Below, in pieces: positions 1 through 38,808 of a DNA stretch of 38,808 bases. Position 1 is the first letter of the stretch. Each line of letters opens with the position of its first letter. The notes beneath the pieces are model-generated. The model ran no database searches and was not told the origin of the DNA. It was given only the letters and a program-made list of their open reading frames with translations. This DNA is from Thermoplasmata archaeon. Lineage in GTDB: Archaea > Thermoplasmatota > Thermoplasmata > Lutacidiplasmatales > UBA184. Where the stretch lies: the NCBI GenBank assembly GCA_028864975.1, contig JAGWLG010000035.1, positions 1-38,808 of the forward strand, written 5' to 3'. Made by a program: the position numbers and the translations under genes.

Positions 1-1472
1 GAAGCGACGACGCTGAGCGGCGTGCCTCCGCCGCCCGAGACCGTGACCGGAGGCGCGTTCGCCGAGGCCGTATGGCCTGCGGAATCATTGACCGTGAGCG
101 TCGCGATGTAAGATCCCGCGGAGGCGTACGTGTGCGAGGGGTTCTGCGTCGTCCCGTGGGGCGTCCCGTCCCCGAAGTTCCAGAACCATGAGGAGTACGT
201 TCCGCTCCCCCCGGTGGCCCCACCCGTGCAACCCACCGAGAGGGGGGCGCTGCCGCTGGTCGGGGCGACCGTCGCGCTCGCCGCGAGCAGCGTACCCGAG
301 ACGGTGAAAGTGCAACCGCTCCCCGTGGACCCCGTCTTCCCTGCCGAGTCCGTCACCGTGAGCATCGGGTTGACCGTGCCTGCCGCGGTGTACTGGTGGT
401 TCACAGGATTGGTCGTACCCGTCCCACCATCCCCGAAGGTCCACGCGTAGGAGTAAGGGGGCGTCCCGCCGGAGACCGCCGCCGTGAAGTTGATGGTGTC
501 GCCCGTCGCGAAGGTCCCGCCGCACGTGAGAGCGCCGCCCGTGTTGAGGTCCTTCATCGCGTAGCTGACCGTGGGAGAAGTACCTCCGCCGCCGCTCCCG
601 AACACGAAGCCCGATTGAAGGTTCGACAGGGCCCCGTTGAACTGGTCCACGTCCGAGGAGCCGTTGATGCCGTTGACCGACCCGCTGCTCGAGTACTGCC
701 AGAAGTTCCACGTGGGCCAGACCCCGGTGTTCGGCGACCCGCTGGTGTAGTCCGCGATCCAGATCGGGTACATCGTGAGCCACGAGAGCATGCAGCTCCC
801 TGCTTCGGAGCTGTCCGTGTAGATGATCGGGTACACGTTGGTGTAGCCTTTCGTCGTGATGTAGGCGGTGACGGCGCTCAGCCACTGCCCGTCCCAGGAC
901 GAGAGCTGCTGGGCAGAGAGCGAACCGGAGCCATCCGCTGGGCACCCTTGCTCCTGGTCCAGCGCAGGGTAGACATAGCCCGAAGCGAAGTAAGCGCCCG
1001 CCACGCTCGTGAAGGTGTTGGCCTCGGTAGTCGCGTTGTCCGCGCTCGAGCAGGCCTGAACGTTCCCCGTGGGAAGCTCGGCGAAGTCGTACCCCGCGAT
1101 GTACACCCCTTTGGTCGGCGCCGTGTTCATGTTGTAGGTGAACGTCGAGTCGTCGCATCCGCTGCTCTCGCCCTCGGCAGCCTTCGTGAATGCGAACGTG
1201 TTCCCTGCCTGCGCAACATCCCACCAGTTGACCGAACCCTGGTAGTGCGAGGTGTCCACCCCGTTGAGCGTGGTCGCATGAACATGCGGGGAGTGGAGCA
1301 GCGCGGAGAGCGCGCTCGTGGGGTGGAAGGCGTGCGGAGCCGTCGACGGGGTAGCCCCTGGAGCGTGCGTCGGGAGAACCCCAAGGACAGCTACTGCGAC
1401 GGCGAGGAACAAGAGCGAGGTCCTGATCGATCTCGACCCACGAGGACATGCGGCTCGGGAGGCGTTGCTCAC
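1..1472 (-). CDS. Secreted GH25 muramidase-like protein with PKD domains (3'-truncated by window edge; not in ORF track)
   Basis: Manual translation from GTG at 1472 (GGTGA upstream, in-frame TGA at 1500-1502) stays open to base 1. It gives a signal peptide ([18 protein letters not shown]), GH25 motifs [15 protein letters not shown] (DxE), [10 protein letters not shown] and SDVDQF, then PKD repeats YAWTFGDG and WFWNFGDG. Confidence 0.9.
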
Positions 1473-1496
1473 GGTCCTATCACCGCTCGCGACCGC

Positions 1497-1510
1497 TTTT
1501 CAACCCTTCG
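1497..1510 (-). promoter_or_regulatory. Putative BRE/TATA-like element of GH25 gene 1
   Basis: Minus strand reads gaagggTTGAAAAg, ending ~24 nt before GTG 1472, which is the spacing expected for a leaderless or short-leader archaeal transcript. Confidence 0.35.
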
Positions 1511-1541
1511 CGAAGCGCAACGCTGACGGGAGAGGGTGCGT

Positions 1542-4256
1542 CTAGGGTGGCCCGGGCTGCAAAGGTGGGGCGTCGGCCCAATCCGGGCCGGCGGGTCCGG
1601 GCCCTGGGACGTATTCGGGCCCGAATGCCGTGACATTCGGAGGGGGTCGGTGACGCCGGCGGTGAACGGCGACGACCGCCAGGATGGCCACCGCGGCGAT
1701 GCCGAGCGCCAAGAGCCCCAACAGCAAGGGATTCCCGGTCAGCCAGGAGAGGAACCCGCTGTTCGGGGGGGTCGTGGGGGCGGACGTGGATGAGCGCGCA
1801 CGAGGCGAGAGGGAGAAATTGAGACTGAGGAGCGTACCGCCCGCGAGCGTGCAGGTCTGCTCAGAAGAGCGATAGCCAGGGTCGCTCACGTTGACGACGT
1901 AGCTACCGGATCCCAGCGGGAACCGGAAGGAGCCGTTCGTCGGGGTGAGCACCGACGCCACGGGGTGTCCGTCCGAGGCTGCCTTGACCGCGACGGTGGC
2001 GCCTCCGAGCAAGAGACCTGAGCTCGCATTGCGGACCCAGCCGTCCAGCACCCCGCCCGTCGGGGTCACCACGGAGACGACCACCGAGGCGGAGGTCGCC
2101 GACTGCCCCGAGGAATCGGTCACCTTGACGGTGGGGGTGTAGGTACCCGTGACCGCGTAGGGATGGGTGGTCGTCGGCCCCGTGGTGGTCGTGCTGCCGC
2201 CGTCCCCGAAGGTCCAGGCGTACGAGACGTACGAACCTGAGCCCCCTGAGGGGGATCCGGTAAAGGCCACGGGGGCACCTACGCTGACGGTGCTAGGGAC
2301 CGCCGACAAGGTTACGGCCAGGGAGCCGCCACCGTTCCCGAGGGGCCACACCGCGATGGGGACGGGGGTCGAGGTGGCAGTGGCTCCTGAGGAGTCCGTT
2401 ACGGTAACGGAGGCGTTGTAGTGCCCCACGACCGTGTAGGTGTGGGACGCAGGGTTCCCGGAACCGCTGGCGCCATCTCCGAAGCTCCAGGTGAAGGGGC
2501 CGTAGCTTCCCACGCCCCCGGAGGGGCTGGCCCGGAAGGTCACGGCGAGCGAAACGTGTCCGCTGGAGACGTTCGAGCTGGCCTGGACGGCGAGCGCCGG
2601 GGACACGACGATGGAGGGCGCGGAGGTGGTGAACGAGCCCCCAGCGCTGTCGTTGACGGTGAGCGTCGGCGTGAAGGTGCCGACCGTGGCGTAGGTGTGC
2701 GAGGCGTTTCGCCCGCTCCCGTGGGTCGTCCCATCTCCGAAGTTCCAGAACCATGTGTAGGGGGCTTGGCCACCGGAGGCCGCACCGGCCAGCGTGACCG
2801 CAAGGGGGACGACGCCGCTCGTCGGGGTCGCGCTGGCCGTGGCGGAGAGGGAGGCTCCACCGTTGAACTGGACCTGGAAGAACGCGTAGGTCCCTGGGTA
2901 GCCGCTCTGGTAGGCGCCGACGCTCCCACTGGGGTCGGAAGCCAGTTCGAAGAAGACCTCGTCGGCGGGTCCCTTCGTGGGGGGTCCCAAGGTGAGCGTC
3001 GCGTTCGTCGCGGGCAGGACCCAGGAGGAGACGATGGTGCTGTTCGAGGTGCTGTAGTTCCCCTCGAAGATGTGGTAGTGCGAGGGGTTGAACGACACTT
3101 CCTGCGTGATGTCGACCGACATGATCGAGGCGCCCGCGTTCACGGCCGAGTCCTCGTAGCCCTGCTCATCCGTACCGAGCGTGAAGAGCTCGAGATCCCC
3201 CCCTGAGGTGGTGGGCACTTCGTTGGTGTTCAACCCCCAGCTCCCGGGCGCGTACGTCTGGCTCGTGGAGCCGTTGCCCGCCCCGTTGTAGACGAAGTCG
3301 TGGACCGCGGTCCACAGATGGGCGTTGTCGAGCGATGCGGCGGAGTCGTCCAGCGCCCACCAGGCGGTGTTTGTGACCCCCGCCGCCGCGACCTGAGAGA
3401 ACTCCTGGACCATCTGGGCGTCGGTGCAACCGCTCTCGGGGTCCATGCCCTCTCCCAGATGGGCGAGGGGAAAGTTCGCGACATCGCTCGAGAGCGTCGA
3501 CTGGAACCCGGGCGGACACTGGTAGTTCATGTCGAAGAAGATGTCCCCCGTGGTTGCCGCGAGCGCCGGCAGGTTCCAGAAGTTCGAGTCCCAGTAGGCG
3601 AAGTCGAGGGTGACGATGAGCCCCTTCGCATGGCTCTGGTTGGAGAACTGGTCGACGAAGTGGGCTAGGTGGTACCCATCCGCGGGGGTCGTGGTCCCCG
3701 GTGCGCAGCTCGTGTCCGGCTCCCAGTCGATGTTGTACCCTCCATAGCCGTAGGTCTGGGCGTAGGTGAGGGCCTGGGAGATGAACGTCGTCCAGCCGGA
3801 GGGCGCGCCTAGGAAGCTCTGGAGCGTGGCGATGGTGCAGGTCGTCACCATCGGGAGGGGCGTCATTCCCCAAGCCTTCACGACCGCCGTGGGATCGTTG
3901 GAGGTTCCCTCGTACCCGCGGGAGCAGAACCAGTTCCCGCACGAGGTGCTGAGCGTGTACATCTCGTAGGAGAGCTGGGTCATGTTCGTGTGGTAGGGCT
4001 GATACTCCGACTGGAACGCACTGGCGCTCCCGGACCACGTGCAGAACTGGCAGACCCATGGCATGAAGTTCCCCGTGACCGTGAGCCCCGAGGCGTGGAA
4101 GCTCGGAGCGGAGGCCTTGGAAGGGAGAGCGGAAGGGATGGCAGTGGGTCCTGCCCGAGGGATGCTGGCGCGTCCCGGGGATCCCGCGCCTACGACAGAT
4201 GGGACCGTGCCGGTGAGCAACAGACCGATCGCCAGGACAGCGACGCTGAGCCTCAT
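1542..4256 (-). CDS. Secreted, C-terminally anchored GH18-family glycoside hydrolase with 3 PKD domains and a carboxypeptidase-regulatory-like domain
   Basis: Signal peptide MRLSVAVLAIGLLLTG (alternative ATG at 4418), GH18 motif GYGGYNIDWEP, three W(N/S/T)FGDG PKD repeats, LDGWVRNAS...GATV...YVVNVSDPGY beta-sandwich, TM helix, then HRRRHR and a Pro-rich tail. Confidence 0.85.
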   Translation of the reverse strand: MRLSVAVLAIGLLLTGTVPSVVGAGSPGRASIPRAGPTAIPSALPSKASAPSFHASGLTVTGNFMPWVCQFCTWSGSASAFQSEYQPYHTNMTQLSYEMYTLSTSCGNWFCSRGYEGTSNDPTAVVKAWGMTPLPMVTTCTIATLQSFLGAPSGWTTFISQALTYAQTYGYGGYNIDWEPDTSCAPGTTTPADGYHLAHFVDQFSNQSHAKGLIVTLDFAYWDSNFWNLPALAATTGDIFFDMNYQCPPGFQSTLSSDVANFPLAHLGEGMDPESGCTDAQMVQEFSQVAAAGVTNTAWWALDDSAASLDNAHLWTAVHDFVYNGAGNGSTSQTYAPGSWGLNTNEVPTTSGGDLELFTLGTDEQGYEDSAVNAGASIMSVDITQEVSFNPSHYHIFEGNYSTSNSTIVSSWVLPATNATLTLGPPTKGPADEVFFELASDPSGSVGAYQSGYPGTYAFFQVQFNGGASLSATASATPTSGVVPLAVTLAGAASGGQAPYTWFWNFGDGTTHGSGRNASHTYATVGTFTPTLTVNDSAGGSFTTSAPSIVVSPALAVQASSNVSSGHVSLAVTFRASPSGGVGSYGPFTWSFGDGASGSGNPASHTYTVVGHYNASVTVTDSSGATATSTPVPIAVWPLGNGGGSLAVTLSAVPSTVSVGAPVAFTGSPSGGSGSYVSYAWTFGDGGSTTTTGPTTTHPYAVTGTYTPTVKVTDSSGQSATSASVVVSVVTPTGGVLDGWVRNASSGLLLGGATVAVKAASDGHPVASVLTPTNGSFRFPLGSGSYVVNVSDPGYRSSEQTCTLAGGTLLSLNFSLSPRARSSTSAPTTPPNSGFLSWLTGNPLLLGLLALGIAAVAILAVVAVHRRRHRPPPNVTAFGPEYVPGPGPAGPDWADAPPLQPGPP

Positions 4257-4480
4257 CCCCCAGACCGCGGTGGGCCAGGCGTGGGCTCCGAGAAGGGGGC
4301 CTCGCGCGAGAGAGACCACGAGCGCTGGACCGAGCCTGGCTCCATAACGGTATCTCGGGAAGGAACCGCGGCTTCCCCTCGGTACCACCAGGGGACCGGA
4401 AGGTCCGGATTCCGTCATTCTGTCGTTCCGTCTTGGACGACAGAAGGTTTTTTCGTAGGGCGCTCCAAAGTAGACCTCGG

Positions 4481-7240
4481 ATGGTCCGTCTCCGAGCTTC
4501 CACGGGACCCAGACCGACATCCGCTCATGTTCCAGCCACTTGGGCCACCTGGGCCTTCCTCCTGTTGCTCGTCTCACTACCGGGGCCCACCTTCGGGGAC
4601 GCATCGGCGGCCCCGCTCCCGTCCGCCCCGGCCCAAGGTCTCGCCACCCTGGCCCACTCCACTCCCGGGGTGCCATCGGTGGCGTCCACGACCCCTCACA
4701 CCCCTCAGTCAACGCTGAGCGGGGTCGATGTCTCGGTCTACCAGGGCTCGGGCGTCAACTGGGGGTCCGTCCACGGCGCCGGGAACTCCTTCGCCTTCGC
4801 CCGGGCCGTCGCTTACTACGGCCACAACGACCCGGATTTCTCGACGAACATGGTGAACGGAAAGGCGGCCGGGATGTACATGGGAGCCTACGACTTCGTC
4901 TACCCCGCCTCGGAGAGCGCGACGGGGGACGCGGACTACTTCAACGGGGTGATCACTCCCTACGTGGCCAACGGCTACATGTACCCGGCCCTCGACCTCG
5001 AGTCGGATTGCACGGCTTCGGGCGGGAGTCTGTCGGCCTCGCAGATCACGGCCTGGGTCAATGCTTGGGGGCTCCAACTGGAGAAGGACCTGGGCTCCGA
5101 CGGGTTCGCGGGGGTGAAGCCCACCGTCTACATGAACGGGAACTACGCGAGCAACTGTATCGTCTCCTCCTCCTGGGACAAGTGGCCGCTCTGGATCGCC
5201 GGCTACTGGAGCCCATGCGCGACCTCTCCGGGACCGAACACAGGGAGCATCGGTCCCTACTCCTACTGGCAGTGGTGCAGTTCGGGTAGCACGGGAGGCA
5301 TCTCCCCCGTGGACCAGGACATCTTCGCTGGGAGCCTCTCGCAGCTACAATCGGGGTTCGTCTTTGGCGGAGGAGCCCCAACGGCAAACTACGCGATGAA
5401 GGACCAGACGACGAACTCGGCGCTCTTTTGCGGTGGAACCTTTGCCGCGGGGGATACCATCCAGTTCACGGCGTCGGCTTCCGGTGGGACGGCGCCCTAC
5501 ACCTATGCCTGGGACTTCGGGGACGGGAAGACTGGGAGCGGGAACCCCGTTACCCACGTGTATACGGCCCCAGGGACCATCGACGCTATACTGACGGTCA
5601 CCGATGCGGGCGGGAAGACCGGGACCAGCGGCGCCGGTTGCCCCTTCACGGTGACCGGGACGGTTCGGCCAGCGCTCGCCGCGCTGCTCGCGGCCACTCC
5701 CAGCTCGGTGTTCTCCGGGAACACCACGGCCCTCCAGGTCACCGTGAGCTCCTCGTCCGCCCCGGTGGCCGGAGCGGTCGTGGCCTTCGCCGCGTCCCCC
5801 ACGGGGGGGACGTTCTCGTCGGCCACCGCCACGACGAACGCCCTGGGAGAAGCCTTCACGAACTACACCAGCGGTTCGGTCTCCTCTGTCACCACCGTCT
5901 CGCTCAACAGCTACAGCACCCGAACCGGCTACACGCCAACGAACGCCTCGACCTCCCTGACCGTCAACCCGCGACCGCTCACGGTCCAGGTCGCCCCGGT
6001 CAACCTGACGACCTTCGGCGGGCAGCCCCATGCCCTCTCGGTGAACGTCTCGTCCTGGGGCGCCGTGCTCCCCGGGTGCGCCCTCACGTTCTCCGATGGC
6101 GGCGCAGGAGGATCTTTCTCTCCGGCGACCGCGACGAGCGGGAGCCTCGGCAACGCCAGCGTGACCTATACTCCGCCGAAGACCGCCTCGGGGACGAATG
6201 TCACCCTCATGGTGAGCGGTACGGAGTCGGGATACACGACCGTCACGGGGACTTCCATCTGGCACGTCCAACCGGCGACCCTTTCGCTGAACCTCACGCC
6301 GCTCCAAGGCGCCATCGACGCGGGCGGATACCTGGGTGTGAGGGCGACCGTAACGTTCCCATCGCTCTCGGGTGGCGGCGCGCGAACCCCGGTCGAGGGC
6401 GCTCTGGTCGTGTTCTCCTTGGCCCCATCGACCGGCGGGCATCTCAACGTCGGCGCCGGCGGCACCGGGCCGAACGGCTCCTTCGTGGTCCAGGTAGCAG
6501 ACACCCAGCCCGGGGGGACCTTCCTGACGCTGGACGGGACAGCGAACTACACGGGTGCGTTCAATTCTACCGCGTCCGTGCGGATCCCCGTCGTCGCCGC
6601 ACCCCTCGTTCCCCTCGCGACACTTTCGGCGACGGCCACGACGATGGACGCGGGGCAGACCCTCGCGCTGGTGGTCCGCGTGACCGCGACGCAAGAAGGG
6701 GCTGCGGTCTCTCCCGATGGCGTCCAGGTGAGCTTCTCTTCCAGCGCGGGGGGGAGCTTCGTCCCCACGGTCGTCACGATCAGCGGTGCGGGTAGCACGG
6801 CCTATCTCCACGCGAACTACTCGGCCCCCGCGTCCGTTCCCTCCGGGGGACTGTTGGTCACCCTGAGCGTGCTGGCCGAGGCGACGGCGGGACATACCTC
6901 GGTGAGCAATCTTTCCGTGATGGTCTTCCACCCGAGCGGCGGTGGGATCCTTTCCTTTGCCTTCCAGGGCTACGGCCTGCTCCTCTGGGTGGGCGTCGCC
7001 GCGGTGGCGGCCGTTCTGGTCGCGCTCATCCTGCGACGGCGCCGGCGCCGCCCTCACCTCCCCTCGACGGAGCCCGCGGCCCCGTCGGAGACCCCAGCCG
7101 AGCCCTCTGTGGAAGAGGTCGCCCCTGGTCCGCCAGCGGGCGCCACCTCCGCCGCCGACCCCACGGCCGACCCCACGCCTCTCAGCGCCCCGTCCCCCGG
7201 GACCCCCGCGCCAGAGCCATGGCCGGACATCCCGGAATAG
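4481..7240 (+). CDS. Secreted, C-terminally anchored GH25 muramidase-like protein with PKD and Ig-like (Big-like) stalk
   Basis: ATG 4481 and a hydrophobic signal; GH25 motifs GVDVSVYQG, ALDLES (DxE), YWQWCSSG and VDQDIF; PKD YAWDFGDG; about four Ser/Thr-rich beta-sandwich repeats; TM helix, RRRRRR and a Pro/Glu-rich tail. Confidence 0.9.
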   Translation: MVRLRASTGPRPTSAHVPATWATWAFLLLLVSLPGPTFGDASAAPLPSAPAQGLATLAHSTPGVPSVASTTPHTPQSTLSGVDVSVYQGSGVNWGSVHGAGNSFAFARAVAYYGHNDPDFSTNMVNGKAAGMYMGAYDFVYPASESATGDADYFNGVITPYVANGYMYPALDLESDCTASGGSLSASQITAWVNAWGLQLEKDLGSDGFAGVKPTVYMNGNYASNCIVSSSWDKWPLWIAGYWSPCATSPGPNTGSIGPYSYWQWCSSGSTGGISPVDQDIFAGSLSQLQSGFVFGGGAPTANYAMKDQTTNSALFCGGTFAAGDTIQFTASASGGTAPYTYAWDFGDGKTGSGNPVTHVYTAPGTIDAILTVTDAGGKTGTSGAGCPFTVTGTVRPALAALLAATPSSVFSGNTTALQVTVSSSSAPVAGAVVAFAASPTGGTFSSATATTNALGEAFTNYTSGSVSSVTTVSLNSYSTRTGYTPTNASTSLTVNPRPLTVQVAPVNLTTFGGQPHALSVNVSSWGAVLPGCALTFSDGGAGGSFSPATATSGSLGNASVTYTPPKTASGTNVTLMVSGTESGYTTVTGTSIWHVQPATLSLNLTPLQGAIDAGGYLGVRATVTFPSLSGGGARTPVEGALVVFSLAPSTGGHLNVGAGGTGPNGSFVVQVADTQPGGTFLTLDGTANYTGAFNSTASVRIPVVAAPLVPLATLSATATTMDAGQTLALVVRVTATQEGAAVSPDGVQVSFSSSAGGSFVPTVVTISGAGSTAYLHANYSAPASVPSGGLLVTLSVLAEATAGHTSVSNLSVMVFHPSGGGILSFAFQGYGLLLWVGVAAVAAVLVALILRRRRRRPHLPSTEPAAPSETPAEPSVEEVAPGPPAGATSAADPTADPTPLSAPSPGTPAPEPWPDIPE

Positions 7241-7312
7241 GCGGGACGTCCGCTCCTCAGGATACTTAGGTCGCCTAACCTTATTTGTCAGGAACTGCTG
7301 TACCTTCTCACC

Positions 7313-7894
7313 ATGCCGTTCATCGCGGGCATCCAACCGAGCTCGGAGCGTTCCCGCAGGGCGGTGCCCACCCGAGAGCGGAGCTCCTCTGCCCCGGCGG
7401 CTCCGGCCCCGGGGCTCAAGGATGAGCTCTCCAACGCCGAGGGCCTCGACCAGATCTTCCGTGTGGTGCGGCGTGCCGTTCGCTCCGTCCTGGGGCGAGA
7501 GCGCACGGGGCTCGGGCTGGCGATGTCGGACCTTCCCCCTGGCCTGGGTGCGTACTGGCCCGTCACGGGCAATCTGATCGTGATGAACGAGGGGCTCCTC
7601 GCGACGATGCGGACGATGGCCAGCTCGCCGCTCGAGTTCAATTCCTTCGTCTACGTGATCCTCACCCACGAATACCTCCATGCGCTGGGCTACTGGGGGG
7701 AGGATGCGGTCCGCACGGTGACCGCCCGGGTCACCCGGGAGAGCTTCGGGGCCGACCACCCGGCGACCAAGATGGCCGAGGGGGACCTCTGGCAGCGCTT
7801 CCCCTTCCTCCGGTTCGCTCCCGGGGGAAGGGGCAGCCGGCTCCGAATGGTCAAGGGTTTCGACACCGACACCACGTCGGCCTACATTCGCTGA
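7313..7894 (+). CDS. Hypothetical protein with HExxH zinc-metallopeptidase-like motif
   Basis: LGAYW...NLIVMN strands followed by helix ILTHEYLHALG; AT-rich ttatttgt ~30 nt upstream. Confidence 0.7.
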   Translation: MPFIAGIQPSSERSRRAVPTRERSSSAPAAPAPGLKDELSNAEGLDQIFRVVRRAVRSVLGRERTGLGLAMSDLPPGLGAYWPVTGNLIVMNEGLLATMRTMASSPLEFNSFVYVILTHEYLHALGYWGEDAVRTVTARVTRESFGADHPATKMAEGDLWQRFPFLRFAPGGRGSRLRMVKGFDTDTTSAYIR

Positions 7895-7933
7895 GCTCGG
7901 CGGCCGGCCCTCGTCGAAGGCGGCGTTGGGGCG

Positions 7934-8230
7934 CTAACTGAAGCCGGGAAGGTTCTTCACGTCCTTGCCGGAGGAGGGCTTGAGCGGCGCCCTCCTGAGT
8001 TCCTTGGGGCAGGAGACGATGCGGAGGAACGTGGGCGAGATGGCGACGTACTGAGGCAGGCCCGTCACGGGGTCGTTCCCGACGCGAAAGACCTGGTTGA
8101 TCTCGACGCGGATCTCGACCACGCTACCGTCCTTGAGCTTCAGGCGCACCCGGTTCTCACCGCTCTCGACGGTGAAGTCGACCAGCTCGGCGTTCGAGAG
8201 GTCCGGAGGACCCCCAGGTCCCATCATCAT
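7934..8230 (-). CDS. Small beta-rich hypothetical protein, translationally coupled to rpl11
   Basis: ATGA overlap with the rpl11 stop; protein-like LKLKDGSVVEIRVEINQVFRVGNDPVTGLPQY. Confidence 0.75.
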   Translation of the reverse strand: MMMGPGGPPDLSNAELVDFTVESGENRVRLKLKDGSVVEIRVEINQVFRVGNDPVTGLPQYVAISPTFLRIVSCPKELRRAPLKPSSGKDVKNLPGFS

Positions 8231-8700
8231 GTGGCGTTCCCGGAGGCTTTGCCTTTGCGCTCCTTGAGGACCTCACGAGGGTCGCGGTCGTCGACGGTGA
8301 CCCCCATGGAGACGCACGTCCCGATGACCTGGTTCATCCGCTCCTCCTCCGAGCTCCCGAAGAGGTCCTCCTTCTTCATCTCGGCGATCTTGCGGACCTG
8401 CTGCATCGAGACGTTCCCCACGTTCTCGGTCTTCGCCTTGCCGCTGCCCTTCTCCTTCTTCACCTCGGCCAGCAGGAGCGCGGCGGTGCCGGGCCGGCCC
8501 ACCTCTATGGTGAAGCTCTTGTCCGAGCGCACCCGGATGGCGCACGGGACCTTCATCCCGTTGTACATCTTCGTCTTCTCGTTGATCTCGGCCACGACCT
8601 TTCCGACATTGATCCCCAGAGGACCCAGCGCGCTCCCGAGCGTTGCCCCGGGGGCCGCCTTGCCGCCCTCGACGAGGACGCTCACGACCTGATCAGCCAC
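8227..8700 (-). CDS. rpl11: 50S ribosomal protein L11 (uL11)
   Basis: VEGGKAAPGATLGSALGPLGIN...GTCVSMGVTV; position after spt5. Confidence 0.97.
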   Translation of the reverse strand: MADQVVSVLVEGGKAAPGATLGSALGPLGINVGKVVAEINEKTKMYNGMKVPCAIRVRSDKSFTIEVGRPGTAALLLAEVKKEKGSGKAKTENVGNVSMQQVRKIAEMKKEDLFGSSEEERMNQVIGTCVSMGVTVDDRDPREVLKERKGKASGNAT

Positions 8701-9724
8701 CTTTCGTCCCTCCCTTCTCCACCATGCGCACGTGGTCCCCTCGGACCGTGACCGGGATCGGTACGACGGCCTCGATGAGCTCCACTGTGATCTGTTCCTT
8801 GCCCTGGTCGATCTTCTTCACCCGGGCCTTTTCGCCCTTGAACGGACCGGCGACCAGTTCGACGATGGCCCCTTCGACGAAGCCCTCGACGGTGATCTTC
8901 GGGACGAGGAGCGGCTCGACCTCCTTCAGGGTGGTCTCCCCCGCGACGAGGCCCCGTGCCTTGCGGATGCCCCGCATCATCTCGTGGACCCCTTCGAAGC
9001 TCATCCCCTCGGCGAAGACGTAGCCCCGCAGGGCGCTCGGGACGAGAAGGGCGAAGATGACGTCGGGCTTCTCCTCCGCCCGCGTGAGGAGGGTGTCGGC
9101 GACCTCCCGTTCGTAGCCCCGCGACGTCTTGATCGCGAGCAGCGCCTGTCGGGCCGCCCAAGCAAGCCGCAGCGTCGCGGGCCCCTCGCCCGTGACGCTC
9201 TCGCCTTTCCACCGGGCGGAGACCCGGACCTCCATCCGGTCGCCGTAGCGGACCCCGGGAGGGGTCTCGACCTCGAACGTGAGCGGGACCGGGGTACGAG
9301 GATGAAGGTCGATCGTCGCCTCGACTTTGCGGGCGACGACCTCCTCGCGGTTCTTCCTCCCAGGAGGGATCCACCAGGTCCGCCACTCGGCGCCCTCGCC
9401 CTGATAGGTGGAGGAGTAGTGGATCTCGACCTTGATGACCGCTTCTCCGACCTCGGGACGGTCGGACCCCACGACCGCCGAGAGCGAGGTCGTCGTCCCC
9501 GCGGTGACCTCCCGGAGGGTCTCATCGACCGCCTTCACGGAGAGGTGAACCGGCTGTGAAGCCGCCTGGCGTGGAGCCGCCGCGCCCCCGATCTCCTCCG
9601 TGGGGCGGAGGACCGACTCCTTCGGCGCCTGAGGGAGGGTCTTCGGCGCCGCCTTCTCCTCGCCGGTGAGGAGGCCGATACCGTCCCCTTCCTCTTGGGT
9701 GGCCTTCGGCCCAGGGGGGCTCAC
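8693..9724 (-). CDS. spt5: Transcription elongation factor Spt5 (NusG) with long N-terminal extension
   Basis: NGN domain AIKTSRGYEREVA...LRGYVFAEG, KOW motif VELVAGPFKGEKARVKKID; GTGA overlap with secE. Confidence 0.95.
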   Translation of the reverse strand: MSPPGPKATQEEGDGIGLLTGEEKAAPKTLPQAPKESVLRPTEEIGGAAAPRQAASQPVHLSVKAVDETLREVTAGTTTSLSAVVGSDRPEVGEAVIKVEIHYSSTYQGEGAEWRTWWIPPGRKNREEVVARKVEATIDLHPRTPVPLTFEVETPPGVRYGDRMEVRVSARWKGESVTGEGPATLRLAWAARQALLAIKTSRGYEREVADTLLTRAEEKPDVIFALLVPSALRGYVFAEGMSFEGVHEMMRGIRKARGLVAGETTLKEVEPLLVPKITVEGFVEGAIVELVAGPFKGEKARVKKIDQGKEQITVELIEAVVPIPVTVRGDHVRMVEKGGTKGG

Positions 9725-9981
9725 AGTCCCCCCGGAAGGCCCAGGCCCTGGAGCTGGCCCCAGACCCAGGGGCCCAGGACCGTGAAGAAGATGTAGAGCA
9801 TGAACCCGATCCCGCCGATCAGGACCGCGCCCAGGAAGGTCACCTGTAGGACCTTCACGTACTCGTCCACGTCCGGCTTGCGAGCCATCCGCAGGATGCG
9901 CCCGAACTTCCCGTGCCCGACGTTCCGCAGTCGTCCGTCCAGAGCGTCCTGGACCCTTCGTGCTCGGTCGATGACGGCCAT
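9721..9981 (-). CDS. secE: Protein translocase subunit SecE / Sec61-gamma
   Basis: RILRMARKPDVDEY plus a single TM; between ftsZ and spt5; SD AGGAGGT upstream. Confidence 0.95.
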   Translation of the reverse strand: MAVIDRARRVQDALDGRLRNVGHGKFGRILRMARKPDVDEYVKVLQVTFLGAVLIGGIGFMLYIFFTVLGPWVWGQLQGLGLPGGL

Positions 9982-10003
9982 GTTCGAACCTCCTTTCGTC
10001 CGC

Positions 10004-11146
10004 CTAGCGGACGTGATCGATGTCCGCGGGTCCCTCGGGACGGATCCCCGGTGGGAGGGGCGTCCGAGAATCGAAGAGCTGGGAGGAACGGACCCCCGTC
10101 ACCACGACCATGCAGCGGATCGAGTTCTGCATCGTCGGGTCCACGGCGGCGCCCCAGATGATGCGTGCGGTGGGCGAGACCGACTTCTGGACCACTTCGG
10201 CCGCCTTCTGCGCTTCCGAGACCGTCATGTCCGGACCACCGGTCACGTTGATGAGCGCACCCTGCGCCCCCGTGATGTCTACGGCCAGGAGCGGCGAATG
10301 GAGCGCCTCGTTCACGGCGTCCTCGGCCCGGGTGTCGCTGTCGGACTCGCCCATCCCGATGAGCGCGACCCCTCCGCCCTTCATGATCGTGCGCAGGTCG
10401 TTGAAGTCAAGGTTCACGAGCCCTGGGCGGGTGATGATCTCGCTGATGCCTCGGATCGAGCGGGAGAGCACGCTGTCGGCCACCTGGAAGGCGCTCTGCA
10501 GGGGAAGGCGGGGGACGAGCTGGATCAGCTTGTCGTTGGGGATGGTCAGCACGGTGTCGGCGACGGTCCGCAACCGCTCGAGGCCCACGAGCGCGTTCTC
10601 GCGCCGGAGCATGCCTTCCGAGGTGAAGGGGAGGGTCGCGACGGCCATGACCAGGCAGTTCCCCTGATTGACCTCCTTGGCGAGCTGACAGACCACAGGG
10701 GCCGAGCCGGTCCCGGTCCCTCCGCCGAGCCCGAGGGCGACGAAGACCATGTCCGAGCCGGTGAGGGCCTTCTTGAGCTCGTCCTCCGCCTCTCGAGCGG
10801 ACTGCTCCCCGACCTGCGGAAGCGCTCCCGCTCCGAGTCCCCGGGTGCAGCGCCGACCCAGGAGGATCTTGTGGGGTGCGTGGATCGTCAGAAGGTGCTG
10901 GGCGTCGGTGTTGCAGGCGTAGAGCTCGACGCCCTGGATGCCGTCCTCCATCAGTCGGTTCACGGTGTTGGAACCGCCGCCACCGCATCCTACGACCTTG
11001 ATGTTGGTCTTGAGGCTCGCGAGCACCGCCTCGAGCTCCGCGTCATCGCTCTCCTGGGCCCTTGACGAGGGGGGCGGGGGCGGCGAGGGCGCGGGGCTAC
11101 GGCCCCCGGGGATGCGGGAGAGGATATCCTGGGCCAACGGACGCAT
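10004..11146 (-). CDS. ftsZ: Cell division protein FtsZ
   Basis: [17 protein letters not shown], tubulin signature GGGTGTG, T7 loop NLDFND. Confidence 0.98.
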
Positions 11147-11154
11147 AGCTACGG

Positions 11155-11192
11155 CTCACCGTTCGCCGGGCGATTCTCGATACGGTATATAT
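11155..11192 (-). promoter_or_regulatory. TATA box (11186-11192) and SD GGTGAG (11155-11160) of the ftsZ-secE-spt5-rpl11 operon
   Basis: tatatat in a GC-rich background, 40 nt upstream of the ftsZ ATG, with an archaeal SD in between. Confidence 0.65.
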
Positions 11193-11295
11193 CCTATCCC
11201 CCGGCAATGGCCGAGCTCCACCCCCGAGGGGGAGCTCGGGTTATCTCGAGGGAGCTGCACCTTCGTCTGACGAGGAAGCTTGGGGGGAGGCCGAG

Positions 11296-12021
11296 ATGCG
11301 GTTCGAGGCTTGGGAACCGGAGTATCGGAGGATCCTCCAGGAGTTCGGGTTCTCTCGCTCCCAAGACGAGGAGAGCGCTGAAGAACTGAGGCATCTCCTA
11401 GAAGGCCTCCCGCTCCGACTGGAAGGAGCGTACGCCGAGGACGCGCTTTCGCGCCGGCTCCGAGGGAAGGACGCCCTGCTCGTGGGGATGGGCCCGGGCC
11501 TCCTTCCGCTGCCGGTCCCCTCGCCCTGGTTGCCTCGGGGAGACTGGGTCGTCATCGCCGCGGATGGGGCGACCAGCGCTTGCCTCGAACGGGGCACTCT
11601 GCCCGCGGTGATCGTGACGGACCTCGATGGGAAGGTGGAGGACGAAGTGAAGGCGAGCGCCCAAGGATCTCTGGTGATCGTCCATGCTCACGGCGACAAT
11701 CGCCCGGCGCTGCGGACCTGGGTCCCTCACTTTCGTGGCCCGGTGATCGGGAGTTGTGCAGGCCTCCCGGGGCGGGGTCTCCTCAACCCCGGGGGATTCA
11801 CGGACGGGGACCGCGCCTTGTTCATCGCCGAAGAGTTCGGGGCACGCCGCGCACTCCTCGCAGCCTACGACTTTGTCCACCCGTCGCGCGAACCTGCGGC
11901 GACCCGACCGATCAAGCGCCGGAAGCTGGCCACCGCGCGTCGCCTCGTGGACTCGGTCGCGCGCCGAGGACGCTTACGGGTGGAGCTGCTGACCTCGGAC
12001 CTCAAGGTCCGTCCGTGGTGA
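11296..12021 (+). CDS. mptE: 6-hydroxymethyl-7,8-dihydropterin pyrophosphokinase (MptE/DUF115 family)
   Basis: W...Y..IL..FGF, IAADGA, IVTDLDG, VHAHGDN, GGFTDGDRA. Confidence 0.88.
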   Translation: MRFEAWEPEYRRILQEFGFSRSQDEESAEELRHLLEGLPLRLEGAYAEDALSRRLRGKDALLVGMGPGLLPLPVPSPWLPRGDWVVIAADGATSACLERGTLPAVIVTDLDGKVEDEVKASAQGSLVIVHAHGDNRPALRTWVPHFRGPVIGSCAGLPGRGLLNPGGFTDGDRALFIAEEFGARRALLAAYDFVHPSREPAATRPIKRRKLATARRLVDSVARRGRLRVELLTSDLKVRPW

Positions 12022-12055
12022 GCTCTCGGACCTACCTGGGGAGGGTGCTAAAGCG

Positions 12056-13897
12056 TCACCCCGGGGCGGTCGAGCTCGCCCACCAGACCGTCTGGTCCCC
12101 GTCGGAGTAGAGGACGACGAATCCGGGACCTGCGAGCCTCGCGAGCGCCGAGGGGCTCATGGGAACGGCCGGTTCGGAGGGGTCGAGGGCCACGCCGCTC
12201 TGGACCATGGTCGCATCGGCGGCCACGACGTCGACCGGTCCGCGCAGGGGGGGATTGGGGAGGTAGGAGCTCTTGAGCTCGGCCATCGCACAGAGGTTAC
12301 GGTCGCCGACGAAGAGGCAGCTCGCATTGTCCCAGGTCGCAGGAGAGCCGCCGGAATCGAAGAAGTAGAGGTCGCTCAGCCGGTGGTCCGAGGCGAGGTG
12401 GGCTCCCCGCGACAGCTCGGTGGCCATCCAGCTCGCCAGGGTCAGGTCCTGCGCGGTGAAACCCTCTTGAAAGCCCACGAGCACGGAAGGGGGAGGATAG
12501 GCCGTGGCGGCGTTGGCCGCCATCAGGACGACCACGGCACCGAGCGCGGCGGCGTACGCCCCCCGACGAGGAGAGGCACGGGCGCTCGCCAGGGCGCGTC
12601 CCACCACGACCGCGACAACGAGCGCCAAGGGAACAAAGAGGTACTCGGGATGTCGGTCCGCCGGGATGGCGATGTTCCCCGTCGCCAGGGCGAAGATCGC
12701 GGAGAGCCCGATCGCGATCATGATCGTGTATCCCGCCGGTCCGAGTCGCGGGATGGGCAGGACGCCCTTGGCCCCGCTGGCGAGAGGTACGTAGAGCACC
12801 GTGGGGGTGAACCAGAGAAGGTCGAGCAGGGTCACCTTGTCCCCCGTGCCGGGGAGTGGGACGAGGAAGAGCAACGAGAGCCCTCCGAAGATGAGTCCCC
12901 CCAGCACGAGAACATCCCGAACCACGTGGGTGCGGTTCGGCCACCGCACGGACCACGCCGGCCAGCGCCCTCGCCCGCCCAGCGCGCGGCGACGTCGGAG
13001 CTCGATCAGCGCTCCCGCCACGACGACCCCAAGGATCCCACCCAGCGGCGCGAGAAGGGGGGAGGACCCCAGGAGCCCTTGGGAGATCTCCCGGGCGAAG
13101 GGAGGGGCGTAGTCGAACCAGTAGACGAACAGCGCCACCGAGAACGCTCCGAGGAACGCGAGCTCGCGGAGCGGGAAGCGACGGCTCCACCGACGTGGCG
13201 CGAAGAGCTCGACGCCCACAACCAGCCCCACCGCGGAGACCAGGAAGAAGTAGGATGAGAGGTGGTGCGTCAAGACCAGCGAGGGAGCGGTCAAGGAGAG
13301 CACGGCCCACCACCGGGCGTCGCGTCGTTGCTCGACCAGGGCCCAGAGCGAGGCGACCCAGAGAAGGTCGCCCAAGGTCAGAGGGGCGGCGTGCGAGAGG
13401 ACCAAGAGCCTCGTCGAGGCCACACCCGAGAGCGCCGCTCCGAGCAGCGCGACCCGGTCCGACGGGAAGAGCCTCCGAAAGAGGAGGAAGAGCGGGACGA
13501 CCCCGAGGGCTCCCAGGATCGGCACCGTGAGCTCGAGGCTGAGCAGGGTGTCCGCGCCGGTCGCTGAAGCGACCGCGGCCCCGACCTCGAACATGCCGGG
13601 GAAGTAGGGGTAACCGAAGCCCCAGCCGTGGTAGCCTTGGAGCCAGAAGCGCTGGTGCGCGAGCAGCGATTGCGAGAGAAGCGCGTACTCTCCGCTATCG
13701 GACCCCCAGGCCCCGAACAGGAGGAGCGGCTCGAGCCCGAGGAAGGTCGTGAGGAGCGCGAGCGCGCCAAGGAGCAGGGCGAGTGCCGCAGGGCGGAGGC
13801 ATCCGTCAGGCCCTCTTGCGACCGACGGAGGCATCGAGGCCGATGCAGGAGGGACCCCCTGATGAAGCCCGCGCCACGACCGGTGGGCTCCCGACAC
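12056..13897 (-). CDS. Multi-pass membrane protein, probable GT-C (PMT/ArnT-like) glycosyltransferase
   Basis: Acidic motif GSDSGEY after TM1, YPYFPG, THHLSS, about 12 hydrophobic segments and a C-terminal extramembrane domain. Start is GTG 13897 or ATG 13834. Confidence 0.65.
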   Translation of the reverse strand: MSGAHRSWRGLHQGVPPASASMPPSVARGPDGCLRPAALALLLGALALLTTFLGLEPLLLFGAWGSDSGEYALLSQSLLAHQRFWLQGYHGWGFGYPYFPGMFEVGAAVASATGADTLLSLELTVPILGALGVVPLFLLFRRLFPSDRVALLGAALSGVASTRLLVLSHAAPLTLGDLLWVASLWALVEQRRDARWWAVLSLTAPSLVLTHHLSSYFFLVSAVGLVVGVELFAPRRWSRRFPLRELAFLGAFSVALFVYWFDYAPPFAREISQGLLGSSPLLAPLGGILGVVVAGALIELRRRRALGGRGRWPAWSVRWPNRTHVVRDVLVLGGLIFGGLSLLFLVPLPGTGDKVTLLDLLWFTPTVLYVPLASGAKGVLPIPRLGPAGYTIMIAIGLSAIFALATGNIAIPADRHPEYLFVPLALVVAVVVGRALASARASPRRGAYAAALGAVVVLMAANAATAYPPPSVLVGFQEGFTAQDLTLASWMATELSRGAHLASDHRLSDLYFFDSGGSPATWDNASCLFVGDRNLCAMAELKSSYLPNPPLRGPVDVVAADATMVQSGVALDPSEPAVPMSPSALARLAGPGFVVLYSDGDQTVWWASSTAPG

Positions 13898-13977
13898 CGG
13901 CTCTGGGGAGCCCGCGCCCTTGCACGCTATCTTTAATAATCATCCATTTTCCGCCCCCGCCGCAGGCAGGGCCGATC

Positions 13978-14364
13978 GTGGTCCCATCCAAAACCCCCTC
14001 GAAGGCCCGCAAGCCCTCGTCGTCCAAACCGGCAAAGAAGATGCCCGCCGCGAAGGCCAAGCCCAAATCGAAGCCCAAGGCCGTGGCGAAGGCCAAGTCG
14101 AAACCCGCGGCGAAGCCCCCCAGTGGGAAGCCCCCCGTGAAGCTGGTCGCTTCCGCGCCCCCTCCCGTCCAGGTCTCGCTTCCGATCCAGATCCTCCTGG
14201 GCGATGAGCCTGCGCGGATCCTCTCGCTCCAGTTCGTCCGAGATGGGGACGAGTTCCTGGCACGGCTCGAGTCCGCCGGTGGCCACATCACCGAGCTCAA
14301 GAACCGGTCCTTGGACCAGCTCCTCACCATGGTCGCCGGGGAGCTCGAGGACCTGCTCGGTTAG
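13978..14364 (+). CDS. Lys/Ala/Pro-rich (histone-H1-like tail) small protein with acidic C-terminal alpha/beta domain
   Basis: Start GTG 13978 chosen because it lies 38 nt after tttaataa (13932-13939); 17 Lys and no acidic residue in the first 55 aa. Confidence 0.7.
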   Translation: MVPSKTPSKARKPSSSKPAKKMPAAKAKPKSKPKAVAKAKSKPAAKPPSGKPPVKLVASAPPPVQVSLPIQILLGDEPARILSLQFVRDGDEFLARLESAGGHITELKNRSLDQLLTMVAGELEDLLG

Positions 14365-15092
14365 GCCTCGCGCGCCCCTTTGACGGGGTCGTGGGTGACC
14401 TCGGTGCTGCCCTCGGCCGATGGGGCGAGCATGACCCCCACCGGAACTGGGACCGATGGCCCGTGGCGCTGGGTCCCCGGTTTCCCAGGGTGGCGAGGCA
14501 GAATGGGGTCGAGCAGTTGCCGCTCTACGACCCATCGGACGGGGTCGAAGGGCGGGTTGCGCACTTCGATGAGCTCGGTCTCCGCCCGAGAGATCGGGTC
14601 GGCGAGGTGGACCTCGAGCGTCATTTGGAAGGCCTCTGGGGACAGCGGGACCTTGTCCGAACCTCCCTGAAGGTGGTGGACCGTAAGGCGACGCGTCTTC
14701 GAGTTGTATCGGAAGTATCGCGGCGTCCGTCCTAGCGTGGCCACGTATCCCCCGACGAGGCTGACGCCCAGGACCGCCGTGATGATCACGATCGGCGCGA
14801 GATCGGTTCGGACCCCCAGGTAAGGGGAGGTGAGAACGAGCGCCATGACCGCCGCCCAGATGGCCACCGGGGCCGCGACGAAACCTAGAAGGTAGAGCCG
14901 CAGGCTACGTCCTACCGCCCCCAGGTTGCTGTAGATCTTCCCCGTCGCTGTCGGCGGCCGCGCGGAGCGGGGAACCGCGACGCGCGAGGGCTCGGGTGGC
15001 TTGGCGAGGGTCGAGCGTTCCCCCGAGATCTCTTCTCGGGCGACGGACCTCTCTCTGGCGATTCGGACGACGCGGGCCCCCTCCGAGCGCAC
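14361..15092 (-). CDS. Hypothetical membrane protein (2 TM plus beta-rich soluble domain)
   Basis: Two clear hydrophobic helices followed by a beta-rich segment; start uncertain. Confidence 0.6.
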   Translation of the reverse strand: MRSEGARVVRIARERSVAREEISGERSTLAKPPEPSRVAVPRSARPPTATGKIYSNLGAVGRSLRLYLLGFVAAPVAIWAAVMALVLTSPYLGVRTDLAPIVIITAVLGVSLVGGYVATLGRTPRYFRYNSKTRRLTVHHLQGGSDKVPLSPEAFQMTLEVHLADPISRAETELIEVRNPPFDPVRWVVERQLLDPILPRHPGKPGTQRHGPSVPVPVGVMLAPSAEGSTEVTHDPVKGAREA

Positions 15093-15239
15093 AGGTCCCG
15101 GACGTCACGCCTCCTCTTGGACCCATCGGGCTCCCTCGGGCTGCCCCCAAGCGCGGAAGCGCCCTTGGAGCGGGGTGGGGCCGCTTATGCGCTCCCAGTT
15201 CTCGACCCTCCGTTGCTCGCTCCCTCCCCTTCTCCCTGG

Positions 15240-16616
15240 GTGCCCCCTGCGGGCGAACGCGAGATGGGTCTCGAGACCTACGCGACGTCGCGTCCCGGGA
15301 CGGGAGGACGGTGGAAGATCTCTCCTGAGGACTTCGAGGTCGACGAGATCTCCCGCTATCCTCTGCCCGACCCCCAAGGCCGCTTCACCATCGTTCGGGC
15401 CGAGGCCCACGATGTGGAGCAGAACGCCCTGGTCCAGAGGATCCAGCGCGCGCTCGGCCTCCCGCCCGGGGCCGTGGGGTTCGCTGGAACGAAGGACCGT
15501 CGGGCTGTGACCCGGCAGCTCCTCTCCATCCCCGTCCGTCCGGAACGTCTCGGGGAGCTCCGTCTGAGCGGGGTCCGGCTCGAGGGGGCCTACTGCGCGG
15601 CCGAGGGTCTCGCGCTCGGCCATCTCTATGGGAACCGCTTCCGACTCCGGGTGGGAGGGATCGAAGGACCCCCCGAAGAGATCGCTGCGAAGGCACAAGG
15701 CATCCTCGAGGAGCTCAGGGCCCTTGGGGGCTTCGCGAATTTCTTCGGTCCGCAGCGGTTCGGAGAGGTCCGTCCCGTGACCCATGTCGTGGGAAGGGCC
15801 CTGGTGAAGGGGTCGGCGAAGGAGGCGGTCGACGCGTACCTCATCGCCGGGGTCGGGGAGAAGGTGCCCGAGGGGCACGAGGCTCGGGCGGCCTACGCCG
15901 ATCATCGGGACGCGTCCCGGGCCCTCCGTGAGTTTCCCGTGACCTTCAGTTTCGAGCGGACCCTCTTGAGGAAGCTCGCGGAAGGCAAGAGCGGGGAGCA
16001 GGCGCTCCGCGCCCTGCCCAGGTCCCTGCGCCAGCTTTTCGTCCATGCCTACCAGAGCTTCCTGTTCAATCGGCTCCTCTCGCGCAGGTTGAAGGAGGGA
16101 CTTCCGTTGGGAGGACCGATACCCGGGGACCGCGTCATCCGTCTCGCCCCGGACGGCCTGGACCGCGGGTCCCTACCGGTGCCCGTTTCGGAGGACAATC
16201 TTCCCGAAGCGTCCGCTTGGGTCCGCTCGGGCCGGGCGCGGGTCGCGGGGGCGCTGGTAGGGACCGAGACCTCGCTCCAGGAGGGAGTCCCCGGGCGGCT
16301 TCTTCGTGAAGTCCTGGACGAGGAGGAGGTCCAGCCTCGCGCGTTCCACCTCCCCGAGGCTCCGGAGCTGTCGAGCCGGGGGACCTATCGGGCCTTCCTC
16401 GCCCCCCTTCCGCTTCGGCTCTTCCCCGAGGGGACGCCTCGGGCGGAGCAAGAGCACGAGGGTGCCCACCCCTCGTCCCAGGGCGGCTCCCTCCGGTTCG
16501 ACCTCGTCCTCGAGAAGGGCCAGTACGCGACCGTCCTCCTTCGAGAGTTTCTCAAGGTCGGCGCCGCGCCGGTGGGCACGGCGGGCGCGCTTGCGAGTGC
16601 ACCGTCATCCTCATGA
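15240..16616 (+). CDS. truD: tRNA pseudouridine(13) synthase TruD
   Basis: PEDFEVDEI, FAGTKDRRAVTRQ (catalytic Asp), GNRF, NFFGPQRFG, HAYQSFLFN, KGQYATVLLREF. Start GTG 15240 preferred over the ORF-track start at 15117. Confidence 0.95.
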   Translation: MPPAGEREMGLETYATSRPGTGGRWKISPEDFEVDEISRYPLPDPQGRFTIVRAEAHDVEQNALVQRIQRALGLPPGAVGFAGTKDRRAVTRQLLSIPVRPERLGELRLSGVRLEGAYCAAEGLALGHLYGNRFRLRVGGIEGPPEEIAAKAQGILEELRALGGFANFFGPQRFGEVRPVTHVVGRALVKGSAKEAVDAYLIAGVGEKVPEGHEARAAYADHRDASRALREFPVTFSFERTLLRKLAEGKSGEQALRALPRSLRQLFVHAYQSFLFNRLLSRRLKEGLPLGGPIPGDRVIRLAPDGLDRGSLPVPVSEDNLPEASAWVRSGRARVAGALVGTETSLQEGVPGRLLREVLDEEEVQPRAFHLPEAPELSSRGTYRAFLAPLPLRLFPEGTPRAEQEHEGAHPSSQGGSLRFDLVLEKGQYATVLLREFLKVGAAPVGTAGALASAPSSS

Positions 16617-16661
16617 GCCTGCCCCCACGTCGTTTGACGCGTGCAAGGGCGGGAGATCGGG

Positions 16662-17519
16662 GTGGCTCGGGTCTCCGCCCGCATACCTACGGGGGTCAAC
16701 GACTTTGACCACATCACCGGGGGACTTCCCGTCGGGAGCGTGATGCTCCTCTCCGGGGAACCGGGGGCGGGCTCCTACGAGTTCTCCCTGACCTCCGCCG
16801 CGACCCTGATGCGGGCCTCCCACCGCCGGGACGTGCGGAGCCTCTACCTGGGGCGCTACCAGGGCCCCCTCGCCCTGCCCGGGCGGGTCACCTTCGTCTC
16901 GCTCACCCGCTCGCGCGAACAGCTGCTGAGGGAAGCGGATGCCGCGTTCCCGACCGAGTACGGCGAGCTACTCTCCGAGCACCTGGATTTCGTGGACCTC
17001 TCCGCCCCCTACTTCTCCGACAGCGTGGTTCCCGCAGCTTGGGCCGAGGCCGAGCGACCCGTCCTCGAGACCCTCTCCTCCCCCTCGCCCTCCTCGTCCT
17101 CGGAGGGCATTCTCGGGTCGCTGACGGCGGCGATGGAGGCTCGCGGAAGGGGCTCCCTGCTGATCGTCGACTCCCTCTCCGACCTCTTGGCGCGCAGTGC
17201 GGTCGAACCGGACGATATCCTCACTGTGGTGAAAGGTCTGCGACGGCGGGCGAAGCAATGGAACGGCCTCGTCTATCTTCTCCTCGCCAAGGGGGTCGCG
17301 GACCCCCGGGTCGAGCAGGGGATCAAGGACTCGGTCGACGGGGTCCTCGACTTCTCCTGGGTACGCCACCAGAACCGATCGGTACGGATCCGGGCCCTGC
17401 TGATCGAGAAGTCGATGCCGCTGCTTGCGTACGTCCCTCAGGAGCTCCAAGGCCGCTTCCTTCTGGATGTCCGGGGCAAGTTCGGGCTGGTGACCACTCA
17501 GTATGAGCGCGTCGGGTGA
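16662..17519 (+). CDS. KaiC/RAD55-like RecA-superfamily protein, predicted catalytically inactive
   Basis: IPTGVNDFD..GG, Walker A degenerate (GEPGAGSY), Walker B LIVDS retained; GGGAG SD before GTG 16662. Confidence 0.8.
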   Translation: MARVSARIPTGVNDFDHITGGLPVGSVMLLSGEPGAGSYEFSLTSAATLMRASHRRDVRSLYLGRYQGPLALPGRVTFVSLTRSREQLLREADAAFPTEYGELLSEHLDFVDLSAPYFSDSVVPAAWAEAERPVLETLSSPSPSSSSEGILGSLTAAMEARGRGSLLIVDSLSDLLARSAVEPDDILTVVKGLRRRAKQWNGLVYLLLAKGVADPRVEQGIKDSVDGVLDFSWVRHQNRSVRIRALLIEKSMPLLAYVPQELQGRFLLDVRGKFGLVTTQYERVG

Positions 17520-17526
17520 CCTGGCA

Positions 17527-18243
17527 ATGATGGCGACGGTACCACGGGTCACGACAGGGGTCAGCGGGCTCGACGAGATGCTTCAAGGAGGGATCCCCCA
17601 GGGCCACGTCGTCCTGGTGCTCGGGACCCCGGGGGTGGGGAAGACCTGCCTGGCTCTGCAGTTCGTCGCCTCCGGGGCCGCCCGGGGTGAGAAGACCCTC
17701 TACCTCTCCTTCGAGGAGGAACCGGACGCTCTCCTAGCAGCCGCCGCCCAGTTCGGATGGTCGCTCACCGAAGCGACGAAGAAGGGGCTGCTCAAGATCG
17801 TCCGCGTCGACCCTCAGGACGCGAGCAATGCCCTCAAGCGGATCAAGAGCCAGTTCCCGCAGGAGGTCCAGAGCTTCGGGCCAAAGCGGATGGTGATCGA
17901 CTCGATCTCGCTCCTCTCCGCCCTTTCCAGCGACGAGGTGGAGCGCCGGAACGTGCTCTTCACCATCGCCCGAATGTGCCGTCAGGCGGGGGCGACCACC
18001 CTCCTCACTGCCGAAGCGAACCCGCTCGCCCCTGAGGTCTCCCGCGACGGGATGGGAGAGTATGTCTCGGACGGGGTCCTGCTCCTCGCCGCCACGGAGG
18101 ACCCCCAGGCGCATCGGGCGGGCCTGGCGATGAAGATCCTGAAGATGCGCAGGACCGGGCACGTAAGGACCCGGCAGCCCTACAAGATCGGCCCCCGAGG
18201 GATCGAGGTCGACGCCCGGGCCGTCGACTTCGGTGGGCTGTAG
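17527..18243 (+). CDS. Single-domain KaiC-like ATPase (active-site motifs intact)
   Basis: TTGVSGLDEMLQGG, GTPGVGKT, LSFEE, MVIDS, DGVLLL, KMRRT; GGTGA SD 7 nt before ATG 17527. Confidence 0.9.
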   Translation: MMATVPRVTTGVSGLDEMLQGGIPQGHVVLVLGTPGVGKTCLALQFVASGAARGEKTLYLSFEEEPDALLAAAAQFGWSLTEATKKGLLKIVRVDPQDASNALKRIKSQFPQEVQSFGPKRMVIDSISLLSALSSDEVERRNVLFTIARMCRQAGATTLLTAEANPLAPEVSRDGMGEYVSDGVLLLAATEDPQAHRAGLAMKILKMRRTGHVRTRQPYKIGPRGIEVDARAVDFGGL

Positions 18244-18285
18244 CCGGGGCCTGCGCACGCCCCCTCTCCGATCCTGCTTCACCGC

Positions 18286-19077
18286 TCAGGTCAACAGATA
18301 ACCGCCGTCGACCACCATCGTGACCCCTGTGACATAGCTCGCCGCCGGGCTCACCAGGAAGAGGGCTGCGCGGGCGATATCGTCGGGTTCGCCCATCCGA
18401 CGGAGCGGGATCCTCGAAAGGAAGTGCTCCATCAACTTCGAGAGGTCGGTCCCCGGAGGCGCGGCCGTTGCAGCCGAGGCCCCCGGCGTCGCGATGCTCC
18501 CTGGAGCGATGGCGTTGACGCGAACCCCGAAGGGCGCCCATTCCAGCGCCAGCGAGCGAGTGACCATCCTCAGACCTCCCTTCGATGCGTCGTAGGGGGA
18601 AAGCTGTCCGGTGGGGTGAAGGGCGTCGATCGAGGCCATGTTGACGATCGCACCCCCCTTCCCTTGCTTCTTCATCTGCTGGGCGACGGCTTGCGCCAGG
18701 AAGAAGGACCCGCGAAGGTTGACCCCCATGACCCGGTCCCAGAGCTCCTCGCTGACGTCAAGCGCGGGAGCGAACGGGAAGATGCCCGCGTTGTTGACCA
18801 GGATGTCCACCTGCCCGAACTCCTTCACGGCGGCCTCGACCAGCTTGCGGATCTGGGCCACCTGGCGAACATCGGTCTTCACGAACAGCGACCTCGCCCC
18901 CGACTTGGAGAGTTCGGCCGCGAGGGCCTTTCCCTTCGCCTCCTCGATATCCGCAACGACCACGGAGGCCCCCTGCGCAGCAAGCCTTCGTACGATCCCT
19001 TCCCCGATCCCCATCGAGGATCCTGTGACGATCGCCGCGCGTCCCTTCAGGTCGAAAAGTTCGCTCCAGGGTTTCAT
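18286..19077 (-). CDS. SDR-family NAD-dependent oxidoreductase (FabG/glucose-dehydrogenase-like)
   Basis: TGSSMGIG, NNAG, MAS, YDASK, VNAIAPG; true start ATG 19077 (the ORF-track extension is not protein-like). Confidence 0.93.
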   Translation of the reverse strand: MKPWSELFDLKGRAAIVTGSSMGIGEGIVRRLAAQGASVVVADIEEAKGKALAAELSKSGARSLFVKTDVRQVAQIRKLVEAAVKEFGQVDILVNNAGIFPFAPALDVSEELWDRVMGVNLRGSFFLAQAVAQQMKKQGKGGAIVNMASIDALHPTGQLSPYDASKGGLRMVTRSLALEWAPFGVRVNAIAPGSIATPGASAATAAPPGTDLSKLMEHFLSRIPLRRMGEPDDIARAALFLVSPAASYVTGVTMVVDGGYLLT

Positions 19078-19118
19078 GTCGCACCCAAGGGAAACTTCCC
19101 AAGCGAGTAGATAGGCGG

Positions 19119-19482
19119 GGAGTGAACTCCAGCTCACGAGACCCTTCCGCGGAGGGCTCGCCGGGTCCAGGCGGACCCGGCCCCGGGGCCGCCGTGGTGG
19201 GGGGAAGACCTCCCGTGCTGGGACCTCTCCGCTCTGTAGGTCAGAGGCGGGGGCGTCAGCCGTAGTGCGTCCTACTCGAGCGCGGGCGACCTCGCGCGAC
19301 CGTACTTGGCCATGCCGAGGGACCCCTACCGACCCGGCCGACCTCGGAGGTCGCTGGCCCCCTCCCCCGGAGCCTATGACAGCTTTCATTCGTCCTCCCT
19401 CTTCGGGGGCTACTGAGAGCCGTTGGGGAGGGGTGGACGTCGGACCAAGGTCGAGAGCGACCTCGGTCCTGGTTCTCGCTCC
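19119..19482. ncRNA. Candidate structured non-coding RNA or non-autonomous element (unidentified)
   Basis: Longest non-coding gap in the window; at least 8 stems plus a possible end-to-end helix (19119-19132 with 19469-19482). Confidence 0.3.
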
Positions 19483-19493
19483 GGTCCGGTCGT

Positions 19494-20648
19494 ATGAGAT
19501 GGGTTGTTTACCTCGACATGGACGCCTTCTATGTCTCCTGCGAGCTCAAGCGCCGACCTGAGCTCAAGGGACAGCCGGTCGCGGTGAGCGCCGACCCCAA
19601 AGGGGGGAAGGGGCGGGGGGTGGTCCTGTCGGCGTCCTACGAGGCCAGGAAGTTCGGTCTACGATCCGCGCTTCCGGTGAGCCAGGCCTACGCCCTCTGC
19701 CCGAGCTACATCTGGGTCCTACCGGACTTCCCGTTCTACGAGGAGAACTCCAAGGACGTGATGGCCCTCCTCACGGCCCGCTCACCTCAGGCGCGCACCT
19801 TCAGCATCGACGAGGCCGCCTACCCCTGGGAGGGGGGAGACCCGGCGGGGGCGGAGCGTGAGGGTCGAGAGCTTCAGAAGGACGTCAGGGAGCGGTTCGA
19901 CCTACCCTGCTCGATCGGGATCGGCCCGTCGCTGACGGTGGCCAAGATCGCCTCGGACCGGGCAAAGCCCGGGGGGGTCGTGGTGGTCCCCCCGGACAGC
20001 GTCAGAAGCTTCCTCGCGTCCCTTCCCACGCGAGCCATACCGGGGATCGGGAAGGTCACGGAGGAGGAGCTCGCCCGAGTCGGAGTGGCGACCATCGGAC
20101 AGATGGCGGAGCTCCCCGTCGAGCGGCTCCGCAAGGCCTTGGGCGCCATGGCCCCCGGTATGAGCGACCTCGCTCGGGGTGTCGTACGCGAGGAGCCCTG
20201 GCCCGATGAGGAAGGGCCGAGGTCGATGGGGGCGATGAGCACCTTCGACACGGACAGCTCCGACCCGAAAGAGGTCCGCGAGGAGGTCGACCGGCTCGCC
20301 CGTGCGCTCGCGGAGAGCGTTCAACGGCAGGGTCGGAGGTTCCGGACGGTGACCCTCCGCGTACGTCGTAGCGACTTCCAGCAGCTGCAGCGGAGCCGGA
20401 CGCTCCCCCAGAGGACCGAGAACACGGAGACGTTGGTCCGTGGGGCCCTTCAGCTCCTTGACCAGGTCCTCTCGGAGCTTGCGCAGGATATTCGCACCCC
20501 TCCCCCGTCGCTAGAGGAACCTCCACCCACGGGTCCTCCCCGGTCCCGTCCGGCCCGGTGGGGGATCCGCACGGTGGGGGTCTCGGTGGCCGACCTCGCG
20601 GAAGGTTCTCCTTCGCAGAAGAGCCTGGACCGTTTCGCCTCCGACTGA
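19494..20648 (+). CDS. dinB: Y-family DNA polymerase IV (DinB/Dpo4)
   Basis: YLDMDAFYVSCE, SASYEARKFG, SIDEA, KIASD..KP, IPGIG; C-terminal PIP-like QKSLDRF. Confidence 0.96.
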   Translation: MRWVVYLDMDAFYVSCELKRRPELKGQPVAVSADPKGGKGRGVVLSASYEARKFGLRSALPVSQAYALCPSYIWVLPDFPFYEENSKDVMALLTARSPQARTFSIDEAAYPWEGGDPAGAEREGRELQKDVRERFDLPCSIGIGPSLTVAKIASDRAKPGGVVVVPPDSVRSFLASLPTRAIPGIGKVTEEELARVGVATIGQMAELPVERLRKALGAMAPGMSDLARGVVREEPWPDEEGPRSMGAMSTFDTDSSDPKEVREEVDRLARALAESVQRQGRRFRTVTLRVRRSDFQQLQRSRTLPQRTENTETLVRGALQLLDQVLSELAQDIRTPPPSLEEPPPTGPPRSRPARWGIRTVGVSVADLAEGSPSQKSLDRFASD

Positions 20649-20725
20649 CCAACGCCACGCTCATACGGAAGAGGTCCTCTGGGGTCGGGCGAGGCCACCG
20701 AGAGGAACGGCGGCAGGAGCGCGAA

Positions 20726-21592
20726 GTGCTGCCGCTAGTACTGCTCCTCCTAGGCATCTTCCTGCTCGCCGTCGGTGCCGGTGTGCTAGGTTCGATGCTG
20801 GGGCTGGGGGGAGGCATGGTCATCGTCCCCGGGTTGGTCCTGCTCTTTGGGGTCGACGTCCATTGGGCGATCGCGACCTCTCTGGTCTCGGTGATCGCGA
20901 CCTCGGCCGGGTCGGCTTCCCGGTACGCTCGCAAGGGCCTCCTCCATCTCCGCCTGGGGTTCTTTCTCGAGGTCGCGACCGTGGTCGGGGGGCTCGTGGG
21001 CGCGGTCCTCACCGCTGCGGTGCTCATCGGACCGGTGGGCACCGAGGTCCTTCTCTTCCTGTTCGCCGTGGTCGCTTCCTCGGCGAGCTTCCTCCTCCTG
21101 CGAGACCTTCGGCGGGGCGGAGTTGCGGAACAGCCCCGTGACCCGCTCGCGGACCGCTGGAGGCTGCACGCGACCCTCCCGGCCGACGGCCCCTCCCCCT
21201 CCCGGGCCTTCCGGGTCGGTCACGTACGCGAGGGGCTGTCGCTGAGCTTCGTCGCCGGGCTCTCCTCTGGCCTGCTCGGGATCGGCGGGGGGCTCTACAA
21301 GGTGCCTGCGATGACCGCGGTCATGGGGGTGCCGATGAAGATGGCCTCGGCCACAAGCTCGCTGATGATCGGAGTGACCGCGGCCTCGGGGGCGTTGGTC
21401 TTCCTCTTGCATGGCGAGGTGGCTCCGCTCATCACCGCCCCCGTCGCCGTCGGGACGCTGGCGGGGACGCAGGTGGGGACGCACGTGCACGCGGTGGCCT
21501 CCTCCCGCGCCCTCCGCATCATCTTCCTCGTGGCGATCCTGGCCGCCGTCGCTTTGATGATCCTCCGGGGGCTGGGGGTGACCTCGGCATGA
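20726..21592 (+). CDS. TauE/SafE family (sulfite exporter-like) membrane protein
   Basis: Two copies of the G..G.GGG...VP motif (GSMLGLGGGMVIVP; GLLGIGGGLYKVP), AIATSL/ASATSS; SD AGGAG before GTG 20726. Confidence 0.9.
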   Translation: MLPLVLLLLGIFLLAVGAGVLGSMLGLGGGMVIVPGLVLLFGVDVHWAIATSLVSVIATSAGSASRYARKGLLHLRLGFFLEVATVVGGLVGAVLTAAVLIGPVGTEVLLFLFAVVASSASFLLLRDLRRGGVAEQPRDPLADRWRLHATLPADGPSPSRAFRVGHVREGLSLSFVAGLSSGLLGIGGGLYKVPAMTAVMGVPMKMASATSSLMIGVTAASGALVFLLHGEVAPLITAPVAVGTLAGTQVGTHVHAVASSRALRIIFLVAILAAVALMILRGLGVTSA

Positions 21593-21987
21593 GCACGGTC
21601 GCGGGGGAGCCCTCCTCTCCGACGCGGGCGATCGACCTCGCTCAGCTCTCGGAAAGACTGGGTCGGCTCCTTGCTGCCGGCGTCCTCGCGAGCGCTTTCC
21701 TGCTGGCCGTGGGCGTGGTCGTCATCGTCGTGTTGGCGCCCGGGACGGGGATGGATGGGCTCCTCTCGGCCCGGTCGCGGGGAAGCTGGGGACCCGCATC
21801 CCCGGGGGTCCTCCTCATCGCCTCCGGGATCGTGGTGCTCGTGGCCACCCCCGTGGCCCGAGTCCTCCTGGCAGCGAGAGCGTTTGCGACCGCTGGAGAG
21901 GATGACTATCTGGGACTTGTCCTTGCGGTGCTGCTCATCTTGACCTTGAGCGTTGTCGTCGGTTATTGGCTCCCGCCCTCGCTCTAG
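21589..21987 (+). CDS. DUF1634-like membrane protein (usual TauE partner)
   Basis: ATGA-coupled to TauE; L..G..VLVATPVARV motif; 3 TM. Confidence 0.75.
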   Translation: MSTVAGEPSSPTRAIDLAQLSERLGRLLAAGVLASAFLLAVGVVVIVVLAPGTGMDGLLSARSRGSWGPASPGVLLIASGIVVLVATPVARVLLAARAFATAGEDDYLGLVLAVLLILTLSVVVGYWLPPSL

Positions 21988-22078
21988 CTTCCGTTCGTGC
22001 CTGGTCCCGCGGTGGCACGGTGCCCCCTCACGTTGATGTGGTGGGCGCGCTCGCCCCCCAGAAGGAGGGGCGAAGCGA

Positions 22079-23404
22079 GTGTCATCGGAGATCCCCGAAG
22101 CTGCGTTGCGTCTCGCTGAGACGCTCTCGAAGCCACGGTGGAAGGGGAGGTACCCCTCCCCCGATTTCGAGGGTCGTTCCCTTCCCAATGTCGGGGCTTC
22201 CGCCTTCCTCCGGGCCGGAGGAAGTTCGACCCCTCCTCTCCTCTCCGCGCTCCATCCCGACTATTCGGAGGGCTCCGAGCCAAGGGGGCCCGGCACGACC
22301 AGCGTGGTCTTCCTGTTGGACGGTTTTGGCTGGAGCGCGTTCCGTTCCTTGGTCGAGCGGGCCCGGAGCGCGTCGGAGCGCCACCTCGCCGAAGCCCTTG
22401 TCGCCCGGACGCTCCCGCTCACCACGGTCTTTCCCTCCACGACCTCGTCGGCCTTGATCTCCCTCTCGAACGGGACCGCCCCAGGGACGCACGGGATCGT
22501 CGGGTACACCGAGTACTTCCCGGCCTGGGGTTCGATCCTGAACACGCTCAAGTTCGCCCCACCGTGGGGGGGGCCGCGGGACGTCGCCATCGCCAAGGGG
22601 TTCCAGCCGCGGGACCTCCTGACCGTCCCCACGCTCTTTTCCCGGGGCATCCGTTCTGTCGCTCTCACCAAGGAGGCCTTCCAGGGCAGCGCCTTCACCC
22701 GGATCCTCTACGAGGGGGCGAAGTTCGAGGGGTACCTCTCGCTCTCGGACCTGAGCCACCACCTCGCGCGCATCCTCTCCCTCCCCCGCTCGCATCGTCC
22801 CGGGCTCGTATGGGTCTACTGGGACCTGCTGGACGCGGTCGGTCATCTCAACGGCCCGCACCCCGAGATGGCCATGGACGAGATCGCCCATGTCTTCCGC
22901 GCGTTCGTCTCGGCCGCGGCAAGGATGACGCCCCAGGCGCGAGAAGGGGTCCATCTCTTCGCGACCGGGGACCACGGCCAGGTCGAGGTCTCCCCACCGA
23001 AGGCCCGGGCGGCGCATGAGGACGCAAGACTGATGTCGCTCCTGCAGCGTCCCCCTTCCTGCGAGCGGAGGGCGGCGATCCTCCAGGCGCGAGCGGGCCA
23101 ACGCGAGGCCTTGGAGGAACACCTGCGCGCCACGCTCCCGGAGGACTGGACGGTGCTCTCGGTCCCGGAGTGCATCGCCGGTGGTCTCTTCGGGCCCCCT
23201 CCACACCACCCCGACCTTTCGGCCCGCCTCGGCGACTTCCTGGTCCTGGCCGGCGAAGGGGGCACGATGTGGTACCGGCCTCCTGGCGCTCGGGGTCCGG
23301 AAGACCGGTTCCTCCGGGGAAGCCACGGTGGACTGAGCCCCAACGAGCTCTTGGTCGCGCTGGTCTCAACGCCCTTTGAAGAGCTCGCTCGCTGGCAGGC
23401 GTGA
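22079..23404 (+). CDS. Alkaline-phosphatase-superfamily nucleotide pyrophosphatase/phosphodiesterase
   Basis: LLDGFGW, TVFPSTT (Thr nucleophile), DAVGH, TGDHG, GSHGG. Confidence 0.88.
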   Translation: MSSEIPEAALRLAETLSKPRWKGRYPSPDFEGRSLPNVGASAFLRAGGSSTPPLLSALHPDYSEGSEPRGPGTTSVVFLLDGFGWSAFRSLVERARSASERHLAEALVARTLPLTTVFPSTTSSALISLSNGTAPGTHGIVGYTEYFPAWGSILNTLKFAPPWGGPRDVAIAKGFQPRDLLTVPTLFSRGIRSVALTKEAFQGSAFTRILYEGAKFEGYLSLSDLSHHLARILSLPRSHRPGLVWVYWDLLDAVGHLNGPHPEMAMDEIAHVFRAFVSAAARMTPQAREGVHLFATGDHGQVEVSPPKARAAHEDARLMSLLQRPPSCERRAAILQARAGQREALEEHLRATLPEDWTVLSVPECIAGGLFGPPPHHPDLSARLGDFLVLAGEGGTMWYRPPGARGPEDRFLRGSHGGLSPNELLVALVSTPFEELARWQA

Positions 23405-23567
23405 AAGGTCCGATCATCGATCCGGCGGAGGGGCTTCGAAAGGAGCACGAGTGTCGTTCGAGCTCCGCGAGTGGCGGAGGAGACCTCGAACGCGCTTCGG
23501 CCCTCCACGTGAAGCGTTCCTCGGTCCCCTTCGGCGACGGTTCGGCGGGGGTGGGTCCCACCCCGAG

Positions 23568-23645
23568 TTTTATGGGGGCCCTCAGCTCCCCCGGACCTAC
23601 GGAAAGCGACGCCCTTTCCGGTGTGATGACTCCCGAGTGAGGTGG
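23568..23645 (+). promoter_or_regulatory. TATA-like TTTTAT (23568-23573) and SD GAGGTG (from 23639) of infB
   Basis: AT-rich hexamer in GC-rich DNA; SD shortly before ATG 23649. Confidence 0.4.
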
Positions 23646-23648
23646 CCA

Positions 23649-25418
23649 ATGTCCCTACGACAGCCCATCGTTTCCATGATGGGTCACGTGGACCACGGGA
23701 AGACGACGCTCCTCGACAAGATCGCCGGTTCGGCGAAGGCCTCGAAGGAGGCGGGGGGGATCACCCAACATATCGGAGCCGTCGAGGTCCCCCTCAAGGT
23801 CATCGAGAAGGTGTGCGCGGGACTTCTGCGCGAGGAGCAGTTCTCCATCCCCGGGCTGCTGTTCATCGACACTCCCGGGCATCGCTCCTTCGTCACGATG
23901 CGACGTCGCGGCGGGGCTCTCGCGGACATCGCGATCGTGGTCATCGACGTGCGGGAGGGGGTCATGCCCCAGACCCGCGAGGTGCTCCAGATCCTTCGCC
24001 ACGAAAAGACGCCGTTCATCATCGCCGCGAACAAGGTCGACACCATCCAAGGGTGGCGCACCCCCCCGGCGCGCACGCCGCTCCCCGCCTTCTTGGCCAC
24101 CCTCCCCACGGACACGCAGAAGGCGATCGATACACGCATCTACTCCCTCTCCGAGATGCTGGACCAGCTCGGGTTCTCGGCCGAGCGCTACGACCGGGTC
24201 TCCGACTATACGCGGAACGTGGCCATCGTTCCGGTGAGCGCCAAGACGGGCGCGGGCATCCCGGACCTCCTGGCGGTGATGGTGGGGCTCTCCCAGCGCT
24301 TCCTCGAGGAGGAGCTTCGTCAGGAGGAGCGGCCAGGGGAGGCCACGGTGCTCGAACGGACCGAGGAACGGGGGATCGGCCCGGTGGCGAACGTCATCGT
24401 CTACCAGGGAAGGATGAAGGTCGGGGACCCGATCGTCGTCACGGGCACCGACGGGCCCTTCGTGTCGAAGATCCGGGTGCTGACCCGACCCGTGGTGGTC
24501 CGGGCCGGCCGGGGGACCCCTTCCCGAAGGATGGAACCGCTCACCGAGGCGGTGGCGGCCTCCGGGGTCCAGCTCTCCGCCCCGGAGATCGAAAAGGCCC
24601 TTCCGGGGGGGCTCATCAAGGTCATCACCGCCAGCGGAGGGGAGGCCGCCGCCGAGCGGGCGCGGGAGGAGCTGGAGAGCGAGACCTACCCGGTCGCCGC
24701 CGTGGAGGAGAACGGGGTCTGGCTGAAGGCGGACACCCTCGGGGGACTGGAAGCGCTCGCTTTCGAGTGCAAGGAGGCCCGTATCCCCATCAAGGGGGCG
24801 GAGGTAGGCGCCGTCACGAAGCGCGACGTGCTGGTCATGAAGGCGGTCAAGGACCCGCTCTCCCGGGCGGTGCTGGCCTTCGCCGTCCCTGTGCATCCCG
24901 AGGCCGCCGCGACCCTCCCGGGCGCCGACGTGAGGGTGTTCTCGGGAGAGGTCATGTACCGCCTCCTCGAAGAGTACCAGGAGTGGAAAGGGAAGCGCCA
25001 GATCGAACTGGAGCAGGAACGGCGAAAGGCCCTCGTCCACCCCGCGAAGTTTCAGGTCCTACCAGGGTTCGTGTTCCATCGATCGCATCCGGCCATCGTG
25101 GGCGTGAAGGTGCTGGCGGGAACGCTGCGACCCCCCAGCCGCCTCATGGCGAAGGACGGCACGGACGTCGGCCTCTTGCGGGGGCTACAGGACAAGGGGG
25201 ATTCCCTCAAGGAAGGAGAGGAAGGGGCGGAGATCGCCGCCTCGATCGAGGGCGCGACCGTAGGTCGGTCGTTCAACGAGGGGGACACGCTCTACGTCGC
25301 TATCTCCGAGGAGGGTGCACGAGCGCTCGCCCGCGTCGAGCTCCGCCCCTCGGAACGCGAGGTCTTCGACGAGGTCCTCCAGATACGCCGTTCCAAAGAG
25401 CCGTTCTGGGGCAAGTGA
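23649..25418 (+). CDS. infB: Translation initiation factor aIF5B (IF-2)
   Basis: LRQPIVSMMGHVDHGKTTLLD, EAGGITQHIG, DTPGH, NKVD, VSAKTG, GTLGGLEAL-like KADTLGGLEAL, HPAIVGV. Confidence 0.97.
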   Translation: MSLRQPIVSMMGHVDHGKTTLLDKIAGSAKASKEAGGITQHIGAVEVPLKVIEKVCAGLLREEQFSIPGLLFIDTPGHRSFVTMRRRGGALADIAIVVIDVREGVMPQTREVLQILRHEKTPFIIAANKVDTIQGWRTPPARTPLPAFLATLPTDTQKAIDTRIYSLSEMLDQLGFSAERYDRVSDYTRNVAIVPVSAKTGAGIPDLLAVMVGLSQRFLEEELRQEERPGEATVLERTEERGIGPVANVIVYQGRMKVGDPIVVTGTDGPFVSKIRVLTRPVVVRAGRGTPSRRMEPLTEAVAASGVQLSAPEIEKALPGGLIKVITASGGEAAAERAREELESETYPVAAVEENGVWLKADTLGGLEALAFECKEARIPIKGAEVGAVTKRDVLVMKAVKDPLSRAVLAFAVPVHPEAAATLPGADVRVFSGEVMYRLLEEYQEWKGKRQIELEQERRKALVHPAKFQVLPGFVFHRSHPAIVGVKVLAGTLRPPSRLMAKDGTDVGLLRGLQDKGDSLKEGEEGAEIAASIEGATVGRSFNEGDTLYVAISEEGARALARVELRPSEREVFDEVLQIRRSKEPFWGK

Positions 25419-25483
25419 AGAGTCGCCGGGGGTGGGAGGCCGCCCCCAGCTCTTGCGTTCGGGCCGTCGCGGCGAGCACGGCC

Positions 25484-26239
25484 CTACTCGACTTCGCTTG
25501 GGGCGGGGACTTCGGAGCCTTCCTGGTCCCTCTCTTCGTCCTGTGGGAGTTGGGTCCCTGCGCTGGACTTCCCGGGGTCCTGGGTCCCGTTCTCGAGCTC
25601 TTCCTCCCCCTTCTCCTCCTCCGGCTCGGGCAGGACCTCGGGCATGGTCTTCCCCGTGTAGGGGTTGCCTCGAAGGAAGAAGCCCAAGAACGCCAAGATC
25701 CCGCCGACCACCGAGAGCGCCCCGGCCGCGACCAGGACGATGGTGACCTCCCAGAGCGGGATACCGGAGGAGGTGTTGGCCGTGACCGTGTACCCCGCGT
25801 CGACGAGGGCCGCCGCGCTTCCGAGGTTCAGGACGTCCAGAACGTACGGATACTGGGTCGCGGGGTTCGCCGTGAAGATGGCCGAGTAGCCTCCGTGGCC
25901 GTTCGTGGTCGCCGAAACGTTGACCAGGACGCAGGGCCCCGAGGCGCCGGGGTCGGCCAAGTCCACGTTGGCGCAGCTCCCGGTGGCCTTGAGGAAGTAG
26001 ACCTGGACCTGCGCGGACGACGCAAGGTTCACGGAGATCCACCCCGAGGTGATCGCCACTCCCTGCGTGCTCAGCCCCACCGACTCCACCAGGTGGCCGT
26101 TGGGGGAGATCGAGGTGGAGGGAACGCCCCCGGTTTGGGTGATCTTGGAGGTGGACGGGAAGTTGATCAGGCCGACCCCGACGACCAAGAGCCCCAGGGC
26201 CACGAAGACCCCACCGGCCATGACGAGGCCCGGTCTCAC
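25484..26239 (-). CDS. Hypothetical membrane protein (N-terminal TM, beta-rich ectodomain, TM, acidic tail)
   Basis: Hydrophobic N-terminus, Cys pair in the beta domain, second TM, Glu-rich tail; GTG 25 nt from the TATA. Confidence 0.75.
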   Translation of the reverse strand: MRPGLVMAGGVFVALGLLVVGVGLINFPSTSKITQTGGVPSTSISPNGHLVESVGLSTQGVAITSGWISVNLASSAQVQVYFLKATGSCANVDLADPGASGPCVLVNVSATTNGHGGYSAIFTANPATQYPYVLDVLNLGSAAALVDAGYTVTANTSSGIPLWEVTIVLVAAGALSVVGGILAFLGFFLRGNPYTGKTMPEVLPEPEEEKGEEELENGTQDPGKSSAGTQLPQDEERDQEGSEVPAPSEVE

Positions 26240-26263
26240 GGCGAAGCTACCCTTGTAAATAGC

Positions 26264-26269
26264 TATAAA
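26264..26269. promoter_or_regulatory. Bidirectional TATA box
   Basis: Reads TATAAA (+) and TTTATA (-); about 24-25 nt from GTG 26293 (+) and GTG 26239 (-). Confidence 0.6.
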
Positions 26270-26292
26270 CAGTGGCCCTGCTAGCCCCTCAC

Positions 26293-27246
26293 GTGGAAAG
26301 CGCCGTCCCGGCCCCCGTCGGTGGGGTGGAGGGGGGCGTAAGCCCTCATTGCCCGGAGTGTCGCGGTAGCCGGTTGGTCCGCGACGTGGCGTCCGGCGAG
26401 CTCCATTGCGGCGACTGCGGGCTCGTCCTGGGGTCCCAATGGATCGCGGACGATCTTCCCTATTCCGGCGCCGACGGGCCCTCGGAGGGGGGAAGGGGCG
26501 TCGGCCCGTTCGTCCCTACAGGCGCTCCCCGGCGACACTTGGGCAGCACCCTGGGGGTGCGGCGCGACGGACAGGGGCGCGCGCTGAGCGCGGACCGTCG
26601 CAACTACTACGGGCATCTCAAATGGCTCATGGACCGGGAGGTCACGCGCAGGTCCGACAGTCCCCTCGATCGCTCTCCGGCCCGCGACCTCCTGGCCAGG
26701 ACGTCGTCCACCCTGGGGCTCCCGACCGTGGTCCTGTCGGAGTCCGAGCGGATCTTCCGCCTGGCCTCCCAGCGGGGGGCCTTCCGCGGACGTAACCTGG
26801 GCTCGAGCGTGGGCGCTTCGCTCTACGCGGCGTGTCGGAGGTTCGGGCTTCCCCGCACGCTGGGCGAGGTCAGCAAGGTGGTCGGTGTGCGCCGATCCGA
26901 GCTGGGACGGGCGTTCAAGGCCCTGAGCCGCAATCTCGGAACCCCGGTGCCCATCGTCAATCTCCAGTCCTACCTCGCCCGCTACGCCGAGGAGCTTGCG
27001 CTCTCCCCGAAGGTCCGTTCGACCGTCGAGGAGATGCTTCGCGCTACGCAAGGACACCCCGAGGTTTCGGGCCTCTCCCCCCACGGCCTTGTGGCCGCCC
27101 TCATCTACCTCGCCAGCGAGCGGCACGGAGAGTCGCGGGCCCGGGTCCAGGTGGCCAGGGTCGGGTCGATCACCGAGGTCACCCTCCGGTCGACGAGCAA
27201 GACGCTCGAGCGGCTGCTCGCTGCGAAGCCCCTCAACACCGAGTGA
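26293..27246 (+). CDS. tfb: Transcription initiation factor IIB (TFB), divergent paralog
   Basis: Zn ribbon CPEC...CGDC; two cyclin repeats (GRN...ASLYAACR..LPRTLGEV; SPHGLVAALIY...TEVTLR). Confidence 0.92.
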   Translation: MESAVPAPVGGVEGGVSPHCPECRGSRLVRDVASGELHCGDCGLVLGSQWIADDLPYSGADGPSEGGRGVGPFVPTGAPRRHLGSTLGVRRDGQGRALSADRRNYYGHLKWLMDREVTRRSDSPLDRSPARDLLARTSSTLGLPTVVLSESERIFRLASQRGAFRGRNLGSSVGASLYAACRRFGLPRTLGEVSKVVGVRRSELGRAFKALSRNLGTPVPIVNLQSYLARYAEELALSPKVRSTVEEMLRATQGHPEVSGLSPHGLVAALIYLASERHGESRARVQVARVGSITEVTLRSTSKTLERLLAAKPLNTE

Positions 27247-27297
27247 GACGCCCCACCAGCGGTCGGGCCTGCTCCTCGGTGGGAGACCGGGGGCAGC

Positions 27298-27552
27298 TCA
27301 CTTCAGGAGATAGTAGCCCGCGGCCTTCTCGCGGACCTTGCGGGTCGCGAAACCCTTGTTCTGGAGGTCCTGGAGCGCGCCCTGGACCATCCCCTTGGGG
27401 AGCTTGCAGGTCTGGGTGATGCGCTCCATCGTGCCCATCTTGGCCTCGTTCGTGAGACCGAGTTCCTTCATGGCCTTGTAGACCTTGAGCGTGTTCCCGG
27501 AAAGTTCGTCCGTGATCGAGGGAGCCTGCTCCCCGAATCCGTATTCCTCCAT
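27298..27552 (-). CDS. Small winged-helix DNA-binding protein
   Basis: 84 aa from ATG 27552; KVYKAMKEL...TMERITQTCKLPKGMVQGALQDLQNKGF..R....GYYLL wHTH pattern. Confidence 0.8.
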   Translation of the reverse strand: MEEYGFGEQAPSITDELSGNTLKVYKAMKELGLTNEAKMGTMERITQTCKLPKGMVQGALQDLQNKGFATRKVREKAAGYYLLK

Positions 27553-27642
27553 CGTCGTGCGCCTCGCGCGTTCTCCCCGAGCAACGGTGAGGGATTTAAC
27601 GTAGCCCTGCCCGCGCCTCCTGGCGATCCCCGAGGAGCGTAT

Positions 27643-28359
27643 ATGGCACGGGTGGAGGACCACGAGTCGGTCGAGGGGTGCGCGCTCCCGAGCAAACTCC
27701 TCTACGACCTCGAATTGGATGTCTGGGCTCGACCCGGAGGAGACGGCCGCCTGCTGACCTTCGGCATCATGTCGCCCCTGGCGTCGTTCGCGGGGAAGTT
27801 CCTGGAGGTCTCCTTCCGTCGGATCGAAGGAGCGCTCACGCGCGGTCAGAGCGTCGCGACGATCGTGAGCGCACGTTTCACGGGAGCCGTTCGCGTCCCC
27901 GCGGGAGGGCAGATCGTCGAGCGCAATCCGGAGCTATCGCAGCGTCCGAAGCTTCTCAACAACGACCCTTACGGACAGGGCTGGGTCGCGACGGTCGATC
28001 TGGGGGGATCGGCCCCCCTCCCTCCCACGCTCCGAGACGCCTCCCACGTGCGGGAGGAGGTCGCGCGGAAGGTCCGCGAGATGCACATCCGCTGCTATCC
28101 CGCCGTCCCCGACGTCGAGCTCTTCGAGATCGGGAGCGAGTGTTCCGCAGTGCTCGCTCACCTCGACGACGAGGTCGCCCGGCGTGCTCCCGAGGAAGTG
28201 ATCCTCCTTGTCGCGGACGATCCGACCGCCCCCATCGAGCTGGAACGATGGCGGATGAGGACCGGCCACAGTATCCTTCATTGGAGGAAGGAGGAGAACC
28301 TCTACCACTTCCTGGTCCGACGGGAGCGAGCGCCCCGACCTTCTCGTCCCTCCCCCTGA
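27643..28359 (+). CDS. Fusion of glycine-cleavage H-protein-like domain (lipoyl Lys replaced by Arg) and TusA/SirA-like sulfur-carrier domain
   Basis: H-like: LLY...DVWA...TFGI, GQSVATIVSARF, NPEL..RP.LLNNDPYGQGW. TusA-like: IGSECS...LLVADDPTAPIELERW...YHFLVRR. SD GAGGAG. Confidence 0.85.
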   Translation: MARVEDHESVEGCALPSKLLYDLELDVWARPGGDGRLLTFGIMSPLASFAGKFLEVSFRRIEGALTRGQSVATIVSARFTGAVRVPAGGQIVERNPELSQRPKLLNNDPYGQGWVATVDLGGSAPLPPTLRDASHVREEVARKVREMHIRCYPAVPDVELFEIGSECSAVLAHLDDEVARRAPEEVILLVADDPTAPIELERWRMRTGHSILHWRKEENLYHFLVRRERAPRPSRPSP

Positions 28360-28420
28360 CCGTCCCGCCTCGCCCTCGCGGGGCGCGAGGACCAAGTACC
28401 AGCTCCTGCTCCTGCAGGGG

Positions 28421-29098
28421 ATGGAGGTCCGCGCCTACCGCCCTCGCGACGCCAAGGCCTGCGTGGAGCTGTTTCACCAGTTGACGGAGGTTCACCGTAA
28501 GCTCTACGACGACCCGACGATCGGCAGCAAGGACCCGGCGAGGAGCTTCCGCGCCCAGCTGCGCGAACACGGGCCGGGCAACAGCTGGGTCGCGGTGCAC
28601 CGAGGGCGCGTCGTCGGGCTCACCGGGCTGGTCCCGCATCGCGGGTGGAGCTTGATCGAACCCGTCGTGGTGCTGGAAGGGTTTCGACGGCGCGGGGTGG
28701 CGAGGCTCCTCATCACGACCGTGGTCGAAGAGGCCCGCCGACGTCACTTGGACGCCCTACTGATCAAACCGGTCGCCCGGAACACCGCGGCCCTGCGGAC
28801 CTTCCACGCACTCGGGTTCCGGGCGCTGGGACAGGTCGAGCTTCTCATGCCTCTGCGGGGGAAGGGGTGGTTCAAGCCCGTCCCGGGACCGACCCTGGCA
28901 GGTCGCCGTTTCCAGAGGTGGGGCCCAGCCTCATGGTGGGGGAGCTCGGCCCCAGTGCCGCCCCGCCCGGGAGACGAAGCTCGGGACCCGACGCGTGACC
29001 GGCCCCTGAGCCCTGGCGGCCCAGGCGCCGAACAGGTTCAGGGGCGCTCGATCGGGCTGCGGATCTGGTTCCCCCACTCGGTCCAGGACCCGTCGTAG
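28421..29098 (+). CDS. GNAT family N-acetyltransferase
   Basis: Acetyl-CoA motif VVVLEGFRRRGVARLLI, N..AL..F..LGF; low-complexity C-terminus overlaps the convergent gene. Confidence 0.82.
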   Translation: MEVRAYRPRDAKACVELFHQLTEVHRKLYDDPTIGSKDPARSFRAQLREHGPGNSWVAVHRGRVVGLTGLVPHRGWSLIEPVVVLEGFRRRGVARLLITTVVEEARRRHLDALLIKPVARNTAALRTFHALGFRALGQVELLMPLRGKGWFKPVPGPTLAGRRFQRWGPASWWGSSAPVPPRPGDEARDPTRDRPLSPGGPGAEQVQGRSIGLRIWFPHSVQDPS

Positions 29099-29907
29099 TT
29101 GCGGACGTTCGGGTAGCCCAGGAGGTACTTCAGAACGAACCAGCTGTGGCTCGAGCGTTCGCCGATCCGGCAGTACGTGATGACCTCCTTCTCGGGGGTC
29201 ACGCCCTTCGACGTGTAGAGCTTCTCGAGCTCTGCCCGGCTCTTGAACGTCCCGTTCTCGTTCACGGCCTGGGCCCAGGGGATGTTCGTGGCGCCGGGGA
29301 TGTGGCCGCCGCGCTGGGCATGCTCGGTAGGATACTCGGGCGGCGCGGTCACCTCTCCGGTGAACTCCTTGGGCCCGCGCACGTCGACCAGCACCTCGCT
29401 TCCCGCCTTCACTTTCGGAAGGACGTCCCGCACGTAGTCGTGGAAGACCCGAAGTTTCTCGTCGGTCGGGTCGAGTCGTGGGGTCGCTGCGGGATAGGAG
29501 GGCACCTCCTTCGTCAGAGGCCGGTCCTCCTCGATCCACTTCTTCCGGCCCCCGTTGATGAGTCGGACGTCCTTCACGCCGTGGTGCGTCAGGACCCAGA
29601 AGGCGAAGGCGGCGAACCAGTTGTTGAAGTCCCCATAGAGCAGGAGGGTCGTCCCGGGACCGACTCCGGCCCTGGTGAGGAGGGCCGCGACCCCCTCGCG
29701 CGAGAGGATGTCTCTTCGGACCGGGTCGTTGATGTCCTTCCTCCAATCGAAGAGAACAGCCCCGGGCAGGTGTCCCAGAGCGTAGTTCGCCGAGGGGTCG
29801 TAGTCGACCTCGGCGATGCGCAGGCGGGGGTCGGCGAGATGTTCGGCGACCCAGGCGGTCTCGACCAAGGTCTCGGGGTGGGCGTAGTTCTTCTCCGGTG
29901 GCGTCAT
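29038..29907 (-). CDS. Tandem-domain rhodanese (thiosulfate/3-mercaptopyruvate sulfurtransferase)
   Basis: Y..GHLPGAV, LVDVRGPKEFTG, GHIPGA, active-site YCRIGERSS, YDGSWTEWG; start ATG 29907. Confidence 0.95.
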   Translation of the reverse strand: MTPPEKNYAHPETLVETAWVAEHLADPRLRIAEVDYDPSANYALGHLPGAVLFDWRKDINDPVRRDILSREGVAALLTRAGVGPGTTLLLYGDFNNWFAAFAFWVLTHHGVKDVRLINGGRKKWIEEDRPLTKEVPSYPAATPRLDPTDEKLRVFHDYVRDVLPKVKAGSEVLVDVRGPKEFTGEVTAPPEYPTEHAQRGGHIPGATNIPWAQAVNENGTFKSRAELEKLYTSKGVTPEKEVITYCRIGERSSHSWFVLKYLLGYPNVRNYDGSWTEWGNQIRSPIERP

Positions 29908-30006
29908 GGTGCCTCGGAGGTCCCGAACCCGTTCGGCCATATAAGTGATGCTACGTATGTAACATCCCACCTGCGCTTCGCGTTGCACGTCGCGTTCAGC
30001 GCGCGG

Positions 30007-31059
30007 TCACATGAGGGGTGCGTGGCAGCGCGTGCAAAGCGCAGAGCCCACGGGATTGAGGTGCCCGCATGCACGACAGGACGTTCGGTTCGAGACCACC
30101 GAAGCGCCCGCGTACGCCAGAGCGGGGACCATCTCCCGACCATCGGAGGTGAGGGGTACCATCGCGGAGGAGGCTCCGCCCGGACCCAGGGCCGCTCTCC
30201 CGGGCGAGGACGGGGCTCCCCAGGCCGAAGGTGCGTACGAGCGGGGAGCGCCCGAGGAGGTCCCCTCCTGGCGGGACGAGAGGTAGAGGGCCCCGCCCAA
30301 GAGCGCGAACAGCGCGGAGACGAGCGAGGCGTACCAGCCGAGTCCCGCACCCCAGGTCGCCTGGTAGGTGTAGGCGTAGTATGAGCCCTGGGAGTAGGTA
30401 CACGAGGCCCAGAAAGTACCGTTAGGGGTGTTGGCTCCGCAGTCCTGGGCCTGAGGCCCCAGGAAGTAGTACGAGGGCCCCTGAGAGGGGTCGGTGGCGC
30501 TCACCCCGGTCACGAGCCCGGGTTGCAGGGTCAGGAGCACCGCCGGGGCGAGCAGGGCCATGATGCCGATGAAGAGGGCCAGCAGGTGGGTCGTGTGAAA
30601 GTGCCAGCGCCCCCATCCCCGTCCCGCGGCACCCATGATCATGAAGACCGCCGTCAGAAGCCCCAGCACCGCCGCCAGGATCGAGGTCACGTGCATCAGC
30701 ACGTAGACGCCTCCGAGCGAGGGGAGGCCGCCCGTGGCGTATCCCCAGTTGGTCGCGCTGTTGTCGCAGGGCCCTCCGTAGGAGTAGCCGTAGGTCCCCG
30801 AGCAGCTGATGTAGCTGGTCGACCCCGGGGAGAAGAGCAGCGAGTCGGTGGCCACCGCGGTGCCGCTGGAGTTGGTGACCGAGACCGTGTCGTACCACCA
30901 GGGGGAGACCGCCGCGGTGATGGCCAGCGCGAAGGAGAGGAAGAGCAGGGCGGCGGCGGTCCATCGGCGCCCAGAACCACGACGTCCCCCCTCCCTCCGT
31001 CCATACGCCGGCGGAGGGGGAGCTGGGGGAGGTGTCACCGCGCCGTTCCAAGAGGCCAT
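30007..31059 (-). CDS. Tetraspan (claudin/PMP22-like pattern) membrane protein with C-terminal zinc ribbon
   Basis: 4 TM; SPWW after TM1, Cys pairs in both loops, WGAGLGWY before TM4; CRACG..N......CTRC; perfect SD GGTGAGG. Confidence 0.7.
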   Translation of the reverse strand: MASWNGAVTPPPAPPPPAYGRREGGRRGSGRRWTAAALLFLSFALAITAAVSPWWYDTVSVTNSSGTAVATDSLLFSPGSTSYISCSGTYGYSYGGPCDNSATNWGYATGGLPSLGGVYVLMHVTSILAAVLGLLTAVFMIMGAAGRGWGRWHFHTTHLLALFIGIMALLAPAVLLTLQPGLVTGVSATDPSQGPSYYFLGPQAQDCGANTPNGTFWASCTYSQGSYYAYTYQATWGAGLGWYASLVSALFALLGGALYLSSRQEGTSSGAPRSYAPSAWGAPSSPGRAALGPGGASSAMVPLTSDGREMVPALAYAGASVVSNRTSCRACGHLNPVGSALCTRCHAPLM

Positions 31060-31232
31060 GGGACCTCACCAGCAGGGGTCATGCCCCCCATAATCTCTGC
31101 GGCGGGACGCCACCGCGTTCCTGGCGGAGGGGGACCTCCCACAGTACGGCGAACGACCTCGCGTCCCCCCCTGAGGGGGCGATGGGGGGGATCCCCCCTT
31201 TCGGGGTACCCCGGTCTCTCCGCACTTCCTGG

Positions 31233-31817
31233 CTATCGGAGCGCCTCGAGCTGCCGTCGGAGCTCGCTGTCGGTCCGCACCCGGCTGAGCTCCAGGTCTC
31301 TCAGGGCCTCCGAGAGATCGCCCTCGGTGTAGACCCCTTCGAACACCGAAGGGAACGCCCCTCGGAGCGCAAGGGCCTCGGCGACCTCGGCGAGCATCGT
31401 GTCCGGCTCGGAAGCCCATCGGCCGAGCGGCTCTCCCTCCTCGATGCGCGGGGACCGCTCGTGCCAGAAGGCGGTCCGGACGACCCCTCGCTCGAGGTCG
31501 GTCCGGCGGACGCGGACCGTCGCGGCCGCCGGCACCCCTTGCCCGTCGCGCACGAACTCCGGCAGCTCCGTTCCCACGAACTTGCCGGTCCGCTCGGCCA
31601 AGCTGCGCAAGAGGCCGATCGGGAGGACCACGACCATGCCCGCCCGCTCCCCGGAGCTGTCGATCAGCGAGGCCACCCGCACCTCCTTCGGATCGAAGCG
31701 ATGCTTCTCGGCGAACGCGCCCAAGAACGAACGCTCCTCTGGCGAGATCGCCGGGTCCTCGAGGCCCCGGAGCGTTCCCAGCCGTGCCGGTGCGAGCTGG
31801 GGCGCCTCCTCGGTCAT
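31233..31817 (-). CDS. RecT/Red-beta (Bet)-like single-strand annealing protein core
   Basis: IGLLRSLAERTGKF.G, W...PDTMLAEVAEALALRGAFP...GVYTEGD resemble Bet-family motifs; start ATG 31817. Confidence 0.65.
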   Translation of the reverse strand: MTEEAPQLAPARLGTLRGLEDPAISPEERSFLGAFAEKHRFDPKEVRVASLIDSSGERAGMVVVLPIGLLRSLAERTGKFVGTELPEFVRDGQGVPAAATVRVRRTDLERGVVRTAFWHERSPRIEEGEPLGRWASEPDTMLAEVAEALALRGAFPSVFEGVYTEGDLSEALRDLELSRVRTDSELRRQLEALR

Positions 31818-31932
31818 TGACCCCCATAACGTGGAGGAAGGGCATGAGCCTGACGCGCGCGAAAGGTGACGGCCCGTGGCCGCAGGAGCGAAGGCTATCT
31901 GCGGGAGCGCTCCCCGATGACCTAGAGGACTC

Positions 31933-32625
31933 TTGACGAAGGACGAGGCCGGGGCGGGCCCTGCCACCGCCCGGTTGAACATCCTCGAGCTCCCCTGCCC
32001 GAACTGTGGGGAGGTCCTGCGCCATCGGGTGCTCCACGTCAAGGGACACGCCAAGGCGCCTGCACCGGGCACGCTCGAAGGGATCGCGCGTTGCATGCGA
32101 TGCCACACCTCCCACCCCTTCGGCGTCTCCCCTCGCGTGTTGGACAGGGTATCGGTGATGGTGAGCGAGGGGCCGCAGTCGCTGCGGTCCCACGTCGACC
32201 TCCCGGCCGACCGTGTGTTGGATCTGGAGGGGACCCTGCGCGTGGACGGTCGCCCCGTCCGCATCGCCAGGATCGAAGGGCGCGAGGCGCGGAACCTCCC
32301 TCGCGCCCGTCCGAGGGACATCGTGGCCTTGTGGACCGTCCCGACCGACGAGCTTCACCTGCGTCTCTCGGTGGTCGAGGGGGCCCGGACCCGGCCGCTC
32401 CACCTTCTCGTCCCGGGGCGCCACGAGCTTCGCGTGGGCGACGTACTGGAGGTGGAAGGGGAGAACATCGAGATCACGGGGCTGCGGGGGCGGGGCAGGA
32501 CCTTCCACGACCCTGGTGCGATGCTCCCCGCGCGAGAAGTGCAGCGGATCTACGGACGCACCGCACGGACCCCGCCGGGGGGGAAGAGGGCCTGGAGCCG
32601 TTCCCGAGAGACCCCCAGGTCCTGA
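31933..32625 (+). CDS. HVO_0476-like archaeal zinc-finger protein
   Basis: CPNC...H.VL...C..C..SH followed by two repeated beta modules (VSVMVSEG...; LRLSVVEG...VGDVL); TTG start after AGAGGA. Confidence 0.7.
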   Translation: MTKDEAGAGPATARLNILELPCPNCGEVLRHRVLHVKGHAKAPAPGTLEGIARCMRCHTSHPFGVSPRVLDRVSVMVSEGPQSLRSHVDLPADRVLDLEGTLRVDGRPVRIARIEGREARNLPRARPRDIVALWTVPTDELHLRLSVVEGARTRPLHLLVPGRHELRVGDVLEVEGENIEITGLRGRGRTFHDPGAMLPAREVQRIYGRTARTPPGGKRAWSRSRETPRS

Positions 32626-34535
32626 GCGACCTTTCGCTCGACCTCGTCGCGTTCCCGTTCGTCGCCGGGAAGGACCCTCCAGAGCACCTTCCGTCGCTCC
32701 CCCTGGAAGCTCTCGGGGGGGGCGACCTGGAGCAGCAGTTCTCCCTCGTGCTCGAGCGTCCCTAGCGCGAGCTCCAGGGGGAGGTCCTTCTCGAAGTGCT
32801 TCGTCCCGTGGATGACCCAGGAGCCGCGGGCGACGAACTCCCCGCTCGCCCCCGCTTTCGAGACGTTCTCCCCCTCCACCCAGAAGGCGTCGGCCGAGGC
32901 GAGCCCCGCACGCCACGCCTTCGAGCAGGCGACGCCCCACTGCGCGACCTCCCGCAGGGTCCGCTCTCCGACGTCCCCCTGGCCGGGGACGGAGCGCTTG
33001 AGCACCACGCTGGGGGCCCCCTGGAGGTCGGCGTGGAAGTAGAGGTCGTGTTCCCGGAGGTAGCGCTTGACCACGGCGTCGTTCGACTTGGCGTCCCGGC
33101 CCGCGACCGCCACCCATCCCTCCGAAGAGACCATCCACCGAGGGGCCCGCTCGAACCAGAAGTGCTTCCTTCGCGGCGTCGCCCAAGGTCGCAGCACCGC
33201 ACGTTGCTCGGCCTCCACTCGCTCGCTCCTCCCCTGGGCCTCGGTCGCCGCTTGGGCCTCCTCGAGCGCCGCCAGCTTCCGCTCGGTCTCGGTGAGCGCA
33301 TGACGCGCGCCCTCCAGCTTGGGGAGGCGTCGCTTCGCCTGGTCGAAGAGCGCTTGGGCGCTCTCACGAAGGGGGCGCCACCCGGGAAGCCGGATGGCCC
33401 GGCCCTCCAGGGAGATCTCCACCTCCACCTCGTCAGGGGCGGCGCTCCGGGCCTGCTCGAGCCGTCCCTCGGCCTCCTCGTATCGGGTCAGAAGGAGCTG
33501 CGCGGTGCCTTGCTCGTCGGACATGGCGCGGGTCAGCTCCTCCACGGCCGCGGTCTGCTGGGCTCTCAGGCGAAGAAGGGTCGCTCGCTCCTCCGCCACG
33601 AGGTCCGCTTCGGTCGGCTTTGCTCCCGGCACCGGCGCTGCCGGGGCGGGAAGCTCGGCGAAGTAGACAGCGGCCGCTTCGGAGAAGCGGGCGAATGCTT
33701 CCAACGACACGCCCGGGACCGAACCCCATCGCCGGGACGGGAAGGGGGTCGCGTCCAGGGGTGCGGGGAGGTCGGGTGAGCGGAGAAGGTGGCCTTGGGG
33801 AGGGTCGGCGATGTCGCCCAAGAGCGACCCCATCGCCTGCACGATCCGCTCCGCCGAGGGCTCGGCTTCCGAGGTCGCGGGAACCCTCTCCTCGAGCCCC
33901 GCTCGGGCCAGGACCTCCTCGGCGACCGGGCCGCCCATCCCGAGTCGGGCTGCGAGCGTGCTGACCCGGTCCGTCCGGGAGCGGACGAGGGCCGCCATCA
34001 CCTCACCCGCCGAGAGTCGGAAAGGGTCCTTCCTCGCCGGAGGGCGAACGTAGGGTCGGCCGGCCCGCAGCTGTCGCCCCGCCCATGCGCGCGCATGGAG
34101 CAAGGCCATGATCTTCCCACGTCGGACGAGCAGGACGTTCCCTTGACCGAAGAGCTCGAAGGCCAGGACCGCAGGGGTCTCCTCCCCCCCTCGGCCGAAG
34201 GAGAGTTCGAGGTAGCGCTCCCCTTCGGGCTGCTCCACGGACAGCAGGGGGGCGCCGGTGAGGTGTTGGCGAAGGTCCTTCCCCAGCCGTCCGGGCTCCT
34301 CCGGCCGTTCTCGGGACGACGGGAGCAGGGTCGCGAAGCGCCCCGGAGCGACCAGAAGGTCCCACTTTCCCCGGTCCTGGGCCTTCAGGCTGACCAGCAC
34401 GCGGTCCCCTGGCAGCGAGAAGGCCTTGTCGAACCAGCACCGACCGAGGGCACGGATCTCGCGGACCAGGGCGAGGGTGTCGAGGGACGAGAACCCCTCC
34501 TTGGCGGTCGGCCGGGTCGAGGGGCTCGCAGGCAA
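32550..34535 (-). CDS. rqcH: Ribosome quality control protein RqcH/Rqc2 (NFACT family)
   Basis: SSLD N-terminus, ELFGQGNVLL, coiled-coil, WFER...SSEGW..VAGRDAKSND..VKRY..EHDLYFHAD..GAP, GEFVARGSWVIHG. Confidence 0.9.
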   Translation of the reverse strand: MPASPSTRPTAKEGFSSLDTLALVREIRALGRCWFDKAFSLPGDRVLVSLKAQDRGKWDLLVAPGRFATLLPSSRERPEEPGRLGKDLRQHLTGAPLLSVEQPEGERYLELSFGRGGEETPAVLAFELFGQGNVLLVRRGKIMALLHARAWAGRQLRAGRPYVRPPARKDPFRLSAGEVMAALVRSRTDRVSTLAARLGMGGPVAEEVLARAGLEERVPATSEAEPSAERIVQAMGSLLGDIADPPQGHLLRSPDLPAPLDATPFPSRRWGSVPGVSLEAFARFSEAAAVYFAELPAPAAPVPGAKPTEADLVAEERATLLRLRAQQTAAVEELTRAMSDEQGTAQLLLTRYEEAEGRLEQARSAAPDEVEVEISLEGRAIRLPGWRPLRESAQALFDQAKRRLPKLEGARHALTETERKLAALEEAQAATEAQGRSERVEAEQRAVLRPWATPRRKHFWFERAPRWMVSSEGWVAVAGRDAKSNDAVVKRYLREHDLYFHADLQGAPSVVLKRSVPGQGDVGERTLREVAQWGVACSKAWRAGLASADAFWVEGENVSKAGASGEFVARGSWVIHGTKHFEKDLPLELALGTLEHEGELLLQVAPPESFQGERRKVLWRVLPGDERERDEVERKVAQDLGVSRERLQALFPPGGVRAVRP

Positions 34536-34589
34536 GGCTTTCTCCCAAGCGCCGCAGAGGCTTTAGCGGAAGGACCTTTCGAGTCGGCC

Positions 34590-35795
34590 GTGTCGCAGGC
34601 GTCCCGTGCACCCAGGTCCCCCGGGCCTTCGGCCGACCACGCTCGCGATGCCGATGCGGGTAGCGCTCTCTCGTGGCCCGAGCGCGCGCGCGAGTTCTGC
34701 CGGGTGGAGGTCGCCCCGCATCTGCGGGAATGGGACCGACAGGACCGCATGTCGGAGCGCTTCGTGCGCACCTTCGCGCAAGCGGGCTTCTTGGGCCTCA
34801 CGATCTCGAAGGAGCACGGCGGGCAAGGGCTCTCGACGCTCGAGTTCGCTCAGGTGATGGAGGAGCTCGCCGTGGGGAGCGGAGCCGCGGCCACGATGAT
34901 GGCCGTGGACCTCTCGGTCGTCGCAGGTCCCATCGACCAATGGGGTTCGGAGGAGCAGCGTCGGGAGTTCCTGCCCCGGATCGCGAGAGGGGAGTGGATC
35001 GGGTCGTTCGGTCTCACCGAACCCTCGGTCGGGTCGGACTCCCAGCACCTGTCGACCCGCTATGCCCGGGACGGGGACGCTTGGGTCGTGAACGGGACGA
35101 AGATGTTCATCACCAACGCCGCCTCGGCGGAGGTCGTCCTGGTCTTCGCGACCAAGGACCCGAAACTCGAGGCGCGGGGCATCAGCTGCCTGCTCGTACG
35201 GAAGGGCGCCGCGGGGTTCTCCGTGGCCCAGCGCCTGGACAAGCTCGGGATCCGAGGGTCCGAGACGATGGAGCTCGTCTTCGAGAACTGCAGGGTCCCT
35301 GCGTCCTCCCTCCTGGGGAAGGAAGGCGACGGGTTCAAGATCGCCATGACCGCGCTCGAGGGAGGGAGGATCGGCATCGCGGCATGCTCGCTCGGGATCG
35401 CGCGAGCAGCGTTAGAGGAGACGATCCGCTGCCTCCCGTCCCCCGCCGAGGACTGGCAGAGGGCGGCGGTGGCCCGCATGTTCGTGGACGTGGAAGCCTC
35501 GAGAGCCTTGGTGGAGAAAGCCGCCAGGATGCGCGACCAGCGCCAGGATTTCGCGGGCGCCGCCTCGGCGGCAAAGCTCTTCGCCTCTCAGGCGGCCTTC
35601 CGTGTCGCTTCCAAGGGGCTCGAGCTGGTCGGCCGCTCGGCCTTCGACCGGGACTCGCCTTGCCAACTGGAGCAGCTCTTCCGCGATTCCCGGGTCCTGA
35701 CCATCGTCGAAGGTACGACCGAGATCCAAGAGCTCATCCTGGGTCGCAGGCTCCTCGGGCGAGAGGTCCCGCCGCGGGCGGGGAACGGCGGGTAG
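34590..35795 (+). CDS. Acyl-CoA dehydrogenase
   Basis: FGLTEPSVGSD, NGTKMFITN, KLGIRGS.T, GGRIGIAA, IVEGTTEIQ; GTG 24 nt after ctttag. Confidence 0.95.
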   Translation: MSQASRAPRSPGPSADHARDADAGSALSWPERAREFCRVEVAPHLREWDRQDRMSERFVRTFAQAGFLGLTISKEHGGQGLSTLEFAQVMEELAVGSGAAATMMAVDLSVVAGPIDQWGSEEQRREFLPRIARGEWIGSFGLTEPSVGSDSQHLSTRYARDGDAWVVNGTKMFITNAASAEVVLVFATKDPKLEARGISCLLVRKGAAGFSVAQRLDKLGIRGSETMELVFENCRVPASSLLGKEGDGFKIAMTALEGGRIGIAACSLGIARAALEETIRCLPSPAEDWQRAAVARMFVDVEASRALVEKAARMRDQRQDFAGAASAAKLFASQAAFRVASKGLELVGRSAFDRDSPCQLEQLFRDSRVLTIVEGTTEIQELILGRRLLGREVPPRAGNGG

Positions 35796-35805
35796 TCCCT
35801 CCGGC

Positions 35806-36099
35806 TCAAGGGGTCCCGAGCCGGCGGGAGACCTGGATCGCGCTCGAGAACTCGAGCTCGGCGGTCTGCCGACCGACCACCTTTCCCGCGCTGTACGCCA
35901 GGACCGCACCCAGGACCGCCACCACCGCCGAAGCCAGCACGGAGAGCTCCGGATGTCCGGACCGGAAGGCCCACACCCAGGGAGTGGAGAGCGAGGTCGA
36001 GGAGAGGACCGTGGCGAGGACCCACCCGACGACCCAGCCGATGACGCCAAGGACAAGGAGCAAGCCCGCCACGAGACGGGCGCGAGGATGAGCGGACAT
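35806..36099 (-). CDS. Small 2-TM membrane protein
   Basis: 97 aa from ATG 36099, two hydrophobic helices; TTTACT ~25 nt upstream. Confidence 0.65.
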   Translation of the reverse strand: MSAHPRARLVAGLLLVLGVIGWVVGWVLATVLSSTSLSTPWVWAFRSGHPELSVLASAVVAVLGAVLAYSAGKVVGRQTAELEFSSAIQVSRRLGTP

Positions 36100-36234
36100 G
36101 TTTTTTCGAGGGAGCCTGGGCAGTAAAGCGTTTCCGAGACCTCGAGGGAACGAGGTCAAAGAGGTTGCTGGGCACGTCGCCGCGGGGCACACGGTAGCCG
36201 CGTACCTCTTACGCCGAGGGCGGGTCGAGCCCAC

Positions 36235-38664
36235 GTGCCAGGGCATCGGCCGGCGGGCGACCTTCCGGGATTCCGACCGGCCTCCGAGGTCCAGGACGTA
36301 GCAGGACCGCCGTCGGATCCTTCTGGGCGAGATCGACGAGGGTCCCGCGGCGCTCCTCCCCCCTCCCCTCCCGCTGACGCTCGCGTACCTCTCGAGAAGG
36401 TCCCCTTCGACCCTCGGCTCGCTGCCGTCATCCGCTCCCAAGGCATCCAAGAGCTCTACCCACCCCAGGCGGAAGCGCTCCTCCCCGTCCTGGAGGGGCG
36501 AAGCGTGGTGCTCGCTTGCCCCACATCCTCCGGGAAGTCCCTGGTCGCCTACGGCGCGCTCGTAACCGCCGCCCTCGCCGGTCGCAAAGGGATCTACATC
36601 GTTCCGCTTCGGGCCCTCGCGAGCGAAAAGTACCAGGAGCTGAAGGCGTTCGAAAGCCTGGGGATCAAGACCGCCCTCACCATGGGCGAGCGCGACATCT
36701 CGTCGAAGGACCTGGAGGGCGTGGACATCCTGGTCGCCACGAGCGAGAAGACCGACAGCCTGCTCCGCCACCGATCTCCCTGGATGGAGACCGTGGGCGT
36801 CGTCGTGGCCGACGAGGTCCACCTGATGCGGGACCCTCAGCGGGGTCCCACGCTCGAGGTGACCCTGACCCGGCTCCAGCGACGACACCGGGGCTTGCAG
36901 GTCGTCGCCCTCTCCGCGACGGTCCAGAACTCCGTCGCGCTGGCGAAGTGGCTGGGAGCCGAGCACATCCGCAGCGACTTCCGTCCCGTCCCCCTACGCC
37001 AGGGGGTCTACCGGGAGGGTGAGATCACCTTCACCGACGGCGGCCACCGTCAGATCGCGGAGTACGGCGAGGTCCTGGAGTCGCTGGTCTGCGACATCCT
37101 GAAGGAAGGGGGCCAGGCGCTGGTCTTTGTCAACTCTCGCAAATCTTCTGTGACCCTCGCGACGCGGCTCGGGAAGTCGGTCGGCCCGTTGCTCTCCCCT
37201 TCCGAGCGCGACGACCTTGTGGGGCTCTCGAAAGAGCTGGGGGGGGACCATGAAGAGGAGACCGAGGGACTGCGCCAGCTTTCCAGCATCGTCCCACGCG
37301 GGGTCGCGTTCCACAACGCCTCCCTGACGAACGAAGAGCGTGGGAGGGTGGAAGGGGCGTTCCGCATGGGGCGCCTCAAGTGCCTGGTCGCGACGACGAC
37401 CCTGGCGATGGGGCTTAATCTCCCAGCCCGGCGGGTCATCGTCCGCGATACGACCCGCTACGACGACTCGATGGGGATCTCGGTCAAGGTCCCGGCGCTC
37501 GAGGTCCACCAGATGCTGGGTCGCGCAGGGAGGCCCCGCTACGACCCCTACGGGGAAGCCCTCCTGCTGGCGAAGAGCGAGGACGAGGAGGAGGACCACT
37601 TCGCGAGGTACCTGACCTCTCCACCGGAGGACGTCGAGAGTCAGCTCGGGAACGCTTCGGTCCTGCGCACCCATCTTCTCGCCCTGGTGGCCTCCGGCGA
37701 GGTGACGACCGAAAGGGAGCTCCAGGGATTCTTGGAATCGACCTTCTACGGCCACACGCTCTCGTTCCGGGACCTGCGCGGAGAGCTGCTGCAGGCCCGT
37801 GCCTTCCTGGAGCGTTGGGGACTGCTGGAGCGGGGCTCCCCGCTGCGGGCGAGCCCGTTCGGCAAGCTCGCCTCGGACCTCTACCTCGACCCCGTGACCG
37901 CCGTCCTCATGAGGAGGGCCTTGGGTCGGGCCAGGTCCCACACTTCGCCCTTCGCGTTCCTGGCCGCGCTGGCGGTCACTCCCGACCTTCTCCCGCTGGG
38001 TGTCCGCTCGGGCACGGACGAACAGGGGATGCTCGCCCGCTACGCCGCGGAGGAGAAGGACCTGCTCTTGCCTCCGGAGGAACCCGAGATCGTGGACCTC
38101 CTGCCTCCCTTCGACGGGTTCCTGGGTTCGCTCAAGACGGCCGCGCTCCTCGAGGCCTGGATGGACGACCGCAGAAAACTTCTCGAGATCTCCGAGGCCT
38201 TCGGGGTCGGGGCGGGCGACCTACGGACGCGGGTCGAGCGGGCGGAGTGGCTGCTCTCCTCGATGGCGTTCCTCGCTTCGCGCGAACGTCGTGAGGTCGC
38301 GAAGCAGCTCGACGAGCTCTCGGTCCGAGTACGGTACGGGGTCCGTTCCGAACTGCTCGAACTGGTCTCCCTCCGTGGGATCGGTCGGGTGCGGGGTCGG
38401 GTGCTCTATGAAGAAGGGTGGCGCGACCTCGAGGCGCTTGGTGGGGCTGGCGAAGGAGCCATCGCGCGTGCGTTGGGGTCGCCCGCGATCGCGCGGAGCG
38501 TGATGGAGCAGGTGCGTCGGCGGAAGGGGGGTCCTGGACCCGAGTCCACCGTGGCGGCAGGTCGGGGAGGCAGTTCTCCCAGCGATCCCTCCGGGGCTCC
38601 CTCACCCGAAGGGCCGGCAACGCGATGGTCGCGACTGGACGAAGAGCCCTCGTCCTCCCCCTGA
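36235..38664 (+). CDS. hel308: Ski2-like SF2 DNA helicase Hel308/Hjm
   Basis: LYPPQAEA, PTSSGKS, DEVH, LSAT, AFHNA, ATTTLAMGLNLPA, QMLGRAGRP, YGVRSELLELVSLRGIGRVRGR (HhH); start uncertain. Confidence 0.93.
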   Translation: MPGHRPAGDLPGFRPASEVQDVAGPPSDPSGRDRRGSRGAPPPSPPADARVPLEKVPFDPRLAAVIRSQGIQELYPPQAEALLPVLEGRSVVLACPTSSGKSLVAYGALVTAALAGRKGIYIVPLRALASEKYQELKAFESLGIKTALTMGERDISSKDLEGVDILVATSEKTDSLLRHRSPWMETVGVVVADEVHLMRDPQRGPTLEVTLTRLQRRHRGLQVVALSATVQNSVALAKWLGAEHIRSDFRPVPLRQGVYREGEITFTDGGHRQIAEYGEVLESLVCDILKEGGQALVFVNSRKSSVTLATRLGKSVGPLLSPSERDDLVGLSKELGGDHEEETEGLRQLSSIVPRGVAFHNASLTNEERGRVEGAFRMGRLKCLVATTTLAMGLNLPARRVIVRDTTRYDDSMGISVKVPALEVHQMLGRAGRPRYDPYGEALLLAKSEDEEEDHFARYLTSPPEDVESQLGNASVLRTHLLALVASGEVTTERELQGFLESTFYGHTLSFRDLRGELLQARAFLERWGLLERGSPLRASPFGKLASDLYLDPVTAVLMRRALGRARSHTSPFAFLAALAVTPDLLPLGVRSGTDEQGMLARYAAEEKDLLLPPEEPEIVDLLPPFDGFLGSLKTAALLEAWMDDRRKLLEISEAFGVGAGDLRTRVERAEWLLSSMAFLASRERREVAKQLDELSVRVRYGVRSELLELVSLRGIGRVRGRVLYEEGWRDLEALGGAGEGAIARALGSPAIARSVMEQVRRRKGGPGPESTVAAGRGGSSPSDPSGAPSPEGPATRWSRLDEEPSSSP

Positions 38665-38808
38665 CCTCGTCCATCACGGACCTCGTAGGGACGCCTAGAG
38701 CCTCGAACGGTGGGGAACTCCGTCCGGCCGAGCCTTCCCGCGGGGTGGGCGCCGGAGAACCGCGGGTCGTTTGGCGGATGAGGCGCGCCGCCACACGTCC
38801 AAGACCAT

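Follow-up and report, generated by a model that had tools for sequence, protein, structure and literature searches.

The first 7,240 positions of the DNA analysed here (38,808 nt from a Thermoplasmata archaeon; hereafter the window) code for three large predicted type-I membrane proteins, A, B and C, which are best explained overall, at a rough probability of 0.6, as tethered archaeal exo-hydrolases that cut bacterial peptidoglycan and whose genes came to lie together by modular juxtaposition. All three have the same layout, namely a signal peptide, a catalytic head, 5–8 Ig-like spacer domains, one transmembrane (TM) helix, an Arg-rich patch and a Pro-rich tail. The three adjacent large genes named in the original prediction were recovered as ORFs, with the following features:

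3–1472 (−): gene A, ORF; N-terminal 490 codons, the gene being truncated by the contig end
33–575 (−): first two stalk PKD domains of A (PKD_4, 2.2e-27, two stretches)
666–1259 (−): GH25 muramidase head of A (PF01183, 85.9 bits; placed by genome search)
1254–1256, 957–959, 951–953 (−): A catalytic residues D73, D172 and E174 respectively
1542–4256 (−): gene B, ORF; 904 aa from the ATG at 4256
1545–1646 (−): Pro-rich cytoplasmic tail of B
1647–1745 (−): TM helix and HRRRHR stop-transfer patch of B (Kyte-Doolittle 2.97; aa 838–867 from M153)
1788–2057 (−): CarboxypepD_reg-like, membrane-proximal beta-sandwich of B (PF13715, 6e-05, below cut-off)
2058–2867 (−): three PKD domains of B (PKD_4, 1.2e-37, three stretches)
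2868–3293 (−): all-beta domain of B, ~140 aa, between head and stalk (model)
3294–4100 (−): GH18 (beta/alpha)8 head of B (profile, model, Foldseek)
3366–3368 (−): T449 of B, in TAWWAL, which contains the beta8 Trp
3528–3536 (−): MxY of B, M395-N396-Y397 in FDMNYQ (F393 at 3534–3536)
3720–3734 (−): motif N327-I-D329-W-E331 of B
4257–4480: divergent B/C intergenic region (read directly from the sequence)
4481–7240 (+): gene C, ORF; 919 aa
4724–5302 (+): GH25 muramidase head of C (PF01183, 80.1 bits)
4727–4729, 4994–4996, 5000–5002 (+): C catalytic residues D99, D188 and E190 respectively
5435–5623 (+): PKD domain of C directly behind the head (PKD_4, 1.4e-15)
5663–6946 (+): Big_1-like Ig repeats of C (PF02369, 1.4e-08, three stretches)
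6956–7051 (+): TM helix and RRRRRR patch of C (Kyte-Doolittle 2.95)
to 7237 (+): Pro/Ala-rich tail of C after the RRRRRR patch

Genes A and B lie on one strand with 70 nt between them. A public gene call starts B at a GTG at 4319, giving 925 aa, and a protein identical to C is already on record (P0004). The ~427 codons missing from A were recovered at L005:4177-5562(−), on a 566,829-bp contig from an independent assembly that is 99–100% identical to window positions 1–104 and 139–9000. By eye, a candidate T-rich, TATA-like patch can be seen in the B/C intergenic region ~25–35 nt upstream of the C ATG.

The contig belongs to an uncultured, wall-less archaeon of the class Thermoplasmata and is not chimeric. 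Flanking genes encode GatD/GatE, L11, Spt5, FtsZ, TruD and a Hel308-type helicase, in keeping with the archaeal host originally proposed. One might suspect an artefact, bacterial DNA having been binned wrongly or joined to archaeal sequence in a chimeric assembly, GH25 being typically a bacterial or phage family and the source genome a MAG of 124 contigs (89.6% complete), but the same gene order recurs on the independent contig with archaeal genes on either side, three other species have the A orthologue between these same flanking genes, GC is uniform at 0.67–0.70, and proteins joining GH25 to PKD domains occur almost exclusively in Thermoplasmata MAGs, all of which makes such an artefact barely credible.

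A and C are predicted GH25 N-acetylmuramidases, as had been proposed. Both heads exceed the PF01183 cut-off of 27 bits, with the genome search agreeing, and among solved sequences the C head matched Cellosyl (1jfx) best (phmmer, 6.1e-19). D99, D188 and E190 of C align with the GIDVS Asp and the LDIE of Cellosyl, whose catalytic residues we take to be D9, D98 and E100, beta4 ending in the D-x-E pair. These columns do not vary among the 28 homologues aligned, and the motifs described as intact are indeed so in both proteins. Compared with a same-genus orthologue, A has a dN/dS of 0.23 in the head and 0.21 in the PKD region, which shows purifying selection.

The GH18 assignment of B was upheld by more sensitive comparisons, Pfam itself being silent: the head alone gave zero matches even at E<=10, and short homologues reached PF00704 at E 4e-4 to 3e-2 (14–21 bits, below the 29.6 cut-off). 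Searched against the PDB with hmmsearch, a profile of 40 B-head homologues (A1) retrieved 4q6t at 6e-15, YdhD at 1.8e-11 and YaaH/SleL at 1e-10 to 1e-9. The AlphaFold model of the head (pLDDT 90.4) has eight alternating strand/helix units and thus displays, as modelled, the (beta/alpha)8 barrel of GH18. In Foldseek it matched 5jh8, 4q6t and SleL (TM ~0.70, E 4e-12), and among the matches listed all PDB entries were of the GH18 family (chitinases, chitinase-like proteins, SleL and YdhD), most with TM 0.64–0.73. Where the GH18 motif has DxxDxDxE, B reads G-G-Y-N327-I-D329-W-E331: G and N replace the first two Asp, and the last Asp and the Glu, invariant in the 40 homologues (D140/E142 of A1), are kept, so that the essential pair is retained and the full motif is not. 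The NxDxE form on which the earlier assignment drew is present, and the alignments with 4q6t and 5jh8 show the N variant as well. As modelled, the B head belongs to the YdhD/SleL/4q6t-like group as a divergent GH18 and predicted hydrolase.

Relatives of this head are mostly unannotated metagenomic proteins; archaeal ones are fused to PKD stalks. The all-beta domain behind it in B recurs in no homologues but the three closest, its model shows eight strands at pLDDT 57, and Pfam and Atlas searches gave no lead. For B, the matches would suit a chitinase or an endo-N-acetylglucosaminidase equally well. One may go further and suppose B functionally unrelated to A and C, its substrate being chitin of fungi or arthropods, or glycoproteins, and its activity that of a chitinase, chitobiase or endo-beta-N-acetylglucosaminidase, a possibility that we take seriously but consider rather improbable. 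Annotated chitinases (5jh8, 4q6t, 7z64) are its best Foldseek and profile matches, the stalk scaffold bears many unrelated heads in this lineage, and the nearest relatives of B belong to another genus, where they stand alone. Also among the best matches, however, are YdhD, YaaH and SleL, which act on spore-cortex peptidoglycan; moreover, one family member is fused to Amidase_6, Pfam detected no chitin-binding module in B, and NagA was not found in the genome.

The PKD/Ig stalks and TM plus poly-Arg anchors originally described were recovered as well. Pfam found PKD domains in A, B and C, and beside the heads solely PKD, Big_1 and CarboxypepD_reg-like domains; the Big_1-like stalk of C, whose PF02369 match barely exceeds the cut-off with the region scanned by itself, differs from those of A and B. 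The CarboxypepD_reg-like module of B is collinear with its counterpart in A, and this membrane-proximal module is common to ~12 places in the genome. The C-terminal TM helices of B and C (Kyte-Doolittle ~2.95) precede RRRHR and RRRRRR respectively, and the C-terminus of A read from the independent contig (P0059) comprises four PKD domains, a CarboxypepD_reg-like domain, a TM helix and RRRR, giving it the same type of anchor. Signal peptides of all three are predicted from N-terminal hydrophobic segments only (in B, aa 1–25 from M153). The h-region of the C signal peptide is short. Membrane tethering is thus shown as the topology predicted from sequence for all three. Archaeosortase/exosortase sorting was considered and rejected, as NCBIfam models of sorting signals (PGF-CTERM and similar) gave no match and tails of 20–62 residues extend beyond the Arg patch. 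No peptidoglycan-binding domain (LysM, SH3, PG_binding) was found in A, B or C with Pfam.

The long stalks also recall the architecture of adhesins, and the heads might mainly be lectin-like, binding the walls or glycans of bacteria so as to attach or to live in syntrophy, and hydrolysing them little or not at all. We consider this very unlikely: neither the catalytic Asp and DxE of the GH25 clade nor the Asp and Glu of the GH18-like family vary, dN/dS is ~0.2, and in lectin-type GH18 proteins without activity the Glu has usually been lost.

How the three genes came together is suggested by their relatives. The GH25+PKD family comprises ~20 clusters of 800–1,200 aa at 38–70% identity, and every cluster bearing a name is from Thermoplasmata or Thermoplasmatota. 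A tree built from 55 GH25 domains, with thin bacterial sampling, places the four GH25 paralogues of this genome (A, C, D and E) in a single clade (support 96/92), a Thermoplasmata-specific group that has grown to four copies here. A and C sit in different subclades and are 47% identical over 372 aa of head and following PKD domain; they are old paralogues and do not stem from a recent duplication, and in that recent sense the 'duplicated' of the original prediction did not hold. The A and B stalks are collinear and 46% identical over 418 aa. As A thus has its stalk in common with B and its head in common with C, the genes are mosaics.

Nor did the idea of a cluster acting as a system survive comparison across relatives. 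Three same-genus genomes carry an A orthologue alone between the same flanks, relative to which B and C are ~5.9 kb of extra DNA, and in the 11 other genomes that encode GH25 as well as GH18-like heads the two kinds of gene are always on separate contigs. Elsewhere, homologues adjoin S53 protease-PKD, GH57-PKD and Kelch-PKD genes, so that the shared theme of these neighbourhoods is a general repertoire of stalked exoenzymes. The three-gene grouping is a species-specific juxtaposition, not a conserved system or dedicated operon, and because it is unconserved synteny gives no support for cooperation of the three enzymes.

These comparisons bear directly on a stronger proposal, that GH25, GH18 and GH25 form a dedicated contact-dependent antibacterial weapon, co-regulated and acting together on neighbours. 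In its favour, all three proteins are predicted to be tethered and not released, A and B are closely spaced on one strand, B and C have a common divergent intergenic region, and the two head types occur together throughout genera g1 (3/3 genomes) and g3 (5/5), although these genera are kin and so count for no more than one or two independent lineages. The GH25 of Aciduliprofundum boonei is lethal to Bacillaceae, and co-culture induces it (PMC4241558); archaeal peptidoglycan hydrolases kill bacteria according to Strock et al. (2025, PMC12352652). Besides the solitary A of same-genus genomes, the 0/11 linkage and the protease, GH57 and Kelch neighbours, the absence of immunity, regulator and delivery genes from the locus speaks against a dedicated weapon, which we regard as unlikely.

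We therefore favour tethered hydrolases of modular origin. A, B and C are probably digesters of bacterial walls at the surface of the archaeon. A Sec-type signal would export them and the archaeon's own membrane would hold the glycoside hydrolases, whose heads may sever glycan strands in any bacterial peptidoglycan that the stalks can reach, by our estimate over a few tens of nm. The GH25 heads would cleave MurNAc-beta1,4-GlcNAc bonds, and the GH18 head bonds of the GlcNAc type, whether in fragments of peptidoglycan or in glycans resembling chitin, so that the walls of living neighbours or of debris might be opened or digested; both attack on bacteria and scavenging of their walls are plausible. 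In the 89.6%-complete genome MurB was not found, leaving no detected route to a MurNAc substrate of its own. Neither were MurQ, NagA and Amidase_2, so that no pathway can be seen that would take wall sugars further; the lack of MurQ and NagA speaks against a role in amino-sugar salvage, and the likely gain would instead be access to peptides and cell contents, or a competitive advantage. Gene A would be the ancestral one, which B and C joined, and the heads and stalks of all three would come from a common modular pool.

In the GH25 tree, proteins of a single-contig genome, which is presumably A. boonei, and of its kin form a clade (99/94) apart from that of A, C, D and E, and match PF01183 at ~180 bits as against 85–120 bits for the latter. 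An A. boonei-type GH25 lineage for A and C was rejected on these separate clades, the 55-domain tree being thinly sampled for bacteria. The A. boonei enzyme (B5ID12), a lysozyme of bacterial origin in a Thermoplasmatota archaeon without murein, has demonstrated antibacterial activity, and its authors also propose a nutritive role (Metcalf et al. 2014, PMC4241558). Here the heads sit on TM-anchored PKD/Ig stalks, the gene occurs in several copies, and a GH18-like head accompanies it. Strock et al. (2025) read archaeal, often secreted peptidoglycan-cleaving enzymes as antibacterial and flag Thermoplasmatota as rich in them, with some genomes having more than one; they take a recognised cell-wall-binding domain as their criterion, tabulating PG_binding_1+Glyco_hydro_25 and SH3_3+Glyco_hydro_25, and 'PKD' does not appear in the supplementary files searched (PMC12352652). 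A, B and C differ in being membrane-tethered by prediction and in having no such domain in Pfam, and we did not class them as modular archaeal peptidoglycan hydrolases in the sense of that survey. The original prediction had not recognised the arrangement as described, which is right only in part: archaeal GH25 enzymes and peptidoglycan hydrolases were already published (PMC4241558, PMC12352652), and what is new is the partnership with a GH18 and the mosaic ancestry.

Among solved enzymes, Cellosyl, the muramidase M1 of Streptomyces coelicolor, is a 217-aa soluble single-domain protein, whereas the A and C heads have extra Cys residues, insertions and a fused stalk. B shares the (beta/alpha)8 fold (TM ~0.7) with YdhD of B. 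subtilis (3cz8), YaaH/SleL of Bacillus (4s3k, 4s3j) and 4q6t/5jh8, but at 10–18% identity, without LysM and with no PF00704 match by itself. Finally, archaeal surface proteins that combine tandem PKD/Ig domains with a C-terminal TM anchor are built on the same scaffold of signal peptide, variable head, Ig repeats, TM helix and basic patch; what distinguishes A, B and C is that their heads are predicted glycosidases of bacterial walls.

Three large adjacent genes occupy the start of the window, each predicted to encode a catalytic head, a stalk of PKD or Ig domains, a transmembrane (TM) segment and an Arg-rich tail:

3..1472, minus strand: gene A, a large ORF cut by the contig end
1542..4256, minus strand: gene B, with ATG at 4256 (the public gene call starts at the GTG at 4319)
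4481..7240, plus strand: gene C, a large ORF

The same locus occurs, in identical gene order, on a 566,829-bp contig of a near-identical public assembly (GCA_028867375.1; L005), flanked by genes for GatD, GatE and a HAD hydrolase on one side and for L11, Spt5, FtsZ and TruD on the other. Pfam matches elsewhere in the window include TruD, a Y-family polymerase and a helicase with the archaeal 'domain 4'. The archaeal flanking genes and the gene order shared with L005 confirm the predicted archaeal origin, and that order, together with an A orthologue lying between conserved flanks in same-genus genomes, rules out that the segment is bacterial or chimeric. L005 has an N-gap at a stretch that is sequenced in the window and reaches beyond the start of the window, and full gene A was obtained by combining the two. 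The C-terminal part of A (P0059, the protein from L005) contains four further PKD domains, a CarboxypepD_reg-like module, a TM helix and RRRR. All three genes therefore carry the TM and Arg anchor, which the original prediction had seen in the two complete ones only.

The window DNA has a GC content of 67–70%, and many overlapping ORFs in it are chance frames. Three long ORFs at 12056-13897 (minus), 23642-26284 (plus) and 31066-33186 (minus), of 613, 880 and 706 aa, had no Pfam match at E<=0.001, and some of them may be chance frames given the high GC; that at 12056-13897 corresponds to a called 592-aa gene in L005, there also without Pfam matches. ARAGORN placed a tRNA-Trp(CCA) of 97 nt at 28224-28320 (minus), a length that would allow an intron, as is frequent in archaeal tRNA-Trp genes.

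The heads of A and C matched Glyco_hydro_25 in Pfam with 85.9 and 80.1 bits respectively (cut-off, 27), and the C head aligned with the Streptomyces muramidase Cellosyl (1jfx; 6.1e-19) with the N-terminal Asp and D-x-E columns in register. These catalytic residues (D73, D172 and E174 in A; D99, D188 and E190 in C) are invariant across 28 aligned homologues. When A was compared with its same-genus orthologue, dN/dS was 0.23 in the head and 0.21 in the PKD region, and gene A is thus under purifying selection. Behind the heads, Pfam identified PKD domains in all three proteins, a CarboxypepD_reg-like module in B and Big_1-like Ig repeats in C; the membrane-proximal module is common to about a dozen large proteins of this genome. 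A and B have hydrophobic N-terminal segments (Kyte-Doolittle about 2.1) and C a shorter one after a basic stretch, and all three proteins show one strong TM segment near the C-terminus (about 2.95), after which come four to six basic residues, most of them Arg, and a tail of 20–62 residues rich in Pro. With signal peptides judged from this hydrophobicity, A, B and C read as type-I membrane proteins with the head outermost. A sortase-type anchor was rejected, as no archaeosortase-type sorting signal model matched the proteins. Their Ser/Thr content is 23–29%, with 1.0–1.7 N-x-S/T sequons per 100 residues.

The head of B, scanned alone, had no Pfam match even at E<=10, and phmmer against the PDB gave just E about 0.1, to GH18 insect chitinases. 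Exhaustive HMMER searching across 1.84 billion representatives recovered 168 relatives, many of them 250–290-aa stand-alone proteins, and several short ones match PF00704 (GH18) below threshold; cluster look-ups for members of the family returned almost no names. In an alignment of 40 homologues (A1), one Asp is invariant and a Glu two residues on is nearly so, and the A1 profile matched the GH18 structures 4q6t (6e-15) and 5jh8 (4e-12), Bacillus subtilis YdhD (2e-11) and YaaH/SleL (1e-10 to 1e-9). The AlphaFold model (pLDDT 90.4, pTM 0.88) is an eight-fold beta/alpha barrel for which Foldseek returned GH18-family entries only (TM about 0.70), the spore-cortex enzyme SleL among them. The motif G-G-Y-N-I-D-W-E retains the catalytic Glu and preceding Asp of DxxDxDxE, with the two upstream Asp replaced by Gly and Asn; the profile alignments show the Asn variant in 4q6t and 5jh8 too. 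The head also has MxY on beta6 and a Trp on beta8. On this profile, model, Foldseek and motif evidence the predicted GH18 head of B is accepted, as a divergent GH18 closest to the YdhD/SleL/4q6t group. Between head and stalk, B has an all-beta domain of ~140 aa present solely in its three closest homologues; Pfam gave a chance-level PE-PPE match only, an ESM Atlas feature search was blank, and the AlphaFold model (four sequences) reached a pLDDT of only 57. A metagenomic protein of 1342 aa (P0072) joins a relative of the GH18-like head to PKD and Amidase_6 domains, which hints that this head family may act on cell walls.

Comparison of the three genes revealed that A and C share 47% identity over the head and first PKD domain (372 aa) with unrelated stalks, while the stalk and anchor of A are collinear with those of B (46% over 418 aa) under unrelated heads. 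This makes the genes mosaics in which heads and stalks are exchangeable, and not products of a recent duplication. In a maximum likelihood tree of 55 GH25 domains, A, C and the two other GH25 genes of this genome (on contigs C54 and C97) are spread over separate subclades within a single supported clade (96/92), together with Thermoplasmata sequences, metagenomic proteins and one short Nitrososphaerales protein. The 47% identity and separate subclades rule out a recent tandem duplication of A and C, so that the original description of the cluster as duplicated does not hold in the sense of a recent event. A small group of bacterial sequences, among them a Verrucomicrobiae protein, is sister to this clade. 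Other Thermoplasmatota families have their GH25 genes in a separate clade (99/94), which includes one genome that we take to be Aciduliprofundum boonei, and by this placement the stalked GH25 lineage here appears separate from the probable A. boonei lineage. Bacterial sampling in the tree is thin and no donor lineage can therefore be named; a profile search of genome contigs with a 13-sequence GH25 subset recovered few bacterial relatives, and a search for short GH25 homologues gave six matches only.

Two sets of GH25 sequences carry unexpected labels. P0210 (250 aa), from a Nitrososphaerales MAG by name, is a short stand-alone GH25, 44% identical to the C head, that nests inside the Thermoplasmata GH25 clade, a position suggestive of either a binning error or inter-phylum transfer within the archaea. 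The GH25 stalk genes on L015 and L022, short contigs of the MAG 'bacterium isolate DX1.bin10', share 66% and 39% identity with C and are almost the same as genes in a Thermoplasmata MAG, so that DX1.bin10 is probably mixed or wrongly labelled.

When the L005 locus was used as a DNA query, three same-genus genomes were identified in which the flanks are kept at 72–82% identity with an orthologue of A alone (73–76%) between them. B and C (about 5.9 kb) are extra in this species, beside an ancestral A. For both genes the closest relatives belong to a different genus of the family: P0005 (DBS1-1.bin134) shares 70% identity with C, and G010:C4 and P0061 share 66–68% with the B head. Both genes are more distant from same-genus genomes and in-genome paralogues (31–43% identity for B). 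Since the genome's own copies are 31–40% identical to B, as against 66–68% in the other genus, B is not a recent copy of an in-genome paralogue. This genome has three more GH18-like heads (C64:62245-63036, C115:52293-53087 and C59:147143-147958), in two of which the head lies mid-ORF (>1,000 aa) and not N-terminally.

GH25 occurs in 14 of 41 relatives and the GH18-like head in 12, all sampled members of genera g1 and g3 having both, and among 301 evenly sampled Thermoplasmatota genomes each was found in 11, with co-occurrence confined to this family. None of the 11 other genomes having both carries them on a shared contig, and elsewhere GH25-PKD genes adjoin S53 pro-kumamolisin-PKD, GH57-PKD or Kelch-PKD genes. 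Lone A in relatives, no shared contigs and varied stalked neighbours indicate that the recurrent unit is the stalked exoenzyme and not a GH25-GH18-GH25 cluster; conserved synteny of the trio is rejected, and the cluster as the system originally envisaged is not supported. In related Thermoplasmata MAGs the giant PKD-stalk enzymes beside GH25-PKD are an S53 pro-kumamolisin peptidase, a Kelch propeller and GH57 (L006 13258-17349, L008 17543-23045, L010 12889-16590). A different GH25 pairing from that in the window, with two stalk genes about 3.7 kb apart on a single contig, occurs in another genus of the family (G005:C11:8114-12386; L034, L035; also L020).

GH25 enzymes are, to our knowledge, known as muramidases only. 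No MurB was found in this genome and hence no self-made substrate was detected, so bacterial peptidoglycan is the expected GH25 target. MurQ, NagA and an Amidase_2-type amidase were not found in the 89.6%-complete genome, and the single Glucosamine_iso-family gene may encode either NagB or 6-phosphogluconolactonase; with MurQ and NagA not detected, wall-sugar salvage is not supported. The benefit would more likely be access to bacterial contents, or competition, both of which Metcalf et al. considered for A. boonei (PMC4241558). We tentatively suggest, at roughly one chance in five, that this wall-less Thermoplasmata family may lyse neighbouring bacteria on contact by means of stalked peptidoglycan-cutting heads. 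The battery would comprise the four GH25 and four GH18-like heads of this genome on stalks of a few tens of nm, the muramidase and the GH18 N-acetylglucosaminidase acting in sequence on one glycan strand, in a surface-tethered predatory or bacteriolytic lifestyle that would require no secretion machine. The original prediction is upheld as to archaeal host, GH25 and GH18 heads and anchors, and is not supported as to duplication, in the recent sense, or as to the cluster being a system; its interpretation thus finds partial support.

Published work already includes an archaeal GH25 with antibacterial activity (PMC4241558). A published survey of such hydrolases acting on peptidoglycan across archaea demanded a classical wall-binding domain and so could not see the stalked GH25 family, and 'PKD' is absent from its supplementary tables as available (PMC12352652). 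Our full-text literature search for Thermoplasmata and GH25 returned no description of this family. New here are the assignment of B to GH18, the mosaic of heads and stalks, the history of the locus in which B and C are additions to an ancestral A, the apparent distinctness from the probable A. boonei lineage and the negative result on wall-sugar salvage. The window thus offers a clear case of head/stalk swapping among archaeal surface enzymes, and B defines a divergent GH18-like head family unrecognised by Pfam. Evidence for archaea acting against bacteria is, as far as we know, scarce and limited to a few soluble enzymes (the A. boonei GH25 and halobacterial M23 hydrolases). Conserved, multi-copy, membrane-tethered archaeal lysozymes would add a contact-range mode of action unlike that of the soluble enzymes, and would suggest that wall-less soil and sediment Thermoplasmata consume or kill bacteria.

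What the first reader, a model, noticed from the sequence alone, without database searches (positions are those of the whole stretch)
27643..28359. Non-lipoylatable H-protein domain fused to a TusA sulfur carrier
Seen: the lipoyl motif ESVK is replaced by VSAR (Arg codon cgt at 27874-27876) while the rest of the H fold is well conserved; the TusA domain keeps its Cys (27643 frame, tgt at 28141-28143) but not the CPxP prolines. Established: H-like lipoate-binding proteins and TusA act together in sHdr-type sulfur oxidation, and H-protein is the scaffold for sulfur insertion in lipoate synthesis. Inference: the H domain is repurposed as a docking module, with a persulfide Cys replacing the lipoyl swinging arm, delivering sulfur to lipoyl synthase/ligase or to an sHdr or L-protein partner. 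This is a possible undescribed sulfur-relay adaptor.
Basis: partly seen in the sequence, partly recalled or inferred. Interest (0 to 1): 0.78.

Follow-up and report, generated by a model that had tools for sequence, protein, structure and literature searches.

The report
Lysine-less LbpA-TusA fusion with rhodanese
A soil archaeon encodes a conserved, unstudied two-domain sulfur-carrier protein that has lost its lipoate-attachment lysine but keeps three invariant cysteines and travels with an ordinary thiosulfate sulfurtransferase, which points to a lipoate-free way of passing sulfur atoms along.

Summary
ORF 27643-28359 (+) encodes 238 aa with an H-protein fold and a TusA fold (AF2 pLDDT 95.5). 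Arg78 (cgt 27874-27876) sits in the lipoyl-lysine column, and Cys167 (tgt 28141-28143) aligns with TusA Cys19 in ECSAV rather than CPxP.

First, two more invariant cysteines (C13, C151) are the published signature of LbpA, the lipoate-binding protein of sHdr sulfur oxidation; the nearest stand-alone relative lies in an sHdr cluster. Second, the conserved partner is a tandem thiosulfate-sulfurtransferase-type rhodanese (29038-29907, -).

In 107 of 107 close homologs R78, C13, C151 and C167 are kept. More distant fusions carry K, R or other residues at 78 but keep all three cysteines.

In 301 sampled Thermoplasmata genomes, fusion and rhodanese occur in the same four families. An Hdr-like cluster does not track them.

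Best reading (about 0.5): a cysteine-only sulfane-sulfur relay, rhodanese to TusA Cys to the LbpA-type Cys pair.

No paper describing this fusion was found. This scan reached the same reading earlier on another genome (e1-5231402).

The parts
27643..28359 (+). Gene for the 238-aa LbpA-type H domain / TusA domain fusion protein (P0001)
27670..28098 (+). LbpA-type H-protein-like domain (residues about 10-152)
   Evidence: GCV_H Pfam hit. H-protein fold at TMt 0.89. The H-domain profile scores a bona fide LbpA (P0152) at 132 bits and the genome's own GcvH at 57 bits.
27679..27681 (+). Codon of invariant Cys13, the N-terminal LbpA-signature cysteine
   Evidence: The signature is described in PMC6067878.
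27874..27876 (+). Codon cgt of invariant Arg78, in the column of the lipoyl lysine
28093..28095 (+). Codon of invariant Cys151, the C-terminal LbpA-signature cysteine at the domain junction
   Evidence: The spacing to C13 is 138 residues, the same as Cys7/Cys145 of TK90LbpA2.
28105..28326 (+). TusA-like domain (residues about 155-228) with the DDPTxP motif
28141..28143 (+). Codon tgt of invariant Cys167, equivalent to TusA Cys19, in ECSAV instead of CPxP
29038..29907 (-). Tandem-domain thiosulfate-sulfurtransferase-type rhodanese (P0257, 289 aa), the conserved convergent partner
29170..29172 (-). Codon of the catalytic Cys246 in the CRIGERS active-site loop of the rhodanese
   Evidence: the CRIGERS loop, C246 to S252, is invariant in 19 orthologs
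28421..29098 (+). GNAT acetyltransferase gene inserted between the fusion and the rhodanese. It is specific to this lineage and is probably not part of the module.
   Evidence: It is absent at this position in L002, L003, L004, L007, L009 and L116.

Best explanation
The gene encodes a lipoate-free, cysteine-only sulfur carrier. Its N-terminal domain descends from LbpA, the GcvH-like lipoate-binding protein of sHdr sulfur oxidation. It keeps LbpA's cysteine pair (C13/C151) but has Arg in place of the lipoyl lysine. Its C-terminal domain is a TusA sulfur carrier with the active cysteine (C167). The functional partner is the neighbouring tandem rhodanese of the thiosulfate-sulfurtransferase type.

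Proposed mechanism:
- The rhodanese takes sulfane sulfur from thiosulfate or another persulfide donor onto its Cys246, releasing sulfite.
- It passes the sulfur to TusA Cys167.
- The sulfur then moves to the LbpA-type cysteine pair. That pair plays the dithiol-acceptor role that dihydrolipoamide plays in lipoylated LbpA: it either holds the sulfur as a persulfide or trisulfide for a downstream acceptor, or resolves it to sulfide and a disulfide.

Shown: the domain identities, the invariant residues, the LbpA kinship, and the co-distribution and adjacency with the rhodanese. Inferred: every sulfur-transfer step, its direction, and the final acceptor.
For: Folds and residues:
- H-protein and TusA folds are predicted at pLDDT 95.5.
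- C167 aligns with TusA Cys19.
- R78, C13, C151 and C167 are present in all 107 homologs of 39-68% identity wherever the column is covered.
- Arg78 uses five different codons.

LbpA kinship:
- TK90LbpA2 Cys7/Cys145 have the same 138-residue spacing, and in models of LbpA proteins the conserved pair lies within disulfide distance (bioRxiv 10.64898/2026.10.01.755906).
- The best stand-alone relative, P0152, lies in an sHdrA-hyp-HdrC-HdrB-DsrE-LbpA-radical SAM cluster.
- P0152 scores 132 bits on the H-domain profile, against 57 bits for the genome's own GcvH.

Cysteines, not lysine, are the conserved core:
- Distant fused forms have R (17), K (10) or T/S/V/H (4) at position 78. All but one (P0153, Phe at 151 and a gap at 13) keep the three cysteines.

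Rhodanese link:
- A convergent ortholog follows the fusion in 78 of 80 species loci.
- It is also present in independent contexts whose other neighbours differ: L004, L009, and the Lys-type L113 and L116.
- In 301 Thermoplasmata genomes the fusion occurs in f1 33/37, f10 10/10, f27 14/16 and f29 2/3. The rhodanese occurs in f1 34/37, f10 10/10, f27 11/16 and f29 1/3, plus one distant hit elsewhere.
- Where the two genes are unlinked (several f27 genomes, and the L038 genome), both are still present.

The rhodanese itself:
- It matches T. thermophilus rhodanese 1UAR at E 1e-111 and has an invariant CRIGERS loop.

Literature:
- Rhodaneses exchange sulfur with TusA, and A. aeolicus TusA pulls down LbpA2 and LbpA3 (PMC11094781).
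- Rhodanese uses dihydrolipoate as a sulfane acceptor (cited in PMC6067878).
Against: No biochemical data exist for any member. The two genes are convergent, so they are not co-transcribed. Most of the 80 adjacent loci come from related genomes with a broadly syntenic neighbourhood, so the number of independent observations is small: about five contexts and four families. I could not read model coordinates, so the distances between C13/C151 and C167, and the position of R78, are unknown. C151 lies 7 residues before the first TusA strand, which may place the pair far from C167 within one chain. No role for the invariant Arg is established. One sub-clade (223 aa, L005/L006) and L114 lack an adjacent rhodanese, and their genomes could not be searched. 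The TusA domain lacks CPxP and scores below Pfam's gathering threshold in this protein.
Confidence: 0.5

Rival explanations
1. Biosynthetic sulfur donor. The rhodanese-fusion pair mobilises sulfur for tRNA thiolation, molybdenum cofactor or Fe-S assembly, as TusA does in E. coli. In this reading the LbpA-like domain is only a docking or stabilising module.
For: TusA has established roles in tRNA 2-thiouridine and Moco synthesis (background cited in PMC11094781). The pair stands alone, away from dissimilatory sulfur genes. One Lys-type relative (L116) lies about 6 kb from NifU/NifS-like genes, and L114 lies next to tRNA-modification genes TiaS and TrmO.
Against: The pair is restricted to 4 of 33 sampled Thermoplasmata families, which is odd for a housekeeping role. 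No conserved linkage to any thiolation or Moco gene was seen. The invariance of the LbpA cysteine pair would be left unexplained.
Confidence: 0.15
2. The Lys-less H domain docks onto enzymes that recognise H-protein or LbpA (lipoyl synthase, lipoate ligase, sHdr complex, L-protein), and the TusA cysteine delivers sulfur there.
For: The H fold is intact. The genome has LipA, LplA-type ligases, GcvT and an Hdr-like cluster with DsrE and TusA. TusA is reported to interact with LbpA and sHdr subunits (PMC11094781).
Against: The Hdr-like HdrB ortholog is found in only 11/37 f1 genomes and 0/16 f27 genomes, while the fusion is in 33/37 and 14/16. LipA, LplA and GcvT lie on other contigs. No lipoate or Hdr gene recurs near the fusion in any context examined.
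Confidence: 0.1
3. Not a sulfur carrier. The three invariant cysteines form a redox switch, a thiol-disulfide oxidoreductase site, or a metal or Fe-S site, and the protein senses or buffers redox or sulfide stress.
For: Three invariant cysteines sit alongside invariant acidic residues (E166, D192, D193). In structural models of LbpA proteins the conserved cysteine pair is within disulfide distance. In this lineage a small wHTH gene lies divergently upstream.
Against: The TusA fold, the position of its cysteine and the DDP motif are those of a persulfide carrier. The conserved partner is a catalytically intact sulfurtransferase. The wHTH gene is not conserved outside close relatives.
Confidence: 0.12
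4. Decoy or regulator of lipoate metabolism. An unlipoylatable H-like protein competes with GcvH or E2 domains for the ligase, or for glycine-cleavage P, T or L proteins.
For: Arg keeps the positive charge and the hairpin geometry of the lysine. A canonical GcvH, GcvT and LplA coexist in the genome.
Against: The domain is LbpA-type, and LbpAs are poorly recognised by GcvH-type ligases (bioRxiv 10.64898/2026.10.01.755906). This reading explains neither the TusA domain, nor the cysteines, nor the rhodanese partner.
Confidence: 0.03

Closest known systems
LbpA, the lipoate-binding protein of the sHdr sulfur-oxidation system (Cao et al. 2018, PMC6067878)
   Same: [quoted passage not shown] The nearest stand-alone relatives are LbpAs in sHdr clusters.
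   Different: The strictly conserved lipoyl lysine is Arg. The domain is fused to TusA. The gene is not in or near an shdr cluster and does not co-occur with Hdr-like genes.
TusA sulfur carrier (E. coli TusA/YhhP; TusA of the Rhd-TusA-DsrE cascades, PMC11094781)
   Same: It has the same fold (TMt 0.87-0.88). Its cysteine sits at the N-terminus of helix 1 and aligns with Cys19. It has the DDPxxxxE/D...W motif and a rhodanese as likely sulfur donor.
   Different: ECSAV replaces CPxP. The domain scores below Pfam's gathering score in this protein. It is a C-terminal domain of a fusion, not an approximately 80-aa stand-alone protein.
GcvH, H-protein of the glycine cleavage system
   Same: It has the same overall fold (TMt up to 0.89) and is picked up by the same Pfam family, GCV_H.
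   Different: It has no lipoyl lysine, carries extra cysteines, and has no gcvT or gcvP nearby. The genome has a separate canonical GcvH with ESVK. NCBIfam GcvH models score far below their cut-offs.
Rhodanese with dihydrolipoate as sulfane-sulfur acceptor (Villarejo and Westley 1963; Silver and Kelly 1976, as cited in PMC6067878)
   Same: A thiosulfate sulfurtransferase is paired with a dithiol acceptor carried on an H-like scaffold. Lys-type fusions with the same rhodanese partner may use exactly this chemistry.
   Different: Here the dithiol would be a protein cysteine pair, not lipoamide. This has not been demonstrated.

Membership tests
LbpA (sHdr-associated lipoate-binding protein) | GcvH-like fold | tested here: met
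   AF2 model against PDB H-proteins, TMt 0.79-0.89
LbpA (sHdr-associated lipoate-binding protein) | [quoted passage not shown] | tested here: met
   C13 is present in all 105 covered sequences and C151 in 107/107. The spacing is 138 residues, as for Cys7/Cys145 of TK90LbpA2. The genome's own GcvH lacks both.
LbpA (sHdr-associated lipoate-binding protein) | Strictly conserved lipoyl-attachment lysine | tested here: not met
   Arg78 occupies the lysine column in 107/107 close homologs
LbpA (sHdr-associated lipoate-binding protein) | Encoded in or next to an shdr gene cluster | tested here: not met
   No Hdr genes occur within 8-10 kb in any context. The HdrB-like ortholog does not co-occur.
TusA (PF01206) | TusA two-layer alpha/beta fold, with the active cysteine at the start of helix 1 | tested here: met
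   Foldseek match to 3lvj_C at TMt 0.87. C167 aligns with Cys19. Helix 167-180 is present in the model.
TusA (PF01206) | CPxP motif around the cysteine | tested here: not met
   The family consensus is ECSAV/ECAAV
TusA (PF01206) | Score above Pfam's gathering threshold | tested here: not met
   24.5 bits against 28.6 for the window protein. Many homologs carry a precomputed PF01206 hit.
TusA (PF01206) | Carries a cysteine persulfide and passes it on | not testable with these tools
   Needs protein chemistry
GcvH (glycine cleavage H-protein) | Lipoyl lysine in ES(V)K, and function with GcvT/GcvP | tested here: not met
   R78 replaces the lysine. NCBIfam GcvH scores are 38-59 bits against cut-offs of 116-117. 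The canonical GcvH and GcvT lie elsewhere in the genome.
Tandem-domain thiosulfate sulfurtransferase (the neighbouring rhodanese) | Two rhodanese domains, with a catalytic Cys in a CRxGxR-type loop in the C-terminal one | tested here: met
   Two PF00581 hits. The CRIGERS loop is invariant in 19 orthologs. 1UAR matches at E 1.4e-111.

The most novel reading that the evidence does not exclude
The LbpA-type cysteine pair, not lipoamide, is the site that receives sulfane sulfur from TusA. This fusion would be a natural 'Rosetta stone' showing that hand-off. Together with its rhodanese it would form a self-contained, lipoate-independent archaeal module that converts thiosulfate or persulfide sulfur into a protein-bound or released reduced form. 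That would also assign a function to the so far unexplained conserved cysteines of LbpA in sHdr sulfur oxidation.
Probability: 0.3. Interest if true: 0.75.

Novelty: new variant of a known kind. Interest (0 to 1): 0.6.

Why it matters
LbpA and TusA are central to a widespread cytoplasmic sulfur-oxidation pathway, yet two points remain open. One is what the conserved LbpA cysteines do: they are dispensable for recognition by the lipoate ligase. The other is how TusA hands sulfur to LbpA. A natural fusion of the two domains that repeatedly lost the lipoyl lysine but never the three cysteines argues that the cysteines form a working sulfur site in their own right, and it gives a simple two-protein system in which to test this. 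It also marks an unannotated sulfur-handling module in abundant soil and peat Thermoplasmata. Related fusions occur in clusters whose few assigned members are mostly Nitrososphaerota. Current pipelines label these proteins 'glycine cleavage system H protein' or 'hypothetical'.

Tried and rejected
- Complex prediction on rhodanese plus fusion gave no verdict. The score was 0.73, but a control with the rhodanese replaced scored 0.56. I use it neither for nor against binding.
- I could not obtain model coordinates, so no Cys-Cys or Arg-Cys distances were measured. /data holds no structure files.
- The FastTree tree of H domains is short-sequence and poorly resolved, and the intended GcvH-type outgroup did not stay together. 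I use it only to show that K and R forms are interspersed, not to order events.
- Sequencing error or private mutation is rejected.
- General loss of lipoate metabolism as the reason for K to R is rejected. LipA, LplA-type ligases, GcvT and a canonical Lys-bearing GcvH are present.
- Linkage to the genome's DsrE-ArsR-TusA-FlpD-HdrA-HdrC-HdrB cluster is rejected on distribution.
- Literature searches for a GcvH/LbpA-TusA fusion found no description.
- The genomes of L005 and L114 are not held, so the rhodanese could not be sought there.
- The adjacency count of 78/80 is not treated as 78 independent observations, because the whole neighbourhood is syntenic among most of those loci.

Full report
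**Observation**

The window has 68% G+C and comes from a Thermoplasmata MAG (GCA_028866665.1, contig JAGWHS010000008.1). A TFIIB gene upstream confirms an archaeon.

ORF 27643-28359 (+) has coding-type codon-position composition and encodes 238 residues. Pfam finds GCV_H at residues 28-120 (E 2.7e-15). It finds TusA at 165-227 (E 2.4e-5), just under the gathering score. NCBIfam GcvH models score far below their cut-offs.

Alignments to solved H-proteins put the lipoyl lysine of ESVK on R78 of VSAR. A gapless alignment to E. coli TusA puts Cys19 of GLRCPEP on C167 of GSECSAV, codon tgt at 28141-28143.

An AF2 model built on 43 homologs is very confident (pLDDT 95.5, pTM 0.87). It matches H-proteins at TMt up to 0.89 and TusA at TMt 0.87-0.88. 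No solved structure has the two domains fused.

**Conservation**

A search of 5.8 billion proteins found 106 relatives at 39-68% identity, most of them 215-260 aa and fused. Those that carry a name are from Thermoplasmata or are labelled 'glycine cleavage system H protein'.

In this set R78, R84, C151 and C167 are present in every sequence that covers the column. Arg78 is written with CGG, CGC, CGA, CGT and AGG across 72 loci, so selection acts on the amino acid.

The window protein is slightly atypical. The family consensus is ES(V)R, and only 3 of 107 sequences have lost the Glu.

**What the H domain is**

Cao et al. 2018 describe LbpA, the GcvH-like lipoate-binding protein of the sHdr sulfur-oxidation system. 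They report that LbpA is distinguished from GcvH by two strictly conserved cysteines, one near each terminus (PMC6067878).

A 2026 preprint places these cysteines at positions 7 and 145 in TK90LbpA2. It reports that in structural models of LbpA proteins the conserved pair lies within disulfide distance. It also shows they are not needed for recognition by the ligase, so their role is still open (10.64898/2026.10.01.755906).

C13 and C151 here have the same 138-residue spacing. A profile search of 1.8 billion representatives found that the best stand-alone relatives are 145-150-aa proteins with C...ESGK...C. The top one, P0152, lies in an sHdrA-hyp-HdrC-HdrB-DsrE-LbpA-radical SAM cluster. The H-domain profile scores P0152 at 132 bits and the genome's own canonical GcvH at 57 bits. 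That GcvH has ESVK and no cysteine pair. The domain is therefore LbpA-type with the lysine replaced.

**Lysine is dispensable, the cysteines are not**

Among 31 more distant fused representatives, position 78 is R in 17, K in 10 and T, S, V or H in 4. All but one keep the three cysteines; P0153 has Phe at 151 and a gap at 13. K and R forms are interspersed in a rough tree.

The genome has LipA, two LplA-type hits, GcvT and a canonical GcvH. The change is therefore not part of a general loss of lipoate metabolism.

**Partner**

The only gene that recurs next to the fusion is a 280-291-aa tandem rhodanese on the opposite strand, arranged tail to tail. In the window a GNAT gene is inserted between them.

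Among 80 species loci from GTDB representatives, all titled Thermoplasmata MAGs except one titled 'bacterium', 78 have the ortholog (58-81% identity, nearly all 66-75%). In 77 it begins within about 120 nt downstream. One of the two exceptions has no flank to inspect. In the other exception the rhodanese is elsewhere in the same genome.

Most of those loci share a wider synteny that includes SUI1, ABC-2 transporter and AHSA1 genes. The independent evidence is therefore smaller. It rests on the window and L009, on L002/L003/L007, on L004, and on the two Lys-type fusions L113 and L116. These have different flanks but the same partner.

In an even sample of 301 genomes of the class, the distributions match closely:

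| Family | Full-length fusion | Rhodanese ortholog |
|---|---|---|
| f1 | 33/37 | 34/37 |
| f10 | 10/10 | 10/10 |
| f27 | 14/16 | 11/16 |
| f29 | 2/3 | 1/3 |
| all other families | none | one distant hit (f24) |

In several f27 genomes the two genes lie on different contigs or are 8-45 kb apart, yet both are retained. These tallies include two unpublished genomes (G098 and G212, both f1/g2). Removing them changes f1 to 31/35 and 32/35 and alters nothing else.

The rhodanese is an ordinary thiosulfate-sulfurtransferase type. It matches T. thermophilus rhodanese 1UAR at E 1e-111 and mycobacterial thiosulfate sulfurtransferases at about 1e-85 to 1e-89. Its CRIGERS loop is invariant.

**What it is not linked to**

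The genome has a DsrE-ArsR-TusA-FlpD-HdrA-HdrC-HdrB cluster on another contig. Its HdrB ortholog occurs in only 11/37 f1 genomes and 0/16 f27 genomes, and it occurs in two f1 genomes that lack the fusion. LipA, LplA and GcvT are unlinked.

**Mechanism**

The following points are established elsewhere:
- Rhodaneses exchange sulfane sulfur with TusA.
- A. aeolicus TusA co-purifies with LbpA2 and LbpA3 and with sHdr subunits (PMC11094781).
- Rhodanese uses dihydrolipoate as a sulfane acceptor (cited in PMC6067878).

From these I infer a relay: rhodanese Cys246 to TusA Cys167 to the C13/C151 pair. In this relay the protein dithiol takes the role of dihydrolipoamide. The Lys-type fusions with the same partner suggest an ancestor in which lipoamide and the cysteines coexisted.

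The end point is unknown. It could be a further acceptor, or release of sulfide with formation of a disulfide. The role of the invariant Arg is also unknown, as are the intramolecular distances, because I could not read coordinates. A complex prediction gave no verdict.

**Novelty**

Five literature searches found no description of this fusion. The ESM Atlas holds related fused clusters of 76-228 members. For the few members with an assigned phylum, the commonest is Nitrososphaerota.

This scan had already reached essentially the same reading on another genome (e1-5231402). I re-derived each point here and do not count that note as evidence.

I class the finding as a new variant of a known kind, the LbpA/TusA/rhodanese sulfur relays, with moderate to high interest.

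Noticed in passing
window 20726-21987 (+): A TauE/SafE-family (sulfite-exporter-type) gene followed by DUF1634 lies about 6 kb upstream of the fusion. The same arrangement is seen in the close relative L009. Sulfite is the by-product of thiosulfate sulfurtransferase, but this linkage is not seen in the other lineages.
   Followed up: partly
window 27298-27516 (-): A small (72-121 aa, depending on the start chosen) weakly TrmB-like winged-helix gene lies divergent from the fusion. It is also present in L009 but not in other lineages.
   Followed up: partly
window 28421-29098 (+) and 29038-29907 (-): A GNAT acetyltransferase gene is inserted between the fusion and the rhodanese. Its 3' end overlaps the 3' end of the convergent rhodanese gene by 61 nt.
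   Followed up: no
own genome, contig C20 (L112 9037-16824): A DsrE - ArsR-type HTH - TusA - FlpD - HdrA-like (904 aa) - FAD/ferredoxin protein (581 aa) - small ORF - HdrC-like - HdrB-like cluster. It is a non-methanogen Hdr-like system with sulfur-carrier genes, and it is patchily distributed in the family (11/37).
   Followed up: partly
G007, G020, G032, G042, G052, G062, G080, G096 (f10) and several f1 genomes: Many genomes that have the fusion also have a separate H-like gene matching profile positions 3-145 at 100-111 bits, which is in the range of LbpA-type proteins. The window's own genome has none.
   Followed up: no
L002, L003, L007 and 61 of 80 loci (about 1 kb upstream of the fusion): An AHSA1/SRPBCC-family gene of about 150 aa precedes the fusion on the same strand in most f1-type loci, but not in the window.
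   Followed up: no
own genome, contig C59:133747-138428: GcvT lies about 3 kb from a second gene with two rhodanese domains.
   Followed up: no
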